Assembly: GCA_049997795.1 (NCBI GenBank)
Contig: JBEKVT010000001.1
Span: 173,222 to 237,221, forward strand
Source of the DNA: Minisyncoccia bacterium
GTDB lineage: Bacteria; Patescibacteriota; Minisyncoccia; Phycocordibacterales; PALSA-1337
Length of the DNA: 64,000 bases
Direction: 5' to 3'
This document shows, piece by piece, positions 1-64,000 of this stretch. Both the position numbers and the translations under genes were made by a program. Below the pieces are notes generated by a model. That model made no database searches and had not been told where the DNA came from. It saw nothing but the letters and a program-made list of their open reading frames with translations. Each line of letters begins with the position of its first letter. Position 1 is the stretch's first letter.

Positions 1-30
1 TCGGCAATCTGTCAATAATCATTGCCTGCT

Positions 31-62
31 TAATAAAAACCGTGCGATTGGCGTCGCACGGT
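31..62 (-). terminator. Rho-independent terminator downstream of the 90..563 gene
   Basis: 9-bp stem ACCGTGCGA/TCGCACGGT (about 39-47 and 54-62) with a 6-nt loop, followed on the minus strand by a T-run (TTTTATTA). Confidence 0.6.
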
Positions 63-89
63 TGGGGAGAGGCGGTGGAGTATCTCGTG

Positions 90-563
90 TTATCCGACTG
101 CGGCAGTCTGCTGTTCCTTGTGGTCCTTCCCGCCGGTCGACCACTCCCCGCCGGAAATGTCTGCGACTGAATGGATATGGATGCGGACGTAGAAGCTCAT
201 GGCGTCCCAGGCCAATTCCACATACATCGGTTTGTCCGCGGGAACGTCCGCGATCAGGAGCTGTCTTACGTTCCGATGGACTTCCGTCCAGAAGCTGTAT
301 TCGTCGTGGAGGACCGCCCGCTGCTTGGCGACAGCGGAGTTGATCTTGGGAGCAACTAATCCTGACGCCCAGAAATTCCGGTCGCCGTCCCAGGCGATCC
401 TCTCGACATTGATGACATTCTCTTCTCCTTTGTAAGCAACCGAGTAGTCGCCGGGAAGATGCATGAACACCCGTTCGATGTCGCAGATCCGTTCGGCGGC
501 CCTTGCCGCGAGCGGCCACAGGATCAATGCCGGGACCAGAAAAAACAGAGCCTTTGTCTTCAT
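90..563 (-). CDS. hypothetical secreted protein
   Basis: N-terminal signal peptide MKTKALFFLVPALILWPLAARAA; no recognisable catalytic motif. Confidence 0.45.
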   Translation of the reverse strand: MKTKALFFLVPALILWPLAARAAERICDIERVFMHLPGDYSVAYKGEENVINVERIAWDGDRNFWASGLVAPKINSAVAKQRAVLHDEYSFWTEVHRNVRQLLIADVPADKPMYVELAWDAMSFYVRIHIHSVADISGGEWSTGGKDHKEQQTAAVG

Positions 564-840
564 GTTCCTATTCCTCTAGAGATGTGCTTGCTCGGACCTC
601 GCCATGAAAATGGCTATAAACGAGCAGATATTTGGTTTTTGCTGGTTACAATATAGATCACAAAGTAATTTTTGTCAATAGGATTTGGTTCTGATGGCTC
701 TTGCATCTTGCCTTTTACAATGCCTGTGCTATGCTTCCCCCGTCAGTACGTTCGCCCTTCCGGCGGACTTATTTGTTAAGGGGGCCCGTACAGCCCAAAG
801 GCCAGAAAACTTAATAACAGCAGAATAACAACTAAATAAT

Positions 841-2145
841 ATGTTCGATCTCAAAACCATAAATTCGGTGGTCCAACAGCTCGAGGAAGAGCGCGGCATC
901 CCGCGCGAGAAGACCTTGGAGGCCATCGCCATGGCTTTCGCCACCGCTTACAAGAAGGAGTACGGCAAGAAAGGCCAGATCGTCCGCGCCTCGTTCGACG
1001 AGAATACCGGCGCAGTCGAATTCTGGCAGGTCAAGATCGTGGTCGACCGCGATCAGGTCATTATGGAGGGTGAAGAGGAAATGGCGCACGAGGAATTGAA
1101 GGCGGCCGACGTCGAAGACATCAAGATCCGCTTCAACCCGGAACAGCACATGCTCATAGAGGACGCCAGGAGGATCAAGAAAGACGCGGCGGTCGGCGAC
1201 GAGCTCGTCTTTCCGCTTGAGATGAAGGCCGATTTCGGCCGCATCGCCGCCCAGACCGCCAAGCAGATCATCATCCAGAAGATCCGCGAGGCCGAGAAGG
1301 TCTCGGTCATGAGCGAATACGGCGAGAAAGAAGGCGAGGTGGTGGCCGGCACGGTGGAGCGCGTTGAGCGCGGCGTGGTCTACATCGACATGGGCCGGGC
1401 TGTCGGCATCATTCCCTACGAGGAACAGATCCCGACCGAGCGCTGGAAGACCGGCGACCGCATCAGGGCCTACCTCTACGCCGTGGAGGAGACGCCGCGC
1501 GGCATTGTCCTCAAGCTGTCTCGCTCCCATCCGAAATTCCTGGCTAAGCTCTTCGAGACCGAGGCGCCGGAGATCGCTCAGGGCACCGTGGAAATCAAGG
1601 CTATCGCCCGCGAAGCCGGCTCGCGCTCGAAGGTCGCCGCCGTCTCGCATGACCCGCACATTGATCCGATCGGCTCTTTGGTCGGCCAGAGGGGCGTCCG
1701 CGTCTCGACCGTGACCAGCGAATTGTCAGGCGAGAAGATAGACATCGTCGAATGGAACGAGGACCCGGCTCTCTTCATCGAAGAGGCCCTGTCCCCCGCC
1801 GAAGTCGTCTCGCTTGAGCTCATCGACGAAGAGCATCGCGCCATCGTCACTGTGACAGAGGATGAGCAGTCGCTCGCCATAGGCAAGGGCGGCCAGAACG
1901 TCCGCCTGGCCGCCAAGCTGACCGGCTGGAAGATAGACATAAGATCGATCGGCGGAGACGTTCTCGATGAGGAGGAACCGGGGGAGGCCGAGGGCGTGGC
2001 CGATGTCGTGGCCAAGATAGAGGAAGAGAAGCTGGAAGAAAAAGTCGAGAAGAAGACTGAGGAAACCGAAAAAACCGAGACCGAACCGAAGGCTGAAGAA
2101 AAAAAGGCGGAGACGAAGGTGAAAAAGGCGAAGATTGGAAAATAA
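841..2145 (+). CDS. nusA: transcription termination/antitermination factor NusA
   Basis: 434 aa; N-terminal NusA domain plus S1 and tandem KH regions (GKGGQNVRLAAKLTGWKIDI), lysine/glutamate-rich C-terminal tail. Confidence 0.9.
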   Translation: MFDLKTINSVVQQLEEERGIPREKTLEAIAMAFATAYKKEYGKKGQIVRASFDENTGAVEFWQVKIVVDRDQVIMEGEEEMAHEELKAADVEDIKIRFNPEQHMLIEDARRIKKDAAVGDELVFPLEMKADFGRIAAQTAKQIIIQKIREAEKVSVMSEYGEKEGEVVAGTVERVERGVVYIDMGRAVGIIPYEEQIPTERWKTGDRIRAYLYAVEETPRGIVLKLSRSHPKFLAKLFETEAPEIAQGTVEIKAIAREAGSRSKVAAVSHDPHIDPIGSLVGQRGVRVSTVTSELSGEKIDIVEWNEDPALFIEEALSPAEVVSLELIDEEHRAIVTVTEDEQSLAIGKGGQNVRLAAKLTGWKIDIRSIGGDVLDEEEPGEAEGVADVVAKIEEEKLEEKVEKKTEETEKTETEPKAEEKKAETKVKKAKIGK

Positions 2146-2175
2146 AGACCGGCGATTAAGACAAAACGACGGACA

Positions 2176-2184
2176 TGCTATAAT
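2176..2184 (+). promoter_or_regulatory. extended -10 element TGcTATAAT upstream of the 2237 gene
   Basis: catGCTATAATctc about 50 nt upstream of the ATG at 2237; the same 9-mer recurs at many other starts in this window. Confidence 0.4.
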
Positions 2185-2236
2185 CTCTCCTGCCGCAAAT
2201 CCGTCCGCGGCGTCTTACTTCGGTAAACATCTTCCA

Positions 2237-3187
2237 ATGAAAAACTCATATATCTTGGGCGCGGCACTTGCTTCAATGCTCGTCCTCGGCCTGCCGGCCT
2301 TGGTCGGAGCGCAGGGGCCGATCGGCGCCGGAGTCACCACTACTAATAACGCGGTCATTCCCATCCCGCCGCCAGACCTTAGCCCCGGCAGCGTGCTTCC
2401 CGTCCCGCCCACCTCGATCAAAGACAGGCTGGAGAGTGGCTACGACGCGCGCATGCAGAATCTCCGCAATAACGAGGATTACCGGAACGCCGTCATGGGC
2501 ACCACTTCCGGCCCTTGGGCCAGCACGACCGCCAAGCTCCGGAATGAGATCTACAAGGTGCCTTCCCTTCCCGGAGAAACAACGGGGCCGGGAGCAGCGA
2601 TGCGGTTGGCCTCGACCAGCCCGTGGCGCGGGTACGCCGAGGAGACTACCACCGAGCCGCGCCCTTATTTGATGCCGCCTCTCATGAGGAGATTCGCCTC
2701 CTCGACTCCTTTCGCTTCGACCACCATAACGGAACAGGTCGATGCCAAACGCGGCCGGGTAGAGAAGATGCGCGCCGACCTGTTCGCCTGGGCCCAGGAT
2801 CATCTCATAGGCGAGCTCACGCAGGCCTTGGATAATCTGAAGCAGATCGAGAGCCGCATCGCTTCGAGGATCCAGACGGAAACCCAGAACGGCCGCGACA
2901 TGTCGAGCTCCACACGGCTTTTTTCGGTCGCCGACGGCAAGATAAACGAGGCCGATTCGGCCATCAAGGCTCTGGCCGTCTATATGCCGTCCGCTTCTTC
3001 CACGGAAGATATATCCGCTTCGACCACTATAGACCTAGGGCAACCAAGGACGCTGGGCACCGCGGCTATCAAGGCCGTGAATGACGCCAAGCAGGCCTTG
3101 AACGATGTCGTCGCGGCCATCATCGGAGCCCCCGGCCCGAGACCGGGCGAAAACAATCGCCGGAACGCCTCGACGACTATCCAATGA
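2237..3187 (+). CDS. hypothetical secreted/membrane-anchored protein
   Basis: internal ATG chosen at 2237 (MKNSYILGAALASMLVLGLPALVGAQG signal peptide); ORF track extends to 2135 but that extension lacks a signal-peptide context. Confidence 0.5.
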   Translation: MKNSYILGAALASMLVLGLPALVGAQGPIGAGVTTTNNAVIPIPPPDLSPGSVLPVPPTSIKDRLESGYDARMQNLRNNEDYRNAVMGTTSGPWASTTAKLRNEIYKVPSLPGETTGPGAAMRLASTSPWRGYAEETTTEPRPYLMPPLMRRFASSTPFASTTITEQVDAKRGRVEKMRADLFAWAQDHLIGELTQALDNLKQIESRIASRIQTETQNGRDMSSSTRLFSVADGKINEADSAIKALAVYMPSASSTEDISASTTIDLGQPRTLGTAAIKAVNDAKQALNDVVAAIIGAPGPRPGENNRRNASTTIQ

Positions 3188-3223
3188 TCCGAAGATAAAT
3201 TATAATAATCAACCAAAAGAGCC

Positions 3224-3559
3224 ATGGACCAAAACCAACAACAAGCACCACCGATCGGTGGTGCCACGAACGAGAGACAGCCCGCCCCGAGCGGCAACGG
3301 CGAGAAGAGGGTCGGCCCGATCATCGCCACGCTCATCATCGTCTTGGTCCTCATCATCGTCGCCCTGTATCTCTTCGCCTCAAGGATCAATCAGCCGGCT
3401 GTCCCGGAAGATAATTCCACGGCCGCCGGGAACGACAACTCCGGGGCCGTCGCGGCCGACCAATCGGTCCAGCCGGTCGTCGGTACTTCCACCGATCTAG
3501 ATTCCCTGCAGAACGACCTCAATAAGTCTACGACGGGCCTGGACAACCAGAACTTTTGA
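3224..3559 (+). CDS. small single-pass membrane protein
   Basis: 111 aa with one hydrophobic helix IIATLIIVLVLIIVALYLFA. Confidence 0.4.
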   Translation: MDQNQQQAPPIGGATNERQPAPSGNGEKRVGPIIATLIIVLVLIIVALYLFASRINQPAVPEDNSTAAGNDNSGAVAADQSVQPVVGTSTDLDSLQNDLNKSTTGLDNQNF

Positions 3560-3577
3560 GCTGGGCTCTCTCATCAT

Positions 3578-4648
3578 ATGGAACAAAAGACATACGGCGC
3601 GGCTTCGGTCGCGAAGCTTGACGGCTCTTGTGTTGAGATAACAGGCTCGATCCCGGCGGAAACCTGGGAGAGATTCCGGCCAGCGGCTCTCAAGAAGCTG
3701 AATGAGTCCACTGCCATCGACGGCTTCCGCATGGGCAACGCGCCCGAGAGCGTCCTCGTATCGAAAGTCGGCGAGACAGCGGTGCTCGAGGAGATGGCCG
3801 GGCTGGCCTTAAATGATGCTTATAAGGACATCCTGAAGGACCAGAAAATCGACGCCGTCGGAAGGACGGCCATCCAGCTCACCAAGCTGGCCAAGGGCAA
3901 TCCGCTGGAATTCAAGGCGACCACGGCTGTGGTGCCAGAAGTCAGGCTGCCTGATTACAAGAAGCTCTCCGCCAAGGCGATCGTAAAATCAGACGCAGAC
4001 GATGAAAAAGTCACTGACAAGGATATCGATGACGCCGTTTTGCGCATCCGCAAGATGCACGCCTCGCACGAAGGCCATGACCACGGGAAGATGACGCCGG
4101 AAGAGCACGAGAAGGCGATAATGGACAACCTGCCGGAGCTCACAGACGAGTTCGTGAGGAAGATGGGCGCCGGGAGCGACGTGCCCGACTTCAGGGCAAG
4201 GCTTGGAGCCATGCTCGCCGAAGACAAGCGCGGCGCAGCGCGAGACAAACGCCGCCTTAGGATCTCCGACGCCATCGCCGACGCAACGAAGGTGGAACTC
4301 CCTGATATCATGGTGGAGAGCGAGCTCCGGCGCATCGAGGCCCAATTCAGGGCCGACATAGAGCGCATGGACGTTAAGCTCGACGATTACCTCGAGCATG
4401 CCAAGAAGTCCATGGAGGACGTCCGCAAGGAATGGCGGCCGCACGCCGAAAAGAAAGTGAAGCTGCAGCTCATCTTGAACGCGATCGCCAAGGCCGAGAA
4501 CATCAAGGCAGAGCCGGCCGAGATCGAGGCCGAGGTCAAGCGCATCATGGAGAACTACAAAGATGCCGACCGCGAGCGCACGGCCGTCTACGCCGAAACC
4601 GTGCTAACTAACGAGAAGGTGTTCGAGTTCCTCGAGAAGGGGGCATGA
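3578..4648 (+). CDS. tig: trigger factor (ribosome-associated chaperone), PPIase domain absent
   Basis: N-terminal ribosome-binding signature GFRMGNAPESV (GFRxGxxP motif); C-terminal arm domain (NLPELTDEFVRKMG); 356 aa, with no FKBP-type segment between them. Confidence 0.7.
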   Translation: MEQKTYGAASVAKLDGSCVEITGSIPAETWERFRPAALKKLNESTAIDGFRMGNAPESVLVSKVGETAVLEEMAGLALNDAYKDILKDQKIDAVGRTAIQLTKLAKGNPLEFKATTAVVPEVRLPDYKKLSAKAIVKSDADDEKVTDKDIDDAVLRIRKMHASHEGHDHGKMTPEEHEKAIMDNLPELTDEFVRKMGAGSDVPDFRARLGAMLAEDKRGAARDKRRLRISDAIADATKVELPDIMVESELRRIEAQFRADIERMDVKLDDYLEHAKKSMEDVRKEWRPHAEKKVKLQLILNAIAKAENIKAEPAEIEAEVKRIMENYKDADRERTAVYAETVLTNEKVFEFLEKGA

Positions 4649-4800
4649 AACCGGGGGCAGTTGATGAAATCGGCCGGGCCGCGGATATCAGCCACAAAAG
4701 GGTAGGAACGAGGGCGGTAATCGCCCGCAGGCTATGTAGGCCTGGACAATGAACAAAAACAGTATTCTTGTGAAACGAGCCGGCCCCGCCTCAGGCCGTC

Positions 4801-5382
4801 TTATTTCTTATTCGCCAGGACCTGGTCTATGATGCCGTATTTCTTGGCTTCCTCGGCGTCCATGAAGAAGTCCCGGTCGACGTCTTTCTCGATCTTGGCG
4901 GGAGTCTGGCCCGTATTCTTCGCCAGGATCTTATTCAGGACGGCGCGCGTCTTCAGGATATGCTTGGCGCTTATCTCGATATCCGAGGCCTGGCCCTCCG
5001 CGCCGCCGAGCGGCTGATGGATCATCACTTCCGAGGTCGGCAGGGCGAAGCGCTTGCCTTTGGTGCCGGCGGAGAGAATGAGGGCCGCGCCGGAAGCCGC
5101 CACGCCGACGCAGACCGTGGAGATGTCGTTCTTCACGTGCTGCATAGTGTCGACGATGGCCAGGGTAGCCGTCACGGACCCGCCCGGCGAGTTGATGTAG
5201 AGGGATATCTCCTTCTTCGGGTCCTCATGCTGCAAGAACAGGAGCTGGGCGATCACGATATTGGCGACATTGTCGTCTATCGGCCCGCCCAGAAAGACGA
5301 TGTTCTCTTTCAGGAGCCGTGAGTAGATATCATAGACGCGCTCGCCGAAGCTTGACTTTTCGATGACGGTGGGGATGAGCAT
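4801..5382 (-). CDS. clpP: ATP-dependent Clp protease proteolytic subunit
   Basis: 193 aa; catalytic Ser ([11 protein letters not shown]), His (MIHQP) and Asp (DRDFFM) in canonical spacing. Confidence 0.92.
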
Positions 5383-5584
5383 GGCTTTTACGGATTACCC
5401 GACGAATATATCGCGGAGTTGCGCAAAAGTAAAGGGTGTTATATCATATCGATGTTATCAAATATTAATCCCGACTACGCATTCCTGATCTCGTGACACC
5501 CAATTTATGAGCCTTACTTCCCTATCCGAACACGATCATATATTGATTTCACCATAGTTCTCGAAGAGCGGGTCGCATCCGCAC

Positions 5585-7114
5585 ATGTCGTTAAAATTAG
5601 TAGCCCTTCTACTCTCCGCGGCGGGGGTGGCAGGCATCGCGATCGGATACTATCTCCGGTACCTCATCACCCTGGGCAAGAAAGGCTCCATGGAGATAGA
5701 GGTCAAGGAGATGCTCCTCGCGGCCAAGGAAGAGGCCAAGAGGATAACCGCCGAAGCCGAAGCAAAATCCGTCCAGGTCCTTAGCGCGGCCAACGTCGAG
5801 ATCAAGGAAAAGGAGGCCAAGGCCCGTCAGACCGAGGAACGCCTCATCAAGAAAGAGGACATTCTCGACAAGCGCCAGACTGACCTCGACAAGGAAGTCG
5901 AACTCATCAAAAAGCGTGCCGAGGAGATCAAGGTCATCCGCGAAAAGGCCGACAAACTGGAGCTTGACCGCCTGGCCGCCCTGGAAAAAGCAGCCAATCT
6001 CTCGGCGGAGGACGCCAAGAATGAGATCGTCAAGGCCCTCGAGAAGCAGAACGAGGAAGATTTCCTCGTTCGCCTGAATAAGCTGGAGAACCAAGGGGAG
6101 GAGATGCTCGACCAAAAAGCCAAGGATATCCTGGCGGTCTCCATCCAGCGCCTGGCTTCGTCCGTCGCCTCGGATTTCATGTCGTCTACCGTCGAGATCC
6201 CGAATGACGACATCAAAGGCAAGATCATCGGCAAGGAAGGCCGGAACATCAAGGCCTTCGAGCGCGCCACGGGCGTCGAAGTCCTGGTAGACGACACTCC
6301 CGGCGCCATCACCATATCGTCGTTCGACCCGGTGCGCCGACACGTAGCCTCGATTGCCCTGCGCGAGCTCATCAAGGACGGCCGCATCCAGCCGGCCAGG
6401 ATCGAGCAGGTCGTCGAGAAGGCCCGGCAGGACGCCAACAAGACCATCAAGGAGAAAGGCGAGCAGGCCGCCTACGAATGCGGTGTCTTGGGCCTTGACC
6501 CCCGCATCCTGCTCATCCTCGGCCGCCTCCACTTCCGCACCAGTTACGGCCAGAATGTCCTCATGCACTCGATAGAGATGGCCCACATCGCCGGCATGAT
6601 AGCCGAGGAGCTCGGCGCCAACGTCCAGGTGGCCAAGGCCGGAGCCCTCCTCCATGATATCGGTAAGGCCCTCGACCATGAAGTGGCCGGCACTCACGTC
6701 GAGATCGGCCGCCGCATCCTCCAGAAGTTCGGAGCCCCGGAAGACGTCATCAAGGCCATGCAGGCTCACCACGAAGAGTATCCGTATGAGACCGTCGAGT
6801 CGCGCATCGTCCAGACGGCCGACGCCATCTCCGGCGCCAGGCCGGGCGCCCGCCGCGACAACGTCGAGAATTACCTGAAGCGCCTGGGCGACCTCGAAGC
6901 CACGGCCGCTTCGTTCCCCGGCATCGAGAAGGCCTACGCCCTCCAAGCCGGCCGTGAGATCCGCGTCTTCGTCAAGCCAGAAGAGGTTGGCGATATGGAA
7001 GCAAGAGACTTGGCCCGCGACATCGCCTTGAAGATCGAAAAAGACCTGAAATATCCGGGGGAAATTAAGGTTATCGTCATCCGCGAGCTCCGTTCCATCG
7101 AGTTCGCGAGGTAA
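5585..7114 (+). CDS. rny: ribonuclease Y
   Basis: N-terminal TM helix, coiled-coil, KH domain (GKIIGKEGRNIKAFE) and HD domain (LLHDIGKA). Confidence 0.9.
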   Translation: MSLKLVALLLSAAGVAGIAIGYYLRYLITLGKKGSMEIEVKEMLLAAKEEAKRITAEAEAKSVQVLSAANVEIKEKEAKARQTEERLIKKEDILDKRQTDLDKEVELIKKRAEEIKVIREKADKLELDRLAALEKAANLSAEDAKNEIVKALEKQNEEDFLVRLNKLENQGEEMLDQKAKDILAVSIQRLASSVASDFMSSTVEIPNDDIKGKIIGKEGRNIKAFERATGVEVLVDDTPGAITISSFDPVRRHVASIALRELIKDGRIQPARIEQVVEKARQDANKTIKEKGEQAAYECGVLGLDPRILLILGRLHFRTSYGQNVLMHSIEMAHIAGMIAEELGANVQVAKAGALLHDIGKALDHEVAGTHVEIGRRILQKFGAPEDVIKAMQAHHEEYPYETVESRIVQTADAISGARPGARRDNVENYLKRLGDLEATAASFPGIEKAYALQAGREIRVFVKPEEVGDMEARDLARDIALKIEKDLKYPGEIKVIVIRELRSIEFAR

Positions 7115-7176
7115 TTAGAAAATCAAAAATCAGGCGTTTCCAGTAAAAACGGGCTCATTTCAGGGCCTGTTTTTGC

Positions 7177-7206
7177 TTGACTTTCTCAAATAAGATGTGC
7201 TATAAT
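7177..7206 (+). promoter_or_regulatory. sigma70-type promoter TTGACT-18-TGcTATAAT
   Basis: gcTTGACTttctcaaataagatgTGcTATAATtaa; drives the 7265 membrane-protein gene; leader of about 50 nt with an AAGGAA Shine-Dalgarno before the GTG start. Confidence 0.6.
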
Positions 7207-7264
7207 TAATTTGTATAGTTAGAGCACATTTCCAGCCACATCAACCTCGAAAGAAAGGAAATCT

Positions 7265-7921
7265 GTGAACACAAAGTTGTTTCGCATCACTGGAAGCGAC
7301 GTGTTCGCCGCTTTCCAGGTCTTCATGGCCTATTACTTTACGGTGCCGCAAGTCCGGCGGATGTTCGTCAGCGTCCAAGGCGTGACCATCAATTGGCTCC
7401 TGTGTGCAGCGATCTTCATCGGTCTTTGCTTGTACACGTCGGTCGGTTTATACCGCAAGGACGCTAGCCGTTCGACTCTGCAAGCTTTGGTCATCTACGC
7501 CAATTGGGCCGTCCTGCTCATCCCTTTGGTGACCATCGCCTTCCTGAAATGTGCCTGGACCAGGCAAGACTCGCTGATCTTCTCTCTCATCATGATCTCG
7601 GCTGTGGCTGTGGTCATCTGGGGAAAGTTCAATGGGCATGATCTGGGTCATCCCATCATCCGTGGTATGCTCGTAGGCTTGTTCCGGGTGGTTCCCCACC
7701 TATTCATGGCTTACTGCATCTTCAGTGTCAGGAGCGGACACGGCATAGCGGTAAAGACGGTCATGGCGGCTAATATCACCGCTCTGGCCAGGATCGGCAC
7801 CTTATACCTCTCGGGACGCAAGTCCCATTGGGAAAAAGGTGTACGAGCCCTGCTCTTGGCGGAGTCCGCCAATGAAGTGAGCTGGATGGTTACTACTTTG
7901 ATGTGGTACATCTACCTCTGA
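7265..7921 (+). CDS. hypothetical polytopic membrane protein (GTG start)
   Basis: 218 aa, 5-6 predicted TM helices; lies in a visibly AT-richer segment than its neighbours. Confidence 0.5.
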   Translation: MNTKLFRITGSDVFAAFQVFMAYYFTVPQVRRMFVSVQGVTINWLLCAAIFIGLCLYTSVGLYRKDASRSTLQALVIYANWAVLLIPLVTIAFLKCAWTRQDSLIFSLIMISAVAVVIWGKFNGHDLGHPIIRGMLVGLFRVVPHLFMAYCIFSVRSGHGIAVKTVMAANITALARIGTLYLSGRKSHWEKGVRALLLAESANEVSWMVTTLMWYIYL

Positions 7922-7975
7922 TTTGAACAAAACTGCCCCCTCGCACCTAGTTGTGCGGGGGGCTTATCATTTACA

Positions 7976-8719
7976 TCATTTCGAGATATGACCAGTGTAT
8001 GCCTCCACAGTAAGATTCTGGATTATGCCGGTCATTTTTTCAGGATATTCAATGCACTGCTTTATCGCCTTGGCAACAATGTGTGGGTTTTTCAGCTTAT
8101 GATTTTGAATGCCTTCCTTGGTACGTTCAAATAATTTACCTTTGCCCATACGAAATATATTCTCATGTATACGCGTCGCCGTCATGCCCGGACGGAATAT
8201 GATAAATCTCACAGACGAGTTATCCGGTAATTTTGAGCATTGAGTGAAATACTCTTCAAACTCTTTTTTTGTCTGCGCATATAACTCAACGACTGGATCA
8301 CGGTCGTCCTCCTTAAAAATGTCAGTTGAAATAAACACGACTGTCCCATTCGATTTCCTCAGTAGCGGCAATGTTTTCTGTAAAATATCCATATTGGCTT
8401 GAATGTTGACCTCGCGCACATAGCTTTCTGTATATTCTTTTTGATCGATATCACGTACGCCCGTTACCGCTGCGTTGAGGATAAGAGCATCAAGCGAGCT
8501 GTGAGAATCAATAATTTGGGCAATGAATCCTGTACGACTTCCTGGATTGCCAAGATCAACAGTCATGGCGTTGGCGCATTCAAGTGTTGAGCTAAGCATT
8601 TTGTTCTTGACATCATCACGTGAACATGTAATTACATGCCAAACACAGTGGGTGGAAAACAGCGTCACTAATTCACGCCCAATCCCTGACGAACCACCGG
8701 TAATTAGGATATTTTTCAT
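7976..8719 (-). CDS. short-chain dehydrogenase/reductase (SDR) family oxidoreductase
   Basis: N-terminal Rossmann motif ILITGGSSGIGRELV; start placed at MKNILITGG (ORF track extends to 8782); low-GC codon usage. Confidence 0.75.
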   Translation of the reverse strand: MKNILITGGSSGIGRELVTLFSTHCVWHVITCSRDDVKNKMLSSTLECANAMTVDLGNPGSRTGFIAQIIDSHSSLDALILNAAVTGVRDIDQKEYTESYVREVNIQANMDILQKTLPLLRKSNGTVVFISTDIFKEDDRDPVVELYAQTKKEFEEYFTQCSKLPDNSSVRFIIFRPGMTATRIHENIFRMGKGKLFERTKEGIQNHKLKNPHIVAKAIKQCIEYPEKMTGIIQNLTVEAYTGHISK

Positions 8720-8965
8720 TGTGTTACACACATTATACTTCACCTTATTACCACCCACATCCTGTTTTTCATACAAAAACACGACTTTCTAAAGGAAAGG
8801 AGCGAAAAATGAACAGGCTTGCTCAAAATCTATAAAAATGTCGCAATTCACAGCCCTGTTGACATGGCATTGCCTAAAATACGGCTTAATATATAATAGT
8901 CCCATAGTTCGTAGCTCGGTTGCGTCGGCGCCGAGACCATTTATAAGCATTAAAAGAACACACAG

Positions 8966-9238
8966 ATGAACAAAGCAAGCATTGTGGACGCGGTTCATGG
9001 CGTTCTCGGCGGCACCAAGGTCCAGGCCGAGCAAGCGGTCGAGACTATGATCAACACGGTCATCGACGCTCTTAAGAAGGGCGAGGAGGTTTCCATCGCC
9101 GGTCTCGGCATCTTCTCGGTCAAGCAGCGCGCTGCTCGCGAGGCCAGGAATCCGAGGACGGGCGAGGCCATCAAGGTCCCGGCCATGAAAGTCCCGAAGT
9201 TTCGCGCCGCAAAGGCCCTGAAGGACGCGGTGAAATAA
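8966..9238 (+). CDS. hup: DNA-binding protein HU
   Basis: 90 aa; HU/IHF signature GLGIFSVKQRAAREARNPRTGEAIKVPA. Confidence 0.9.
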   Translation: MNKASIVDAVHGVLGGTKVQAEQAVETMINTVIDALKKGEEVSIAGLGIFSVKQRAAREARNPRTGEAIKVPAMKVPKFRAAKALKDAVK

Positions 9239-9263
9239 CTACACCTTCCTTTCTGAAGCCCAA

Positions 9264-9290
9264 AAGCCGCCATGATGGCGGCTTTTGTCT
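9264..9290 (+). terminator. Rho-independent terminator after hup
   Basis: AAGCCGCCAT-G-ATGGCGGCTT palindrome followed by TTGTCTT. Confidence 0.6.
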
Positions 9291-9304
9291 TGCTTGGCCA
9301 CTTT

Positions 9305-9312
9305 GTGATAAT
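9305..9312 (+). promoter_or_regulatory. extended -10 TGtGATAAT, 8 nt upstream of the ATG (leaderless arrangement)
   Basis: cttTGTGATAATgtaaccgaATG. Confidence 0.35.
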
Positions 9313-9320
9313 GTAACCGA

Positions 9321-9995
9321 ATGACTGAATGCCACACTCTCATAATCTCCGACATCCACCTCGGCTCGAGGGTCTGCCGGGCCGAAAGGGTCTTAGAGGT
9401 CCTGCGAGAGGTCAAGTTCAAGGATCTGATCATAAACGGAGATCTGTTCGATTCCGACACGACGTATAAATTCAACGGCAAGCACTGGGAGGTGGTCTCG
9501 GCCATTGCTGACATCGCCGACAGGCATTACGTGGTCCTGGTCGGCGGCAATCACGGCCGGGAGCTGGATACCTTAGCGAGGAGGATCGGCCTGAGGGTCA
9601 TAGACAATCACGCCTTCACGGTCGGAAAGAGGAATTTCCTTTGCCTGCACGGCGATGAGTTCGATATCTTCATAAAATACCTGCCGATGACGAGTAAGCT
9701 GTTCGCGTGGCTCTATATCTTCATCCAGAGGTTCGGCGGCAAGAAGCAGCGAGTCTCTATATTCATAAAGAGGCTGAGCAAGATAATCCTGGGACTGGAT
9801 CGCAGCCAAAAAAGACTGGCTCTGCGCAAGGGCGCCAAACAACATGCCAATGTCGTCATCTGCTCCCATACGCATATTCCGCACGTCGATACCAGGAACG
9901 ACATCCTCTTCGTCAATTCCGGCTCGTTCTGCGACAACCCTTGCAACTACGTGACGATCGACAAGAGCGGGCTGGTAGAGCTCCGAGAGGTCTAA
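9321..9995 (+). CDS. calcineurin-like metallophosphoesterase
   Basis: motifs SDIHLG, GDLFD, GGNHG and CSHTH characteristic of the metallophosphatase superfamily (LpxH/YfcE-like). Confidence 0.7.
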   Translation: MTECHTLIISDIHLGSRVCRAERVLEVLREVKFKDLIINGDLFDSDTTYKFNGKHWEVVSAIADIADRHYVVLVGGNHGRELDTLARRIGLRVIDNHAFTVGKRNFLCLHGDEFDIFIKYLPMTSKLFAWLYIFIQRFGGKKQRVSIFIKRLSKIILGLDRSQKRLALRKGAKQHANVVICSHTHIPHVDTRNDILFVNSGSFCDNPCNYVTIDKSGLVELREV

Positions 9996-10002
9996 ATAGA
10001 AG

Positions 10003-10073
10003 TGCGGGCAGGGAGAATCGAACTCCCGACTACTGCTTGGAAGGCAGTCATTTTGCCATTAAACCATGCCCGC
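10003..10073 (-). tRNA. tRNA-Trp (anticodon CCA)
   Basis: cloverleaf drawn by hand: acceptor GCGGGCA/TGCCCGC, anticodon loop TTCCAAG, T-arm GGGAG-TTCGATT-CTCCC. Confidence 0.8.
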
Positions 10074-10127
10074 GCCTAAGCTTATATTAACACAAGCCTG
10101 CTTCTCTCCCTGGATGTTGCTTGCGTG

Positions 10128-10200
10128 TCGGAGCGCCGGGATTCGAACCCGGAATCACCTGTACCCAAAACAGGTATGTTAGCCGTTACACCACGCTCCG
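10128..10200 (-). tRNA. tRNA-Pro (anticodon TGG)
   Basis: acceptor CGGAGCG/CGCTCCG with a C1-G72 pair typical of tRNA-Pro, anticodon loop TTTGGGT, T-arm CCGGG-TTCGAAT-CCCGG. Confidence 0.75.
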
Positions 10201-10220
10201 CCTATGGCTCGCTCATCCTA

Positions 10221-10601
10221 TCACAGGACAATGTCTTTAATCCATTTCACCCTTGCCCGGCGCGCAGTCATGTCCATGAAGACACAGAGGACGTGGAAAT
10301 GGAATTCAACGTCCGGCCCCCATCCCCGGTCCGATATATAGGTCTCGACCATCTTTCTTATATGCCTCACCTTCAGCCCGTGCACATTATCCTCCGGCCT
10401 GTGGGCATCAAAGGATCGTTCCGCATGCGCCGCGGTCACGCTCTTGACTTCAAAGAAGTGCAGGAGGCTGTCCTTTAATGCCACGACATCCAGCTCACCC
10501 CATTTCTTCCAATAATTTCGAGCGATAATCTCAAATCCCCTATTCTTAAGGAAAAGGCAGGCGACATCTTCTCCAATATTCCCCTTTGCTCTTTTGTGCA
10601 T
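10221..10601 (-). CDS. YraN family (UPF0102) predicted endonuclease
   Basis: N-terminus KGNIGEDVACLFLKNRGFEIIARN matches the YraN family pattern. Confidence 0.65.
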   Translation of the reverse strand: MHKRAKGNIGEDVACLFLKNRGFEIIARNYWKKWGELDVVALKDSLLHFFEVKSVTAAHAERSFDAHRPEDNVHGLKVRHIRKMVETYISDRGWGPDVEFHFHVLCVFMDMTARRARVKWIKDIVL

Positions 10602-10900
10602 GGCTTGTTAAATGATTAAACATTAAATGACAGCTTTATTTACACGTGAAAATGTTTCTGGTGAAAAGATTTATGCTTGTTTTCTTATAAATCCATTATT
10701 ATTAAAGACGTGGATAGGCCATCATTCCTGTCTTTTATTAACAAAATCCACAGGATTATCAACACTTTTCACGTGCAACGAACGGATTTGGGCCGTATTT
10801 AAAGGAACAACCACATTATAAATCAAAAAGACGCCGAATTTTTGTCCGAAACAGATAAAACGGGCCAAAAAGATGATCCTTCTTTAACTTTCTAACCTTG

Positions 10901-10971
10901 TGCGGGTAGGGAGAATCGGACTCCCACCTCGTCCTTGGCAAGGACGCGTCCTACCACTAAACGATACCCGC
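10901..10971 (-). tRNA. tRNA-Gly (anticodon GCC)
   Basis: acceptor GCGGGTA/TACCCGC, anticodon loop TTGCCAA, T-arm GGGAG-TCCGATT-CTCCC. Confidence 0.8.
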
Positions 10972-11039
10972 AAAGTCACGAGATTATAGCGCAGATTCCA
11001 TATTTACAAAAGGCACCCATCGGGTCCGATCCTGACAAG

Positions 11040-11111
11040 CGCCCTCGGAGGGATTCGAACCCCCAACGACAGTTCCGAAGACTGTTGTGATATCCGTTTC
11101 ACCACGAGGGC
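11040..11111 (-). tRNA. tRNA-Arg (anticodon TCG)
   Basis: acceptor GCCCTCG/CGAGGGC, anticodon stem ACAGT/ACTGT with loop CTTCGGA, T-loop TTCGAAT. Confidence 0.7.
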
Positions 11112-11167
11112 GTGCGTCCATAGTAGCGCACATAGGAAAAAAGCGGAAACTGTAGTAGAATCTTCCC

Positions 11168-12655
11168 ATGAAAACGGCTCAAAATAGCCCTATTCCCAAG
11201 GAAGTCACTGACGTCGCCAGAACGCTGGAGAGGGCGGGGTTTCAGGCCTATCTGGTAGGCGGTTGCGTGCGGGATCTCCTGCTCGGCCGCACGCCAAAAG
11301 ACTGGGATTTTGCGACCAACGCCGCGCCGGAGAAAATCCAATCTCTGTTCCCGAAAACCGTCTACGAGAACGCTTACGGGACCGTGATGGTGATAAACGA
11401 ATCGGCCGAGGATGAAAGATTGAGGGCTATCGAGGTGACGCCGTATCGCCTGGAGTCCGGATACGCGGACCGCCGCCACCCCGACTCGGTAAGGTTCAGC
11501 GATAGGATAGATGATGATCTTAAAAGACGCGATTTCACCATAAACGCCCTGGCTGCCAGGCTTTCCGATAATGCCATAAAGGACGTGGTTGATCTGTTCG
11601 GAGGGTTTGGGGATGTAAAGGACAAAATCATCAGGACGGTGGGGGAGGCGGCTGATAGATTCAATGAGGACGCCTTACGCATGATGAGGGCGGTACGCTT
11701 GGCCGTGGAACTCGGATTCAAGATCAGCGACAGCATATTTAAGGCTATGCAGAGCCATAATTCACTGATAAAAGAAGTGTCGGCCGAGAGAGTCCGGGAT
11801 GAATTCACCAGGATAATCATGTCAAAAGGTCCAAAGAAGGGATTGGAATTGCTTCACGATTCCGGGATCTTAAAATATATCGTTCCGGAGCTAGAAAGAG
11901 GGCTCGGCGTCAAACAAAACCAAGCCCATGCCTATGACGTCTGGGAACATCTTTTAAGGAGCCTCCAACATGCCGCCGACAAGGAATGGGGGCTCGAAGT
12001 ACGCCTGGCCGCCCTTTTTCATGATATCTCGAAGCCGGAAACCAAGGGTTTTTCGCCGGAGACGAAACAACCGACCTTTTACGGCCATGAATTGAAAGGT
12101 TCACGTGAAACGAGAAAAATCCTTGAAAGGCTAAGATTTTCACGGGCAACGGTCGAAAGGGTCGTTAAATTGGTCCGTTGGCACATGTTCTTTGCCGACA
12201 CTGAGACGATAACGCTGTCGGCAGTCCGCCGGATGATAGTCAATGTCGGCAAGGAGAACATCTGGGACCTGATGAATTTGCGGGTCTGCGACCGCATAGG
12301 GACCGGCAGACCTAAGGAAAATCCATACCGGCTAAGGAAATATAAGGCGATGATCGAGGAAGCGCTTCATGACCCGATTTCCGTCGGCATGCTTAAAATA
12401 GACGGGAATAGGGTGATGGAGGTTTGCGCCATACCAGCCGGACCAAAAATCGGGAACATACTCCATGCGCTTTTTAACGAAGTCCTGGATGATCCCTCGT
12501 CGAATAGGGCTGACCATCTCGAGAAAAGGGCTCTCGAATTAGCGCGTCTTCCCGAGAAAGAGCTTGTCAAACTTGGCACGGAAGGAAAGGAACGGAAGGA
12601 AAGCGAGGAAGAGAAAAATATAGGGGAAATAAGGAAGAAACACCATGTCCTTTAA
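11168..12655 (+). CDS. cca: CCA-adding tRNA nucleotidyltransferase with HD domain
   Basis: pol-beta nucleotidyltransferase motif GGCVRDLLLGRTPKDWDFAT; C-terminal HD domain (LFHDISKP); a TAGAAT hexamer lies 6 nt upstream of the ATG. Confidence 0.85.
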   Translation: MKTAQNSPIPKEVTDVARTLERAGFQAYLVGGCVRDLLLGRTPKDWDFATNAAPEKIQSLFPKTVYENAYGTVMVINESAEDERLRAIEVTPYRLESGYADRRHPDSVRFSDRIDDDLKRRDFTINALAARLSDNAIKDVVDLFGGFGDVKDKIIRTVGEAADRFNEDALRMMRAVRLAVELGFKISDSIFKAMQSHNSLIKEVSAERVRDEFTRIIMSKGPKKGLELLHDSGILKYIVPELERGLGVKQNQAHAYDVWEHLLRSLQHAADKEWGLEVRLAALFHDISKPETKGFSPETKQPTFYGHELKGSRETRKILERLRFSRATVERVVKLVRWHMFFADTETITLSAVRRMIVNVGKENIWDLMNLRVCDRIGTGRPKENPYRLRKYKAMIEEALHDPISVGMLKIDGNRVMEVCAIPAGPKIGNILHALFNEVLDDPSSNRADHLEKRALELARLPEKELVKLGTEGKERKESEEEKNIGEIRKKHHVL

Positions 12656-12699
12656 TTATCCACAGGCATGTCCTTTACAATGTCCTTTATAGGACATAG
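12645..12699. repeat. three direct copies of ATGTCCTTTA plus dyad TGTCCTttatAGGACA just after the cca stop
   Basis: catgtcctttaattatccacaggcatgtcctttacaatgtcctttataggacatagg seen directly. Confidence 0.5.
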
Positions 12700-13042
12700 G
12701 ATATCTTCAGGTATAGCTTGCTCCCGGAGTTTAATCTAATTTAAATAGAGCGAGCAGCATGGCTCTTTGAACAACAATTGAAGAAGCTTGGGTAGGCCTC
12801 TTCATCTCTAGAAGTCATGCGAAACTCAGTCATCGCGTCCTTCCGTTGCTTGGGAATGAATGGCGACGTATTTTCTCTCATCAAATTTTAAATGCCTCCT
12901 CTCATCAGGAAGGCGACAATCTCGGAGAATGCACATCGTCACCCATAATGGGTCTTGAACGGATCTTGGAACGGTTCGGATGTGAAAGCTCTTTCATTCG
13001 CAGAACTTCATAGCCGCATCTTTGCGCATCCATCTCTCGTGG

Positions 13043-13070
13043 GCGCACTCAAAAGGTGCGGTTTTCTTTT
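13043..13070 (+). terminator. orphan Rho-independent terminator in the cca-xth spacer
   Basis: GCGCACtcaaaagGTGCG followed by GTTTTCTTTT; lies about 390 nt downstream of cca with no track ORF in between. Confidence 0.45.
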
Positions 13071-13163
13071 ATACGAATCTATCCGGATCGTTGATTTTTG
13101 GCCCAAAATAGCTCAAAAAATCGTAGTTTTTTAACTTAATAGGCCGCTGTTGAGCCGTAAAAA

Positions 13164-13931
13164 TCACCTCATGACAAGCTCTATCGGGCAATGGTCAGAA
13201 CCCATGATTTGGTCAAGGATCCTGGTTTTATCAACCCTTGGAAGCAGGCCCAGACTTACGAAAAAGTAGTCGATCCGCCAGCCGATATTGCGGTCTCTGG
13301 CGAACGTCTTCATGTCCCAGTATGTGTATTTGTCTTCGGCGGCAGGGTAAAAATGCCGGAAAACATCGACGTAGCCGGCGGCGAGCACGCCGTCTATCCA
13401 GGCCCGTTCGACCGGCAGGAAGCCGGTGTTCTCCTCATTCTCTTTCGGCCTTGCCAAATCGATCTCTGTGTGGGCCGTATTCACGTCCCCGCAGAATATG
13501 ACTTCATGTCCTTTTGCTCGCAGCCCATTGATGTACTTCAGAAATTCATCGTAATATCGGAGTTTGAAATCAAGCCGGTCTGGACCGCCGCCGCCATTCG
13601 GAAAATATATGTTCACGAGGACAAAATCTTTGAAAAACGAGGTCAAGGCGCGTCCTTCCTGGTCGTATTTCTCTATACCCAGGCCGTACTCGACTTTTTC
13701 CGGTTCGGTCTTCGAATACATGGCCACGCCGCTGTAACCTTTCTTATGTTTGGAGTGGTCGAAGTATGAAAAATAGCCGGGAGGGTTGCGGACGCCTTCC
13801 TCAAGCTGGTCCGCCTCGGCTTTGACTTCCTGGATACAATAAATATCGGGCGACTGGTTAAGGAACCAGTCAAAACCGCCCTTTTTGACGTTCGCCCGCA
13901 GACCGTTCACGTTCCAGGAGATGATCCTCAT
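13164..13931 (-). CDS. xth: exodeoxyribonuclease III (AP endonuclease)
   Basis: MRIISWNVNGLRA, IYCIQEVK and C-terminal SDHCPI motifs of the ExoIII/APE1 family. Confidence 0.9.
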   Translation of the reverse strand: MRIISWNVNGLRANVKKGGFDWFLNQSPDIYCIQEVKAEADQLEEGVRNPPGYFSYFDHSKHKKGYSGVAMYSKTEPEKVEYGLGIEKYDQEGRALTSFFKDFVLVNIYFPNGGGGPDRLDFKLRYYDEFLKYINGLRAKGHEVIFCGDVNTAHTEIDLARPKENEENTGFLPVERAWIDGVLAAGYVDVFRHFYPAAEDKYTYWDMKTFARDRNIGWRIDYFFVSLGLLPRVDKTRILDQIMGSDHCPIELVMR

Positions 13932-13952
13932 GTTGTTGATTATATCAATTAA

Positions 13953-14882
13953 TCACTTCCTCTTATCATGGAATTGCTTATGGATCCTGCCGAGCTCGCG
14001 GTCGGTCATGTGCGTGTAGATCTGGGTGGTACTGATGTTGGCGTGGCCCAAAAGGAGCTGAACGGAACGCAGGTCTGCGCCATTCTGCAGGAGATCGGTG
14101 GCGAACGAGTGGCGGATGACGTGCGGAGTGACTTTCTTCGAGATGCCGGCCTTCACGGCCCAGTGCTTGACGAGCCGCTCCACCGATCGTTTATCCAGAG
14201 CTAAGTCGCCGTTTCTGGCTTTTTCACGATTGAATCTGATGAATAAGGCGTCATCGACATCCGTCCGTTTGTCGAGATAGCGCTTAACGGCCTGCCTCGC
14301 CTCATCGGACAGGAAAACGACCCTGACCTTGTCGCCCTTGCCGCGGATTGGGAAGCTGTCTGCTCCGAAGTCGATGTCTCGGGTGAGGGAACACAGCTCC
14401 GAGGCGCGCAGGCCGGTGGAGAAGAGGAGCTCCAGGATGGCGCGGTCCCGCAGGGACTTCGCGTCCGTCCCGTCCGGGGCGTCGAGGAGCCGGCGCAGTT
14501 CTTCGTGAGATATGAGATCCAAATGGCGCTCCCCGGTCTTGGCCAGTTCTATATGCTCCGGCGAAAGAGCCCTGATGTCTCGCTTGGCGAGGAACTTGAG
14601 AAAGGCGCGCAGAGCGATCAGATGATAATTCTGGGTCCTTTTCTTCAAGGTCTCTCCTTTGTCGGCCTTATTCCGTCCCGTCAGCTGGCGGTTGAGCCAG
14701 AGGCGATAGTCCCGCACTACGGGATCGGTGATATCCTCGGCGCTCTTCACCCCGGTGCGGTCTATGAATCTGGTCAGATAATGATCGTAATTGATTATGG
14801 TCCTCAGCGACCGGCCCTTTTCGACTTCGATGTATTCCAGGAACTGCTGCTTGAGATCTTTGATATTGTACGACATAGACAC
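13953..14882 (-). CDS. tyrosine site-specific recombinase, XerC/XerD family
   Basis: C-terminal catalytic region HVIRHSFATDLL ... LLGHANISTTQIYTHM (R-H-R-Y family); N-terminal SAM-like domain. Confidence 0.85.
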   Translation of the reverse strand: MSMSYNIKDLKQQFLEYIEVEKGRSLRTIINYDHYLTRFIDRTGVKSAEDITDPVVRDYRLWLNRQLTGRNKADKGETLKKRTQNYHLIALRAFLKFLAKRDIRALSPEHIELAKTGERHLDLISHEELRRLLDAPDGTDAKSLRDRAILELLFSTGLRASELCSLTRDIDFGADSFPIRGKGDKVRVVFLSDEARQAVKRYLDKRTDVDDALFIRFNREKARNGDLALDKRSVERLVKHWAVKAGISKKVTPHVIRHSFATDLLQNGADLRSVQLLLGHANISTTQIYTHMTDRELGRIHKQFHDKRK

Positions 14883-14959
14883 ATTGTATCATGGCCCTAA
14901 TAAACGGAATATTCACGGTCAGTTGCACAAAAACGCTATTCGTGCTATTGTTATAAATC

Positions 14960-15226
14960 ATGTTAACCGCGAGACAGAAGAGCAACATCATCAAGAGCTC
15001 GGGCATCCATGAGAAAGACACCGGCTCGGCGGAAGTCCAGATTGCCCTACTTTCGAGGCGCATAGACGAGCTGACCGACCACCTGAAGAGGCATAAGAAG
15101 GACAATCACTCGCGTCGCGGCCTTCTCGGCATGGTCGCCGATCGCCAGACGCATCTCGGCTATCTCCGCAAGAATTATCCGCGTCGATATTCAAGCATTA
15201 TCAAAAAATTGGAGCTCAATAAGTGA
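14960..15226 (+). CDS. rpsO: 30S ribosomal protein S15
   Basis: 88 aa; [35 protein letters not shown] is the S15 signature. Confidence 0.9.
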
Positions 15227-15285
15227 TTTTGAGGGGAGTGCAGTCATAGGGCTGGCGCGCTTTTAATAGAACATAAAATTTTCAC

Positions 15286-15804
15286 ATGGCAGTCATCAAA
15301 CATAAGGAACAGCGCGTCGGAATTTTCATCGACGCGCAGAATCTCTACCACAGCGGCAAGAATCTCTATCATTCGAAGGTGAATTTCGGCAAGATCGTCG
15401 AGGACGCGCTCGACGGCAGGAAGCTCGTCCGGGCCTTGGCCTACGTGATCAAGACGGAATCCGGCGAAGAGAGCGCCTTTTTCGACGCCCTGGTCAAGAT
15501 GGGCATCGAGACAAAGATCAAGGACCTGCAAATCTTCAGTTCCGGCGCCAAAAAGGCCGATTGGGACGTGGGTATGGCGATAGACGCCGTGAAAATGGCG
15601 CCCAAGCTGGACGCCGTGATCCTAGTGACCGGCGACGGCGACTTCGTGCCGCTCGTCGAATATCTCCAGACCAATGAAGGTTGCCAAGTCGAGGTCGTTT
15701 CCTTCGGCAAATCCACCTCGGCCAAGTTGATCGAGGCCACCGACCACTTCATGGACCTCGACCAGTCGCCGAACAAGTATCTCTTGAGGACAGGGAGAAG
15801 GTAA
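15286..15804 (+). CDS. NYN-domain (LabA-like) protein
   Basis: RVGIFIDAQNL ... AVILVTGDGDFVPLVE pattern of NYN/LabA PIN-like domains; inserted between rpsO and pnp; a TAAAAT hexamer lies 6 nt before the ATG. Confidence 0.7.
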   Translation: MAVIKHKEQRVGIFIDAQNLYHSGKNLYHSKVNFGKIVEDALDGRKLVRALAYVIKTESGEESAFFDALVKMGIETKIKDLQIFSSGAKKADWDVGMAIDAVKMAPKLDAVILVTGDGDFVPLVEYLQTNEGCQVEVVSFGKSTSAKLIEATDHFMDLDQSPNKYLLRTGRR

Positions 15805-16031
15805 GATCGGATATCCGGGGACAGAAGGGGGGTCCGGGGCCAGCCCAGGCTTTTATGCGAGAACGCTGGTAATTTTGGCTTCCTTCTGCTACAGTTTCCT
15901 CGCTGTTAACCCAGCACCTTATAAATTAACTCGCCCCCGGATAGGCAGGTTTGAAGGAAACTTCAAGTCTGAAATCCTGGGGCGAAAAGCCGAAGAACGC
16001 CTTTGAATAAGGGCGCTTCGGACAAACCCTC

Positions 16032-18191
16032 ATGAAGAAAAAAGAATATTCGATCGAAGTCGGCGGCAAGACCTTGACCGCTGAATTCAACGATTTGGCG
16101 GACCAGGCCGACGGCGCCGTCATGCTGCGCTACGGCAACACCGTCGTCCTGGCCACGGCCGTCATGGGAGAGGTTCGCGAGAGCGATTATTTCCCGCTGA
16201 CCGTCGATTACGAGGAGCGCTTCTACGCGACAGGCAAGATTCTGGGTTCGAGATTCGTACGGCGGGAGGGCCGGCCTTCGACGGAAGCGATCCTCTCCGG
16301 CCGCGTCGTCGACAGGACCATTCGCCCCCTCTTCGACCAGAAGATGAGGAACGAGGTCCAGGTCGTGGTCACCACGATCTCCATCGATCAAGACGACCCG
16401 GACGTGGTCTCGGTCATCGCCGCTTCCTTGGCGCTCGGGACTTCCGACATCCCCTGGAATGGCCCCGTTTCAGCCGTCAGGATCGGCAAGAATCACCAGT
16501 GGCTGGTCAATCCGGACTTCAAGACCCGCGAGGATGTCGGGGTCGTGTTGGAATTGGTGGCTTGCGGCAAGGACGGGATGATAAATATGATCGAGGTCGG
16601 CTCCAAAGAAGTCTCGGAGGATGTCGTCAATGAAGGCCTGGCCAAGGCCTCGATCGAGATAGAAAAGATCCAGAAGTGGCAAGAAAAGATAGTGAAGGAG
16701 ATCGGTAAGAAGAAGACGGAGGTGAAACTGCCCCGGCCGACCCCCGGCACCGAGGAATTATTCAAGAAAGAGATAGCGCCGAAGCTCGCCAAGCACGTTT
16801 TCAGCGACGAACCTGGCCATGAGAAGATCAATGAGATCAACGACGGGTGGACGGCTCTCTTCGCCGAGAAACTGCCGGAAGGGGACGTCGCCATGGCGCA
16901 AGAAGTATTCGACGAGGCCGTCAATCAACTGATCCACGACGGGGCGATCGATGAAGACAAGCGTGCCGACGGCCGGAAAATGGATGATATCCGCCCGATC
17001 TTCGTAAGAGCCGGCGGCGTCTCGCCGATCCTGCATGGCTCGGGCATCTTCTATCGCGGCGGCACGCACATCCTGTCGGCTCTGACCTTGGGGTCGCCTG
17101 GCGATGCCCTGGTCATCGAGGGCGTAACGGTAGAAGAGAACAAGCGTTTCATGCATCACTACAACTTCCCGCCGTTCTCGACCGGCGAGACCGGCAGGAT
17201 CGGCGGCACCAACCGCCGGATGATCGGCCATGGCGCGCTCGCGGAAAAGGCCCTCTTGCCGGTCATCCCCGACAAAGATAAATTCCCCTACACTATCCGT
17301 CTGGTCTCCGAGGCTTTCGCCTCGAACGGCTCTACTTCCATGGGATCGGTCTGCGGCTCGACTCTGGCCCTAATGGACGGCGGCGTGCCGATCAAGGCGC
17401 CCGTGGCAGGTATTGCTTCGGGCCTCATGATGAGGAATGAGAAAGAATATAAGATCCTGACCGATATCCAAGGGCCGGAAGACCATCATGGGGACATGGA
17501 CTTCAAGGTCGCCGGCACTCGAGAAGGCGTCACGGCCGTGCAGATGGACGTCAAGGTTGGCGGCATCCCGCTCAAGATCCTGGGAGAGGCTTTCGCCAAG
17601 GCCAAGGCCGCCCGCTTGCGCATCTTAGACTTCATGGAGAAGGAGATCCCGAAGCCGCGCGCCAAGATCTCGCCGAACGCCCCGGAGATCCTCGTCATGA
17701 AGGTGAAGCCCGACCAGATCGGGCTCATCATCGGCTCCGGCGGCAAGACCATCAACGAGATAAGGGACGTCACACACGTAGAAGATATCACCATCGAGGA
17801 CGACGGCTCCGTCTTCATCACGGGGAAGAATGGCACGGCCGAGAAGGCCCGGGAAATCATATACAATATGACTCGAGAATACATGCCCGGCGAGCGCTTC
17901 GACGGGGAAGTGACGCGGCTCATGGATTTCGGCTTCTTCGTCAAGATCGGGCCGAATGCCGAGGGGCTCGTCCACGTCTCGGAGATGGCTCCGTTCCGGG
18001 TCGAGCGCGTCGAGACCTACGTCAAGGAGGGCGACAAGGTGCCGGTCGTGGTGAAAGAGATAGACGAGAAGGGCCGCATCAATCTGTCCATAAAACAAGC
18101 CAAGGCGGACTTCTTCTCCAAGAAGGAGGAGACGCCGAGGCCTCCGGGCGCCGGCCGGCCTCCGAGGAGAGAATTCAGGAAGCGGTATTGA
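16032..18191 (+). CDS. pnp: polynucleotide phosphorylase
   Basis: 719 aa; two RNase PH domains, KH (GSGGKTINEI) and S1 domains; conserved rpsO-pnp neighbourhood. Confidence 0.95.
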   Translation: MKKKEYSIEVGGKTLTAEFNDLADQADGAVMLRYGNTVVLATAVMGEVRESDYFPLTVDYEERFYATGKILGSRFVRREGRPSTEAILSGRVVDRTIRPLFDQKMRNEVQVVVTTISIDQDDPDVVSVIAASLALGTSDIPWNGPVSAVRIGKNHQWLVNPDFKTREDVGVVLELVACGKDGMINMIEVGSKEVSEDVVNEGLAKASIEIEKIQKWQEKIVKEIGKKKTEVKLPRPTPGTEELFKKEIAPKLAKHVFSDEPGHEKINEINDGWTALFAEKLPEGDVAMAQEVFDEAVNQLIHDGAIDEDKRADGRKMDDIRPIFVRAGGVSPILHGSGIFYRGGTHILSALTLGSPGDALVIEGVTVEENKRFMHHYNFPPFSTGETGRIGGTNRRMIGHGALAEKALLPVIPDKDKFPYTIRLVSEAFASNGSTSMGSVCGSTLALMDGGVPIKAPVAGIASGLMMRNEKEYKILTDIQGPEDHHGDMDFKVAGTREGVTAVQMDVKVGGIPLKILGEAFAKAKAARLRILDFMEKEIPKPRAKISPNAPEILVMKVKPDQIGLIIGSGGKTINEIRDVTHVEDITIEDDGSVFITGKNGTAEKAREIIYNMTREYMPGERFDGEVTRLMDFGFFVKIGPNAEGLVHVSEMAPFRVERVETYVKEGDKVPVVVKEIDEKGRINLSIKQAKADFFSKKEETPRPPGAGRPPRREFRKRY

Positions 18192-18215
18192 TGGTTTCCC
18201 GCTATAATAGCCATT

Positions 18216-19655
18216 ATGGAAGAAGACGACGCTTTACAGACGCCAAAAAACGAACCGGGTATGGAGGAGGGTGTTTCCCCGGGAGAGAGCGCGGATGAAG
18301 ACGGCGCCATCGACCCCGGAACCGGGGCCGGGCAGGTCTTCGACATCTCGCCTGATCTGAACATCTCTCTGCTCAAGGACGAGCCGGAAGCGGCGGCGGC
18401 GAAACAGGTCCCGCGGGACCAACCGACAGTGGCCGTTCCCTCCGCTCCGAAGATGGCCGTTCCTGCTTCTTCCGAAAACATCGCCCCTCCCTATGTCCGC
18501 CCCGTTCCTCCCGAGATCGACAGCCCTTCGGTCGCCAAGCCTATCATTCCCCCGGTCGGAGGTCCCGCGGTTCCTTCAGCCGTCCGGCCCGTTTTTCCTT
18601 CTCAGCCGCCGGCGAGCCGTCCTGCCGTCCCGCCCGCCGCTCCTTCCGCTGTCCGTCCGGCCTTTCCTTCACAACAGCCGCCCGCCGGTCCGGACACCCC
18701 CTTGGCTGCCGCCCTCTCCGGGGTGATCAGCAGCTTCGCCCCGGCAAAGCCGGTGCCACCGGTGACGCCGGCCATGCTCAAAAATCCCTCGAAGCTGAAG
18801 CCTTTGCGCACATACGAGAGCGACGTGGCCGAGATCATGTCTCACAAGGGCACTTCAGCCGCTTCCATCGCCATAGCCGAGAGAAAAAAGATGGGGATGG
18901 AAGGACAGGGGGGTGCGCCCGGCCCCGACGAAAAGAAAAAAGGGCGCTCTCGCTCCATATTAAAGCTTGTCCTCATTCTGGCGAGTCTCGCTCTCCTTGG
19001 CGGGGGAGCGGTCGTCGGCTACTATCTCTACAGCCAAAGCCCCCTCTCGATGCCGGCACCAGTCATGACCGAACCGAAGGAGTCGGTGTCTCTTGTGCCT
19101 TCCGATTCGCAGACGATCGTCAACATCGACAATCTCACGGCCTCGGCCATCTTGTCGCGCATCAAGGCTGAGGCATCGAAGCCGCAGAAGGCCGGCACCG
19201 TCAAAGAGATATCGGTGACCCGGACCGAAGGCGGCGTCCCGGCCCCGGTCTCAGCATCGGAAATGGCCGGAGCCGTGAACATGCCAGTACCCGACATCAT
19301 CCTCCGCACCCTGGAACCGATGTGGATGCTCGGCGTCTATGCCGGAGGGAGCGGCGCGAACAGCGCTTTCGTGGTGGTGACGACCAACCTCTTCCAGAAT
19401 GCCTTCGCCGGGATGCTCGGCTGGGAAGGCACCATGACGAACGACCTCGCGCCGTATATCGGCACCAGCACGCCGAACGGGCAATTCAAGGACGAGATCG
19501 TCAAGAACAAGGATGTGCGCGCCTTCGTCGCCGCGGACGGCTCGACCTTGTTCCTGTATTCATTCGTGGACAACTCGACCCTGGTCTTCTCCGGCAGCAA
19601 CGCGGCCCTGGCCGAAGCGATCAGCCGGCTTGAAAATCGGGCCTTCGTGCGCTAG
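18216..19655 (+). CDS. hypothetical proline-rich single-pass membrane protein
   Basis: N-terminal 230 aa rich in Pro/Ala/Ser repeats (AVRPVFPSQPPA / AVRPAFPSQQPP), one TM helix (ILKLVLILASLALLGGGAVVGYYLY), C-terminal globular domain; TATAAT 7 nt upstream of the ATG. Confidence 0.5.
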   Translation: MEEDDALQTPKNEPGMEEGVSPGESADEDGAIDPGTGAGQVFDISPDLNISLLKDEPEAAAAKQVPRDQPTVAVPSAPKMAVPASSENIAPPYVRPVPPEIDSPSVAKPIIPPVGGPAVPSAVRPVFPSQPPASRPAVPPAAPSAVRPAFPSQQPPAGPDTPLAAALSGVISSFAPAKPVPPVTPAMLKNPSKLKPLRTYESDVAEIMSHKGTSAASIAIAERKKMGMEGQGGAPGPDEKKKGRSRSILKLVLILASLALLGGGAVVGYYLYSQSPLSMPAPVMTEPKESVSLVPSDSQTIVNIDNLTASAILSRIKAEASKPQKAGTVKEISVTRTEGGVPAPVSASEMAGAVNMPVPDIILRTLEPMWMLGVYAGGSGANSAFVVVTTNLFQNAFAGMLGWEGTMTNDLAPYIGTSTPNGQFKDEIVKNKDVRAFVAADGSTLFLYSFVDNSTLVFSGSNAALAEAISRLENRAFVR

Positions 19656-19667
19656 CATATACGGCGC

Positions 19668-20031
19668 CATGAATAAGAAAGACACTGAACGGTTCAGGGC
19701 GATCCTCTTCGCCGAGAAAGCGCAGCTCGAAGAGGAGCTCGCCGGCGTCGGCAAGCGCGACCGCCAGAATCCAGACGGATGGGACGCCACGAGCGGCGGC
19801 ATGGACATCGATTCGGCCGATGAGAACGAGGTGGCGGACAAGCTCGAGGAGCTGGAAGACAACAGCGGCATCATCACCAAGCTCGAAAGCCAGCTGAACG
19901 AGGTCACGGCCGCCCTTGGCCGCATCGAAAAGGGCACGTACGGGACATGCGAGGTCTGCGGGAAGCCGATCGAGATGGAGCGGCTGGAAGCCAACCCGTC
20001 CGCCAGAGCGTCCATAAAACACGGCCATTAG
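19668..20031 (+). CDS. DksA/TraR-family C4 zinc-finger protein
   Basis: 120 aa with coiled-coil and CEVCGKPIEMERLEANP motif (CxxC-x17-CxxC type). Confidence 0.7.
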
Positions 20032-20033
20032 AA

Positions 20034-20056
20034 AACCGGGGAAGACCCGGTTTTTT
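20034..20056 (+). terminator. Rho-independent terminator after the dksA-like gene
   Basis: AACCGGG-gaaga-CCCGGTT followed by TTTTTT. Confidence 0.7.
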
Positions 20057-20137
20057 CGCGGAAATTTGAATGTTTCTTCATGAAAAATTGAACTTTTCTT
20101 GAAGATAATTTTAATCGCTGGGCGCTAGGATGCGCAG

Positions 20138-21670
20138 ATGAGCATCGCCAAATGCTACAGCGCCCATCTGGTCGGCCTCTCCGCCGAGATCATAGCCGTC
20201 GAGGTGGATATCTCGAACGGCCTGAATGCTCTCGCCATCGTCGGTCTCGGCGACCGGGCCGTCACGGAGGCCGGCGACCGGGTCTCGGCGGCCATCAAGA
20301 ATTCCGGCTATGTCTCGCCGAGACAGAAGAACCAGAAGGTCATCGTCTCTTTGGCGCCGGCCGATGTGCGCAAGGAAGGTCCGGCTTTCGATCTGTCCAT
20401 CGCTCTTTCGTATCTCCTAGCGGCCGGCGACATAGAATTCGACCCGGAAAAAATCCTCTTCCTCGGCGAGCTTTCGCTCGAGGGGCGGGTCAGGAAAGTG
20501 GCCGGCGTGCTGCCGATCCTGTGTCAGGCTCCAGGGCGCGGTTTCACAAGGGCTTTCGTGCCGAGCGAGAACGCTGAGGAAGCTTCGCTCGCCGGAGGCA
20601 TAACCGCCTATGCCGTATCGTCTCTTTGCGAGGCCGTCTCGTTCCTCTCCGGCGACAAGGAACTGAAACCTGTCAAATCGTCCGATATCTTCCGGCGCCG
20701 GGACCGCGGCGCGCCGGAGAATCTCGACATGAGGTCGATTCGCGGCAATGAAACCGCCAAACGCGGCCTCATGATAGCCGCTGCCGGCGCCCATAACGTT
20801 CTCCTGTACGGACCGCCCGGCACCGGCAAGACTATGCTGGCACGGAGCTTCCCGTCGATCCTGCCGCCATTATCGCGCGAAGAAGCGATCGAGGTCACGG
20901 GCATCCATTCGGCGGCGAGGGCTCTAGCCGGCGCCCTCATTCTCGATCCGCCGTTCCGGTCGCCGCACCATACGGCGTCTTATCCTGCCGTAGTCGGCGG
21001 CGGTTCATTCCCCAAGCCCGGCGAGATAACCTTGGCTCACCGGGGAGTGCTTTTCCTGGACGAATTGCCGGAATTCGACAGGAGCGTCCTCGAGGCCCTG
21101 CGCCAGCCTTTGGAAGAGAGGACGATCACCATCTCCAGGGCTCGCGGCTCCGTCGCCTTTCCGGCGCAATGCATCCTCATCGCCTCCATGAACCCGTGCC
21201 CCTGCGGCAAGCCCCGGGACAATGGCTGCACCTGCAGCGCGAAAGACCTCCGGTCTTACCGGCGGCGCGTCTCGGGGCCGATCATGGATCGCCTGGACAT
21301 CTGGGTGAACGTGAACAAGGTCGACTACGACAAGCTGGCCGCCAGGACGGCGGACGCCGAGCCGTCGACGGCCATCCGTGCCAAGGTCGTGGCGGCGCGA
21401 GCCATTCAGGAGGAACGATTCAGACGGCACGGCATCGACAAAAGATGCAACGGGGAGATGGACGCGACTGACATCGAGCGGCTCGTCGTCATGGAAGAGG
21501 ACGTCCGCCGGACCATGGCGGAGGCGGCCAAAAAGCTGTCGTTATCGGGACGGGCCTTCCATCACGTCATCAAGGTCGCCCGCACCATAGCGGACTTGTC
21601 GGATGAAGAAGCGCTGAAAGGGCCTCACATCCTTGAGGCCCTGCAGTACAGACAAAAGATCGCGGAATGA
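20138..21670 (+). CDS. comM: ComM/YifB family Mg-chelatase-like AAA+ ATPase
   Basis: N-terminal Lon-protease-like domain, Walker A GPPGTGKTMLA, Walker B VLFLDELPEF, C-terminal Mg-chelatase ChlI region. Confidence 0.85.
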   Translation: MSIAKCYSAHLVGLSAEIIAVEVDISNGLNALAIVGLGDRAVTEAGDRVSAAIKNSGYVSPRQKNQKVIVSLAPADVRKEGPAFDLSIALSYLLAAGDIEFDPEKILFLGELSLEGRVRKVAGVLPILCQAPGRGFTRAFVPSENAEEASLAGGITAYAVSSLCEAVSFLSGDKELKPVKSSDIFRRRDRGAPENLDMRSIRGNETAKRGLMIAAAGAHNVLLYGPPGTGKTMLARSFPSILPPLSREEAIEVTGIHSAARALAGALILDPPFRSPHHTASYPAVVGGGSFPKPGEITLAHRGVLFLDELPEFDRSVLEALRQPLEERTITISRARGSVAFPAQCILIASMNPCPCGKPRDNGCTCSAKDLRSYRRRVSGPIMDRLDIWVNVNKVDYDKLAARTADAEPSTAIRAKVVAARAIQEERFRRHGIDKRCNGEMDATDIERLVVMEEDVRRTMAEAAKKLSLSGRAFHHVIKVARTIADLSDEEALKGPHILEALQYRQKIAE

Positions 21671-21719
21671 GCGCCTTAACGGCACATCGCCGGAATGAGC
21701 GCCTTAACGGCACATCGCC
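21664..21719. repeat. perfect tandem duplication of a 28-bp unit (2 copies)
   Basis: GGAATGAGCGCCTTAACGGCACATCGCC repeated head-to-tail; copy 1 contains the comM stop, copy 2 the M23 peptidase stop. Confidence 0.8.
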
Positions 21720-22849
21720 GGATCGACGAACGGGTTGAAGGCCCCGCGGATCTCGAAATGGACATGGGGGCCGGTGGTCATGCCGGTCATGCCGATCCAG
21801 CCGATCGTCTCTCCTTGAGCCACTTCCTGGCCGACGCTGACAGCGGTCCTCGACATGTGCGCGTACAGCGTCTCGACCCCGTTCGGGTGCGAGATCATCA
21901 TGAAGTTGCCGTAACCGCCGTTCCACAGCCCGTTGGATTTGTTGACAATGACGATGCCTGACGCCGAAGCTTGAATGGGGGTGCCGTAGGCGATGGCTAG
22001 GTCGACGGCATTGTGGCCGTGCAAGCCCTGGCTCAAACGCGCGCCCGGCACCGGACAGACGAAATAGCCAGGATAAGACGGCCAGTTCCAGACGGCGTCG
22101 AGGAGCGGCTCGAAAGAAGGCACTCCAGATTTCTGGCGCGACAGCGACAAGAAATACACAGCCTCGCTCGCCGACGGCTTGCCATGAGGGATGATGAGCT
22201 GCTCTCCGGCAGCGATGGTGGACGAGGCCGTCGAAAGGCCGTTGTAAGCCGTGATGTCATCTAGGCTGATATTGTATTTTTTAGAGATCTTCTGGAGTGA
22301 ATCGTTCGACTGGACCGTGTAGAGCACGCCGGAAACTGGCAGGATGATCAGGCTCTGCCCGGGTCTGATGGTGTTCCCGGAGAGGTGGTTAGCCTGTCTT
22401 ATGGTGTCGACCGAGATGTCGAACATGTCCGCGATCCCCGAGAGAGTGTCGTCCTCTTGCACCACATACGTGCTGATCTGGGTATTCGGCGGCTCGATGT
22501 TGGATGCGCTGTCGTAGACGGCCAAATCGGCAGACAGAGCCAGGCCGTCGCCGGAAACGGGCATCGTCGACGATGCCCACAGGTCTGCTAGAGAGTAGGG
22601 GTTCGCCGGCCCATGGAGGACATCTATGGTAGCCGACGTCAGATAATCCGAGCCGATACGGGAAGAGCCCGTGCTCGCCGAGACCGGAGCTCCGGAGAAT
22701 GACGAGAACAAGGACGAAAGAAGGCCGGCATGAACGGTCTTCGAGAAAATGAGAGCGGCAGACAAGCAGATGACGGCAAGAATCGCAACCGGGGCGAGGC
22801 GCTTAAAAGAAAAAGGATATTGATTTTTGCCTGACGGATTTGATTGCAT
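21704..22849 (-). CDS. LysM-domain M23 family metallopeptidase (peptidoglycan endopeptidase)
   Basis: two LysM repeats (YVVQEDDTLSGIADMF..., YTVQSNDSLQKISKKY...) and C-terminal M23 motifs HNAVDLA ... GPHVHFEIR; start placed at the internal Met giving a signal anchor (MQSNPSGKNQ...), because the longer ORF would overlap uvrD. Confidence 0.8.
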   Translation of the reverse strand: MQSNPSGKNQYPFSFKRLAPVAILAVICLSAALIFSKTVHAGLLSSLFSSFSGAPVSASTGSSRIGSDYLTSATIDVLHGPANPYSLADLWASSTMPVSGDGLALSADLAVYDSASNIEPPNTQISTYVVQEDDTLSGIADMFDISVDTIRQANHLSGNTIRPGQSLIILPVSGVLYTVQSNDSLQKISKKYNISLDDITAYNGLSTASSTIAAGEQLIIPHGKPSASEAVYFLSLSRQKSGVPSFEPLLDAVWNWPSYPGYFVCPVPGARLSQGLHGHNAVDLAIAYGTPIQASASGIVIVNKSNGLWNGGYGNFMMISHPNGVETLYAHMSRTAVSVGQEVAQGETIGWIGMTGMTTGPHVHFEIRGAFNPFVDPAMCR

Positions 22850-23041
22850 AGTGGACGTGCCAGCTCCGACGTACAACCGCAGATATCGCGCCGTCATTCC
22901 GAAATCCAAACCCCATGAAATAATGGCTCCGCAGAGCCAATCTCTCGCATTCATCGGGTGGATGTGCCTTTTCAGGATAGCAGGGTTGGCCTGAGTGTCA
23001 ATCGCCGCTGTGCATAAGATGTTAATGGTAAGATAGCTCTT

Positions 23042-24970
23042 ATGACGACGCTGAACGAGGCGCAGAAGCGGGCCGTCCAGACGACGGCCGGACCCGTTCT
23101 TATCGTGGCCGGCGCCGGTTCCGGCAAGACGCGCGTCATCGCCCATCGGATCCTTAACCTCATCAAAAAAGGCGTCCCTCCGAGTTCGATCTTGGCTATA
23201 ACTTTCACCAACAAGGCGGCGAAGGAGATGCGCGGGAGGGTCCAGGCCCTTATCGAGAGCGACAAGACGCTGAATCTTCCGGTCTCGATCGCCGAACAGC
23301 CGTTCGTCGGGACTTTCCACGCCCTCGGCGCCCGGATCATCAGAGAGAACGCACGGACCATCGGTCTCGACCGTCATTTCACCATCTATGACCGCGCCGA
23401 TTCGAGAAGGGCAGTGAGGAATGCGATGCTCCAAGCGGGTATCGATCCGAAGAGATACGAGCCGGGGGCACTATTGGACATCATCTCCAGGGCCAAAGGC
23501 GACGGGCGCGGCGCAGCCGGATTCAAGGAGACGGCCGAAGGCTTCGTCGAGGAGACTGCCGCGGACATCTGGGAGAGATATGACGCCGTCCTGGCGGCGG
23601 AGAAGGCGCTGGATTTCGACGACTTGCTCTTGAAGGCGAGGGACCTCTTAGATCGTCCTGAGGTCAAGGCCCGTTATAACTCGACTTGGAGATATATACA
23701 TGTCGACGAATATCAGGACACGAATCGGGTGCAATATGAGATCGTCCGCCGTCTCGCCGGCCCTGGCCGCGACGTCTGCGTGGTCGGCGACCCGGATCAG
23801 AATATATACAGCTGGCGCGGGGCGACGATCGAGAACGTCATGCGCTTCGAAGAGGATTACCCTGACGCGGCCCTGATCGCCCTGGAGAAGAACTACCGCT
23901 CCACCAAGACCATCCTGGCGGCAGCCAATGGAGTCATTGAGAAAAACCTGAGGCGCAAGAAGAAGACCCTGCATACCGACAACCCGGTCGGCGAGAAGAT
24001 CGCTCTGCTTCGGTCTTATACGGAGAATGACGAGGCCCGGGCCATCGCCGATTCAGCGTCGGATCTCATCGGGTCGGGCGTGCCGCCGAAGGAGATAGCC
24101 GTCCTATATCGCACGAATTTCCAATCGCGCGTCATCGAGGAGGCCTTCATCAGGAAAGGCCTCCCATATCAGCTCGTCGGCGTGAGGTTCTTCGAACGCA
24201 AAGAGGTTAAAGACGTCCTGTCTTACATACGAGCCGCCCTGAACAGGGAAAGCAGGGGCGATATCGCCCGCATCCTGAACGTGCCGCCGCGCGGCATCGG
24301 AAGAGCCACGGCGGCGAAGGTCGTCTCCGGCGCGGAAGGCTCTCTCTCGGAAGCGACGAGAAAAAGGGTCGCCGATTTCTGGCATCTTTTGGACGACATC
24401 CGCGCGGAAATCGTAGAGAAAAAGCCGTCCGAGACCGTGAGGTTCGTCATCCGGGAAACCGGCATAGAGAAGGCCTTGCTCGAAGACGAGCATGACGAGG
24501 AGAAGCTGCTCAATATCCAGGAATTGGTCTCTGTGGCATCTCAGTACGACTCGCTGAGGCCGGGGGATGGCATTGAGGCACTCCTGGAGAACTCCGCGCT
24601 CGCCACGGACCAGGACGAATTGGAAGAAAGTGTGGACGCGGTCAGGCTGATGACCGTCCATGCCTCGAAGGGCTTGGAATTCGACCATGTCTTCATCGCC
24701 GGCCTGGAACAGGACCTGTTCCCGTTCAAGCACATAGACGGAAAAGAGACGGGTCAGGATGAAACGGAAGAGGAAAGGCGGCTGTTCTACGTGGCCCTGA
24801 CTAGGGCGCGTAAAAAGGCTCATCTGAGCTACGCCATGATCCGGAAGACATACGGAGCGGAAAGGATCAATACGCCTTCGGAGTTCATCGACGACATAGA
24901 AAAGGTATTGATCGAGGAGCATGCCCCGGAGAGGCCGACGGGGATGAGGGCCGTCTTCATAGATTTCTAG
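23042..24970 (+). CDS. uvrD: UvrD/PcrA-type ATP-dependent DNA helicase
   Basis: helicase motif I AGAGSGKTRVIAHRI, motif II VDEYQDTN, motif VI VALTRARK. Confidence 0.9.
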   Translation: MTTLNEAQKRAVQTTAGPVLIVAGAGSGKTRVIAHRILNLIKKGVPPSSILAITFTNKAAKEMRGRVQALIESDKTLNLPVSIAEQPFVGTFHALGARIIRENARTIGLDRHFTIYDRADSRRAVRNAMLQAGIDPKRYEPGALLDIISRAKGDGRGAAGFKETAEGFVEETAADIWERYDAVLAAEKALDFDDLLLKARDLLDRPEVKARYNSTWRYIHVDEYQDTNRVQYEIVRRLAGPGRDVCVVGDPDQNIYSWRGATIENVMRFEEDYPDAALIALEKNYRSTKTILAAANGVIEKNLRRKKKTLHTDNPVGEKIALLRSYTENDEARAIADSASDLIGSGVPPKEIAVLYRTNFQSRVIEEAFIRKGLPYQLVGVRFFERKEVKDVLSYIRAALNRESRGDIARILNVPPRGIGRATAAKVVSGAEGSLSEATRKRVADFWHLLDDIRAEIVEKKPSETVRFVIRETGIEKALLEDEHDEEKLLNIQELVSVASQYDSLRPGDGIEALLENSALATDQDELEESVDAVRLMTVHASKGLEFDHVFIAGLEQDLFPFKHIDGKETGQDETEEERRLFYVALTRARKKAHLSYAMIRKTYGAERINTPSEFIDDIEKVLIEEHAPERPTGMRAVFIDF

Positions 24971-24978
24971 CTTGATGT

Positions 24979-25803
24979 ATGATGGCCGTGATGGATGTCA
25001 GACCGAAAAAGTCGCTCGGCCAGCATTTCCTGAATTCGCCGGCCGCGATCGCGAAGATAGTCGAAGCTGCCAGAATAGTGCCGGGTGAAACCGTCTTAGA
25101 GATAGGCCCGGGTACCGGAGTTTTGACGGATGCCTTGCTTAAGGCCGGGGCACGAGTCGTCGCTGTGGAAAAAGATGTTCGCTCTTTCGAATTCCTGAAA
25201 GAAAGATTCTCAAAAAATATTGCTGACGGGGCATTGGCCCTGCATCAGACAGACATTTTAAAAACGGATCGCACCGGCCTCGGATTGAAAGATGCCTCGT
25301 ACGCTGTGGTGGCCAATATCCCTTACTACATAACCGGCGCCATCCTCGAATCGTTCCTGGAATACGAGCCGCGGCCCGATAGGATGGTCTTGTTGGTCCA
25401 AAAAGAGGTGGCCGAACGTATCGTCGCTAAGAATAAAAAAGAGGGTGTCCTTTCTATATCGGTGAAGGCCTTCGGTACGCCTCGGATCATTTCAAAAGTC
25501 CAGCGCGGGGCTTTCACGCCACCGCCAAAGGTAGATTCGGCCATATTAGCCATCGCTGGCGTATCCGACCAGAATTTCAAGCAAAATGGCCTTGAAATAA
25601 GGCGTTTTTTTGAGGTCATCAAGGCCGGGTTCGCTCATAAAAGGAAGCTTGTAAGGCGTAATCTGGAGGGCACCGCGAGCACACCAAAAATTAGCCGCGC
25701 TTGGAAAAAATTAAGCCTGGATGAAAAACTCCGGGCTGAGGATATGACGCTTGAAGATTGGCTAGGTATCGCTAAAGAGACGCAGAACCCACCTTGGGGG
25801 TAA
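24979..25803 (+). CDS. rsmA: 16S rRNA (adenine1518/1519-N6) dimethyltransferase
   Basis: LGQHFL start motif and SAM-binding GPGTGVLT. Confidence 0.9.
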   Translation: MMAVMDVRPKKSLGQHFLNSPAAIAKIVEAARIVPGETVLEIGPGTGVLTDALLKAGARVVAVEKDVRSFEFLKERFSKNIADGALALHQTDILKTDRTGLGLKDASYAVVANIPYYITGAILESFLEYEPRPDRMVLLVQKEVAERIVAKNKKEGVLSISVKAFGTPRIISKVQRGAFTPPPKVDSAILAIAGVSDQNFKQNGLEIRRFFEVIKAGFAHKRKLVRRNLEGTASTPKISRAWKKLSLDEKLRAEDMTLEDWLGIAKETQNPPWG

Positions 25804-26764
25804 TCACTCCCTCAACCGGGGCGGGGTAACAGTAAGGTGCGACTCCCATGTAACACAGCGGAGTTGATGGAGAATACGTGCCAAGAAGCCACGGGGTTGC
25901 CGGTATGTTATACGAGAGAAACGCCTGGGAAAACGGCACATATGCTAGAGAAGCTACATATGACGGAGGTAGCGGTGATATTGTAGTCCACCATGTGGCG
26001 CTGCACGTGCAAGGAAGAGCATAGACGAGGCTGCCGCCAAACGGCACGCCCGTGAATGCCGATGCTTGTTCAGGAGTGAATATCTTACCAAGCACTGCGG
26101 TTATGTTCGTCAGTATTACAGCAAACAAAGAATCGGGCTGGTCAGACGAGATAGCTTTTTTCCCCACCAGTCCTATGAACTCATGCTTTAAATCAGTCGT
26201 TGTGGCGATCTCCTTCATGACTTGGTCCTTGATGATGGCAACGGTTTGCGGGGACATGCCCTGTTTTGCCGAGACCTTGTCTATTGTAGCCAAAAATTTG
26301 TCTAGATTGACCAAGTTAGGATTGCCTACGGCTACCGAGTCTGTTGGGAGGAAAGCCGAGGACGTGGTTGATACGACGGCCCCAACCGATGAGCCTGGCG
26401 CAGTTTCTAAACCTGAAAGTACGGCCGCGGTGGAGGGCCCAACGATCCCCGTTCCGGCGCTGAGGCTGTTCGGCATTAAGATTTCTTGTTGATATTTATC
26501 CTGGAAACGCGTGACTGCGTCTTTTGTAAGTTGTCCAAAGTAGCCTGTTTCTTGGCCGGGAGAGCCTGGGCCGGCATTCGCTATCCTGGTCGTGAGATCG
26601 TTGTTCAAAACTTCCTGCAATTGGCGGACGTCTTCACCAGATACGCCGATCCTGAGCGTCCTTGTGAAAGACAGTTCTGCCGCCATGGCTCTCTGGACGT
26701 GCGCGGCATCCAAAAGCACGCACAGGACGACTGCCGCGATGATTGTGTGTGAGATTTTCATCAT
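25772..26764 (-). CDS. secreted protein with putative peptidoglycan-binding domain
   Basis: signal peptide MMKISHTIIAAVVLCVLL; PG_binding_1-like segment LRIGVSGEDVRQLQEVLN...GYFGQLTKDAVTRFQ; 3' end overlaps the rsmA end by about 30 nt. Confidence 0.5.
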   Translation of the reverse strand: MMKISHTIIAAVVLCVLLDAAHVQRAMAAELSFTRTLRIGVSGEDVRQLQEVLNNDLTTRIANAGPGSPGQETGYFGQLTKDAVTRFQDKYQQEILMPNSLSAGTGIVGPSTAAVLSGLETAPGSSVGAVVSTTSSAFLPTDSVAVGNPNLVNLDKFLATIDKVSAKQGMSPQTVAIIKDQVMKEIATTTDLKHEFIGLVGKKAISSDQPDSLFAVILTNITAVLGKIFTPEQASAFTGVPFGGSLVYALPCTCSATWWTTISPLPPSYVASLAYVPFSQAFLSYNIPATPWLLGTYSPSTPLCYMGVAPYCYPAPVEGVITPKVGSASL

Positions 26765-26771
26765 TGGCGTG

Positions 26772-26780
26772 ATTATATCA
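26772..26780 (-). promoter_or_regulatory. extended -10 (TGaTATAAT on the minus strand) 7 nt upstream of the 26764 start
   Basis: reverse complement of attatatca; divergent partner of the 26821-26829 promoter. Confidence 0.45.
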
Positions 26781-26805
26781 TGTTCTGTTAACAACCTTGC
26801 GCCCA

Positions 26806-26821
26806 AAATACGGCCGTATTT
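26806..26821. promoter_or_regulatory. 16-bp perfect palindrome AAATACGGCCGTATTT (candidate operator)
   Basis: self-complementary 16-mer abutting the TGcTATAAT -10 of the T4SS-like operon promoter, and lying between two divergent leaderless promoters. Confidence 0.45.
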
Positions 26822-26829
26822 GCTATAAT
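26821..26829 (+). promoter_or_regulatory. extended -10 TGcTATAAT, 12 nt upstream of the ATG at 26842
   Basis: tttGCTATAATctacccggcactATG; no Shine-Dalgarno in the gap. Confidence 0.5.
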
Positions 26830-26841
26830 CTACCCGGCACT

Positions 26842-27684
26842 ATGGCCGCTTACCCGCGCAAACAGACTGTGGTGATTTTTATCCTATGTGCCCTTGCTGT
26901 CGGTGGCATAGCTTTCTACGTCTACGGAGGATTCACGGTCACCGGGACCAGCTCGGGGCGTCAGTCTGGGGTTGCAACTGCCGCGGTTCAGAATCTGTCG
27001 ACCTCTAATGTCGATTGGCAAAAACAGTTTTTGGGCGCGGCTGCAAACACAAGCGCCTTCAAGGCAACGGGGACCATGGTCGCATCCAAAAACGACGCGG
27101 GCCTGACCGCCGTCGATGACCTGGGGAGAAATTTTTTCACCAAGTATGCCGAGTTGCGCCAGTCTGGCTTGACGACCGATCCACAGACTGTGAACGATGC
27201 TATGGGACAGGTCGCCTCGCAGGCCGTTAGTGAGTTGTCCGGGCCAAAGGTCTACTCGTTGAAAGACATCGTGATTGGCGGGAACAGCAGAACTGTCACA
27301 AGCGCCTATGGCAACGCTGTGGTGTTGGTCTTCAGAGACTATATGCCCAAACAAAATGAGGCAGTGGTGGCCCAACAGGCCTTCGACGATAACGATATGA
27401 GCGAGTTAGCACAAATCAATCCGATCATTTCAAGCTACAAGGATGCGATATCGCTGCTCATTAAGATACCGACGCCACAACCGCTCGCTCAATACCACGT
27501 CAATCTGATAAATGGCTTGAGTATCGCTCTTTACAATGCCGAATCGTTCCGCCACGTAGACACCGACCCAGTGCGCGGCCTGGCGGCAGTCGGTCTGGAG
27601 ATGGTGTGGCTGAAGGATGTCTCTCTGGCGATCGCGGATATCCAAAATTACTTCATCGGTGCCGGCATCCCTTTCGGAGTATGA
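26842..27684 (+). CDS. hypothetical membrane-anchored protein, first gene of the T4SS-like operon
   Basis: N-terminal anchor QTVVIFILCALAVGGIAFYVYGG, remainder hydrophilic; start chosen at MAAYPRK (track ORF from 26797). Confidence 0.45.
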   Translation: MAAYPRKQTVVIFILCALAVGGIAFYVYGGFTVTGTSSGRQSGVATAAVQNLSTSNVDWQKQFLGAAANTSAFKATGTMVASKNDAGLTAVDDLGRNFFTKYAELRQSGLTTDPQTVNDAMGQVASQAVSELSGPKVYSLKDIVIGGNSRTVTSAYGNAVVLVFRDYMPKQNEAVVAQQAFDDNDMSELAQINPIISSYKDAISLLIKIPTPQPLAQYHVNLINGLSIALYNAESFRHVDTDPVRGLAAVGLEMVWLKDVSLAIADIQNYFIGAGIPFGV

Positions 27685-27696
27685 TCATAAGATAAG

Positions 27697-29253
27697 ATGA
27701 CCACTTCACTTCAAAGACACAGCAATAAGACAAAAGGCATTCTTGTGCTGATACTCGCCGTGGTCTTTCTATTCTATGGAGCGAGAGAGAACCAGGTCAG
27801 CGCCCAAGTGAAAGAGAATCCAGCCACCGTTCCTATCGGCACCGGCTGGGATCCGAATTCAATCATGGCCGACATGAAAAACTTCATCCTGGACAAGCTT
27901 GCTTCCACGGTCGCCAAACAGATTCTTCAACAAATGACCGTCGCCACCATCAATTGGATCAATTCCGGTTTCAACGGCAGCCCGGCCTTCCTGACCAATC
28001 CGGAAGGATTCTTCCTGGATACCGCCGACCAGATCACGGGAGCGATGATAGCCGAGAGCGGGCCGCTCCAAAAGCTCTGTTCGCCGTGGAACGTAGACAT
28101 CAGGCTGTCGCTGGCCCTCCTGCAGACCCAGCCCTTGTCTCAACGTTACATATGCACTCTGAGCACTGTCATCAACAATGCCAGCAACGCGACGATAGGC
28201 GGCCACAGCATCCAAGGCTTCGTGAGGGGAGATTTCTCTCAGGGCGGCTGGCCGGCCTTCATATCCATGACAACCGAGCCGCAGAATAATCCTTACGGGA
28301 TCTATCTCCAGGCCCATAGCGACATCTTGAGCGCCGTCGGAGCGAAACAGTCGTTCATCAACCAAGATCTGTTACAAGGTCACGGGTTCTTGTCATGGAA
28401 GAGCTGTAAGAACGTGCAGGTCTCGGCTCTGGACGCCAATCAAGCTATTTTTGGCAGCGCGTCCGTGCTCGGCAGTTCCGGCAACACCAGCGACAACAAC
28501 GGGTCGGTATTGCAGACCGTCCAACAGTGCGAGACCGAGACTCCAGGTTCCGTCATAGAGAACTCCCTTGCCGAGCACCTCGGCACCGGCGTAAGGGAGC
28601 TCGAGCTGGCCAACGACATAAATTCCGTCGTCAACGCCCTGGTCTCGCAGCTAGTCAGCCAGATGCTGACCAAAGGCCTGCGCTCTCTGAGTGCTGGCGG
28701 TTCCGGCCTAAGCGGCAACGGCTTGAGCAGCCTGAATTCATACACTTCCCAGTTACAAGCTGACGCCACGGCGCAAAAAAGCGTGCCGAATGTGGCGTCG
28801 ACTGGGTTCGGCTCGTCGTCTTCGGCCGAGTCGACATATGACCAGGCGATTGGCCTCATCACCGATAGCAAGGACCGCTACGAGACCGCTCGGTCGTGTT
28901 TCACCAACAAGCCAGATTACGCGGCCGCTCCCAGCGCATATAGCGCGGTCCTTGCCATAGACAACACCGTAGAGACCAGCATCGATCCCCTTCTCACGAA
29001 CCTCGCGGCCAAACGAGCAAGCGTCGCCAGCGCCCCAGAGAGCCCGGCCACCCTGAGCGTCTCCGCTACGACCGACATCGGCCAGCTGGTCGAATCCCAA
29101 ACGCAGATCGTCAACGACGCAGTCTCGCAAGGCCAAGCGAGCTCCGACCAGGCGGCGGCAGCGGCGACGGATCTGGAAAATGCCCAGACCCAAGCCCAGG
29201 CGTTCAACCAGGACGCTGCCAGATACCAGTCTGAATGCGATTCCATGCAATAA
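27697..29253 (+). CDS. hypothetical large secreted protein
   Basis: 518 aa, signal peptide GILVLILAVVFLFYGARENQVSAQ; Ser/Thr/Gln/Ala-rich; no identifiable catalytic motif. Confidence 0.45.
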   Translation: MTTSLQRHSNKTKGILVLILAVVFLFYGARENQVSAQVKENPATVPIGTGWDPNSIMADMKNFILDKLASTVAKQILQQMTVATINWINSGFNGSPAFLTNPEGFFLDTADQITGAMIAESGPLQKLCSPWNVDIRLSLALLQTQPLSQRYICTLSTVINNASNATIGGHSIQGFVRGDFSQGGWPAFISMTTEPQNNPYGIYLQAHSDILSAVGAKQSFINQDLLQGHGFLSWKSCKNVQVSALDANQAIFGSASVLGSSGNTSDNNGSVLQTVQQCETETPGSVIENSLAEHLGTGVRELELANDINSVVNALVSQLVSQMLTKGLRSLSAGGSGLSGNGLSSLNSYTSQLQADATAQKSVPNVASTGFGSSSSAESTYDQAIGLITDSKDRYETARSCFTNKPDYAAAPSAYSAVLAIDNTVETSIDPLLTNLAAKRASVASAPESPATLSVSATTDIGQLVESQTQIVNDAVSQGQASSDQAAAAATDLENAQTQAQAFNQDAARYQSECDSMQ

Positions 29254-29258
29254 AGCCG

Positions 29259-31196
29259 ATGAAAAAGCACTTGCCGCGCATAATCTGTATCTTCTCTCTC
29301 TCCACCTTGATCGTCGGGGTGTTCGGCCACGTGGCGCAGGCACAGTCCATCATCAGCAGCGTGCTCGGCTACGGCAACTTCGCCGCCCTTTTTGCCGAAG
29401 TCGTCGCCACGTTCATGAACTGGCTGATCACGGGCATGAGCGTCCTATTGGCCCTGGCCGGCTATCTCCTCAATTTCTCCATAAACCTCACTCTGAACAT
29501 CAAGAGCTTCGTGGACAGCTCCCCCGCCATATACAACACCTGGCGGGCCATCAGGGACATCAGTGACATGTTCATCATCTTCGTCCTTCTGTACGCCGCC
29601 ATCAGGCTCATCTTGGGCTTCGACGCCAAGTTCGGCTCGCTCATCAAGAACATCGTCGTCGCCGGCGTGCTCATAAATTTCAGCTTCTTCTTCGCCGGCC
29701 TGGGCATCGACGCCTCGAACATCATATCCGTACAGCTCTACAACGCCATCGCGCCGGCCAACAGCCTGAACGCCGGCACAGTGAGCTCGAACATGTTCCA
29801 AGGCAGCTTCACGACCGGTCTTGACGGCGGGCTGTCGGACGTCTTCATGAGCTCGCTGAAGATCCCGGCCCTGTATAACGAGAGCCTCACGGACCAGTCG
29901 GCCGCGAGCAAGACGGTGAGCGGGAATACCATCGGGGCGGGCACGGTTTCGGCGCCGCTCAAGATATTCCTCATGGGGGTAGTGGCGCTCGTGATAGAGC
30001 TGACCGCTACCCTGAGCTTCGCCGTGGCGGCCCTCGCCTTCGTCATCAGGTTCGTGATACTCCTATTGCTCCTGGCTTTCTCGCCGATATGGTTCGCCTC
30101 TCATGTGGTGCCAATGACGGCGGAATACGCCAAGAAATGGGTCAGTGCCTACAAGGGCATGCTCATCTTCATGCCGGCTTATCTCCTGCTCATGTATCTA
30201 GCCCTGAACGTCCTCACCACCAGCCCGCTTTTCGGCACCCTGAACAGCGCGGGGGCGCTGGGGAACGGGAAGTGGTACAGCGACTTCCTCGTCCTCGGCG
30301 TCAACGCCGCCATCGTCATCATCCTACTGAACGCGCCTCTGGTCGCCGCCGCCTCGATCGCCGGCACCTCGATCCCGCTCCTCGACAAGGCCGCCAAGAG
30401 CATCGGAGCTAGAGCGATATGGGGCAGGGTCGGGGGGTTTGCCGGGACGCACACCGCGGGCGCCTGGGCCGGCAGACTGGACAAGGGCCTCGCCGGTACG
30501 TGGGCCGGGAATACCCTGCTTGGAAGGGATATAAGGGATGTGACTACCGGCCCTCTGGCCAAGAGCAGGATGGGCGGAGTCCGTTCTTATGAGGAGAGGG
30601 TCACCGCCAGGAAAGAGGTGACTAAGAAGGCCAAGGAAATAGAGCACGGCGAAAGATTGGACAGCCTTCTAGACGAGGTCAAGGCCGGCAAGCCGATGAA
30701 GATCGACCCTGTCACTGGCAAACCCATGATAATGTCGATCATCGGGCAGATGAATGAGAAAGAGAAGCTGGCATTCATCGGGAAGAATGTCAAGGACGAG
30801 GCGGCTCTCAAGGAGATAATCAAACATGTCAAATCGTCAGACTTCGAGGCCGTCAAAAAATCAGACGATCTCCTGGATGAAGAGAAGATAAAGATCGCTA
30901 ACATGCGCAAGGACGCCTTGAACGACGCCCTCAGTAAACACCAGGCTGAAGCAATAAAGAACATGCTGGATAATATGGACGGCAAGGAGCTGCTGAAGCT
31001 TGGCGGCGGCACCTTGATACTCGATGAGGTGATCGGCAACTTGAAACCGAGCCAACTCAAGAATATGGCTGACGAGGGGCTGGATGACACGACAAAGCGC
31101 GTCATTGGGGGCGCGATAGATACGTGGCTCACTGCTCACGGAACTCCTCATCGCGCCAGAGGATATGTGAACAAGAATAGAGCCGAATGGACATGA
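29259..31196 (+). CDS. VirB6/TrbL-like polytopic membrane protein with long charged C-terminal domain
   Basis: signal peptide MKKHLPRIICIFSLSTLIVGVFGHVAQAQS, then at least 6 hydrophobic helices (e.g. LLMYLALNVLTTSPLFG), then a 250-aa Lys/Glu-rich coiled-coil-like tail; sits just upstream of the VirB3-like and VirB4 genes as in Gram-positive T4SS operons. Confidence 0.5.
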   Translation: MKKHLPRIICIFSLSTLIVGVFGHVAQAQSIISSVLGYGNFAALFAEVVATFMNWLITGMSVLLALAGYLLNFSINLTLNIKSFVDSSPAIYNTWRAIRDISDMFIIFVLLYAAIRLILGFDAKFGSLIKNIVVAGVLINFSFFFAGLGIDASNIISVQLYNAIAPANSLNAGTVSSNMFQGSFTTGLDGGLSDVFMSSLKIPALYNESLTDQSAASKTVSGNTIGAGTVSAPLKIFLMGVVALVIELTATLSFAVAALAFVIRFVILLLLLAFSPIWFASHVVPMTAEYAKKWVSAYKGMLIFMPAYLLLMYLALNVLTTSPLFGTLNSAGALGNGKWYSDFLVLGVNAAIVIILLNAPLVAAASIAGTSIPLLDKAAKSIGARAIWGRVGGFAGTHTAGAWAGRLDKGLAGTWAGNTLLGRDIRDVTTGPLAKSRMGGVRSYEERVTARKEVTKKAKEIEHGERLDSLLDEVKAGKPMKIDPVTGKPMIMSIIGQMNEKEKLAFIGKNVKDEAALKEIIKHVKSSDFEAVKKSDDLLDEEKIKIANMRKDALNDALSKHQAEAIKNMLDNMDGKELLKLGGGTLILDEVIGNLKPSQLKNMADEGLDDTTKRVIGGAIDTWLTAHGTPHRARGYVNKNRAEWT

Positions 31197-31864
31197 ATAT
31201 GAACCCACAAGAAGTACCAGAGACAATCAAGAGGTTGGCCGATGACCCGAAGATATATGACGCGATAGAAAAAATCGGGGACAAATTCGACCTGCACATC
31301 GATCAGATCGGGGACCTGGATGCGGAGGTGCGCAGGGTCATACTCGGCATAAGCAAGCCGACTGAGTTCATAAAAAACATCGCTAAGCTGCTGGAGATCG
31401 ACCAAGACAAGGGGGGGCGGATAGCTGAAGAGATAAACAAAGACGTAATTCAATCTATAAGATCCGAGCTGCAGTCACAGACATCGGATAACAGAGCCGC
31501 CGATAACCTATCTCCCATCGAGCGCGCTGGCGGTTTCGAGATAGAGCGGGAACCGGCGAAAAACGCCTCAGACGAGAAGGCCCGGGCCATGACGGAGACC
31601 CAGAAGATAAACATGCTCTCGGACATCGAGAGTCCGACGCCCATCAGGAAGGCGGTCCCGCAGGGCGAAGAGACCTTGAAGACGCTGCAGGGCGAAGAGA
31701 TCAGAAGGGAGCCTTTGGTAGATAGGCTTCTCAAGAATCCTTTGTCCCTTCCGGAGGAAAAGGTCGAGGGGGTCCCGGAAAGGGCACCGGCAGCGAGACC
31801 AGCGCCGAAGGCGGAGCCGCCGCGCAACCTGCCGACGAACGATCTTTATAGGGAGCCCGTCTGA
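31193..31864 (+). CDS. hypothetical acidic soluble protein
   Basis: start overlaps the preceding stop (ATGA); Asp/Glu-rich, no TM segments. Confidence 0.4.
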   Translation: MNMNPQEVPETIKRLADDPKIYDAIEKIGDKFDLHIDQIGDLDAEVRRVILGISKPTEFIKNIAKLLEIDQDKGGRIAEEINKDVIQSIRSELQSQTSDNRAADNLSPIERAGGFEIEREPAKNASDEKARAMTETQKINMLSDIESPTPIRKAVPQGEETLKTLQGEEIRREPLVDRLLKNPLSLPEEKVEGVPERAPAARPAPKAEPPRNLPTNDLYREPV

Positions 31865-31892
31865 CGGCCGCTTTTTGGGCATTGGCTGCCTC

Positions 31893-31903
31893 TGCGGTAT
31901 AAT
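31893..31903 (+). promoter_or_regulatory. -10 element TATAAT 11 nt upstream of the ATG at 31915
   Basis: ctgcggTATAATagaaggccaagATG. Confidence 0.4.
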
Positions 31904-31914
31904 AGAAGGCCAAG

Positions 31915-32349
31915 ATGCGCTTCCAAGTCCCTCAATTCATCGAGGTCGAAGACAGGATCTTCGGGCCGCTCACTCTGAAACAATTCATATATCTGGCCGG
32001 GGGCGGCGGGCTTTCTTTCCTCGTATACGTCCTCGTCGGGAACATCGCCATAGCCATCCTTCCTATCCTCGTCATCATGGGGGGCGTATCGGCCTTGGCG
32101 TTCTATAAGGTCAACAACAAGCCCCTGATCGGCGTCCTGGAGTCGGCTTTCAAATACTGGCTCGGGGGCAAATTGTACATCTGGAAGAAAGAGGCCCGGC
32201 AGCCGCCGACCACGGCCGAAGCCGCAGCCAAGGACGTCAAGAGCTTCGCCTCGGTCATGGTGCCGAAGATCTCCGACAGCAAGCTGAAGGACTTGTCATG
32301 GAGCCTGGATATCAAAGAGAGCATATATTCGAGCAAGGATCAAAAGTGA
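31915..32349 (+). CDS. PrgI/TcpE-like (VirB3-like) small T4SS membrane protein
   Basis: N-terminus MRFQVPQFIEVEDRIFGPLTLKQFIYLAGGGG followed by two TM helices; matches the PrgI-family pattern of Gram-positive conjugation systems; stop overlaps the next start (TGATG). Confidence 0.55.
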   Translation: MRFQVPQFIEVEDRIFGPLTLKQFIYLAGGGGLSFLVYVLVGNIAIAILPILVIMGGVSALAFYKVNNKPLIGVLESAFKYWLGGKLYIWKKEARQPPTTAEAAAKDVKSFASVMVPKISDSKLKDLSWSLDIKESIYSSKDQK

Positions 32350-32993
32350 TGGCCAAGACCCAAGACACAACCCAGGATTTCGTGCCGATCCAGGAGATCC
32401 GCGACGGCGTGGTCATCCTGAAAGACGGCGGCATGCGCGCCATCATCCTGGCGACTTCCCTCAATTTCGCCCTGAAATCGGGTGATGAGCAGAGCGCCAT
32501 CCTGCTCCAGTTCCAGAATTTCCTGAACTCGCTGGACTTCTCCATCCAGATCTTCGTCCAGTCGAAGAAGCTCGACATCCGCCCCTACATCGCCCTCCTC
32601 GAAGACCGATACAAAGAGCAGGTGACTGAGCTCATGAAGATCCAGGTCCGCGAGTACATCGAGTTCATCAAGACCTTCGTGGAATCCACCAATATCATGT
32701 CTAAGAGCTTCTTCGTGGTCATACCGTATGACCCGCCGATACTATCGAACAAGAAGAACCCTCTTTCAGGCGTCTTTGGCGGCAAGAAGAAGGGCGGAGC
32801 GGGAGCCGCGGCCTCGCTCGACCAGCAATTCCAGGAATATCGGGGCCAGCTCGAGCAGCGCGTGGCGGTGGTCGAACAGGGCCTGGTGCGATGCGGCATC
32901 AGGGCGGCCGAGCTCGGCACCGAAGAGGTGGTGGAGCTATTCTATAAGATCTTCAATCCCGGCGAGACCGAGAAGCCTATACAGATAACATGA
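32349..32993 (+). CDS. virB4: VirB4-family ATPase, N-terminal domain fragment (split gene)
   Basis: DFVPIQEIRDGVVILKDGGMRAIILATSLNFALKSGDEQSAILLQFQNFLNSLDFSIQIF resembles the N-terminus of Gram-positive VirB4 homologues (ConE/PrgJ/TcpF type); ends with ATGA overlap onto the next ORF in another frame. Confidence 0.6.
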   Translation: MAKTQDTTQDFVPIQEIRDGVVILKDGGMRAIILATSLNFALKSGDEQSAILLQFQNFLNSLDFSIQIFVQSKKLDIRPYIALLEDRYKEQVTELMKIQVREYIEFIKTFVESTNIMSKSFFVVIPYDPPILSNKKNPLSGVFGGKKKGGAGAAASLDQQFQEYRGQLEQRVAVVEQGLVRCGIRAAELGTEEVVELFYKIFNPGETEKPIQIT

Positions 32994-34804
32994 GCATATT
33001 CTCGAAATTATTCGGCAAAAAGGCGCCTTCGCCCATCGTCTCGGTCCTCCCCGAAGAGATATATCAGGCTGGGGTCTTGGAATTGAAGGACGTCATCGCC
33101 CCGTCGGCCCTGAAGGTGAGCCCCAAGGACGTCAACCTGGGCGAGAAGGTCGGCCGGACGCTCTTCGTCATCTCATATCCGCGCTTCCTGGACGAGAGCT
33201 GGTTCGCGCCGATTATAAATCTCGACAAGGTCTTCAACGTCTCCATATTCATCCATCCCGTCGACACCGCCAAGATCCTTCGCCACTTCCAGAAGAAGGT
33301 CGCTGAGGTCCAGAGCCAGATATCGAGAAGGGAAGAGAAGGGCTTGGTCAGGGACCCGGCCCTCGACACCGCCTATCAGGACCTGGAGACCCTTCGCGAC
33401 CAGCTGATGCAGGCCCAGGAGCACCTTTTCGACGTCGGCGTCTACATAACCATCTTCGCCGACTCCGAGAACGAGCTAGACAAGCTGGAGTCGGAGATCA
33501 AATCAATCCTCGAAGCCAAGCTGGTCTATCTGAAACCGGCCTTGTTCCAGCAGGAGCAGGGCTTCAAGAGCGTCATCCCGATCGGCGATGACCAGCTGGC
33601 GGTCCATTCAAAATTGAATTCCTCGCCCCTCTCGAGCGTCTTCCCGTTCGTGTCCTTCGATCTGACTTCCAACAAGGGCATCCTTTACGGCATCAACCGC
33701 CACAACTCCTCGCTGGTCCTCTTCGATCGTTACTCCCTGGAGAACTATAATTCGGTGACCTTTGCCGTGGCCGGCGCCGGTAAATCCTACTGCACAAAGC
33801 TCGAGATCCTCCGCACTCTTATGTTCGACGGCGATGTCCTGGTCATCGACCCTGAGAAGGAATATGAGTACATGTCGGAGGCCACCGGCGGCAAGTATTT
33901 CAACATCTCCCTCAATTCCGAGCATCATATTAACCCGTTCGACCTGCCGGCCGTGGCCGAGGACGAATCCGCCGCAGACGTCTTGCGCTCGAACATCATC
34001 AACCTGGTCGGCCTCTTCCGCATCATGTTGGGCGGCCTTTCCCAGGAAGAAGACGCCATCATCGACCGGGCCATCACCGAGACTTACGCCCTGAAAGACA
34101 TCACCGCCGAATCAAATTTCCAGAGCGTGGAGCCGCCGCTCCTGTCCGACTTCGAGATGGTCCTCGCGGGGATGGAGGGCGCGGACTCGCTGGTCCAGCG
34201 CCTGACCAAGTACACCAAAGGCACGTGGTCCGGCTTCATCAACCGCCCGTCCAACATCGACATCAACAACAAATTCATCGTCTTCTCGCTCCGCGACATG
34301 GAAGACGAGCTCAAGCCGGTGGCTATGTACATCGTCACCCATTACATCTGGAACGCCGTCCGAAGGGTCAGGAAGAAGAGGCTTCTGGTCATAGATGAGG
34401 CTTGGTGGATGATGAAATCAGAAGACACGGCCTCGTTCCTGTTCAGCCTGGCCAAGCGGGGCCGCAAATACTATCTGGGCTTGGCCACCATCACCCAAGA
34501 CGTGGATGACTTCTTGAGGTCCCCGTACGGCCTGCCGATCCTCACGAACTCGTCCATCCAGATACTCTTGAAGCAATCGCCGACGATCATCGACCATATC
34601 CAGAAGACATTCAATCTGACCGATGAAGAGAAGTACCTGCTCCTCGAATCCGACGTCGGCGAGGGCATCTTCTTCGTCGGCCTGAAGCATGTGGCCATCC
34701 AGATCCGCGCCTCGTACACCGAAGACCAAATCATAACCACCAATCCGGCCCAGGTCATGCAGATCGAGCAGGCCAAGAGGGACCTCGAGCAGGCCGGGGG
34801 CTGA
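32990..34804 (+). CDS. virB4: VirB4-family T4SS ATPase (C-terminal AAA domain-containing part)
   Basis: Walker A AVAGAGKSYCTKLE, Walker B LLVIDEAWWMM, downstream GLATITQD; 604 aa. Confidence 0.8.
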   Translation: MSIFSKLFGKKAPSPIVSVLPEEIYQAGVLELKDVIAPSALKVSPKDVNLGEKVGRTLFVISYPRFLDESWFAPIINLDKVFNVSIFIHPVDTAKILRHFQKKVAEVQSQISRREEKGLVRDPALDTAYQDLETLRDQLMQAQEHLFDVGVYITIFADSENELDKLESEIKSILEAKLVYLKPALFQQEQGFKSVIPIGDDQLAVHSKLNSSPLSSVFPFVSFDLTSNKGILYGINRHNSSLVLFDRYSLENYNSVTFAVAGAGKSYCTKLEILRTLMFDGDVLVIDPEKEYEYMSEATGGKYFNISLNSEHHINPFDLPAVAEDESAADVLRSNIINLVGLFRIMLGGLSQEEDAIIDRAITETYALKDITAESNFQSVEPPLLSDFEMVLAGMEGADSLVQRLTKYTKGTWSGFINRPSNIDINNKFIVFSLRDMEDELKPVAMYIVTHYIWNAVRRVRKKRLLVIDEAWWMMKSEDTASFLFSLAKRGRKYYLGLATITQDVDDFLRSPYGLPILTNSSIQILLKQSPTIIDHIQKTFNLTDEEKYLLLESDVGEGIFFVGLKHVAIQIRASYTEDQIITTNPAQVMQIEQAKRDLEQAGG

Positions 34805-34809
34805 CGACG

Positions 34810-35457
34810 ATGGCCTCGCGCATAGGAAAAGGGGAATGGATCGCCTTGTATGCCGCAACCGGCGCGATCGATCTCATCCAGTTCCTGATCGATTTCACCG
34901 GCGTCGGCGCCGGGGTGAACGAGGCCGCCGATCCGTTCATTGGCGTCGCTCTCGGCGGCTACTTCCAGCTGCGCGGAGTCTCGATGATCAAAAATATCAG
35001 CCGCCTCATGTCGCTTCTCGGCGTCGTCGGGTTGGAGGAAGTGACTTTCGGGGTCGCACCGGCCTGGGTCGTGGACACGTGGTACATCCACAAGACCGTG
35101 CGCCAAGAGAAAGTGGAACAAGAGGAGCAAGAACAGGGCGAGGCCGTAACTTTGAACGTGGCCGATCGGCCCTTGAATCAAGATGGTCGGCGTGAGCCAT
35201 CAGCAGACGGCTCCAAGCCGAGCCGCAACCAAGGTCTCCAACCGCTCAATGTGGACGGTGTAAGGTCACCAAGACCGTCATTGAGTTCGACAATAGGCTC
35301 GGCCGAGTTCAAATCACGGACGGAGAAAGAGATTCAGGATAAAACATATATTCAGGCCAAGTTGAGGGGCTATACTGAGGAACAAGCGACTGAACAGGCG
35401 ACAAACGCAACAAAACCTGATTATAAACAGGTCTGGAAGGCACACGGCGACAGTTAA
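34810..35457 (+). CDS. hypothetical membrane protein
   Basis: 215 aa, 2-3 hydrophobic helices in the N-terminal half, hydrophilic Glu/Gln-rich tail. Confidence 0.4.
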   Translation: MASRIGKGEWIALYAATGAIDLIQFLIDFTGVGAGVNEAADPFIGVALGGYFQLRGVSMIKNISRLMSLLGVVGLEEVTFGVAPAWVVDTWYIHKTVRQEKVEQEEQEQGEAVTLNVADRPLNQDGRREPSADGSKPSRNQGLQPLNVDGVRSPRPSLSSTIGSAEFKSRTEKEIQDKTYIQAKLRGYTEEQATEQATNATKPDYKQVWKAHGDS

Positions 35458-35493
35458 CCGTGCATAACCCGATATCACAGGAGTCTGATTATC

Positions 35494-35502
35494 TGATAAA
35501 AT
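35494..35502 (+). promoter_or_regulatory. internal extended -10 TGaTAAAAT 7 nt upstream of the ATG at 35510
   Basis: tctGATAAAATacagccaATG. Confidence 0.35.
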
Positions 35503-35509
35503 ACAGCCA

Positions 35510-36556
35510 ATGAATCGGTCCGTTCTTCTCTTCAAAACCGTTTTGTTGGTCATGGCTATCTCAGCCGTGGCGGCTTCGGCGGCCTTCGCCCAGGGCATCC
35601 CGACGACCATAGGTGGCCTGGAGCTCACAGCCTCGTCCGACAGCCCGGCCCCGGGCCAGTCAGTGACCATCACGGCCGCGAGCTACAGCGTCGATATCAA
35701 CGCCGCGAATCTGGTTTGGACGGCTGGCGGTAAGACGATAGCCAAGGGAGTCGGTGTAACAAGCGTCACGGTCCAGGCCCCGGCCTTGGGCAAGCGGCTC
35801 AAGGTGAACGTGTCGGCGGTCGCCTCGGACGGGACCTCCTTTAATAGTTCCGTAGTCATAGGCTCCGGCGCAGTGGACCTCATAATCGAGCCTGACGGTT
35901 ATGCGCCTCCCTTTTTCAAAGGAAAGCTGCCTGTGGTATACCAGAATGCCGTTAAGGTCACCGCCGTGCCCCATCTCGCCAATTCTTCGGGGGTCGAGTA
36001 CGACCCCAAGACCTTGGTGTACAAGTGGCAACAGGGTGATTCGGTATTGCAAGACCAGTCTGGATACGGCAGGCAATCGGTCGTTATACAGGGCGGCATC
36101 ATCCCGCGGGCCTATACTCTGACGGCCACAGTGACGACCCGCGACGGCAGTACGCAAGGGATGGGACTAACCACGGTATCTTTCGGACCTCCATCCCTAA
36201 TTTTCTACAGGAACGATCCATTGTACGGGCCTCTTTTCAACAACGCCATAGGGAACAGTATATATCTGGGAACCCAGCGCGAGGCTGGCGTCCTCGCAGT
36301 ACCTTACGGCTTCGGCCTGCCGGCGTCTGGCCTCGGCGATTTGTCGCTCGCTTGGTTCATCAACGGCAAGGAGCATCCGGAGTTGGCGTCGGGCGATTCC
36401 GTCACCCTGCGCGCGCCGGACAATTCGGCTGGGTCGTCGAACATCGAGCTGGACGTCGACAATAAGATCGACATCCTCCAACAGGCCAGTGCCATATTCC
36501 AGGCGGTGTTCAACGCCGCGGCGAGCACTACCTCGCAGTCGCCGGTGACTTTTTAA
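35510..36556 (+). CDS. hypothetical secreted beta-rich protein
   Basis: signal peptide MNRSVLLFKTVLLVMAISAVAASAAFAQG; repetitive beta-strand-like segments (VTITAASYSVDINAANLVWTAGG, VTVQAPALGKRLKVNVSAVASDG), suggestive of Ig-like folds. Confidence 0.45.
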   Translation: MNRSVLLFKTVLLVMAISAVAASAAFAQGIPTTIGGLELTASSDSPAPGQSVTITAASYSVDINAANLVWTAGGKTIAKGVGVTSVTVQAPALGKRLKVNVSAVASDGTSFNSSVVIGSGAVDLIIEPDGYAPPFFKGKLPVVYQNAVKVTAVPHLANSSGVEYDPKTLVYKWQQGDSVLQDQSGYGRQSVVIQGGIIPRAYTLTATVTTRDGSTQGMGLTTVSFGPPSLIFYRNDPLYGPLFNNAIGNSIYLGTQREAGVLAVPYGFGLPASGLGDLSLAWFINGKEHPELASGDSVTLRAPDNSAGSSNIELDVDNKIDILQQASAIFQAVFNAAASTTSQSPVTF

Positions 36557-36607
36557 TCAAATTCCGTGGACAATTCTCATCTCAAATCAATCGTCAAGGG
36601 GGGCCTT

Positions 36608-38053
36608 ATGGCCGCGGCTCTTTTGGCGCTAGCGTTAATGACCCCGCTGGCGGCCTCAGCACAAACGGCATCGTCTGGTGTGACGTCATTTTCAGCAGAA
36701 CCATTAACTTTACCGACAACTCCTTCTCCACAGACAGCGCCATCCTCACTAACAACATTACCACCAGCAACGTTATCTTTACCCGCAACACCTTCTTCTG
36801 TGACGCCGTTTTCGGCAGCACCATTAACCTTGCCAACCTTATTGCCCACGGCGCCTTCACAAAACAACCCAGTAAACAACCCGGCGGCGCCGACGTATAC
36901 CCCCCTCGAGCCGTTGCCGTGCATCCCCACAGGGAGCAGCACCTCTTGCACGAGTGGCGGAGTAACTTACACCAGGGGAAGTTCGATGAGCAGCGTCGAT
37001 TTTCAGGGCTATATCCAATACATGTTCAACCTGGCCATCGCCGTGGCGGCGGCCGCGGCTGTATTCATGATCGTCTTCGGCGGCTTCCAGTATATGACCA
37101 CCGACTCGTGGCAAGGGAAGAGCGCCGGGTTGGATAAGGCCAGGAACGCCGTCTATGGCCTTCTTTTGGTGCTCGCCTCATACCTCATCCTGCGGACCAT
37201 TGATCCGCGCCTGGTGGCCATCCCGAGCACTTTGGTGGCGCCGCTCAACATCAATTATGGGGGCCTGACCACGTCCGAGAGCCTTCTTTCCACGATAGCA
37301 AGCGACGCCAATCAATACTTATCTCAAGACAAGCAGTTCATGGGCGACGCCGCGGCGACGCAAAGCAAGATAACCGACCTGGAATCTCAGAAGACAGCTC
37401 TGGAAAACAAGATATGTTCGGCTCCAGGAAACTCTTGTCCTGGAGGCCCGGACGTCGCCAACCAGATGTGCAGTGACGCGATCTCCAACAAAGACGACCC
37501 TATCTATAATGATTGCGTGGCCCTGGCAAAGCTCAACGATCAGGAAGGCGGGCTCAAAGGAACGCTGTGGACTGAGACTGCGCAACATCTCATGGCCGGC
37601 AATCTGAGCGCGTGCTTCTCGACCGGCGGCGCCCAGTCGGACCCATCCGCCCAAGCGGACGCCTGTCATAAAATGATCAATGATTGGGCTAATACCTACA
37701 GCGGTCTGTCGACCGGGGCGGGACAATCGGCTCAAATGATAAGCGACTACGCCGCCTACGCGAACGCCATCATCGATATCCAAAAAACTATCCTGGCCTA
37801 TAACCCCGGCGCGGCCTCGACAATCAACACACTTGAGAACATCCAGAGTATAGCGTCCCTCGGCGCATCGAAGGCCTTAGGGACGAACACCATCGTCAGT
37901 TGGCTGTTACCTAACAGCTTGACTACCTCCGGGACCGTCAAGGGCATACAATCCATAGCGGACAAGACGACCATTCAGGACCCGTCCTTGAGAGCCCAAT
38001 TCGTCAGCCAAGTGCAGGCGTATGAGGCGCAGCTCAACGGCGGCAGAAAATGA
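36608..38053 (+). CDS. secreted protein with tandem Pro/Ser/Thr repeats and a VirB2/TrbC-like two-helix hydrophobic hairpin (candidate pilin)
   Basis: start chosen at the ATG preceded by the Shine-Dalgarno AAGGGGGG; signal peptide MAAALLALALMTPLAASAQT; two roughly 40-aa repeats (VTSFSAEPLTLPTT / VTPFSAAPLTLPT); hairpin YMFNLAIAVAAAAAVFMIVFGG-FQYMTTDSWQGKSAGLDKARN-AVYGLLLVLASYLIL. Confidence 0.4.
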   Translation: MAAALLALALMTPLAASAQTASSGVTSFSAEPLTLPTTPSPQTAPSSLTTLPPATLSLPATPSSVTPFSAAPLTLPTLLPTAPSQNNPVNNPAAPTYTPLEPLPCIPTGSSTSCTSGGVTYTRGSSMSSVDFQGYIQYMFNLAIAVAAAAAVFMIVFGGFQYMTTDSWQGKSAGLDKARNAVYGLLLVLASYLILRTIDPRLVAIPSTLVAPLNINYGGLTTSESLLSTIASDANQYLSQDKQFMGDAAATQSKITDLESQKTALENKICSAPGNSCPGGPDVANQMCSDAISNKDDPIYNDCVALAKLNDQEGGLKGTLWTETAQHLMAGNLSACFSTGGAQSDPSAQADACHKMINDWANTYSGLSTGAGQSAQMISDYAAYANAIIDIQKTILAYNPGAASTINTLENIQSIASLGASKALGTNTIVSWLLPNSLTTSGTVKGIQSIADKTTIQDPSLRAQFVSQVQAYEAQLNGGRK

Positions 38054-39366
38054 AAAAAACAAACCTCATCATATTGATAGCCGTGATCGTCTTCGTCCTC
38101 GTCGCAGCCGGAGGGACGTACTGGTTCTTCTTCATGCAAGCCCCGGCTCCGACTACGACCGGAACCGGCGGGACGGGCCAGTCCGGCTTCCAGCCCTTCG
38201 GCAGGACGACACCGTTCGGGGGCGGCTCGAATACAAATGCGACCGGCACGAGTACCGGTAACCAGAATTACAATGGTTGGGTACCGGGGGCTCCGTTCAA
38301 GCTTCCGATCTTGCGCTTGCTTTCCGACACGCCGATCGGCGGCTACGGCGCTTCGACCACTGCCTCGACTACCGTGGTGCGCTGGGTCGATCGGGGGAGA
38401 GGAAATGTGTATGAAGCGACGTATGATTCGCCGCTCATCACGACCATCTCCAACACCGTCGTGCCAAGGATATACGAGAGTATGTGGAACAAGAACTTAA
38501 CGGCCTTCATAGGCTCGCTCCTCCCGGACGGCGATCGGGCGCCAACGAACGTATATGCCCAGATCGTCGCCCATTCGACTTCGACCGGGGCCATGACGAG
38601 CACTGGAAGCGCATCTGGGAACGCCTCCGTCACGCCATTCGAACTGCGGGGCAAAAATCTGCCGACCGGCCTCATCGGCTACGCCGTCTCGCCAGACAAG
38701 AGCAAGCTATTCATGCTCATAAACCAGAATGGTAACGGCGTTGGGTATGTCTCGACCTTCGATGGTCAGAAGACGGCCGCGATCTTCACGTCCCCGCTCA
38801 CTGAGGTCAATGTCGACTGGCCGACGGATAACGCAATCGCCATAACCACCAAAGGATCGTCCGTCTATGACGGTTTCCTCTACCTGGTCAATCCGAAGAC
38901 TGGTGTATGGAAAAGAGCCGTCGGGCCGCTCCCGGGACTCAGCGCTTCGGTGAGCCACGATGGTAAATATGCTCTTGTCTCGTCGGCGGACGGCAACAAC
39001 GGAATCTCGACGAGCATATACTCTCTGGCCTCCGGCACTTCCGCAAACGCCGCAATCCATACCTTGGCTGACAAGTGCGCGTGGGGTAATTTCTACAAAG
39101 ACACGGTGTACTGCGCGGTGCCGTCGCAGGCTGTCACCGGAGCTTATCCGGAAGACTGGTACGCCGGCACGCTTTCGACCATCGACAAGATATGGCAGCT
39201 TGACGCCTTGACGGGAGGGGTCCGCCTGGTCTCCTCGATCACGGGCCAATCTGACCGTGTCGTCGATGCCTTCAACCTCGGCCTGGACGCCAAGGACGGC
39301 TACCTCTTCTTCATGAACAAGGATGACTTGTCTTTCTGGTCGCTGGACCTCGTGCGATCGCAATAG
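38050..39366 (+). CDS. membrane-anchored beta-propeller-like protein
   Basis: N-terminal anchor LIILIAVIVFVLVAAGGTYWFFF; Gly/Thr-rich linker; repeated segments resembling PD40/TolB-type blades (DGKYALVSSADGNNGISTSIYSL); start overlaps the previous stop (ATGA). Confidence 0.45.
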   Translation: MKKTNLIILIAVIVFVLVAAGGTYWFFFMQAPAPTTTGTGGTGQSGFQPFGRTTPFGGGSNTNATGTSTGNQNYNGWVPGAPFKLPILRLLSDTPIGGYGASTTASTTVVRWVDRGRGNVYEATYDSPLITTISNTVVPRIYESMWNKNLTAFIGSLLPDGDRAPTNVYAQIVAHSTSTGAMTSTGSASGNASVTPFELRGKNLPTGLIGYAVSPDKSKLFMLINQNGNGVGYVSTFDGQKTAAIFTSPLTEVNVDWPTDNAIAITTKGSSVYDGFLYLVNPKTGVWKRAVGPLPGLSASVSHDGKYALVSSADGNNGISTSIYSLASGTSANAAIHTLADKCAWGNFYKDTVYCAVPSQAVTGAYPEDWYAGTLSTIDKIWQLDALTGGVRLVSSITGQSDRVVDAFNLGLDAKDGYLFFMNKDDLSFWSLDLVRSQ

Positions 39367-39408
39367 CGGGGCACAGGGCTCGTCTCCCCGGGACAACCAG
39401 GGTCCGTT

Positions 39409-40152
39409 CTACATCTTGAGGTGCCTCTTTCGTATGTACAATTCCTGGAAGAGCGTCATGAGAGAGCTGGTCATCCAGTAGACGGCCATAACGGATGATG
39501 CTTCGGGAAAGCGGGCGGGAATGATCCAGTATATCGAAACGAAAGCCAGGACTGGCACGAGATATTTCATCTGCGTGTTCATTGAATCAGCCAGTCTGGC
39601 CGGCGAGCTCTGTCCTGGCGGGGCTTTGGGCGCCTGCTTGGCTTGTTTGGAGGCCAGCGAGAACTGGAGCTGGAGGAATTGGATGATGCCCGTGGCGACC
39701 GCCAGGATGAGGCTCGGCTTGGTCAAATCTATGAACCCGAGAAAATTGGTCTTCAGAATGGGCGCGAAAACTAGAGGGTATAGGAGGTTGGTTTGGACCG
39801 TCGGGATGATCTTATAGAAGACCGAGATGAGCGCGAGCAGGATGGGCAGTTGGATGATAAGGAGCAGGAAGCCGGAAAAGGGCTTGACGCCCTTCTCCTT
39901 GTAGAGCTCCATGATCTTCAAGGCCTGGACCTGGCGGTCGCTCGCATACTGGTTCCTCAGCCTGTTCGCCTCCGGCTCGATGCTCTTCATGCGCACCTGG
40001 GTGAGCAGGGCCGACTTCGAGAGAGGGAAGAGGATGACTTTGACGATCGCCGTGAAGATTATCACTGCTATGCCCACGTCAATCCACGGCAAGAGGTCCA
40101 TGATGACGATCAAGCAGTTGTAGAGCGGCCGGAAGATGAACTCGTTATACAT
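39409..40152 (-). CDS. yidC: membrane protein insertase YidC (short form)
   Basis: LLPWIDVGIAVIIFTAIVKVILFPLS and 5 TM helices typical of YidC/Oxa1; conserved rnpA-yidC order; start chosen at MYNEFIF. Confidence 0.8.
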   Translation of the reverse strand: MYNEFIFRPLYNCLIVIMDLLPWIDVGIAVIIFTAIVKVILFPLSKSALLTQVRMKSIEPEANRLRNQYASDRQVQALKIMELYKEKGVKPFSGFLLLIIQLPILLALISVFYKIIPTVQTNLLYPLVFAPILKTNFLGFIDLTKPSLILAVATGIIQFLQLQFSLASKQAKQAPKAPPGQSSPARLADSMNTQMKYLVPVLAFVSIYWIIPARFPEASSVMAVYWMTSSLMTLFQELYIRKRHLKM

Positions 40153-40163
40153 GTCGTGTAATG

Positions 40164-40517
40164 TTAGCGCAAAACCCCGGCCTTCACAAAAAGATCTCGG
40201 AGGTCGCATGTCATCTCCGTCATTGTGGCGGTCGTGGCCTTCCTCGTGGCGAACACAATGGCGCGGAGGCCCGTTTTACCGACCATCCGGAGCAGGGGCC
40301 TGGCCGCGGCATACATCCGGCGTCTCATGGCGTTCCTGGTCACGGCCGTCTTGGCGATCCTCTTCGGCGCCACGACGGATGCGCGGAAACTCTTTCCGTC
40401 GCCGGCGTCAAACGATCTCAATAAGAAAAGGGGGGAATGAAAAATCCTCCCTTTTTCCATCGTTTCATCGAATTGTCCCTTGGAAAGCCTATTAGATCGG
40501 CGGAACATCCTGTTCAT
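40164..40517 (-). CDS. rnpA: ribonuclease P protein component
   Basis: RLSKGQFDETMEKGRIFHSPLFLL matches the RnpA family; start (MNRMF) overlaps the rpmH stop by 1 nt. Confidence 0.7.
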   Translation of the reverse strand: MNRMFRRSNRLSKGQFDETMEKGRIFHSPLFLLRSFDAGDGKSFRASVVAPKRIAKTAVTRNAMRRRMYAAARPLLRMVGKTGLRAIVFATRKATTATMTEMTCDLRDLFVKAGVLR

Positions 40518-40651
40518 TATACCGCTATGCGGCGGCGCCCCTTGGCTCGGCGACGGGCCAGGGTCCTTTTGCCGCCGGGGGTTCTCATTCTCGTTCTGAA
40601 CCCGTGAGACCTGGCGCGCTTGCGTTTTCTCGGTTTGTAGGTGAACGACAT
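40517..40651 (-). CDS. rpmH: 50S ribosomal protein L34 (below the ORF-track length cutoff)
   Basis: hand translation [44 protein letters not shown], 44 aa, classic L34 sequence. Confidence 0.85.
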
Positions 40652-40670
40652 GTGGGAAGAGCATAGCAGA

Positions 40671-40709
40671 CTATCCACAAATTATCAACATGTTTTTCAG
40701 ACATCCACA
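40671..40709 (+). promoter_or_regulatory. cluster of three DnaA-box-like 9-mers upstream of dnaA
   Basis: CTATCCACA, TTATCAACA and ACATCCACA in the same orientation within the 106-bp rpmH-dnaA spacer (consensus TTATCCACA). Confidence 0.5.
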
Positions 40710-40757
40710 AGTTTGCAGATTTGTAAACAAGTATATACTTACCCCCGACGTACCCCC

Positions 40758-42101
40758 ATGAACGACTTCTCAAAGATGTGGCAGACGGCTCTCATCGAGA
40801 TAGAATCGGCCGTGTCCCAGGCCAATTTTTCCACGTGGTTCAAGGAGACGGTCATACTGAGGGAGGAGGGCGGGACCATATATCTCGGCGTGCCAAACTC
40901 GTTCACCCAGGAATGGCTCCAGAAGAAATTCCACAACTCCATCCTTCGCATCCTCCGGCAGATGAACGACCGGGTGCGAGCCCTGGAATACGTCATCGTC
41001 AAGGACGAGGCCCGGCCGGCCGGGCCGAGGAAGTCCTCGTCTCCGGCGCCGACCATGCCGATGCCGCTCCAGGACTTCTATATCAATAAAGAAGACAACC
41101 TCAATCCCAGATACACCTTCGATACTTTCGTGGTCGGGCCTTTTAACGAGCTGCCATACGCCGCCTCCCAAACAGTCATCAAGAATCCCGGGCAGACATA
41201 CAATCCGCTGTTCATCTACGGGGAGACCGGGAGAGGCAAAACCCATCTGATCCAGGCGGTCGGCAACCAGATCAAGGCGCTGTACCCCAACAAAAAAGTC
41301 TTCTATCTCACCTCCGAACGGTTCGGCAGCGAGCTCCTGGCGGCCCTCCAGGAGGGGAAGGCCCAGCAATTCAAGGATAAGTACCGTAAATACGAGGTCC
41401 TGATCATGGACGACGTGCAATTCTTCTCCGGCAAGGAGAAATTCCAGGAGGAGTTCTTCCATCTGTTCAATCTGTTCAAGGACAGCGGCCGGCAGCTGGT
41501 CTTCTCGTCGGACAAGCATCCGAACACTCTCCCCGGTATGGAGGACCGCTTGCGCGGCCGATTCAACGCCGGTATGGTCCTCGACATCCCCGAGCCGGAT
41601 CACGAGTCGAGGATGTGCATCGTCAAGGCCAAGTGCGGCGCCTATAACGTCACCTTGTCGAATGAGGCAGTCGAGTATGTGGCCTCGACCATCAAAGACA
41701 ACATCCGTGAGATAGAAGGGGTGGTCAATATCATCGCTTGCCAGAGCCAATTCAAGAACCGGGAGCTGAATCTGAACGAGATAAGGAGCATCCTGAAGAA
41801 CAACACCAAACCAAGGAAGCTCCTGTCCGTGAAGGACTTAGTCAAGACCGTCTCAGAATTCTACAATATCGGGGAAGAAACCATATACAACAAGACCAGA
41901 CGGAAAGAGGTGGTGAGGCCGAGGCAGGTCGTCATGTACCTCCTGCGGGAGGACTTCAGCGTCTCCTTTCCGTCGATCGGCGAGAAGTTGGGAGGCAGGG
42001 ACCACACCACCGTCATTCATTCCTATAACAAGATGAAGGAGGAAATAAAGGTCGATCCGCTCCTGTCGCAGGAGATAAGTCAGCTGCGGTCGATGATCTG
42101 A
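40758..42101 (+). CDS. dnaA: chromosomal replication initiator DnaA
   Basis: start chosen at MNDFSKMWQTALIEIE; AAA+ Walker A GETGRGKTHL, Walker B LIMDDVQF; C-terminal DNA-binding domain (VVMYLLRE...GGRDHTTVIHS). Confidence 0.92.
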   Translation: MNDFSKMWQTALIEIESAVSQANFSTWFKETVILREEGGTIYLGVPNSFTQEWLQKKFHNSILRILRQMNDRVRALEYVIVKDEARPAGPRKSSSPAPTMPMPLQDFYINKEDNLNPRYTFDTFVVGPFNELPYAASQTVIKNPGQTYNPLFIYGETGRGKTHLIQAVGNQIKALYPNKKVFYLTSERFGSELLAALQEGKAQQFKDKYRKYEVLIMDDVQFFSGKEKFQEEFFHLFNLFKDSGRQLVFSSDKHPNTLPGMEDRLRGRFNAGMVLDIPEPDHESRMCIVKAKCGAYNVTLSNEAVEYVASTIKDNIREIEGVVNIIACQSQFKNRELNLNEIRSILKNNTKPRKLLSVKDLVKTVSEFYNIGEETIYNKTRRKEVVRPRQVVMYLLREDFSVSFPSIGEKLGGRDHTTVIHSYNKMKEEIKVDPLLSQEISQLRSMI

Positions 42102-42335
42102 TTTGTGGAAATGGTGTTGAATGATTGTTATCGGGCTGTGTCACAGGCCAGGGACAAGAAGGGACTAAAAGAGACAGTCACGATCGGGTATGGCGACTTA
42201 TCAATTCACAATCAACAGGACACCGGGCTAGACCATCCGAAACGAGCAGCCAGAGTATGAGCTTTTTGGGATACCAACCTCTCCCCACCCCTAATAACAA
42301 TAATAAGATCTTTTTATAAGATATATAAAACATCC
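42102..42335. other. dnaA-dnaN spacer: candidate oriC segment with weak DnaA-box-like sites and an AT-rich tract
   Basis: TGTGGAAAT near 42105 (7/9 to the box complement) and an AT-rich run taataacaataataagatctttttataagatatataaaac next to the dnaN start. Confidence 0.35.
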
Positions 42336-43442
42336 ATGAAGTGCGAAGTCCAGGTGGAAAAACTCAAACGCGCGATATCTCTGACCGAGAAAGTCGCAGG
42401 TCGCCGCACCACATTACCTGTATTGTCTTGCGTTTTTGTCGACATAAAGAAGGAACGCGCCGTTTTCAAGGCCACTAATCTCGATCTCGGCGTCAGCGTG
42501 GAGATCCCGGTGAAATCCGATTGGGAGGGAGTATTCGCCGTTCCGGCCCGCACAATTTCTTCGTTCCTGGCTCAGATAGGAGACAAAGAGCAGCTGGCCC
42601 GCCTCGAGCCCATCTCGAAAAACCTCGATATAACCCTGTCCAAATCGAGAGGTGTCTTGAAGACGCTCCCACCCGAAGACTTCCCGGAGATTCCGACGGT
42701 CGCTGAAGGGAAGACGATATCTTTCCCGTCCGAGGCCTTGGTCAAAGGATTCAGATCCGTGTGGTACAGCGCCTCGGCCTCCAACGTGAAGCCGGAGCTC
42801 TCGAGCATATATGTGCACCATGACGCCGGATTCGTGGTGTTCGTCGCCACAGACTCCTTCCGTCTGGCCGAGAAGAAGGTCCGTCTGCAGAAGACGGCCG
42901 GGTTCGATGACATCCTCATCCCCTTCAAGAATAGCAGTGAGATAACCAGGATCTTGGAGGCAATGGGACCGACCGTCACCATGCGGTCGAACAAGAACCT
43001 GGTGTCCTTCGAGTCGGGCGACGTCCGAGTGACCTCTCGTGTCATCGACGGAGTCTTCCCGGATTACCGGCAAATCGTACCAAAAGGCTATACCACCGAG
43101 GCGATCGTCCTGAAGCAGGATCTCATGAACGCCCTGAAGGTCTCCACTGTGTTCTCTGATGCCTTCAACCAGATCCGCCTCACCGCCGACCCAAAGAAGA
43201 AGACCTTCAGCATCGAGACCAAGAACGCCGATGTCGGCGAGAACCGCTCCGAGATAGACGCCGCTCTCTCCGGAGAGCCGATCGAGGTCAACTTCAACTG
43301 TAAATATGTCTCCGACAGCCTCCAATCTATCGAAGCGGACAGCGTCTCTCTCCAGTGGAACGGCCGCAACAAGCCCATGGTCGTGAGGCCGGTTTCCGGG
43401 GACCAGACCTTCATGTACCTAGTCATGCCCATGAACAGGTGA
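42336..43442 (+). CDS. dnaN: DNA polymerase III beta sliding clamp
   Basis: 368 aa, three-domain clamp; conserved dnaA-dnaN synteny; TATAAA hexamer 6 nt upstream of the ATG. Confidence 0.9.
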   Translation: MKCEVQVEKLKRAISLTEKVAGRRTTLPVLSCVFVDIKKERAVFKATNLDLGVSVEIPVKSDWEGVFAVPARTISSFLAQIGDKEQLARLEPISKNLDITLSKSRGVLKTLPPEDFPEIPTVAEGKTISFPSEALVKGFRSVWYSASASNVKPELSSIYVHHDAGFVVFVATDSFRLAEKKVRLQKTAGFDDILIPFKNSSEITRILEAMGPTVTMRSNKNLVSFESGDVRVTSRVIDGVFPDYRQIVPKGYTTEAIVLKQDLMNALKVSTVFSDAFNQIRLTADPKKKTFSIETKNADVGENRSEIDAALSGEPIEVNFNCKYVSDSLQSIEADSVSLQWNGRNKPMVVRPVSGDQTFMYLVMPMNR

Positions 43443-43455
43443 GCGGCGCCGCGCC

Positions 43456-43725
43456 ATGAAGAGCATCTCCGAGTTCTTCGAGAACATAAGGACGAGACAA
43501 GCTCGGACGGCGCGCCTCTGCACGGTCGTGCAGGGGGCGGTAGAGGAGCACGCGCACATCCCCGTCCAGTTAGAGGCGATAAGCTTCTCTGGCCGGACGG
43601 CGGTCATCAGGGGATTGGACCAGACCGCCAAGTCCGTCGTTTTCGTAAAAAAGACCGCCATTCTGGCGGAGATAGGCGCAAAACTCGGTGACCGATCGGT
43701 CGTCGACATCCGTTTGGCGGCCTGA
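43456..43725 (+). CDS. DUF721 (DciA-like) small protein
   Basis: 89 aa; AVEEHAHIPVQLEAISFSGRTAVIRGLDQTAKSVVFVKKTAILAEIGAKLGDRSVVDIRL fits the DUF721 pattern; position right after dnaN as for recF-region DUF721 genes. Confidence 0.45.
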   Translation: MKSISEFFENIRTRQARTARLCTVVQGAVEEHAHIPVQLEAISFSGRTAVIRGLDQTAKSVVFVKKTAILAEIGAKLGDRSVVDIRLAA

Positions 43726-43726
43726 T

Positions 43727-46279
43727 CTAATTCTGAACGGGGCTGAAGTCCGGGACCGCGAAGGTCGTCGTCGCCTGGGCCCTGTCGTAGACGTCATCGT
43801 ACAGCGTGACTGAGATTATGTTGTTTGCCGATATATTCCCGACGTCCGAGGGAACGAAGGAGAAAGACAGCGGGTTATCGCTGGCCGTCATCGCATATTT
43901 GCCGTTCAGATACACCTCCGTCTTCAGCGGAGGATATTTGCCATTCTCGAGAAGCTGGACGTTAAGAAGGCCGTCTTTCGAGACGACGTCGCCCTGGACG
44001 GGGGAGACGATGCTCACCTTGGGGAAATTACCAGGCACGTGGACGTCGTCGGTGGCCGTCGGAACGAGCGGACTGACGGCATTCTGGAAATCAGGATGGG
44101 CGGCCTGCCACGTTTTGAACCACTGGGCCACCGCATATTCCCAATACTGGAACTGTGAGTCCTGTGAAGGCGCGGAAGGGGCCGGCCCTTGCGGGTCGTC
44201 CTTGTTCACCCAATTGAGGATCGAGTGGACGTCATGAAATACCACCTCTTGCCTGGTCTCCGGCGGCGTGTACTGGGTAGCGACCTTCCCGGAGATCGTG
44301 TCCTTCCAATAAGATACGCCGCCCTGCCAGACGCCGCGCAGGACCGGCTTGCCGTCGGAAAGCGGGGGCGGGGGCGGCCCGAAGGCTTCGGGCGGGAAAT
44401 CTTTGGCCACCTGCGCCATGAAAGCGCCCCATAATGGCGAGATGATCAGGCCGGCCACGTTCGGTTTCATCGCCGTATTGTCGTCGTTGCCGGCCCAGGC
44501 GCCCACGACCAGGCTCGGCGTATAGCCCAAAGTCCAGACGTCGTGGTAATCGTTCGTTGTCCCGGTCTTGATGGCCACTGGCCGGCCGATGGAGTCCCCG
44601 ATCGGCTTCAGGCTGTTCATACGCACGCTCTCATCGGACAGGATGTCCGTCACTTGCCTGGCGATATCGGCCGGAATGACTTGGATCGGGTTGACGACGG
44701 CCCTCTCGAGCGTATTCCCTGAGGCGTCGTCGACTTCCAGGACAGAGCGGTACTGATTCCTGACACCATCGTTGGCGAAGACCCCGTAGGCGCTCGCCAT
44801 GTCTATCAGGCTGATGTCGCATCCGCCGAGGACCAGGCTCAGGCCGCATTGGCTCGGATCGGTGACGGTGACCCCCATCTTTTCGGCGGTGTCAAGAGCG
44901 TTCGGTATGCCGGCCAAGTACAGGGCCTCGACGGCCGGCAGGTTCCTCGACTGGGCCAGGGCCTGTCGGATGGTGAGCGGGCCCTCGAAATTGTTGTCAT
45001 ATTCCCCGGGCGAATAACAGACCTTCTTCGGATCGTCCGAGGGATTCTTCGGGGTGCCGTCGGGGTTGCAAAAGGTGGAGAATTCAGTCTTGATGTCCCA
45101 CAGGACCGTCTCCGGAGTATATCCCTTCTCGAAGTCAGTGGCGTAGATGAACGGCTTGAAAGTCGAACCCGGCTGGCGCTTGGCCAGAGTCACGTTGTAG
45201 TTGCCGTCTATAGAGGCGTCGAAATAATCCTTCGAACCGACCATTGTGAGGATGTCGCCAGTCTTCGGATCAATAGCGATCATGGCCGTATTGCTGGCGT
45301 TGAAATTCTCCGCCAGGGTCGGAGCGAACTTGGTTATGACGTTCTCCGCCTTCTGCTGCATGTCGTAATCCAAGGTGGTGATGACCTTCAGGCCGCCGTT
45401 ATCGACCTCGTCCTCGCCGTACTTTCCCACCAGGTAGTCTATGACGAACATCACGAAGTGAGGCGCCCTGATGCCGGCGCTGTTCTTCGACAGGAACTCG
45501 ACCTTCTCCGCCGAGGCCGACTTGTACTCGGCGTCGGTGATCATGCCGAGCTCCTTCATGCGCCCGAGGACCGTTTTTTGCCTCTTGTCGAGGTCGTCTC
45601 GGTGCGTGCCGTAAGGGGAATAATAAGTGGGAGCCTGGGGTATGGCCGCCAGATAGGCGGACTCGGCCAGAGAATCGTCTTTGGCCGAATGCCCGAAGAA
45701 TTCCTGGCTGGCCTCCTCGACGCCGTAGACGGTGCCGCCGTAAGAGATCTCGTTCAGATATGTCTCCATGATCTGCTCCTTGCTCATGACCCGCGCCAAT
45801 TTGACCGCCAGGACCAACTCCTTCACCTTGCGGACGATCGTCTTGTCCTGGGTCAGAAGGCTGTTCTTGACGACCTGCTGGGTGATTGTCGAAGCTCCCT
45901 GGTCGAAGCCGCCGGAGACCACGTCCGCTATGAAGGCGCGCACGATCGATGTCGGCTCGATGCCGATATTGCTGTAGAAGCTCGAATCCTCGATGGCGAC
46001 CGTCGCTTCCGGTATGTACGGGGACACGTCCCCCAAGGAGACGACGGTCCTTTTGGCGTTCGTGCCGGTGTCATACAGAAGGACGGTGCCGGTGCGATCG
46101 TATATCTTCGTCGACTCTATGATCTTGCGGTTCTCGAAAGACTTCACGTCCGGGAGAGGAAGGGAAGCTACCCATAAGACGAGAAGGCCGGCGCAGACGA
46201 GAAGGGCCGAGGCCGCCACGGCAAGGACAGCCAAGATCCGATGATGGGACCATCGGCGCGCGCGGGCTTGGCGCGTCAT
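43727..46279 (-). CDS. class A penicillin-binding protein (bifunctional glycosyltransferase/transpeptidase, PBP1A type)
   Basis: GT51 motifs EDSSFY and GASTITQQ, transpeptidase STFKPF (SxxK); N-terminal TM anchor; start chosen at MTRQ (ATGA overlap with the small upstream ORF; alternatives at 46288 and 46360). Confidence 0.88.
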   Translation of the reverse strand: MTRQARARRWSHHRILAVLAVAASALLVCAGLLVLWVASLPLPDVKSFENRKIIESTKIYDRTGTVLLYDTGTNAKRTVVSLGDVSPYIPEATVAIEDSSFYSNIGIEPTSIVRAFIADVVSGGFDQGASTITQQVVKNSLLTQDKTIVRKVKELVLAVKLARVMSKEQIMETYLNEISYGGTVYGVEEASQEFFGHSAKDDSLAESAYLAAIPQAPTYYSPYGTHRDDLDKRQKTVLGRMKELGMITDAEYKSASAEKVEFLSKNSAGIRAPHFVMFVIDYLVGKYGEDEVDNGGLKVITTLDYDMQQKAENVITKFAPTLAENFNASNTAMIAIDPKTGDILTMVGSKDYFDASIDGNYNVTLAKRQPGSTFKPFIYATDFEKGYTPETVLWDIKTEFSTFCNPDGTPKNPSDDPKKVCYSPGEYDNNFEGPLTIRQALAQSRNLPAVEALYLAGIPNALDTAEKMGVTVTDPSQCGLSLVLGGCDISLIDMASAYGVFANDGVRNQYRSVLEVDDASGNTLERAVVNPIQVIPADIARQVTDILSDESVRMNSLKPIGDSIGRPVAIKTGTTNDYHDVWTLGYTPSLVVGAWAGNDDNTAMKPNVAGLIISPLWGAFMAQVAKDFPPEAFGPPPPPLSDGKPVLRGVWQGGVSYWKDTISGKVATQYTPPETRQEVVFHDVHSILNWVNKDDPQGPAPSAPSQDSQFQYWEYAVAQWFKTWQAAHPDFQNAVSPLVPTATDDVHVPGNFPKVSIVSPVQGDVVSKDGLLNVQLLENGKYPPLKTEVYLNGKYAMTASDNPLSFSFVPSDVGNISANNIISVTLYDDVYDRAQATTTFAVPDFSPVQN

Positions 46280-46455
46280 TCTTCCCATTTGTCTCCGAAG
46301 GGGTTCAGTTCCTCGTCGTCCAGCACGGGCTCGTCGCTGCCGTCGTCGCCCTCGTTCCATTCTTCCGGGCCGAGGCCGTCCTCCTTCGCCTTCTCGCCGT
46401 GGACGGAGAGGTCTTCATCCTCGACCTCGAGCTCTCTTTTGTTGTCTCTAGCCAT
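46276..46455 (-). CDS. small acidic protein (59 aa) translationally coupled to the PBP gene
   Basis: hand translation MARDNKRELEVEDEDLSVHGEKAKEDGLGPEEWNEGDDGSDEPVLDDEELNPFGDKWEE; below the ORF-track cutoff; stop overlaps the PBP start. Confidence 0.3.
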   Translation of the reverse strand: MARDNKRELEVEDEDLSVHGEKAKEDGLGPEEWNEGDDGSDEPVLDDEELNPFGDKWEE

Positions 46456-46476
46456 GGAGATGATGCCTATTTTGTA

Positions 46477-46995
46477 TCAAATGGGCCTGCTTTTGCAATG
46501 ACCCGCGGCTGTGGATAATCCGGAGCCGCGAACAGCCAAATGGGCGACGGCGACTGCCACAGCGTCATATTCATCGTCAACGGTCTTTTTATCCGGCATG
46601 TCGATCAAGAGGCGCACCATCTTCGTCATCCTAGCCTTGTCGGCCCGGCCATCTCCCGCAACTGCCGTCTTTATCTCCGTGGGCCCGTACTCGCTCGTCG
46701 GAATGCCCCTTTTGGCCGCCTCGTATATGATGATGCCCCTCGCTTCGGCCACGCGCATGGCTGTCTTCCTGTTGTTGGTGACGAACAAGGTCTCGAGCGC
46801 CATGGCATCCGGCTTGAATCCCTCCAGGATGCGCCCGATCTCGCCGCCGATCGACCTGAATCTCGAGGAGATGTCTTCTTCCGGCGAGGTCCTGAAGCAG
46901 CCGGAATACAGCAACACATCCTTTCCTTTGGCCGGCCTCTCTATGATCGCGAGGCCGAGGCGGTCGTAGCCGGGATCGACGCCGACGATCCTCAT
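46477..46995 (-). CDS. ruvC: crossover junction endodeoxyribonuclease RuvC
   Basis: MRIVGVDPGYDRLGLAII start; catalytic acidic residues in DPG ... ETLF ... DEYDA. Confidence 0.85.
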   Translation of the reverse strand: MRIVGVDPGYDRLGLAIIERPAKGKDVLLYSGCFRTSPEEDISSRFRSIGGEIGRILEGFKPDAMALETLFVTNNRKTAMRVAEARGIIIYEAAKRGIPTSEYGPTEIKTAVAGDGRADKARMTKMVRLLIDMPDKKTVDDEYDAVAVAVAHLAVRGSGLSTAAGHCKSRPI

Positions 46996-46999
46996 GGGC

Positions 47000-47530
47000 T
47001 TACTCCGCATTGGTGAAGACTTCTTGCACCTCCTCGCTCCCCTCGAGGTCAGCGACGATCGCCGAGAGCTTATCGATGTCGGCGTCATCGAGCGGCATGA
47101 CGGAGGTCGGCGTCCAGGCGAGGCCGTGCCTTTGGAAGGCCCAGGAGGCGCTGCCCGGCGCGGCCAGGGCGAGCCCGTGCTTTGAGAGGATGAATTTTAT
47201 GTCCTGGGCGGCCTTGTTCCGGTTGTCGGTCAACGCCTCGATCAATATCGCCACCCCGCCCGGGCCGTAGGCCTCATAGATGTGCGATTCCATGGCGGCC
47301 GAGTTGTCGGCAATGGCCTTCTTGATGGCCCGGTCGATGGTGTCGTTCGGCATATTCTCCTTCCGGGCCTTGTCAATGGCGGCCGAGAGGCCCGGCGAAG
47401 CCTGGTTGCCCCCGGACTTTTTCGCCTCGACGGAGATGAGCCGAACGAGCTTGCCGAAATGGGCGCTCTTCTCGGCGTCATTCTTCGCCTTTAGGTGCTT
47501 TATCTTCGAGAATTTGTTGTGTCCGGACAT
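47000..47530 (-). CDS. yebC: YebC/PmpR family probable transcriptional regulator (short form)
   Basis: MSGHNKFSKIKHLKAKNDAEKSAHFGKL matches the YebC N-terminus; 176 aa. Confidence 0.8.
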   Translation of the reverse strand: MSGHNKFSKIKHLKAKNDAEKSAHFGKLVRLISVEAKKSGGNQASPGLSAAIDKARKENMPNDTIDRAIKKAIADNSAAMESHIYEAYGPGGVAILIEALTDNRNKAAQDIKFILSKHGLALAAPGSASWAFQRHGLAWTPTSVMPLDDADIDKLSAIVADLEGSEEVQEVFTNAE

Positions 47531-47536
47531 GATGTG

Positions 47537-48547
47537 TCAGATCAATCTGCCGCGAGGCCTGGTCCCGAGATGTTTTGCGGCCTTTTCCGTGGCGATCCGG
47601 CCCCTCGGGGTGCGCTCGAGCATGCCGAGCTGTATGAGATACGGCTCGTACACTTCCTCGACGGTGGATTGCTCCTCGGACAAGGCGGCGGCGATGGTAT
47701 TCAAGCCGACCGGGCCGCCGTTGAACTTCTCGATGATCGTCCTCAAGATGCCGCGATCGGCGGAGGTCAGGCCGATCTCGTCGACTCCGAGCATAGCCAA
47801 GGCCCTCTCGACGACCTCCTTGGTGAGAGGGGTCTTGCCTATCTGAGCGTAGTCGCGGCAACGCTTCAGGTGATAGTTCGCGGTCCGAGGCGTGAAACGG
47901 GAGCGCCTGGCGATCTCACCCACGGCCCCCTCGTCGATGTCGACGCCGAGCTTCTTCGCCGAACGGCGGACGATCTCTGCTATCTCCGCGTCGGAATAGA
48001 ACTCCAGCTTGAAGACCCCGCCGGAAAAACGGGATCGCAGGGGAGACGAGATCATGGCGATCCTGGTGGTGGCGGCGATCAAAGTGAAAGGCGGCAAGTC
48101 CAACTGGATCGTCCTTGCCGACGGCCCCTTGCCTATGATAATGTCGAGCGTTCCGGATTCCATTGCGGGGTATAAGACTTCCTCAATGGCCTTATTGAGG
48201 CGATGGGCCTCGTCTATGAAGAGGATGTCGCCGGCGGAAAGGTTCGTGATTATGGAAGCCAGATCCCCCACCTTGAGTATGGCCGGCCCCGAAGTCACCT
48301 TTATCTCCGCGCCGGTCTCCTTGGCGACCAGATAGGCGAGGGTGGTCTTGCCAAGGCCGGGAGGCCCGTAAAAAAGGATGTGTTCAGGCGGGTGGGAACG
48401 CTCTTTGGCGGCGGAAAGCAGTATGTGGAGATTGTCTTTGACCGACTTCTGGCCGATGTAATCATCCCAGCGCGTCGGCCGCAGAGTCTGATCCAGGAAG
48501 ACCTCTTCCTTATCGTCCTTCCCAGCGGTCTTTGATGTTCTTGACAT
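47537..48547 (-). CDS. ruvB: Holliday junction branch migration ATPase RuvB
   Basis: LRPTRWDDYIGQ, Walker A GPPGLGKTTLA, Walker B LFIDEAHRL. Confidence 0.93.
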   Translation of the reverse strand: MSRTSKTAGKDDKEEVFLDQTLRPTRWDDYIGQKSVKDNLHILLSAAKERSHPPEHILFYGPPGLGKTTLAYLVAKETGAEIKVTSGPAILKVGDLASIITNLSAGDILFIDEAHRLNKAIEEVLYPAMESGTLDIIIGKGPSARTIQLDLPPFTLIAATTRIAMISSPLRSRFSGGVFKLEFYSDAEIAEIVRRSAKKLGVDIDEGAVGEIARRSRFTPRTANYHLKRCRDYAQIGKTPLTKEVVERALAMLGVDEIGLTSADRGILRTIIEKFNGGPVGLNTIAAALSEEQSTVEEVYEPYLIQLGMLERTPRGRIATEKAAKHLGTRPRGRLI

Positions 48548-48569
48548 ATATATATCTTTATGCTAGGAT
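48541..48569 (+). promoter_or_regulatory. plus-strand promoter-like element TTGACA-17-TAGGAT pointing into the pilB-ruvB spacer
   Basis: TTGACAtatatatatctttatgcTAGGAT; overlaps the ruvB start codon on the other strand. Confidence 0.3.
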
Positions 48570-48599
48570 ATTGAGGATCCTGATTGAAATTACGCCGGT

Positions 48600-48760
48600 T
48601 CGAGCTCGGAAACCTCTAAGCAATGGCCTTCCAAGGTTTGGGCATGGTGCTAAGGACATGTTGGTTGTCACCCTTCGGGGTGGCGTACTGAAATTATCCT
48701 CGGGACTCTGCCTCGCTTCCGGCATCACGCCGAAAGATATTGCTTAGAGATTCTCGCGCT
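48600..48760. ncRNA. candidate structured RNA element (unclassified)
   Basis: 11-bp perfect long-range complementarity CTCTAAGCAAT (about 48614-48624) with ATTGCTTAGAG (about 48739-48749), enclosing a CACCC-UUCG-GGGUG tetraloop hairpin and a TGCC-ggaagcga-GGCA hairpin; strand undetermined. Confidence 0.25.
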
Positions 48761-48856
48761 TGAATCTCATATAAAAAGTATTTCTTCCGCTATCCTACTC
48801 TCAACCGTATTTAAAAAGCAATTGACAAGGCTGGGGATAGCGGGTTTTGTTGCAGA

Positions 48857-50530
48857 TCAATCGGTGATGGAGATGACCCGCTCCAATTCCTCGAGCGAGG
48901 TCATGCCTGAAAGGACCTTCAGGACGCCGTCCTGCTTCATGGTCAAGAGACCTTGTCCTCTGGCGGCGAGCCATATCTCCCGGTCGCTTTGGCTCGCCTG
49001 CACGGCCTTTTCTATCCGCTCGTCCATGAGAATTGCCTCATATATGCCTACCCGGCCCTTGTAGCCGGTCTTGTTGCACTTGTCGCAGCCGGCAGCCGAC
49101 CACATCTTCGAACGGCCGGCCGGGACGAGAGCCTTGTCCTCGATGCTGGCGATCGTCGCTTCTATGTCCGACTTCGCTTGGCCGTCGACCGCCCCCTCCT
49201 TCCTGCAATACGGGCAGAGGCGGCGTACGAGCCGCTGGGCCATCGAGACCCTGAGAGCCGACGGGATGGTGGTCGGATTGGCGCCCAGGTCTATGAGGCG
49301 CGGGAACGTCCCGGCGGCATCGTTAGTATGCAGGGTTGAGAAGACGAGATGGCCGGTCAAGGCTGAATTGATGGCGATCCCGGCCGTCTCGCCGTCGCGG
49401 ATCTCACCGATCATTATGATGTCCGGGTCCTGGCGCACGGCGGCCCGGAGGCCTTCCAGGAAGTTATAGCCCTTCTCGTTGACTTGGGTCTGGACGATGC
49501 CGGGCAGATGGTATTCGATCGGGTCTTCGATGGTGATGATCTTGACTTCCGGAGTGTGGACTTTCTTCAGGAAGGCGTACAAAGTCGTGGTCTTGCCCGA
49601 GCCGGTCGGCCCGGTGGTCAAGATCATGCCGTTCGGCCGGTTCATCTCAGCCGTAAGGATGCCGAGGAGCTTCGGATGGATGCCGAGCTCCTCCAGGGGC
49701 ACGCTGATCGCCTTCGGATTGAGGAGCCGCATGACCACCGACTCGTTGTAAGCACCGGGAAGGACAGAAGCGCGGACCTCGACGTCGCCTATAGCCAGGC
49801 GGATCGAGAAGCGCCCGTCCTGGGAGTCTTTCTTGACGTTCAGCTTCATGCCGGAGATCAGTTTGATGCGCGACAGGAGCAGGTTGTACGTATCGTTGTC
49901 GAAGCGGATAACATCTTGGAGAACCCCGTCCAGACGATACCTGAGCCGTACGTATGCTTCCTCTGGCTCGAAATGTACGTCGGAGGCGTCTATGGCTAGA
50001 GCCCCAGCGATGGCGGTCTCCAGGATGCGGGAGACCCGGTAGACTTTCTTGGCGGAGATGGTGTTCTCCAGGATGGAGACGATGGTCGGCAGGCTCTTCG
50101 CTTGATCGATGATGGCGGCGATCTCGGCGCTGGATATCTCGAGCGAGCCAGCCCGGCTCTCATAGGCGAACGACAAGTCTTTGTAAGATCTCCAAGCCTT
50201 CTCCAGGCTCTGGGTGGAAGCGATGGCGAGCTCCGGCTGGTATCCTTTGGCGGCGATGCCGTTTATCACTTCGCGGGCCTTCGGATCTTCCGGATTCCGG
50301 GCGGCAACTTTGACTTTCTTGTCGATCAAGGCATAAGCGGCCACCTTCGCGGCCCTGGCCGTCTGCTCGTCTATGAGGCGCAGAGCGTCGGTGTTGATGC
50401 CGGTTCCGAGCAGGTTGACGTATTCCAGACCGTACTTGCCGGAAAGGAGCTGGACCAGGTCTTCCTCCTCCTTGCGCATAAGGTCGTTATATCTTTGTTT
50501 CTGCTTGTCCTCGTCGAATTTGATGGCCAT
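48857..50530 (-). CDS. pilB: type IV pilus assembly / type II secretion ATPase (PilB/GspE family)
   Basis: Walker A TGPTGSGKTTTLYA, Asp and His boxes, C-terminal tetra-Cys motif CPYC...CDKC; start chosen at MAIKFDED, 10 nt downstream of a TGcTATAAT. Confidence 0.85.
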   Translation of the reverse strand: MAIKFDEDKQKQRYNDLMRKEEEDLVQLLSGKYGLEYVNLLGTGINTDALRLIDEQTARAAKVAAYALIDKKVKVAARNPEDPKAREVINGIAAKGYQPELAIASTQSLEKAWRSYKDLSFAYESRAGSLEISSAEIAAIIDQAKSLPTIVSILENTISAKKVYRVSRILETAIAGALAIDASDVHFEPEEAYVRLRYRLDGVLQDVIRFDNDTYNLLLSRIKLISGMKLNVKKDSQDGRFSIRLAIGDVEVRASVLPGAYNESVVMRLLNPKAISVPLEELGIHPKLLGILTAEMNRPNGMILTTGPTGSGKTTTLYAFLKKVHTPEVKIITIEDPIEYHLPGIVQTQVNEKGYNFLEGLRAAVRQDPDIIMIGEIRDGETAGIAINSALTGHLVFSTLHTNDAAGTFPRLIDLGANPTTIPSALRVSMAQRLVRRLCPYCRKEGAVDGQAKSDIEATIASIEDKALVPAGRSKMWSAAGCDKCNKTGYKGRVGIYEAILMDERIEKAVQASQSDREIWLAARGQGLLTMKQDGVLKVLSGMTSLEELERVISITD

Positions 50531-50540
50531 ATTCCCGCTA

Positions 50541-50549
50541 ATTATAGCA
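50541..50549 (-). promoter_or_regulatory. extended -10 TGcTATAAT (minus strand) 10 nt upstream of the pilB start
   Basis: reverse complement of attatagca. Confidence 0.45.
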
Positions 50550-50582
50550 GGAACGAGGCCGGCCTCCGCCGCCCCGGGGGTA

Positions 50583-50612
50583 TTGACTTTTTCATATATT
50601 GTGTGGTAGAAT
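50583..50612 (+). promoter_or_regulatory. sigma70-type promoter TTGACT-18-TGgTAGAAT for the lipoprotein gene
   Basis: tatTGACTttttcatatattgtgTGgTAGAATtg, followed by the Shine-Dalgarno GGAGG 10 nt before the ATG at 50665. Confidence 0.55.
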
Positions 50613-50664
50613 TGCGTCGCAACTCTGACAGAATAAGCTGTGAGTTGTAGGAGGCTCTTTCCCA

Positions 50665-51093
50665 ATGAAAACAATGATTCGTTCGTTCGCAAGCTTGTTC
50701 GCAGCGCCCTTGGTGCTGCTGTTCGCAGGTTGTAACCACACGACATCGCATTCGTCAGTGGAACAATTCCCCGACGGGCACTATAGCGATATCGTCGATT
50801 ATAAATCGACGTCAGTATCTCCGTTTGTGTTCGTGTGCGCCGGGGATCTGCCGGTGGCTCAGCCGATCTCCCAGCGAGTCGTCGTGGGGCCGCCCGCCAT
50901 GCGTGGTACCGCCTACCCGTCCCCCGGCCCCGGCAGTTTCTCGCCGGCGCCCCGGGCGCAGGGCACGGGCGGCAACGGCCACTGGTTCTTCATGCCTGAC
51001 GGCACCTACGTTTTTGTCCCGTCCGCTCAGGCCGAGAAGGAACAGATAGGCCAGACGGAACGAAACCTCGGCATCAAGCCACACAATCTGTAG
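50665..51093 (+). CDS. hypothetical lipoprotein
   Basis: signal peptide with lipobox LLFAGC; Pro/Gly-rich. Confidence 0.55.
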   Translation: MKTMIRSFASLFAAPLVLLFAGCNHTTSHSSVEQFPDGHYSDIVDYKSTSVSPFVFVCAGDLPVAQPISQRVVVGPPAMRGTAYPSPGPGSFSPAPRAQGTGGNGHWFFMPDGTYVFVPSAQAEKEQIGQTERNLGIKPHNL

Positions 51094-51117
51094 CCGTTCC
51101 GGCCCGATCATCCCATT

Positions 51118-51150
51118 GGCCACCTTCCCCCGAAGGTGGCCATCTTTTTT
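51118..51150 (+). terminator. Rho-independent terminator after the lipoprotein gene
   Basis: GGCCACCTT-cccccg-AAGGTGGCC followed by ATCTTTTTT. Confidence 0.65.
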
Positions 51151-51170
51151 ATACGCGGTATCATTCAGCC

Positions 51171-51614
51171 ATGAAATCTTTCGAGTCGCGCTCGGTCGAA
51201 GAGACCGGAAAGATCGCCGCCGGCTGGCTTTCGGACATCACGAATAGATACATCGATCTTGATGAAGCCTTGATCGTCGGCTTATCCGGGCATCTCGGCG
51301 CGGGCAAGACGGCATTCGTAAAACTGGTGGCGAAAGAGCTTGGCGTCTCGGAAGGAGTGACGAGCCCGACCTTCGTCATCATGAAAATCTATGAGACGAA
51401 AAACGAACGCTGGCCCAGATTGGTCCACATAGACGCTTACCGCCTGGAAAAAAGGCGAGAGCTGGAAGCGATAAGATTTGAAGATGTGGTAGCAGACAAG
51501 AATAACCTAGTGATGATCGAATGGCCAGAGAACGTCGGCCTTAAGGAATTCGGCAGGTCGGCCCGCATGAGATTCGAGGCAAAGGACGGCGCTTATTCCA
51601 TCACGATAAAGTGA
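51171..51614 (+). CDS. tsaE: tRNA threonylcarbamoyladenosine biosynthesis protein TsaE
   Basis: P-loop LSGHLGAGKTAFVK and downstream SPTFVIM, characteristic of TsaE/YjeE. Confidence 0.75.
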   Translation: MKSFESRSVEETGKIAAGWLSDITNRYIDLDEALIVGLSGHLGAGKTAFVKLVAKELGVSEGVTSPTFVIMKIYETKNERWPRLVHIDAYRLEKRRELEAIRFEDVVADKNNLVMIEWPENVGLKEFGRSARMRFEAKDGAYSITIK

Positions 51615-51658
51615 TCCGTCGAGAGTGTTTTGGTCCTTCGATAGGGTACAATAAGGGC

Positions 51659-54115
51659 ATGAAGCGCCTCGTTTTATTGGATGCCCACGCCATCCTGCAC
51701 CGGGCCTACCACGCCCTGCCGGATTTCTCGACGGCGAAGGGCGAGCCGACCGGCGCTCTATACGGCCTGTCTTCGATGCTCTTGAAGACGATCGGCGATC
51801 TCGAACCGGATTACATCGTCGCCTGCTACGACGTTAAAGGCCCGACCCACCGGCACGAAGCTTTCAAGGAGTACAAGGCCCAAAGGAAAAAGGCAGAGGA
51901 GGATCTTATCGAGCAGATCAAGCGGTCACGCGACGTCTTCTCGGCCTTCGGCATCCCGATATACGACAAGCAAGGATTCGAGGCGGACGATATCCTCGGG
52001 ACGATCGCGGAGCAGCTGAAGAAGCGTGCCGACATCGAGACTATCATCGCTTCCGGCGACATGGACACTCTCCAGCTGGTCAAAGACGGCCAGGTCAAGG
52101 TCTACACCCTGAAGAAGGGCATAAGCGACACCGTCATGTACGACGAGAAGGCCGTGAAGGCGCGGTATGGCTTCGGACCGGCCCTGATCCCAGACTACAA
52201 AGGCCTTTCCGGCGATCCATCGGACAACATCCCAGGCGTCAAGGGCGTCGGCGACAAGACCGCCACCGCTCTTATCACCGCGTTCGGCCAGATCGAGAAC
52301 ATATACCGCGAATTGGAAGCCGGCCACGAGGACAAGTTCGCCAAGGCCGGCGTGAGCCCCCGGCTCGTGAAGTTGCTCAAAGAAAACAAAGAGGAAGCGG
52401 AATTCAGCAAGATGCTCGCTACCATCCGCCGAGACGTCCCCATCGAGTTCAGGCTGCCCGAAAAGACCCTCAAGGACGGGTTAGATATCTCCAAGGTGAA
52501 TGCCTTATGGAACGAGCTTGAATTCAGGACTCTGCCGCAGAGATTGAAGCAGTTGGTCGAGGACAGGTCGCAGCAAGGGAGTCGTTCCGAGGAACTCCGT
52601 GACAAGAAGGGGTCCGCACCTAAAGGAACGGGCGCAAAGACTGCTCCCGCTGGGAATGTTCCTCGGAACGACTCCCTTGCTGCTCCTAATCAATCGATGT
52701 TCGACGAACAATCTGTCGGTTCAGACGACATTGAAAAGACCGCCCTGGCCCTATGGCTGGTGAATTCGAACGTGACCGACCCGAAGAGAGAAGACATCCT
52801 GAATTTCGCCAACACGGAGGATCTCGAAGAGGCGGAGAAGGCCGTCTTCGCCGAGCTCGACAGGAGAAAGGCCCGCAAGGTCTATGAGGAGATCGAGCTG
52901 CCGCTCCTGCCCATCATCCGTAAGATGGAGAGGCGCGGCATAAAGATCGACCGCGAGGTCCTGAAGAGGCTCTCGAAGGAGTATCACGCCAAGGCGGACG
53001 GGGTAAAGAGCCTAATCTGGAAGGAGGCCGGCGCGGAATTCAACATCAATTCGCCGAAACAGCTCGGGGATGTCCTTTTCGACAGGCTCGGCTTGGCCGC
53101 GAAAGGCATGAAGAAGACGGCCGGCGGCGCTCGCTCGACGCGCGAATCGGAGCTGGAGAAATTGCGCGGCTTGCACCCCGTCATCCCGCTCATCTTCGAA
53201 TACCGCGAATTGGAGAAACTGCTCTCGACCTACATCGACGCCATTCCGCCGCTTCTCGACGGCGACGACCGTTTACATACGCGCTTCATCCAAACCGGCA
53301 CGACCACCGGCCGGATGGCCTCCGAAAATCCTAATCTGCAGAATATCCCCATCCATTCGGAGCTCGGCAAGGCCATCCGCGACGCCTTCGTGGCCGAGAG
53401 GGGGTTCGTCCTTGCGGGCCTGGATTATTCCCAGATGGAACTGCGCATCGCGGCCTTCATGTCCGGCGACCAGAAGCTCATAGACATATTCAAAAGAGGC
53501 GAAGACGTCCACAGAGCCGTGGCCAGCTACGTTTTCAAGGTGCCGAAGGATAAGGTAGACGCCGAAATGCGCCGCCGGGCCAAGGTCATCGACTTCGGCA
53601 TCATATACGGCATGGGCGTGCTCGCCCTGCGGCAGAATCTCGGCACGACCAGGGAGGAAGCGCAGAGGTTCTACAGTAATTATTTCGCCGAATTCTCGAC
53701 CCTGGCTGAATATCTCGACATCGTGAAGAGAGAAGCGGCCAAGAAGGGCTACACCGAGACATTCTTCGGCCGGCGACGGTATTTCGAAGGCATCGACTCC
53801 AGGGTGCCGTACGTCAGGGCCCAGGCCGAGCGCATGGCCATCAACGCGCCGATCCAAGGCACGGAAGCCGACGTCATTAAACTGGCTATGGTCCGCGTCG
53901 ATGAATACTTAAGGCACGAAGGCCTGGATAAAGACGCCTTCCCGCTGCTTCAGGTCCACGATGAATTGATATACGAGATCAAAGAAGACAAGGCCACGGC
54001 AGTCTCGGCGGAGATAAAGAAGATCATGGAATCCGTCATCGACCCGGAAGATACCAAGGGCGTCGTATTGAAAGCCGAGGCCCACATCGGCAAGAATTGG
54101 GGAGAGCTGAAGTAG
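51659..54115 (+). CDS. polA: DNA polymerase I
   Basis: 5'-3' exonuclease domain (LLDAHAILHRAYHAL, GVKGVGDKTA) and family A polymerase motifs (DYSQMELRI, RRRAKVIDFGIIYG, QVHDELIYE); start chosen at MKRLVLLD. Confidence 0.9.
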   Translation: MKRLVLLDAHAILHRAYHALPDFSTAKGEPTGALYGLSSMLLKTIGDLEPDYIVACYDVKGPTHRHEAFKEYKAQRKKAEEDLIEQIKRSRDVFSAFGIPIYDKQGFEADDILGTIAEQLKKRADIETIIASGDMDTLQLVKDGQVKVYTLKKGISDTVMYDEKAVKARYGFGPALIPDYKGLSGDPSDNIPGVKGVGDKTATALITAFGQIENIYRELEAGHEDKFAKAGVSPRLVKLLKENKEEAEFSKMLATIRRDVPIEFRLPEKTLKDGLDISKVNALWNELEFRTLPQRLKQLVEDRSQQGSRSEELRDKKGSAPKGTGAKTAPAGNVPRNDSLAAPNQSMFDEQSVGSDDIEKTALALWLVNSNVTDPKREDILNFANTEDLEEAEKAVFAELDRRKARKVYEEIELPLLPIIRKMERRGIKIDREVLKRLSKEYHAKADGVKSLIWKEAGAEFNINSPKQLGDVLFDRLGLAAKGMKKTAGGARSTRESELEKLRGLHPVIPLIFEYRELEKLLSTYIDAIPPLLDGDDRLHTRFIQTGTTTGRMASENPNLQNIPIHSELGKAIRDAFVAERGFVLAGLDYSQMELRIAAFMSGDQKLIDIFKRGEDVHRAVASYVFKVPKDKVDAEMRRRAKVIDFGIIYGMGVLALRQNLGTTREEAQRFYSNYFAEFSTLAEYLDIVKREAAKKGYTETFFGRRRYFEGIDSRVPYVRAQAERMAINAPIQGTEADVIKLAMVRVDEYLRHEGLDKDAFPLLQVHDELIYEIKEDKATAVSAEIKKIMESVIDPEDTKGVVLKAEAHIGKNWGELK

Positions 54116-54127
54116 TATACTTATCCC

Positions 54128-54760
54128 ATGCTCTACGTCTTCCATGGTCCTGATACGCGGGCGGCGGCGAAGAAAGCGCACACGCTCATAGATTCGTTGC
54201 GTGCCAAAAGGCCCGACGCGGCATTCGAGAAGGTCGACGCCGATTCCTGGAGCCCCGCGATCGTCGAGGGCCATCTCGGCGGGCAGGGATTATTCTCGAG
54301 CAAATACATCGTATTCCTTGACAGGGTCACGGAGAACCAGGAAGCGAAGGAGAAGATCGCCGATTTCATCAGGGCGATGGAAGAATCGCCGAACATCTTC
54401 ATCGTGCTGGAAGGGAAGCTGGGCGCCGAGCTGAAGAGAGCATTTCAGAAAGGCGCCGAGAGGGTCGTCGAATGCGAGCCGAAAGCCAAGAGCGCGCCGT
54501 TCAAGAAAGATGAATTCAATGTCTTCGCCCTGGCCAATGCCGTGGGCCGGCGCGAGCCGCTCAAGGCCTGGATCATGTATCGGCGGGCCGTGGAAGCGGG
54601 GGTCGCCGCGGAGAACATCCTCGGCGTCCTGTTCTGGAAAGCCAAATCAATGCCGTCACCGGCGCTCGCCCGGGACATCCTTCTCTTGTATCACGAGGGC
54701 CATCGCGGCGCCCGCGATCTCGAGCTCGGCTTGGAGAGGATGCTTTTAGCGATCCGATAG
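54128..54760 (+). CDS. DNA polymerase III delta subunit-like protein (short)
   Basis: MLYVFHGPD ... LFSSKYIVFLD pattern resembling the HolA N-terminal domain; only 210 aa. Confidence 0.45.
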   Translation: MLYVFHGPDTRAAAKKAHTLIDSLRAKRPDAAFEKVDADSWSPAIVEGHLGGQGLFSSKYIVFLDRVTENQEAKEKIADFIRAMEESPNIFIVLEGKLGAELKRAFQKGAERVVECEPKAKSAPFKKDEFNVFALANAVGRREPLKAWIMYRRAVEAGVAAENILGVLFWKAKSMPSPALARDILLLYHEGHRGARDLELGLERMLLAIR

Positions 54761-54770
54761 CGACAAACCG

Positions 54771-55154
54771 ATGCCAGGCTTGCAATTATTCGGGCCGGTC
54801 ATCCTCCGCCTCGTCCTCGGGGCCGTCTTCTTCGACTTCGGCAGGACGAAGGTCGCCAGGCTAAGAAGCCCGAAGAGCGCCATGTTCGAGGCCGCCGGCA
54901 TGAAGCCGGGCGGCGCTTATGTCTGGACCATAGGATTGACGGAGATGGTCGTCGGTCTGACGCTCATCGCCGGGCTCTTCACCAGGACCGCCGCGCTTAT
55001 TTCCGCCATCATCATGTCTGTCGCCCTCATTCTGAGGAAGAAGAGCCCCGCGTCATTCGAAAGCAGCGCGAGCTTCCTTTTCTTGTGCCTCGTGATCGGC
55101 CTGTCGCTCTTCATGACGGGGCCAGGATGCTGGGCGCTCGATCTCCTGTTGTGA
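54771..55154 (+). CDS. DoxX family membrane protein
   Basis: 4 TM helices, LRLVLGAVFFDFG start; C-terminal motif TGPGCWALDLLL. Confidence 0.7.
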   Translation: MPGLQLFGPVILRLVLGAVFFDFGRTKVARLRSPKSAMFEAAGMKPGGAYVWTIGLTEMVVGLTLIAGLFTRTAALISAIIMSVALILRKKSPASFESSASFLFLCLVIGLSLFMTGPGCWALDLLL

Positions 55155-55229
55155 AGAGGGTTCGTCCGACCGGCGCGCCCGGCTTAAATTGCGGAAAAAC
55201 AGCGGTGTGATAACCTGTGAAGCGCGCAT

Positions 55230-55303
55230 GCGCCCATAGCTCAGCCCGGTAGAGCACCTGCCTTTTAAGCAGAGGGTCGCTGGTTCGAATCCAGCTGGGC
55301 GCA
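55230..55303 (+). tRNA. tRNA-Lys (anticodon TTT)
   Basis: acceptor GCGCCCA/TGGGCGC, D-arm GCTC/GAGC, anticodon loop CTTTTAA, T-arm GCTGG-TTCGAAT-CCAGC; CC (not CCA) follows. Confidence 0.8.
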
Positions 55304-55309
55304 CCGGTT

Positions 55310-55684
55310 TTAGAGCGGCAGGTCGAAGGCGAACAAGCCGGGGCCGGTGAAGAGGAGCGACACGGCCATAGCGAGGAGCAGGATATAATAGTTGATGCCG
55401 TCTGAGAGCAGTTTTTTCTCTCTCGCCTTGATCCCTAGCTTGATGACGAGGATGACGGCGTTCAGAAGCGCCGCGAGCTGGGTCCACAAGCCGATGACCA
55501 AGAAGATAGCGATGAAGATCTCCACGCCGCCATACATCTTGCTGTTGCTCCCGGAGCTCTGGCCCCTCCCTTTGATCTTCTCGTAACCGAAGTAGGCGAG
55601 CGTGACGCCGAGGACGACGCGGATTATGAGCGGGGAGACCTGGCCAAACGAGAGCAGGGACGGGAACAATGATAGCGGATGCAT
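55310..55684 (-). CDS. DoxX family membrane protein (paralog)
   Basis: LIIRVVLGVTLAYFGYEK start; C-terminal TGPGLFAFDLPL parallels the neighbouring DoxX. Confidence 0.65.
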   Translation of the reverse strand: MHPLSLFPSLLSFGQVSPLIIRVVLGVTLAYFGYEKIKGRGQSSGSNSKMYGGVEIFIAIFLVIGLWTQLAALLNAVILVIKLGIKAREKKLLSDGINYYILLLAMAVSLLFTGPGLFAFDLPL

Positions 55685-55724
55685 GTTAGTGACGATAGGT
55701 TATGTGATAATGTACCAATTATAG

Positions 55725-56189
55725 ATGATTATCCTTCTGCTCGACAATGTAAGAAGCGTCTATAACACCGGCTCCATCTTCCGCACGGCCGAAACGCTGG
55801 GGATCTCCAAGATCTATTGCGCCGGCACGACGCCCGCGCCAGTCGACCGATTCGGCCGCAAGAGGAAGGATTTCGCTAAAGTAGCCCTGGGCGCGGAAGA
55901 GTCGATAGAATGGGAGCGCGTCGGACGGGCAGAGCCGGTTGTCGAGGCCCTTAAGAGCAGGGGATTCGGAGTCATCGCGCTCGAGCAGGCGGAAGGCTCC
56001 GTCGATTACAAAGAAGTCAGGCCCCGGAAGAGATCTTTGATCATCCTCGGCAACGAAGTCGACGGCGTCTCCGAGCCATTATTGGAACTGTCCGATGTCA
56101 TCGCCGAGATCCCGATGAGAGGGAGGAAAGAGTCGTTGAACGTGTCGGTAGCGGCTGGGATATTCCTCTACCGCCTATTTGACGAGTAA
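55725..56189 (+). CDS. SpoU/TrmH-family RNA 2'-O-methyltransferase
   Basis: SPOUT motifs LDNVRSVYNTGSIFRTAE, LILGNEVDGVS, IPMRGRKESLNVSVAAGIFLY. Confidence 0.8.
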   Translation: MIILLLDNVRSVYNTGSIFRTAETLGISKIYCAGTTPAPVDRFGRKRKDFAKVALGAEESIEWERVGRAEPVVEALKSRGFGVIALEQAEGSVDYKEVRPRKRSLIILGNEVDGVSEPLLELSDVIAEIPMRGRKESLNVSVAAGIFLYRLFDE

Positions 56190-57116
56190 TCTCTGGTGCT
56201 TGTCGCAGAAATGGGCGCTGCGGCCGCCGACGACCTTCCTGACAATAGTGCCCTTGCATCCCGGTTTGCTGCATTTTTCGCCAGTCTTTTGGTAAGCGTG
56301 GTGGTGCTCCTGGAACTTGCCGGGTTTGCCGTCGATGTTCCGGTAATCGGACATAGAGTCGCCGCCGAAATCGATGCCCCTCTCGAGGACCGTTCTGATG
56401 GCCGAGTGCAGCTTTTTAAGAAGAGAATCAGGGATGTTCCTCACTCGTTCCTCCGGATTCAAGCCGGCCCGCCACAGAGCCTCGTCGCTGTAGATGTTGC
56501 CGATGCCGGCTATCACGCCCTGGTCCATCAGGGCCTGTTTGATCCTGCCGGTTGGCTTGCGCGCCAGTCTTTCCTTGAATGTCTTGAAATCGAAGCTTTT
56601 TTCCAGAGGATCGGGGCCGATTGATTCTAAGTGAATGGTCCTGTCGAGGTCTTTCTCTCGGATGAGAGTGACTTTCGCGAATTTCCTCATATCCGACAGG
56701 ACGACGTGCTTTTTATCCGAAAGGACCATGACGAAATGGATGAACCGGTTGAACGGGTCAGAAAGAGAAGACGGTTCGCCCGGGGCCGGCATCCACGAGC
56801 CCTCCTTGCCGTTCTTCTTGAGGATGTAGCGGCCGTACATAAGGTGCCCGGTCATCTTCATGTGGACCAAGATCACCGATCTCTCCCGGCCCTTCTCGAT
56901 ACGGATCAAGACATTCTTGGCCTTGCGGTCTACGCCGACGATCCTAGCGCCAGAGACCTTCCGCCTGAAATATCTGAAGTAAGGCGGGTCCTTTATGGAA
57001 TCTTTGCCTTTGTGAAAACGGCTGCCGTAATCGGTCCATACGCCGACAATCTTCAGGCCGCGAACGCGCCTATTCAACCCGCTTGCTGTGGTTTGGACTT
57101 CCGGTAGTTCCGGCAT
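56175..57116 (-). CDS. mutM: formamidopyrimidine-DNA glycosylase (Fpg/Nei family)
   Basis: N-terminal MPELPEV with catalytic Pro2/Glu3; H2TH region; C-terminal zinc finger CSKPGC...HFCDKHQ. Confidence 0.85.
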   Translation of the reverse strand: MPELPEVQTTASGLNRRVRGLKIVGVWTDYGSRFHKGKDSIKDPPYFRYFRRKVSGARIVGVDRKAKNVLIRIEKGRERSVILVHMKMTGHLMYGRYILKKNGKEGSWMPAPGEPSSLSDPFNRFIHFVMVLSDKKHVVLSDMRKFAKVTLIREKDLDRTIHLESIGPDPLEKSFDFKTFKERLARKPTGRIKQALMDQGVIAGIGNIYSDEALWRAGLNPEERVRNIPDSLLKKLHSAIRTVLERGIDFGGDSMSDYRNIDGKPGKFQEHHHAYQKTGEKCSKPGCKGTIVRKVVGGRSAHFCDKHQRLLVK

Positions 57117-57151
57117 GCGGTCATGATACACGAATGCTACAATAACCGCAC

Positions 57152-58423
57152 ATGCGCTATCTTCTGACGTCATTCGTCCTCCTGGTGCTTCTCGGCGGCC
57201 CCTGGTTCATGTCGAATTATCCGAGTCAGGCCATGGCGATCACCTCGGCCGTCGAAAGGTCCGGCAACGAGCTGGCCGCCGTCATCCTTTACCACAATCC
57301 GGTCACGATAGCCGGCCTGAAGTCGAGCTACGACGCGGCGGGAGCGCCGGAAGGCCCTAAGGTGCGCATCCTCATCGTGCCCGGCCACGAGCCGAACTAC
57401 GGCGGCGCCAAGTTCGGGGACCTCAAGGAACGCGACTTGAACGTGGAGCTTGCCCAGGATCTCATGGGTTTCCTCCTTCAGAACGGCCGGTACGAGGTCT
57501 TCACCACTCGGGACAAGAGTTCCTGGACGCCCATCTTCGCTTCCTATTTCAAGAACGATTGGGACGCCATCGTCGCTTGGGAACAGGCCCATAAGCAGGA
57601 ATTCGCCGACATGGTCCGTCTTGGAGAGATGAAGCAAGTCGCGCCGGTCGCCTTCCACAACGACGCGCCGGATACCGTGGCCCTGCGTCTGTACGGCATC
57701 GACAAGTGGGTCGGCGACAGCGGCGTAAGCGTCGTCATCCACGTCCATTTCAACGATTTTCCCCGCCCCGACCAATCTTCGCCAGGCAAGTACTCTGGGT
57801 TCGCCATATACGTGCCGGAGGGCCAGTACTACAATAGCTCGACCACCAAGGCCGTGGCCAACGCCATTGCCGGCCGTCTCAGCGAGTACAATCCCGTATC
57901 CGATCTGCCCACTGAACAATCCGGCGTGGTGGAAGATCAGGACCTGATAGCCGTCGGTTCGTTCGACTCGGTCGACGCCGCCAGCATGCTCATCGAATAC
58001 GCCTACCTGTATGAGCCGCAGATCCTCAATCCGGCGGTGCGCCCGGTCTTCCTGAAAGAGCTGGCGTATGAAACGTATCTCGGCCTGCAGGATTTCTTCG
58101 GATCGTCGACCACCACCAATCTCGGCGGACTGGTTTACGATACCCTGGTCCTGCCGCATACCTGGAACAAGCCGATCACTGGCAAGAATGATCTTCAGAG
58201 CGACGTCTTCGCTCTGCAGACGGCCCTCATCAAAGACGGCGATTATCCGCCGGCGGGCAAGTCCATGAATGACTGTCCCAGAACGGGCAGGGTCGGCGCT
58301 TGCACCACTGCGGCCATTGCGACCTTCCAGGAGAAATACGACATTTCATCAGACCAGAGAGGGGTGGCGGGGCAGGGAACGATCGACGAGCTGAATCACT
58401 TATACTCGGTTAGAGCTATGTGA
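57152..58423 (+). CDS. N-acetylmuramoyl-L-alanine amidase (Amidase_3 type) with C-terminal peptidoglycan-binding domain
   Basis: signal peptide; ILIVPGHEPNYGGA ... ERDLNVELAQDL ... VVIHVHFND pattern of amidase_3; C-terminal LQTALIKDGDYP...IATFQEKYDI resembles PG_binding_1. Confidence 0.65.
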   Translation: MRYLLTSFVLLVLLGGPWFMSNYPSQAMAITSAVERSGNELAAVILYHNPVTIAGLKSSYDAAGAPEGPKVRILIVPGHEPNYGGAKFGDLKERDLNVELAQDLMGFLLQNGRYEVFTTRDKSSWTPIFASYFKNDWDAIVAWEQAHKQEFADMVRLGEMKQVAPVAFHNDAPDTVALRLYGIDKWVGDSGVSVVIHVHFNDFPRPDQSSPGKYSGFAIYVPEGQYYNSSTTKAVANAIAGRLSEYNPVSDLPTEQSGVVEDQDLIAVGSFDSVDAASMLIEYAYLYEPQILNPAVRPVFLKELAYETYLGLQDFFGSSTTTNLGGLVYDTLVLPHTWNKPITGKNDLQSDVFALQTALIKDGDYPPAGKSMNDCPRTGRVGACTTAAIATFQEKYDISSDQRGVAGQGTIDELNHLYSVRAM

Positions 58424-58426
58424 GCG

Positions 58427-58543
58427 GAAAGCAAGAGAACAGCCCTCTGAAGAACACTCCCAGCGGGAGTTCGTCTTTGGGTCCTTTTTTGGCCTTGAAT
58501 CTTTGATAAGTGGAGTTCTTCAGAGGGCTGTTCTCTTGCTTTC
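58427..58543. repeat. 29-bp perfect inverted repeat with 59-nt spacer between convergent genes
   Basis: GAAAGCAAGAGAACAGCCCTCTGAAGAAC at 58427-58455 and its exact reverse complement at 58515-58543; the right arm encodes the last 7 codons of the Mur ligase gene. Confidence 0.85.
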
Positions 58544-59854
58544 AGACTCTAAGCGTTTCTTTATCTCCTCTCGGGCGACCCTGGCGTCGCTCCACGGTGT
58601 CTTCGAGCCGCGCGGCCCCATGATATAAGGATCGGTGCCCTTGCCGGTGATGAGGACCACGTCGTTGGCCCTCGCCCTTTCGACGGCCTCTCTTATAGCC
58701 TCGCGCCGGTCCATGATGACGAGCGGCTTCTTCGAAACGATGCCGATTGCCACGTCTTTTATGATCTCGGCCGGGTCTTCGTCGTAAGGATCCTCGTCGG
58801 TCAGGATGACTTCGTCGCAATAGATATCGGCCAACCTCCCCATCTCCCGGCGCTTCCAGGAATCCCGGCCGCCGCCGGTACCGCCGAGGACGGCGATAAG
58901 GCGCTTGCTGCCCCGGCCGGCTGCGCTTGGGTCAGGCCTGAAGACCTTGTATAGCTTTTCAAGCGAATCGGAGGTATGGGCGTAGTCGACGATCACTTCG
59001 AAGTCCTGGCCGGCTCTTACTCTCTCCACGCGCCCCGGCACGCCGTGGAAGGCCTCGACAGCCGACAGGATATTTTCCGTGGAGACGCCTTCGTTGCTCG
59101 CGCCGGCCACGGCCGCCGTGATGTTGTATAGATTGAAGAGCCCTGAGAGGTGCGACCGGACGGTCCGGCCCTTCATGGTGAAATCCAGGCCGTCCGGCCT
59201 TATCCTGTACGGCTCGAAGTCGCGGACGCTGTAAGTTATCTTGCGGTCGGCTTGGCAAGCCAGGAACCGATCGCTTTCCTTGTCGTCGGCATTCCCGATG
59301 ATGGTCGTCTTCTTGCGCGACCGCCGCATGTCGCGGGCGATCGAGAGCTTCGATTGGACGTAATCCTCGTAAGAGCCGTGGGCCTTGATGTGCTCGGGCG
59401 ACAGGTTGGTGAAGATGAGGGTGTCGATCTCGATCCATCGATGCCGGTGGAAGAGGGCCCCCTGCGAGGTCATCTCGATTGTGATGTATTGGCAGCCTTC
59501 GTCGACCGCCTTGCGGATGAGTTTTTGCATGGCGAACCGGCCCGGCATGCTCATCTTGTAGAGATTCCTCCATGATTTGTCGCCGACCTTGAATCTGATG
59601 GTGTCCGAAAGCGCTGTCTTGAAACCGGCCTCTTCCAATATGGCATTCAGGATCTCTACGGTCGAGCTCTTGCCTTTCGTGCCGGTCACGGCGATGACCT
59701 TGATCTTCCTGGAAGGGAAGCGATACCGGAGGGCGGCGAGGTAAGCTAGCGCCCAATGATAGGGGCGCTGGAAGATGCCGAAAAGCCTCCTCGGGATGAG
59801 CCGACGGATAGTGCCGAGAGACTTATCGAGCGTGTCGCGATTGTTGTCGGTCAT
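58520..59854 (-). CDS. Mur ligase family protein (MurE/MurF- or CapB-like; exact substrate unclear)
   Basis: P-loop VIAVTGTKGKSST, central motif TNLSPEHIKAHGSYEDY; short N-terminal region. Confidence 0.6.
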   Translation of the reverse strand: MTDNNRDTLDKSLGTIRRLIPRRLFGIFQRPYHWALAYLAALRYRFPSRKIKVIAVTGTKGKSSTVEILNAILEEAGFKTALSDTIRFKVGDKSWRNLYKMSMPGRFAMQKLIRKAVDEGCQYITIEMTSQGALFHRHRWIEIDTLIFTNLSPEHIKAHGSYEDYVQSKLSIARDMRRSRKKTTIIGNADDKESDRFLACQADRKITYSVRDFEPYRIRPDGLDFTMKGRTVRSHLSGLFNLYNITAAVAGASNEGVSTENILSAVEAFHGVPGRVERVRAGQDFEVIVDYAHTSDSLEKLYKVFRPDPSAAGRGSKRLIAVLGGTGGGRDSWKRREMGRLADIYCDEVILTDEDPYDEDPAEIIKDVAIGIVSKKPLVIMDRREAIREAVERARANDVVLITGKGTDPYIMGPRGSKTPWSDARVAREEIKKRLESESKRTAL

Positions 59855-60432
59855 CCGAGCTTCTTCAAGGCCGCCTTGACCTTGGCGCCGGTATCGGAGA
59901 TGCTCTTTTCTATCTTCTTCAAGGCATCGCGCGACTCGTCAGCGTCGTAACCGAGGGCCTTCAGAGCCTCGATGGCGTCGAGGTCGCTAGACATCTCTGC
60001 GGAAATAGCCGAGCCGCCTCCTTCCATGGCCGCTCCGCCGAGCCTGTCTTTCAATTCGAGCACGATCTTTTCCGCGGTCTTCTTGCCGACGCCGGAGACC
60101 TTGACCAGATGCGCGGTCGCTCCGGTGCGGATGGCTCCGATGAGAGCGTCGCTCGACACGAGCGATAATATATTCATGGCCGATCTCGGGCCGATGCCGG
60201 AGACTGTTATGAGGAGTTCGAAGAAATCCCTTTCTTTCTTGCTCGGGAAGCCGTAGAGGTCCATGGCGTCTTCGCGGACGGCAAGATGCGTCCAGAGCCC
60301 GGCTTCGGCCCCCGGTTTCAATCCACGGAGCGCGTCGCCTGTCATGAAGACCTTGTATCCCACGCCGCCGACGCCGACGACGGCATAGTTGCCGCTCAGT
60401 TCTTCTACTTTGCCGCGAAGCGTCGAGATCAT
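59851..60432 (-). CDS. ruvA: Holliday junction DNA helicase RuvA
   Basis: MISTLRGKV start, helix-hairpin-helix LITVSGIGPRSAMNIL and second HhH; 4-nt overlap with the downstream Mur ligase gene. Confidence 0.88.
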   Translation of the reverse strand: MISTLRGKVEELSGNYAVVGVGGVGYKVFMTGDALRGLKPGAEAGLWTHLAVREDAMDLYGFPSKKERDFFELLITVSGIGPRSAMNILSLVSSDALIGAIRTGATAHLVKVSGVGKKTAEKIVLELKDRLGGAAMEGGGSAISAEMSSDLDAIEALKALGYDADESRDALKKIEKSISDTGAKVKAALKKLG

Positions 60433-60506
60433 GCGCCAATCATAGCATTTCTTTACTTTCAGGGCATGATATGATAGTTTCTCTCCATTCGCCCGAGCCA
60501 CGGATC

Positions 60507-60770
60507 ATGCCGATCACCTCTTCAGCCAAGAAAGCCATGCGCGCCGCAAGGCACAAGCGCGTCTTCAACCTCCGCCGCAAGAGCGCTGTCGAGAGCGAGC
60601 TGAAGCGCTTCCGCAAGGCGATTGCCGGAAATGACAGGAAAGGCGCCGAGAAGCTCATGCCCGGCCTCTTCCGGACTCTCGACAAATCAGCCAAGACCGG
60701 CTATCTCAAGCCGAACGCCGCCGCCCGCCTCAAATCCCGCGCCGCCGCAGCCCTAAAAAAGATCTCCTAG
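60507..60770 (+). CDS. rpsT: 30S ribosomal protein S20
   Basis: MPITSSAKKAMRAARHKRVFNLRRKS, typical S20 N-terminus. Confidence 0.88.
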   Translation: MPITSSAKKAMRAARHKRVFNLRRKSAVESELKRFRKAIAGNDRKGAEKLMPGLFRTLDKSAKTGYLKPNAAARLKSRAAAALKKIS

Positions 60771-60792
60771 GCGTGCTAATCTATCCTCGTCC

Positions 60793-60867
60793 GCCCTCGT
60801 CGTTCAACGGATAGGACACAAGATTGCGGATCTTGTAATCGAGGTTCGATTCCTCGCGGGGGCACCA
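60793..60867 (+). tRNA. tRNA-Arg (anticodon GCG) with encoded CCA
   Basis: hand-folded: acceptor GCCCTCG/CGGGGGC (one G-U pair), D-arm GTTC/GGAC, anticodon stem CAAGA/TCTTG with loop TTGCGGA, T-arm CGAGG-TTCGATT-CCTCG, then A-CCA. Confidence 0.55.
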
Positions 60868-60870
60868 TAC

Positions 60871-60900
60871 AAAAAGCGCCGAGAAGAGTCGGGCGCTTTT
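60871..60900. terminator. bidirectional Rho-independent terminator between the convergent tRNA-Arg/rpsT and membrane-protein gene
   Basis: AAGCGCC-gagaagagtcg-GGCGCTT flanked by an A-run on the left and a T-run on the right. Confidence 0.6.
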
Positions 60901-60929
60901 GCGATGCAGGGAAAGACGCCGGGCGGCCG

Positions 60930-61394
60930 TCAGAACCCGAGCCACTCGAGGAAGCGCTTCAGGAAGGGCTCGTTATGCTCGGTCTCGGCGATGTATTTCA
61001 GCAGGACCTCCCGGACTTCCTCTGGGTCGACGTCGCTTATGTAGGCGACGATGAGCGGCATGAAGAGCTTGCGCGATTTGAGCAGGACCTTCGGCGGGAA
61101 TTCGTCGTGAGGGATCCAAAAAGAATCGAGCGAGAGGAAGGGATAGAGCTTCTCGTCGAAGACGATGCCCCTATCATTGACCTCATAGTAGACGTTCTGC
61201 GGCGGCTTGGAGGCGTGGAGGACCAGGGCCACGGCGGCCACGACGATGAAGATGCCCGTCAGGACCTCGCCGAACATGAAAGACACGGCGGCCAGAGCCA
61301 GAGTGACGATGCCGACGGCCCAATACCAGTCGGGCCTCTTCTTCGTGTAGAGATGCGCCGGAGCGCTCCAGGAGATCAAGGCTTCGGTGGCCAT
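60930..61394 (-). CDS. hypothetical membrane protein
   Basis: start chosen at MATEALIS because the longer track ORF would overlap tRNA-Ser; two TM helices (WAVGIVTLALAAVSFMF, IFIVVAAVALVLHA). Confidence 0.45.
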   Translation of the reverse strand: MATEALISWSAPAHLYTKKRPDWYWAVGIVTLALAAVSFMFGEVLTGIFIVVAAVALVLHASKPPQNVYYEVNDRGIVFDEKLYPFLSLDSFWIPHDEFPPKVLLKSRKLFMPLIVAYISDVDPEEVREVLLKYIAETEHNEPFLKRFLEWLGF

Positions 61395-61400
61395 GCCGGA

Positions 61401-61409
61401 ATTATAGCA
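61401..61409 (-). promoter_or_regulatory. extended -10 TGcTATAAT (minus strand) 6 nt upstream of the start at 61394
   Basis: reverse complement of attatagca. Confidence 0.45.
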
Positions 61410-61438
61410 CTTCCATCGGGGCGGCCGTGTGAACAGTG

Positions 61439-61525
61439 CGGACGGGGTGAGATTCGAACTCACGGTCCCCTTGCGGGGACGACGGTTTTCAAGACCGTTG
61501 CCTTAGACCGCTCAGCCACCCGTCC
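61439..61525 (-). tRNA. tRNA-Ser (anticodon TGA)
   Basis: class II tRNA: acceptor GGACGGG/CCCGTCC, anticodon stem ACGGT/ACCGT with loop CTTGAAA, long variable arm CGTCCCCGCAAGGGGACCG, T-arm GTGAG-TTCGAAT-CTCAC. Confidence 0.8.
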
Positions 61526-61587
61526 GTTCCCGGCTATCATAGGCCAAAAAACGTGGCTCGGCAAAGATTTCGTGCTATCTTATCTCC

Positions 61588-61980
61588 ATGCGGTCTATCG
61601 GCATAGATTACGGCTCAAGGCGCGTGGGCGTGGCGGTCTCCGACGAATCCGGCAGATTCGCCCTGCCGGTCGCGGTCCTCGTCAACTCGCCGGAGCTTGC
61701 CGCGGAGATAAGGAAGATCGCGGCGGAGGGCGAGACCAAGGAAGTCGTGCTCGGCGAATCCAGGAAATACGACATGAGCCCGAACCCTGTCCTGCCGGAC
61801 ATCATGGCCTTCAAGAGCCGCCTGGAGAGCGCAGGCCTTTCGGTCCATCTGGAACCGGAATTCATGACCACGGCCCAGGCCGAGCGCACCCAGGGCAGGC
61901 ACGACAAGACGGACGCTTCGGCGGCGGCCCTTATCCTACAGAGCTTCCTGGACCGGCGACACGGCGGCGAAAAGCCATGA
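61588..61980 (+). CDS. ruvX: Holliday junction resolvase-like protein RuvX/YqgF
   Basis: MRSIGIDYGSRRVGVAVSD N-terminus typical of YqgF. Confidence 0.85.
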   Translation: MRSIGIDYGSRRVGVAVSDESGRFALPVAVLVNSPELAAEIRKIAAEGETKEVVLGESRKYDMSPNPVLPDIMAFKSRLESAGLSVHLEPEFMTTAQAERTQGRHDKTDASAAALILQSFLDRRHGGEKP

Positions 61981-62348
61981 TCACTCACGCCGACTTCAAA
62001 AAAGTGGAGATCCGCGCCGGTAAGATCCTCTCGGCCGAGAAGATGCCGGACACCGATAAGCTGCTCAGGCTCATGGTCGATCTTGCGGAAGTCAAAGAGG
62101 TCGTCGATGCCGCGGGCGCGAAGTCCACAGTGCCAGCGCCGCGGCAGATCATCTCCGGCATCGCGGCGTATTTCCCCGATCCGGCCGTCCTGGTGGGGAA
62201 GGTCTGCATGTTCGTGACGAACTTGGAGCCGCGGACGATCCGCGGCTTCGAATCGAACGGCATGCTGTTCGCAGTTTCCGACGGCGCCGGGCATTTTTCG
62301 CTCCTTGAACCGGACGCTTCCATCCTGCCGGGCACGCTCGCCGTCTGA
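61977..62348 (+). CDS. tRNA-binding protein (CsaA/Trbp111 family, MetRS C-terminal-like domain)
   Basis: FKKVEIRAGKILSAEKMPDTDKLLRLMVDL ... QIISGIAAYF ... NLEPRTIRGFESNGMLFA; ATGA overlap with the ruvX stop; the 457-aa track ORF upstream of this Met is rejected. Confidence 0.75.
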   Translation: MITHADFKKVEIRAGKILSAEKMPDTDKLLRLMVDLAEVKEVVDAAGAKSTVPAPRQIISGIAAYFPDPAVLVGKVCMFVTNLEPRTIRGFESNGMLFAVSDGAGHFSLLEPDASILPGTLAV

Positions 62349-62357
62349 ACCGGAGCC

Positions 62358-62957
62358 ATGAACGCCCTGTCATTCATCGATCCCAAATACATCATCTCCG
62401 CCTTTGGCCTTTTGGGCGTCGTCGCCGCAGTCTTCATGGAGACCGGCTGCTTCTTCGGCTTCTTCTTCCCCGGCGACTCGCTCTTATTCACTGCCGGGCT
62501 CCTGGCCTCTCAGCATTACCTGCCTGTTGCTTGGCTCGCCTTCGGCGTATTCCTGGCCGCGGTCGCGGGCGACAGCACGGGCTACGCCTTCGGTAAGAAA
62601 GTCGGGCCGGCTCTGTTCGCCAAAGACGACTCGATCTTCTTCAATAAGAGACATATTGTCCGGGCGCAGCATTTTTACGAGAAGTACGGCGTGAAGACGA
62701 TCGTCCTGGCCAGATTCGTGCCGGTCGTGCGGACCTTCGCGCCCATCGTGGCTGGCGTAGGAGAGATGAGATACGGAAGATTCTTCGCCTGGAACGTCGT
62801 CGGCGGCCTCGCCTGGACGCTCCTCCTTGTTGGCCTGGGCTACGGTTTCGGTTCGGTCATCCCGGATCCAGATCGTTATGTCCTGCCGGCGGTGGCGATC
62901 ATCATCATCTTGTCGGTCATGCCGGCGCTGCGGCAGATCGCGAAAGGGGGCCGGTGA
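62358..62957 (+). CDS. DedA family membrane protein
   Basis: FFPGDSLLFTAGLLAS and YGVKTIVLARFVPVVRTFAPIVAGVGEM motifs of DedA/SNARE-associated proteins. Confidence 0.8.
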   Translation: MNALSFIDPKYIISAFGLLGVVAAVFMETGCFFGFFFPGDSLLFTAGLLASQHYLPVAWLAFGVFLAAVAGDSTGYAFGKKVGPALFAKDDSIFFNKRHIVRAQHFYEKYGVKTIVLARFVPVVRTFAPIVAGVGEMRYGRFFAWNVVGGLAWTLLLVGLGYGFGSVIPDPDRYVLPAVAIIIILSVMPALRQIAKGGR

Positions 62958-62994
62958 GACGGCCTCGGGCAGCGGGAGACATCGCCGCCGCCTA

Positions 62995-63003
62995 TGCTAC
63001 AAT
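62995..63003 (+). promoter_or_regulatory. extended -10 TGcTACAAT 6 nt upstream of the pilM start
   Basis: ctaTGCTACAATttacccATG. Confidence 0.4.
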
Positions 63004-63009
63004 TTACCC

Positions 63010-63987
63010 ATGCTCGCTTCATTCGCGCTCTTCAAGCTCTTCCCGCCGCCGGCCTTCATGCTCATGCCGCACGCGGGGCTCGACGTGTCGGACGACGCTA
63101 TCCGGGTCTTGTCGTACTCCGGCTTCGGCCGCGGTCGGCGGCTCTCGATCCACGGCGCCGTCGACTTGCCCCAAGGTCTCATCGAAGGCGGCGACGTGAA
63201 GGATGAGAAGGAATTCGTCTCCCGCCTCGGCGAGTTCGGCCGCGCTCACGGCCTGTCGTACGTCAAAGCGTCGATCCCCGAGGAGAAAGCTTATCTCTTT
63301 CAGACGGACGTGCCGGCCGCGGAGCGGAAGGTCATGGAACAGAACATCGAATTCAGGCTGGAAGAGAACGTGCCCCTCTCCGCGTCGGATGCCGTCTTCT
63401 GTTTCGATCCCGTGTCTTATGCCGGGACCGGCAGCCTCCGGGTGAGCGTCACCGCCGTGCCCTTGGCGTACGTCGAACATTACACGTCGCTCCTCCGGAG
63501 CGCCGGGCTTGTGCCGGTCGCCTTCGAGACGGCCCCCCGGTCGATTGCCCGGGCGGTTGTCCCCGCCGGATCCGACGACACCAGGCTCGTTGTCCATGCC
63601 ATGAGCCGTAAGACCGGCATATACATCTTGTCCGGCCGGATCACGAGCTTCGCCTCCACCGTGGCTCGAGATGCGGAACCGTCCGACGGCTCCCCGGCCG
63701 ATGCCCCCGTCCTGCTCGAAAAAGAGATAGACCGGGTGCTCTCGTACTGGTCTTCTCACGGCACCGGCAAGGCCGTGAAGGAGGCCCTTCTGGTCGGCCG
63801 GAACGCCGCTGCCCTGGAAGACGCCTGCCGCCGGGGGAGCGGCGAAACCCCCCTTACGGTCCGCCTCGCCGACGTGTGGCGCAATTCCCTAGACGTCGAC
63901 CGGCGCTTGCCGCCGATATCGCGGGCGGATTCCCTGGAATACGCGGTAGCCGCCGGCCTGGCTCTTGACGCTTCTTCCCCCGCCTAG
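63010..63987 (+). CDS. pilM: type IV pilus assembly protein PilM
   Basis: actin-like ATPase fold protein: N-terminus LFPPPAFMLMPHAGLDVSDDAIRVLSY, central FCFDPVSYAG, SLLRSAGLVPVAFETAP; start chosen at MLASFALF. Confidence 0.7.
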   Translation: MLASFALFKLFPPPAFMLMPHAGLDVSDDAIRVLSYSGFGRGRRLSIHGAVDLPQGLIEGGDVKDEKEFVSRLGEFGRAHGLSYVKASIPEEKAYLFQTDVPAAERKVMEQNIEFRLEENVPLSASDAVFCFDPVSYAGTGSLRVSVTAVPLAYVEHYTSLLRSAGLVPVAFETAPRSIARAVVPAGSDDTRLVVHAMSRKTGIYILSGRITSFASTVARDAEPSDGSPADAPVLLEKEIDRVLSYWSSHGTGKAVKEALLVGRNAAALEDACRRGSGETPLTVRLADVWRNSLDVDRRLPPISRADSLEYAVAAGLALDASSPA

Positions 63988-64000
63988 ACACGTCCATGAT

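Follow-up and report, generated by a model that had tools for sequence, protein, structure and literature searches.

The window, that is, the whole stretch of 64,000 nucleotides analysed here from contig JBEKVT010000001.1 of a Minisyncoccia bacterium, carries a chromosomal type IV secretion system (T4SS) gene cluster in the order PrgI(VirB3)-TrsD-VirB4, followed by a protein with a pilin domain (Table 1). The core of this cluster consists of two open reading frames, ORF1 and ORF2, which lie in different frames, overlap by ATGA and each possess a start codon of their own, the second an ATG, as a sequence-only reading of this DNA had described. Their products add up to 818 amino acids, which agrees with the length of a complete VirB4, as likewise stated there. 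The PrgI gene upstream is recognized by its Pfam family (E 1.2e-10; 42.2 bits against a cut-off of 27), and its stop codon shares one nucleotide with the start of ORF1 (TGATG). Besides this VirB3-type partner, ORF2 adjoins another T4SS component, a 495-residue protein whose residues 150-210 match the T4SS_pilin model (E 4e-6; 27.2 bits against a cut-off of 26.6). The 653-residue protein preceding the cluster had no match in the Pfam scan and is a putative VirB6-like channel component, a candidate role suggested by its position and hydrophobicity. The dnaA gene follows approximately 6 kb downstream of virB4. When 28 ORFs of the window were compared with Pfam, no relaxase and no type IV coupling protein came up, with smaller ORFs and those lacking a Pfam match covered less than exhaustively.

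Table 1. Features of the T4SS gene cluster and its surroundings (positions within the window).
Feature	Position	Strand	Basis
653-aa polytopic membrane protein, directly 5' of the cluster	29235..31196	+	Position and hydrophobic sequence
PrgI family (VirB3-like) small membrane protein, 144 aa	31915..32349	+	Pfam PF12666
ORF1, TrsD-like / "TraC-like" (PF26593), 214 aa, detached VirB4 N-terminal module	32349..32993	+	NCBIfam, AF2, Foldseek
ATGA stop/start overlap, trsD-virB4	32990..32993	+	Sequence
ORF2, short-form VirB4 ATPase, 604 aa, rest of N-domain and P-loop ATPase	32990..34804	+	CD1110 profile, Pfam
495-aa secreted/membrane protein with T4SS pilin (VirB2-like) domain, same cluster	36566..38053	+	PF18895
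yidC	39409-40209
dnaA, marks the replication-origin region; context, not a component	40641..42101	+	Bac_DnaA 1.1e-63, DnaA_N, Bac_DnaA_C
dnaN	42336-43442

At the junction, the sequence reads ...CAG ATA ACA TGA, with the ATG of ORF2 at 32990-32992 and ORF2 in the -1 frame relative to ORF1. The homopolymer run that had been suggested as a possible mark of error is missing, given that no run at the junction exceeds 2 nt. The list of open reading frames also holds a longer version of ORF1 (231 aa, start at 32298); the start at 32349 is preferred because the homologue P0001 is 214 aa long and matches with 100% identity over 100% of the query.

Both Walker motifs are visible in ORF2, namely AVAGAGKS (Walker A) at residues 259-266 and LLVIDE (Walker B) with D469 and E470, and its Pfam matches comprise P-loop_TraG (9.9e-27), AAA_10, DUF87 and TraC_F_IV (278-367 of 375). 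Against the profile of the CD1110-family VirB4 (NF045971) it scores 379.3 bits, thus passing the cut-off of 325, and covers positions 184-733 of 752, which bears out the earlier assignment of the remaining N-domain and the ATPase core to this frame. The complete N-terminal domain is consequently not located on the ATPase polypeptide, since the profile match starts at position 184 and positions 1-105 are matched by ORF1. The two products hence map to consecutive, non-overlapping parts of one and the same VirB4 profile.

ORF1 likewise aligns with the first ~180 positions of single-chain VirB4 profiles, in agreement with the earlier view that it represents the VirB4 N-terminal region. In addition to the CD1110 profile, the NCBIfam matches include VirB4_plasma (99-233 of 894) and TrbE (53-167 of 852). 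The match to the NCBIfam TrsD/TraD model NF041427 (E 4.5e-7) reaches 29.9 bits, which is far under the curated cut-off of 200. The Pfam scan gave no match for ORF1 with a Pfam copy that did not contain the PF26593 (TraC-like) model, and this family is precomputed for P0001, a protein identical to ORF1; the closest database record is an identical entry from a Minisyncoccia MAG. ORF1 is probably a member of the TrsD/"TraC-like" family, whose homology to VirB4 has been described as remote (PMC12102498); the term TrsD does not occur in the main text of Guglielmini 2014 (PMC4027160). A profile search with the ORF1 family alignment against PDB sequences returned a chance match alone (E 0.7), which made a fold comparison necessary. 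The AF2 model of ORF1 (pLDDT 89) was therefore compared with the PDB using Foldseek, and the top 14 matches were all R388 TrwK/VirB4 (probability 0.97-1.0, TM about 0.5), with borderline E-values (best 1.1e-3) and an rmsd of 6-8 A. As the Foldseek output does not include the aligned TrwK residues, it is the NCBIfam profile coordinates that place ORF1 at the N-terminus.

The separation of the two genes is widely conserved among relatives. The best 120 of 7944 ORF1 homologues are all stand-alone proteins of 210-230 aa from Patescibacteria, and the identical 214-aa protein is present on 14 contigs from four sources. Among 50%-identity representatives, 2416 matches were obtained, the best 150 of which comprise 149 proteins of <450 aa and a single one of 797 aa. 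In 80 species-level loci that were retrieved, ORF1 lies directly upstream of virB4 in 79, and the remaining locus ends before virB4. The alignment of orthologues proposed earlier as a check gave a uniform answer, with the split kept in every one of the 76 loci that could be classified: the last residue of ORF1 always falls on one and the same alignment position, ORF2 begins with an ATG of its own as Met1, and a fused trsD-virB4 gene occurs in none of them. The nucleotides around this boundary vary considerably. The ORF1 stop codon is TAA in 44, TGA in 19 and TAG in 13 of these loci, all three relative frames occur (30/28/18), and the spacers range from -4 to +194 nt with a median of 5. The ATGA overlap is found in 10 loci and the rest have spacers of 1-194 nt, which exceed 30 nt in 13 loci. 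Both termini at the break are conserved, namely the end of ORF1, ...FNPGETEKPIQIT followed by the stop codon, and the beginning of ORF2, MSxFSKLFGKK..PIVSxLPEEIYQAGVLELKDVIAPSALK; ORF2 is 76-93% identical to its counterparts in 79 other species. The split is ancient and located at a fixed protein boundary, and both of the termini it created are under purifying selection.

One natural in-frame fusion of TrsD and VirB4 exists, the 797-aa protein mentioned above (P0177/L083), which is known from a single contig only and lies in the same synteny from PrgI to dnaA. Its junction is cleanly coding in frame, and stops crowd the other two frames, which is why the fused protein is taken as a real ORF. 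Such a fusion constitutes Rosetta-stone evidence that TrsD and VirB4 work together. The TrsD part of the fusion is weakly similar to the N-terminus of ORF2 (BLASTP, 27% identity, E 0.33), which prompted the idea that the VirB4 N-domain is an internal duplication with the split between its repeats; this idea was rejected after a comparison of both family alignments by hhalign, in which the probability was 0.24%.

We consider it very probable that the locus comprises two separate conserved genes, trsD and a short virB4, of the chromosomal, origin-proximal T4SS of a Patescibacteria (Paceibacteria/Minisyncoccia) genome. The trsD gene would encode the first ~180-210 residues, corresponding to the start of the N-terminal domain of a single-chain VirB4, and virB4 would encode the remainder of this domain together with the ATPase. 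The two chains may reassemble non-covalently into a VirB4-equivalent unit, in which the upstream PrgI/VirB3 probably takes part; in the R388 structure, VirB3 binds the VirB4 N-domain. It is this reassembled unit that would drive secretion. In this genome, PrgI, TrsD and VirB4 are probably translated in a coupled manner and in roughly equimolar amounts owing to the TGATG and ATGA overlaps. The translational coupling proposed in the sequence-only reading is plausible for this genome but is not a conserved trait, as the ATGA overlap is confined to 10 of the 76 loci and 13 have spacers above 30 nt.

The same reading had also considered that a single-base frameshift near 32990, caused by a sequencing or assembly error or by recent pseudogenization, has cut one virB4 gene in two. 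The adjacency of the ORFs, their different frames, the 4-nt overlap and the normal summed length would all be expected from such an event, and single-chain VirB4 families as well as one fused form from Patescibacteria do exist. However, a chance lesion does not explain why the break is shared by all 76 related species with differing stops, in all three frames and with spacers as long as 194 nt, why every ORF2 begins with an ATG of its own and a conserved N-terminus, or why an identical 214-aa product recurs on 14 contigs; together with the junction free of homopolymers, this leaves a frameshift with practically no credibility. Programmed recoding would produce a single-chain VirB4 from the two frames during translation, by a -1 ribosomal frameshift or, in other species, by readthrough. 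It is conceivable insofar as no stop codon interrupts the ORF2 frame over the 14 codons preceding its ATG, such that a -1 slip there would yield a fusion, and insofar as the natural fused protein indicates that a joined chain can in principle function. Inspection of 32948-32990, however, revealed no canonical X XXY YYZ slippery heptamer. Moreover, relatives differ in their frame relation (0, +1 or +2), and the sequence within spacers of 30-194 nt is unrelated and partly palindromic, so that no single recoding mechanism could be conserved, and we regard this explanation as extremely improbable.

It is also unlikely that TrsD is an independent accessory factor or paralogue, acting for example in regulation or substrate handling, which merely resembles the VirB4 N-terminus and is not its missing piece. 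Long C-terminal tails of low complexity, which VirB4 lacks, are present in some homologues, and the trsD gene of Gracilibacteria does not lie next to virB4 (PMC12102498), so that TrsD may be independent to some extent. Against this, the first ~183 profile positions missing from ORF2 are exactly those supplied by ORF1, the tight adjacency holds for nearly all loci, a natural fusion exists, the fold matches VirB4 alone among solved structures and an origin by internal duplication is unsupported by hhalign. Returning to the two-gene reading, a more far-reaching version would have TrsD as a dissociable VirB4 N-terminal subdomain, more than a remote relative, and the VirB4 of Patescibacteria and pGO1-type systems as an obligate two-chain enzyme, with a fixed and selected fission point that lets the VirB3-TrsD-VirB4 membrane anchor assemble, or be regulated, apart from the ATPase; we put this forward tentatively, as a possibility somewhat short of an even chance. 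Three observations would speak for TrsD as a subdomain: the resemblance of its predicted fold to TrwK, the way in which ORF1 and ORF2 cover complementary parts of the VirB4 profile, and the fused protein that occurs in nature.

Hundreds of Patescibacteria genomes have kept the two-gene arrangement, as have some Firmicutes plasmids, and it has already been published (PMC12102498); it is therefore real but ordinary. The earlier suspicion of a genuine split was thus well founded, but not its description as unusual, since the split is standard in Patescibacteria, occurs on Bacillota plasmids and is already known. For annotation, this means that trsD-virB4 pairs in Patescibacteria or Firmicutes elements should neither be flagged as frameshifted pseudogenes nor "repaired". 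The biological interest is modest and lies in the T4SS being one of the few large machines kept by reduced-genome epibionts; the system is reported to be essential for the host-dependent growth of Patescibacteria epibionts, and trsD is essential in Ca. Southlakia epibionticum (PMC12102498). A two-chain motor would also be useful knowledge for modelling or purifying a T4SS, although the arrangement itself is already documented.

Among known systems, the chromosomal T4SS of Patescibacteria (TrsD-VirB4-PrgI-VirB6-VirB2-like) is the closest, with 2272 TrsD homologues, 1664 of them adjoining virB4, and TrsD beside virB4 as the commonest T4SS component (Microb Genom 2025, PMC12102498). The window shares the order of PrgI, TrsD and VirB4, the nearby pilin-domain protein and the chromosomal location near dnaA, dnaN and KsgA, in agreement with the published position of these T4SS genes near dnaA and KsgA (PMC12102498), and relaxase and coupling protein were not found among the ORFs scanned here. 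There is no substantive difference, and the window represents one more example.

The Bacillota megaplasmids Geobacillus pGspE55-1 and C. botulinum pCBG have the same order of PrgI, TrsD-like protein and VirB4 with overlapping gene ends; their TrsD-like proteins (318 and 257 aa, next to ATPases of 636 and 620 aa) are only 24-30% identical to ORF1 and are found in a plasmid context. The trsD-trsE arrangement of the Staphylococcus plasmid pGO1 is likewise known, and is grouped here with TraD/TraE of pSK41/pIP501-type systems in the MPF-FATA class. As in the window, a homologue of the VirB4 N-terminus of ~200 aa is encoded just upstream of a short VirB4 ATPase (~650 aa), but the match of ORF1 to the TrsD/TraD profile NF041427 is only remote, and the pGO1 system is a plasmid conjugation machine with relaxase and coupling protein, whereas the cluster described here is chromosomal and neither was found in the window. 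Finally, the single-chain VirB4 proteins (CD1110 family, TrbE, R388 TrwK and F TraC) have the same ATPase core and the parts of the N-domain in the same order; here, in contrast, a distinct gene with a stop codon of its own encodes the first ~180-210 residues, and the ATPase is translated from a separate start.

The division of VirB4 between two adjoining genes, trsD (ORF1) and a gene for a short VirB4 ATPase (ORF2), is real but ordinary for this lineage, and has already been described in [quoted passage not shown] (Microb Genom 2025; PMC12102498); the sequence-only reading had held that a genuine split would be unusual. What is added here is a structural match of TrsD to VirB4 (TrwK of R388), a fission point that is invariant in 76 species and a naturally re-fused form, which together support the view that VirB4 is here a two-chain protein and TrsD its detached N-terminal module.

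Coordinates, sizes, strand, differing frames and the ATGA overlap are exactly as first read from the sequence, and the assignment of the VirB4 N-terminal region to ORF1, and of the remainder with the Walker A/B core to ORF2, was borne out by profile searches. ORF1 matches three models of single-chain VirB4 at N-terminal positions (CD1110, 1-105 of 752; VirB4_plasma, 99-233 of 894; TrbE, 53-167 of 852), as well as the TrsD/TraD model of stand-alone proteins of about 200 aa (NF041427; E 4.5e-7, under its curated cut-off). ORF2 scores 379 bits against the CD1110-family model (curated cut-off 325), covering positions 184-733 of 752 only, and has P-loop_TraG, AAA_10 and DUF87 domain matches, with Walker A at residues 259-266 and Walker B at D469 E470.

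Features of the T4SS cluster and its surroundings (window positions unless a locus is named)
Feature	Coordinates	Strand	Remark
Four-tRNA cluster	10003-11111	-	
UvrD-type helicase	23042-24970		upstream of cluster
KsgA	24979-25803		upstream of cluster
Flanking ORF	29235-31196	+	
Flanking ORF	31187-31864	+	
PrgI-family, VirB3-like protein	31915-32349		directly upstream of ORF1; PF12666, E 1.2e-10
ORF1 (TrsD-like)	32349-32993	+	214 aa
ORF2 (short VirB4 ATPase)	32990-34804	+	604 aa
Flanking ORF	34810-35457	+	
Flanking ORF	35510-36556	+	
T4SS pilin-domain protein	36566-38053	+	495 aa; pilin domain at residues 150-210; downstream of virB4
Flanking ORF	38050-39366	+	
yidC	39409-40209	-	downstream of cluster
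dnaA	40641-42101		downstream of cluster
dnaN	42336-43442		downstream of cluster
PilB/GspE-type ATPase	48857-50746	-	T2SSE, E 4e-114; MshEN domain
Three further tRNAs	55230, 60793, 61439		
Fused TrsD-VirB4 (P0177)	L083:544-2937		797 aa; GCA_964615945.1, contig CAZTUR010000004.1, Patescibacteria MAG

At the junction (CAG ATA ACA TGA), the ATG of ORF2 occupies 32990-32992, placing ORF2 in the -1 frame relative to ORF1. Inspection of the window sequence revealed no homopolymer run at the junction and no canonical slippery heptamer 5' of it. The alternative that the split is a frameshift arising from sequencing error or pseudogenisation is refuted by comparison with relatives. ORF1 has 7944 significant matches among 5.8 billion proteins, of which the best 120 are all stand-alone proteins of 210-230 aa from Patescibacteria MAGs (79-100% identity); they include an identical protein of 214 aa, labelled Minisyncoccia bacterium, that occurs on 14 contigs from four sources. 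With each GTDB species represented by one genome, at least 427 loci were found to encode a relative; 80 were retrieved and compared with both ORFs by tblastn, and 76 were classifiable. In all 76, ORF1 terminates at the same aligned residue and ORF2 opens with its own ATG, aligned to Met1, so the boundary is fixed and the split genuine and conserved in orthologues. The stop codons vary (TAA 44, TGA 19, TAG 13), as do the spacers (-4, i.e. ATGA, in 10 loci; 1-30 nt in 53; 40-194 nt in 13), and all three relative frames are used (30, 28 and 18 loci). Because the break is fixed while stops, spacers and frames differ, sequencing error and recent pseudogenisation are excluded; the varying frames and spacers likewise exclude a conserved programmed frameshift. 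The termini are conserved as a protein end in ORF1 (...FNPGETEKPIQIT*) and as a protein start in ORF2 (MSxFSKLFGKK...PIVSxLPEEIYQAGVLELKDVIAPSALK). Identity to the window proteins across 79-80 species-level genomes (76-93% for the ATPase, 65-86% for TrsD) is high for a Patescibacteria protein and agrees with a core role under strong constraint, not with mobile-element cargo.

Longer spacers at three retrieved loci (L004:4640-4753, L021:4640-4738 and L036:4643-4836) hold palindromic elements sharing gtcattcccgcgaaagcgggaatccag and its inverse, which look like small insertions of REP/MITE type that the trsD-virB4 gap tolerates.

A profile of the ORF1 family (73 diverse members) found nothing among PDB sequences. 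The AlphaFold2 model from the same alignment is confident (mean pLDDT 89, pTM 0.80) and predicts a VirB4-like fold: in a Foldseek search of solved structures, TrwK/VirB4 chains of the R388 T4SS take the first 14 places (probability 0.97-1.0, query-normalised TM 0.48-0.53, E-values borderline at 1.1e-3 for the best), followed by unrelated proteins at probabilities of 0.47 or less. Since the Foldseek output does not give the aligned TrwK residues, it is the NCBIfam profile coordinates that place ORF1 in the N-terminal part of VirB4. That ORF1 and the N-region of ORF2 are internal duplicates was rejected (hhalign probability 0.24%).

Searching 1.84 billion 50%-identity representatives with ORF1 (E <= 1e-3) gave 2416 matches; of the 150 best, a single one, P0177, is a fused form, which thus exists but is rare, and the other 149 are all under 450 aa. 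Residues 7-215 of P0177 align to ORF1, and it also aligns to residues 27-594 of ORF2 at 56% identity; it is clean in-frame coding, shares the synteny of the split forms (PrgI ... rnpA-yidC-dnaA) and has a shorter linker, about 26 N-terminal ATPase residues being absent. Representatives of 280-440 aa consist of TrsD and a low-complexity tail rich in Pro/Thr/Ala/Gln, which the window TrsD lacks; in five homologues of 356-443 aa (P0150, P0172, P0176, P0204 and P0209) such C-terminal tails span 150-230 aa.

The pair thus comprises two cistrons with a fixed boundary, conserved termini, complementary VirB4 profile coverage and a rare natural fusion. The main remaining rival, which makes TrsD an accessory factor in its own right that merely resembles the VirB4 N-terminus, finds its best argument in Gracilibacteria, where trsD does not adjoin virB4; of 2272 published TrsD homologues, 1664 are virB4-associated, and the virB4-adjoining trsD of Ca. 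Southlakia epibionticum is essential (PMC12102498). The natural fusion serves as Rosetta-stone evidence that both products act together, and we consider the accessory-factor reading very improbable. As a two-chain VirB4, TrsD and the short VirB4 would associate non-covalently and rebuild a complete protomer, whose N-domain may bind PrgI/VirB3 by analogy with VirB3 in the R388 inner-membrane complex, where such binding is established (cited in PMC12102498). In the window genome, the ATGA overlap and the single base shared by the PrgI stop and the ORF1 start (TGATG) could couple translation of PrgI, TrsD and VirB4; coupling is not universal, because spacers exceed 30 nt in 13 of 76 relatives, some being filled with palindromic repeats.

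The cluster is chromosomal and origin-proximal, and the window also encodes NusA, trigger factor, PNPase, PolA and a class A PBP. The PilB/GspE-type ATPase lies 14 kb away from the T4SS and points to a type IV pilus system that shares this region. None of the five flanking ORFs has a significant Pfam match; they are likely lineage-specific T4SS components and include a 348-aa signal-peptide protein and, upstream, a 653-aa polytopic membrane protein, by position a candidate VirB6 analogue. The pilin-domain protein, far bigger than a normal VirB2 pilin, has N-terminal Pro/Thr/Ser-rich near-repeats (...PLTLPT...) and a C-terminal extension of about 280 aa. The 28 window ORFs scanned yielded neither a relaxase nor a coupling protein.

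In Paceibacteria, the T4SS genes are located close to dnaA, dnaN, KsgA and RnpA, and a relaxase is usually absent (PMC12102498); the window cluster is one more instance of this arrangement, all findings matching. Elsewhere TrsD has been found in the pGO1 subclass of MPF-FATA (PMC12102498). By tblastn, 56 Bacillota plasmid records contain ORF1 relatives at 23-32% identity: in Geobacillus pGspE55-1, PrgI is followed by a TrsD-like protein of 318 aa and a short VirB4 of 636 aa, and in C. botulinum pCBG by proteins of 257 and 620 aa, respectively, the gene ends overlapping in both.

Follow-up and report, generated by a model that had tools for sequence, protein, structure and literature searches.

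A long pilin-like protein of the PF18895 family encoded in an origin-proximal type IV secretion locus of Patescibacteria

Gene content of the locus and its host

The 64,000-nucleotide stretch of DNA that was analysed (the window) carries on its plus strand an open reading frame for a long pilin-like protein (36608..38053), which comprises 481 amino acids when read from the ATG at 36608. An in-frame GTG at 36566 would give a longer form of 495 residues (36566..38053, +). Upon direct reading of the sequence, a Shine-Dalgarno-like AAGGGGGG (36596..36603, +) was seen 4 nucleotides 5' of the ATG and no such site upstream of the GTG; the ATG is the likely start, as an earlier note on this DNA had it. 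Residue numbers are counted here from the GTG (495 residues) and are 14 lower in the ATG form.

The pilin gene is the third gene 3' of virB4. The VirB4 ATPase gene itself (32990-34804, +) scores 379 bits against NF045971 (cut-off 325) and is preceded by a PrgI/VirB3-like gene (31915-32349, +; PF12666, 42.2 bits) and a TrsD gene (32298-32993, +), of which the match to NF041427 (E 1.6e-7, 31.3 bits) lies below the cut-off of 200. Further upstream, a 653-aa polytopic membrane protein with some eight hydrophobic segments is encoded (29235..31196, +; conserved in 54 of 80 loci). It has no HMM or Pfam match and is, by position and topology, a candidate VirB6/PrgH-like component. The two genes between virB4 and the pilin specify proteins of 215 aa (g34810; 34810-35457, +; 37 of the 80 loci) and 348 aa (g35510; 35510-36556, +; 79 of the 80), the latter with a signal peptide and weak PKD/Ig-like matches; one homolog occurs fused to the pilin. 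Downstream, the pilin stop codon overlaps (ATGA) the start of gene g38050 (38050..39366, +; 70 of the 80 loci), whose 438-aa product is anchored in the membrane at its N-terminus. [quoted passage not shown] No relaxase or VirD4 domain was found among the window ORFs scanned.

The order VirB6-like, g31187, PrgI, TrsD, VirB4, (g34810), g35510, pilin, g38050, yidC, rnpA, dnaA, dnaN recurs in 80 species-level genomes, all of Parcubacteria/Paceibacteria and all with the pilin in the same place. This shared order identifies the host DNA as a chromosome of Patescibacteria (CPR, Parcubacteria/Paceibacteria) and rules out a classical Gram-positive organism. Exactly one pilin-like ORF, of the long form, is present in each of the 80 loci, and a screen of the window and 81 loci with the family HMM and by hydropathy, which very divergent short pilins could escape, revealed no others. 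The earlier note had regarded a pilin-like module in this operon as unusual; that is so relative to Firmicutes-type systems but not for Patescibacteria, from which such pilins have already been published.

Domain layout of the protein

The protein starts with a signal peptide (36608..36661, +; aa 15-32) recognized from hydropathy, with the hydrophobic core AAALLALALMTPLAASA and the cleavage motif ASA|Q. Homologs likewise have MKK, a hydrophobic h-region, and then A-x-A|Q, in agreement with the cleavable signal peptide claimed before, and the sequence pattern suggests that the pilin is cut after ASA. The mature protein would begin with a Pro/Ser/Thr-rich tail that is predicted to be disordered (36662..36880, +; aa 33-105). 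Pro, Ser, and Thr together make up 56 % of aa 33-118, and the AlphaFold pLDDT is below 50 over aa 24-104. In total 118 residues precede Cys119, compared to a family median of 47.5, and the tail is a lineage-specific insertion of approximately 70 aa.

Within this stretch there is a true two-copy duplication, although it is shorter at the protein level than the two imperfect repeats of approximately 40 aa that had been proposed. At the DNA level, a direct repeat of 49 nucleotides (36669..36717, +, encoding SSGVTSFSAEPLTLPT, and 36789..36837, +, encoding SSVTPFSAAPLTLPT) is 78 % identical at a spacing of 120 nucleotides, or 40 codons, and the local alignment of the copies scores 43, compared to a maximum of 31 among 1000 shuffles. 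Repetition of the protein sequence is clear only over a 15-aa core, in which SGVTSFSAEPLTLPT and SSVTPFSAAPLTLPT share 12 of 15 residues; outside this core the 40-aa units are merely rich in Pro, Ser, and Thr, and their protein score was equalled in 13 of 2000 composition-preserving shuffles. The copies are indeed AT-richer than their surroundings, to a modest extent (GC 0.45 and 0.53, against 0.56 for the whole gene). Two copies are also present in the sole other contig found with the repeat, which is 99.97 % identical; even the nearest genome relative reaches only 50 % identity. The repeats, for which the earlier note suggested a part in surface or host contact, thus far appear as elements of a predicted-disordered segment specific to this lineage.

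The tail is followed by the motif YTxLEPLPC and a small β-hairpin (36881..37000, +; aa 106-145), with AlphaFold strands at aa 127-130 and 133-136. This is the Cys-containing segment noticed earlier: Y111, L114, P116, L117, P118, C119, and C128 are each conserved in at least 90 % of the homologs, and C119 and C128 form a near-invariant pair that is predicted to staple the hairpin by a disulfide. The mean majority-residue frequency of the motif (aa 106-120) is 0.67.

Next comes the two-helix hydrophobic hairpin that constitutes the pilin module (37001..37201, +). AlphaFold places its helices at aa 146-178 and 186-212, and hydropathy peaks at aa 149-178 and 194-213, so that both support the short-looped hairpin described from the sequence. 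The loop joining the helices, around WQGKSAGLDKARN, is basic, with a family-wide mean of 3.3 Lys plus Arg. Mean majority-residue frequencies in the hairpin region (aa 151-225) amount to 0.63-0.84; G173 is invariant in the family and G172 is conserved in at least 90 % of its members. The linker that follows, RTIDPRLVAIPxTLVxPL (37196..37261, +; aa 211-232), has a mean majority-residue frequency of 0.83 and lies almost entirely past the end of the Pfam match at aa 210. It may serve as an exit linker or as a processing site.

The remainder is an all-α C-terminal domain with six cysteines (37274..38035, +; aa 237-490), modelled by AlphaFold as nine helices with pLDDT values mostly above 90. Its predicted size of approximately 280 aa was confirmed (270-280 aa, all-helical), and the stretch after P214 has a median length of 267.5 aa across the 120 homologs listed. 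The number of cysteines in the domain is 0, 2, 4, 6, or 8 in all 120 and never odd, and the residues at 302/317 and 350/367 appear and vanish as pairs (phi 0.80 and 0.68). Such even counts and paired co-occurrence fit extracytoplasmic disulfides. With a mean majority-residue frequency of 0.1-0.35, compared to the range given above for aa 151-225, the domain appears from sequence comparison to evolve fast and to occur only fused to the pilin module: a search with the domain alone against 1.84 billion representatives gave 10 matches, of which 9 were pilin fusions. The tenth, a repetitive protein of 2237 aa, was rejected as spurious. No specific fold match was found. VirB5/TraC pilus-tip proteins are also all-helical extracellular T4SS proteins; a specific structural similarity to VirB5 was sought and not seen, and no separate VirB5 gene is recognizable in the locus.

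Relation to VirB2 and to published pilins of Patescibacteria

The protein belongs to Pfam family PF18895 (T4SS_pilin), which matches aa 150-210 (37013-37195) with 27.2 bits. For the full protein this is only 0.6 bits over the gathering cut-off of 26.6; the isolated pilin module scores 29.9 bits and three homolog modules 19.7, 32.4, and 34.8 bits. All family members tested had PF18895 as their top match, aligned over nearly the entire model. Precomputed annotation likewise places it on about half of the 120 homologs listed, one of which bears the NCBI name "pilin". The pilin had no match in an NCBIfam search. Combined with the PrgI/VirB3, TrsD, and VirB4 neighbours, the family match bears out the earlier view that a long secreted protein encoded in a T4SS operon contains a two-helix hairpin of the T4SS pilin kind.

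A direct link to VirB2 proper, for which an HHpred-type comparison had been proposed, was obtained neither in sequence nor in fold. When the hairpin family was aligned by hhalign, the probability was 1.9 % with Agrobacterium tumefaciens VirB2 (sequence confirmed in PDB 8cue/8exh) and 0.5 % with an alignment of 121 VirB2 sequences; given the narrowness of the two profiles (Neff 2.6 and 3.7), this is a weak negative. PF04956 (TrbC/VirB2) does not match the long pilin at E ≤ 10; one homolog has an in-register, sub-threshold match (E 0.038). The hairpin also matches TrbL and DUF308 weakly. Searches of all PDB chains with the full protein, the family profile, and the hairpin profile returned coiled-coil noise or nothing.

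The long pilin shares with canonical TrbC/VirB2 (PF04956; PDB 8exh/8cue) a leader peptide, two hydrophobic helices with a short loop, and an operon of T4SS genes that also encodes homologs of VirB3 and VirB4. It differs in having no detectable sequence homology, in being about four times longer (481-495 aa), and in that its host is a monoderm and its extracellular parts carry cysteines, whereas canonical VirB2 belongs to diderms. Of 120 VirB2 homologs retrieved, 119 measure 102-135 aa and one 193 aa. To our knowledge, no characterised VirB2-type pilin bears a large extra domain. A conserved core combined with a variable outer domain is familiar from flagellin (D0/D1 versus D2/D3) and from type IV pilins (helix versus head). 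There, as in the long pilin, the assembly or membrane module is strongly conserved and the exposed domain attached to it diverges rapidly. Neither the folds nor the machineries are related, and the likeness would be one of design logic only.

VirB2-like pilins of Patescibacteria T4SSs have been published previously (PMC10633639, PMC12102498, and PMC12857230). According to PMC12102498, PF18895 detects them, often in the neighbourhood of virB4 and dnaA, and their loci usually lack a relaxase. Both the array of pilins in Southlakia epibionticum ML1 (PMC10633639) and the VirB2 proteins catalogued in PMC12102498 belong to this very Pfam family and have a signal peptide and two hydrophobic helices; in such loci, too, PrgI, TrsD, and VirB4 lie near dnaA and no relaxase is in the vicinity. 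Table S3 of PMC12102498 has a Paceibacteria genome with PrgI, TrsD, VirB4, and, two genes on, a PF18895 protein. The pilin genes are essential in S. epibionticum (PMC10633639 and PMC12857230). A pilin-like gene at a Patescibacteria T4SS is, in itself, ordinary for the phylum.

The protein studied here represents a known kind of pilin in an under-described long variant. In contrast to the ML1 array, there is a single pilin gene, and it differs from the published pilins in its length, its Cys-paired helical C-terminal domain of approximately 270 aa, and its Pro/Ser/Thr insertion of approximately 70 aa. VirB2 is called small in PMC10633639 and PMC12102498, and the text consulted makes no mention of a long form. 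In the literature searched, no description was found of a family-wide, fast-evolving, pilin-fused C-terminal ectodomain with an even number of cysteines, of a lineage-specific Pro/Ser/Thr insertion, or of the long form as the only pilin gene of a locus. Neither has a pilus on any Paceibacteria T4SS been reported there, and a 2025 review raises the question of whether a monoderm T4SS truly builds a pilus.

Proposed role and its significance

The gene probably encodes the single VirB2-like pilin (PF18895) of an origin-proximal, chromosomal MPF-FATA-like T4SS of Parcubacteria/Paceibacteria. Sec would export the protein, the signal peptide being cut after ASA, and the two hydrophobic helices would form a membrane hairpin whose basic loop faces the cytoplasm. 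Such a topology would put the Pro/Ser/Thr tail, the stapled β-hairpin, and the C-terminal domain outside the cell membrane. By analogy with VirB2-type pilins, the VirB4-powered machine may then pull the hairpin from the membrane and polymerise it by stacking into the core of a filament or stalk. From its surface, both the N-terminal tail and the C-terminal domain would project outward, where they diverge quickly and could touch the host cell or the cell wall. Packing may be difficult in a VirB2-type filament if each subunit bears a domain of approximately 270 aa.

It is possible, but rather doubtful, that the hairpin only anchors the protein beside the VirB6/VirB4 channel and that the ectodomain would be a wall-spanning stalk, or an adhesin of the kind of VirB5 or of the surface adhesins of Gram-positives. 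Consistent with this are the presence of so large an ectodomain on every subunit, unlike the short VirB2 homologs, the occurrence of the gene as the sole pilin-like one in its locus, and searches that turned up neither a fold nor a sequence link to solved pilins. As a PrgB-type adhesin was not detected in Patescibacteria (PMC12102498), some other protein must provide contact. What argues for a pilin instead is conservation far beyond what a simple anchor requires, in the hairpin (including G173 and G172), in its loop, and in the motifs on either side.

Removal of the C-terminal domain after export, so that a pilin of approximately 100 aa would enter the filament, is improbable. Outside the hairpin, no motif is more conserved than the linker RTIDPRLVAIPxTLVxPL, which could be the processing site; VirB2 is known to be processed and RP4 TrbC to be trimmed at its C-terminus. 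Against it, bacteria with reduced genomes would hardly keep a Cys-paired domain of this size in 120 homologs as nothing more than a propeptide, and no TraF-like maturation peptidase turned up in the window ORFs that were scanned with Pfam. That the protein is an unrelated double-pass membrane protein with a chance Pfam match and coincidental T4SS neighbours, as the borderline full-protein score and the weak TrbL and DUF308 matches might suggest, is very improbable given PF18895 as top match in every member tested, the in-register PF04956 match of one homolog, and the order with VirB4, TrsD, and PrgI fixed across 80 genomes.

Taking the protein as a T4SS pilin, we tentatively propose that it is a "decorated" one, the sole T4SS pilin of a large Paceibacteria clade, in which a VirB2-like filament core may carry on each subunit an exposed, fast-evolving, disulfide-stapled helical domain and a variable, low-complexity N-terminal tail, much like the outer domains of flagellin, that set the host specificity of these presumed epibionts. 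If so, it would be without precedent among VirB2-type filaments in bearing a large outer domain, and would provide a handle on what the essential T4SS of Patescibacteria touches; these systems are widespread, map to the replication origin, and are essential in the single species examined (PMC10633639, PMC12102498, and PMC12857230). The subfamily is a testable object: its pilin gene, one to a locus, is conserved in 80 or more species, its assembly module is nearly invariant, and its large, fast-evolving domain is predicted to be exposed. If displayed on a filament, that domain would be a natural candidate for a determinant of host contact or specificity as well as a convenient epitope to localise the machine. 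If the protein is a membrane-anchored stalk instead, not all PF18895 "pilins" would be filament subunits.

Family identity of the pilin

The pilin is encoded on the plus strand at 36566..38053, an ORF called mechanically from GTG 36566, and its start is ambiguous between this codon and ATG 36608. A Shine-Dalgarno site (AAGGGGGG) was read directly in the sequence 4 bases upstream of the ATG and inspection of the sequence upstream of the GTG showed none, so that the protein is probably 481 aa long and starts at ATG 36608. With the GTG start, MDNSHLKSIVKGGL is added and provides the signal peptide with a basic n-region; with the ATG start, the signal peptide is without any basic residue. Residue numbers refer to the 495-aa form that starts at the GTG, to agree with the tool outputs. 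Hydropathy and comparison with homologs revealed a hydrophobic signal sequence at aa 15-32, predicted to be cleaved between ASA and Q. This signal peptide had been proposed in the earlier note, as had the Cys-containing segment and the two-helix hydrophobic hairpin that follow, and all three were found. A conserved YTxLEPLPC motif and an adjoining small beta-hairpin bear the near-invariant C119 and C128. Two long hydrophobic helices (aa 146-178 and 186-212; hydropathy and AlphaFold) are connected via the loop WQGKSAGLDKARN, and the very conserved linker RTIDPRLVAIPxTLVxPL comes directly after helix 2.

The hairpin falls in the Pfam family PF18895, 'Type IV secretion system pilin', and not in an unrelated anchor family, which, for the HMM comparison, answers the refuting condition set in the earlier note. 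The match covers aa 150-210 (model positions 9-69 of 71), with 27.2 bits for the full pilin at a cut-off of 26.6, and 29.9 bits for the isolated module. The modules of three homologs scored 19.7, 32.4, and 34.8 bits. A precomputed PF18895 match is present in about half of the 120 listed homologs, and one has the NCBI name 'pilin'. Family identity is near-certain. Homology of the hairpin with canonical VirB2 was, in contrast, not demonstrated: PF04956 (TrbC/VirB2) did not match this pilin and gave one in-register, sub-threshold match (E 0.038) in a homolog. Using hhalign, the hairpin family reached a probability of 1.9% with A. tumefaciens VirB2, the sequence of which was verified against PDB 8cue/8exh, and of 0.5% with an alignment of 121 VirB2 sequences, while PDB sequence searches were empty. 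The term 'VirB2-like' is thus used on the strength of Pfam membership, architecture, genomic context, and published annotation, the latter being structure-based and made on related Saccharibacteria proteins, and not on that of any direct similarity in these comparisons.

The T4SS locus and its surroundings

The operon around the pilin gene is a type IV secretion system (T4SS), with genes for PrgI/VirB3 (31915-32349; PF12666, 42 bits), TrsD (32298-32993, plus strand), and VirB4 (32990-34804, plus strand), the latter carrying a TraG P-loop domain and scoring 379 bits with NF045971 (cut-off 325). TrsD is similar to the N-terminal portion of VirB4 (NF045975, model positions 97-233), and its separate gene ends in a 4-nt overlap with the virB4 start (32298-34804, plus strand). 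This looks like a split VirB4, an arrangement that has been described for Patescibacteria (PMC12102498). An upstream polytopic membrane protein of 653 aa, with some eight hydrophobic segments, is, by position only, a VirB6-like candidate. Two genes without assigned function separate virB4 from the pilin gene, which is followed by that of a membrane-anchored 438-aa protein and immediately thereafter by yidC, rnpA, dnaA, and dnaN; ksgA and uvrD lie upstream of the T4SS, and the remainder of the window contains housekeeping genes.

The homologs all belong to Patescibacteria, in MAGs of Parcubacteria, Paceibacterota, and Taylorbacteria. Naming unassigned genes by their start coordinate, the gene order in 80 species-level genomes is the same: VirB6-like, g31187, PrgI, TrsD, VirB4, (g34810), g35510, pilin, g38050, yidC and rnpA (both on the minus strand), dnaA, and dnaN. 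The nearest relative in the GTDB-representative set is only 50% identical at the protein level. A JGI metagenome contig, Ga0116116_1012274 (3532 bp; locus L081), is 99.97% identical to 34976-38507, with one mismatch, and therefore represents the same population, sampled independently. Each of 81 loci has exactly one pilin-like gene, and a second one was not found in the 64-kb window, in contrast to the pilin arrays of Saccharimonadia and Microgenomatia.

Five genes without family match, all on the plus strand, recur together with the T4SS among the 80 related genomes and probably specify lineage-specific T4SS components: 27697-29253 (in 20, near locus edges), 31187-31864 (52), 34810-35457 (37), 35510-36556 (79), and 38050-39366 (70). 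One homolog (P0084; 732 aa, from a single JGI contig) is an in-frame fusion in which the long pilin is preceded by a counterpart, complete in length, of the secreted 348-aa protein that 35510-36556 encodes immediately upstream of the pilin gene (54% identity over 345 aa). As a Rosetta-stone link, the fusion hints that the 348-aa protein and the pilin work together; an error in assembly or gene calling may also account for it.

A 576-aa protein with LysM and Peptidase_M23 domains (21704-23434, minus strand) is encoded a few kb upstream of the T4SS. As such domains have been noted on VirB1-like proteins (PMC12102498), it may serve as a cell-wall hydrolase in place of VirB1. The 5' end of its ORF overlaps the uvrD ORF (23042-24970), and its true start is therefore probably further in. 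At a distance of about 10 kb from the T4SS lies the gene of a PilB-like T2SSE ATPase with an MshEN domain (48857-50746, minus strand), which places type IV pilus machinery near the same origin region. A patch of lower GC at 8000-14900 (0.48-0.50 vs 0.55-0.62 in its surroundings) contains four tRNA genes (Gly, Pro, Gly, Arg), a CCA-adding-enzyme/poly(A)-polymerase-family gene (PolyA_pol head and HD domain), an Exo_endo_phos nuclease gene, and a tyrosine recombinase gene (13953-14882, minus strand), and may be an integrated element or a mere compositional quirk.

Quinonero-Coronel et al. described a Patescibacteria-specific VirB4 clade that is related to the monoderm MPF-FATA class and accompanied by TrsD, PrgI, and VirB6, usually without a relaxase; in Paceibacteria, the T4SS is often near dnaA, dnaN, rnpA, and ksgA (PMC12102498). 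The locus presented here matches that description. The same authors used PF18895 and related profiles to find VirB2-like pilins in 1,948 assemblies, near virB4 in 1,135 of these, and their Table S3 holds a Paceibacteria genome in which PrgI, TrsD, and VirB4 are followed two genes on by a PF18895 protein (PMC12102498). T4SS and pilin genes are essential in Southlakia epibionticum, and Gram-positive T4SSs are generally without a pilus (Wang et al.; PMC10633639); a 2025 nomenclature review restates the Patescibacteria pilin as a notable exception (PMC12857230). The earlier note was thus right in general in calling a pilin in a monoderm T4SS unusual, but for Patescibacteria this had already been explained: a VirB2-like PF18895 pilin in an origin-proximal T4SS is already published, and the gene is not surprising in itself.

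The PST tail and the C-terminal domain

Pro, Ser, and Thr (PST) make up 56% of aa 33-118, and this stretch is unstructured in the AlphaFold model (pLDDT <50, aa 24-104). The DNA contains a genuine duplication, a direct repeat of 49 nt (36669-36717 and 36789-36837) with copies that are 78% identical and spaced by exactly 120 nt; the local alignment scored 43, and none of 1000 shuffles exceeded 31. The repeat noted earlier is thus real at the DNA level, while in the protein clear duplication is confined to a 15-residue core (SGVTSFSAEPLTLPT and SSVTPFSAAPLTLPT), outside of which the 40-residue units are alike in composition only; the observed protein repeat score was attained by 13 of 2000 shuffles. 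The copies are, as had been stated, slightly AT-richer (GC 0.45 and 0.53 vs 0.56 for the gene). The segment ahead of Cys119 has 118 residues vs a median of 47.5 in the 120 homologs, where this low-complexity region can be as short as a few residues past the signal peptide or exceed 100 residues. The PST tail is a lineage-specific expansion.

A C-terminal domain is present after the hairpin, as had been noted, and is modeled by AlphaFold as all-helical (aa 237-490; nine helices, pLDDT mostly >90). The post-hairpin segment has a median of 267.5 residues in the 120 homologs, with less than 150 in only two, and at least 225 codons follow the module in 72 of the 81 loci; most of the shorter ones are probably cut by contig ends. 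The long form is a family trait. The number of Cys residues in the domain is always even (0, 2, 4, 6, or 8 in 43, 21, 35, 16, and 5 of the 120 proteins, respectively), and Cys 302/317 and 350/367 are gained or lost in pairs (phi 0.80 and 0.68). As, in addition, the inter-helix loop is basic throughout the family (mean of 3.3 K+R), a topology with both termini outside is supported.

Conservation is sharply split. On average, the majority residue has a frequency of 0.63-0.84 over aa 151-225 and of 0.67 in the N-motif (aa 106-120), as opposed to 0.1-0.35 in the C-terminal domain, which can yet be aligned along its full length. The domain alone had only 10 matches among 1.84 billion representative proteins, nine of which sit downstream of a pilin module; the tenth is a spurious repeat protein. 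The pilin belongs to an under-described long subfamily with a large, rapidly evolving outer domain and additionally carries a duplicated PST tail. As far as the literature was searched, no description was found of the long form, the sole pilin-like gene, the even-Cys domain, the conservation split, a domain found only in pilin fusions, or the PST expansion.

Proposed assembly of the long pilin

The observation in the earlier note is confirmed and its interpretation supported. The pilin would be exported by Sec and cleaved after ASA, upon which the hairpin would insert in the membrane with its loop in the cytoplasm and the external cysteines would be oxidised. VirB4-dependent extraction of the hairpin would then allow stacking into a filament or stalk, with the quickly diverging N-terminal tail and helical domain pointing outwards, where they could contact host or wall. 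By analogy, the design resembles that of other filament subunits, in which a conserved core for assembly is joined to an outer domain that varies. The whole sequence is considered reasonably probable; the filament step is much less certain than the family identity.

The main rival, a possible but rather unlikely one, is that the hairpin serves only to anchor a surface or stalk protein, and that polymerisation never takes place. The large ectodomain and the lack of similarity to any solved pilin would fit such a role, whereas the extreme conservation of hairpin, loop, and flanking motifs is unlike that of a simple anchor. TrbC undergoes processing, a precedent for C-terminal trimming, and the protein might likewise be a pro-pilin that loses its C-terminal domain by cleavage at the conserved RTIDPRLVAIP motif; this is improbable, as it seems wasteful for a conserved, disulfide-bonded domain of 270 residues in reduced genomes. 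A chance Pfam match is extremely improbable because the synteny is fixed.

In conclusion, the long subfamily offers a useful entry point to the question of whether these monoderm T4SSs of Patescibacteria form a structure at the cell surface, and in what way.
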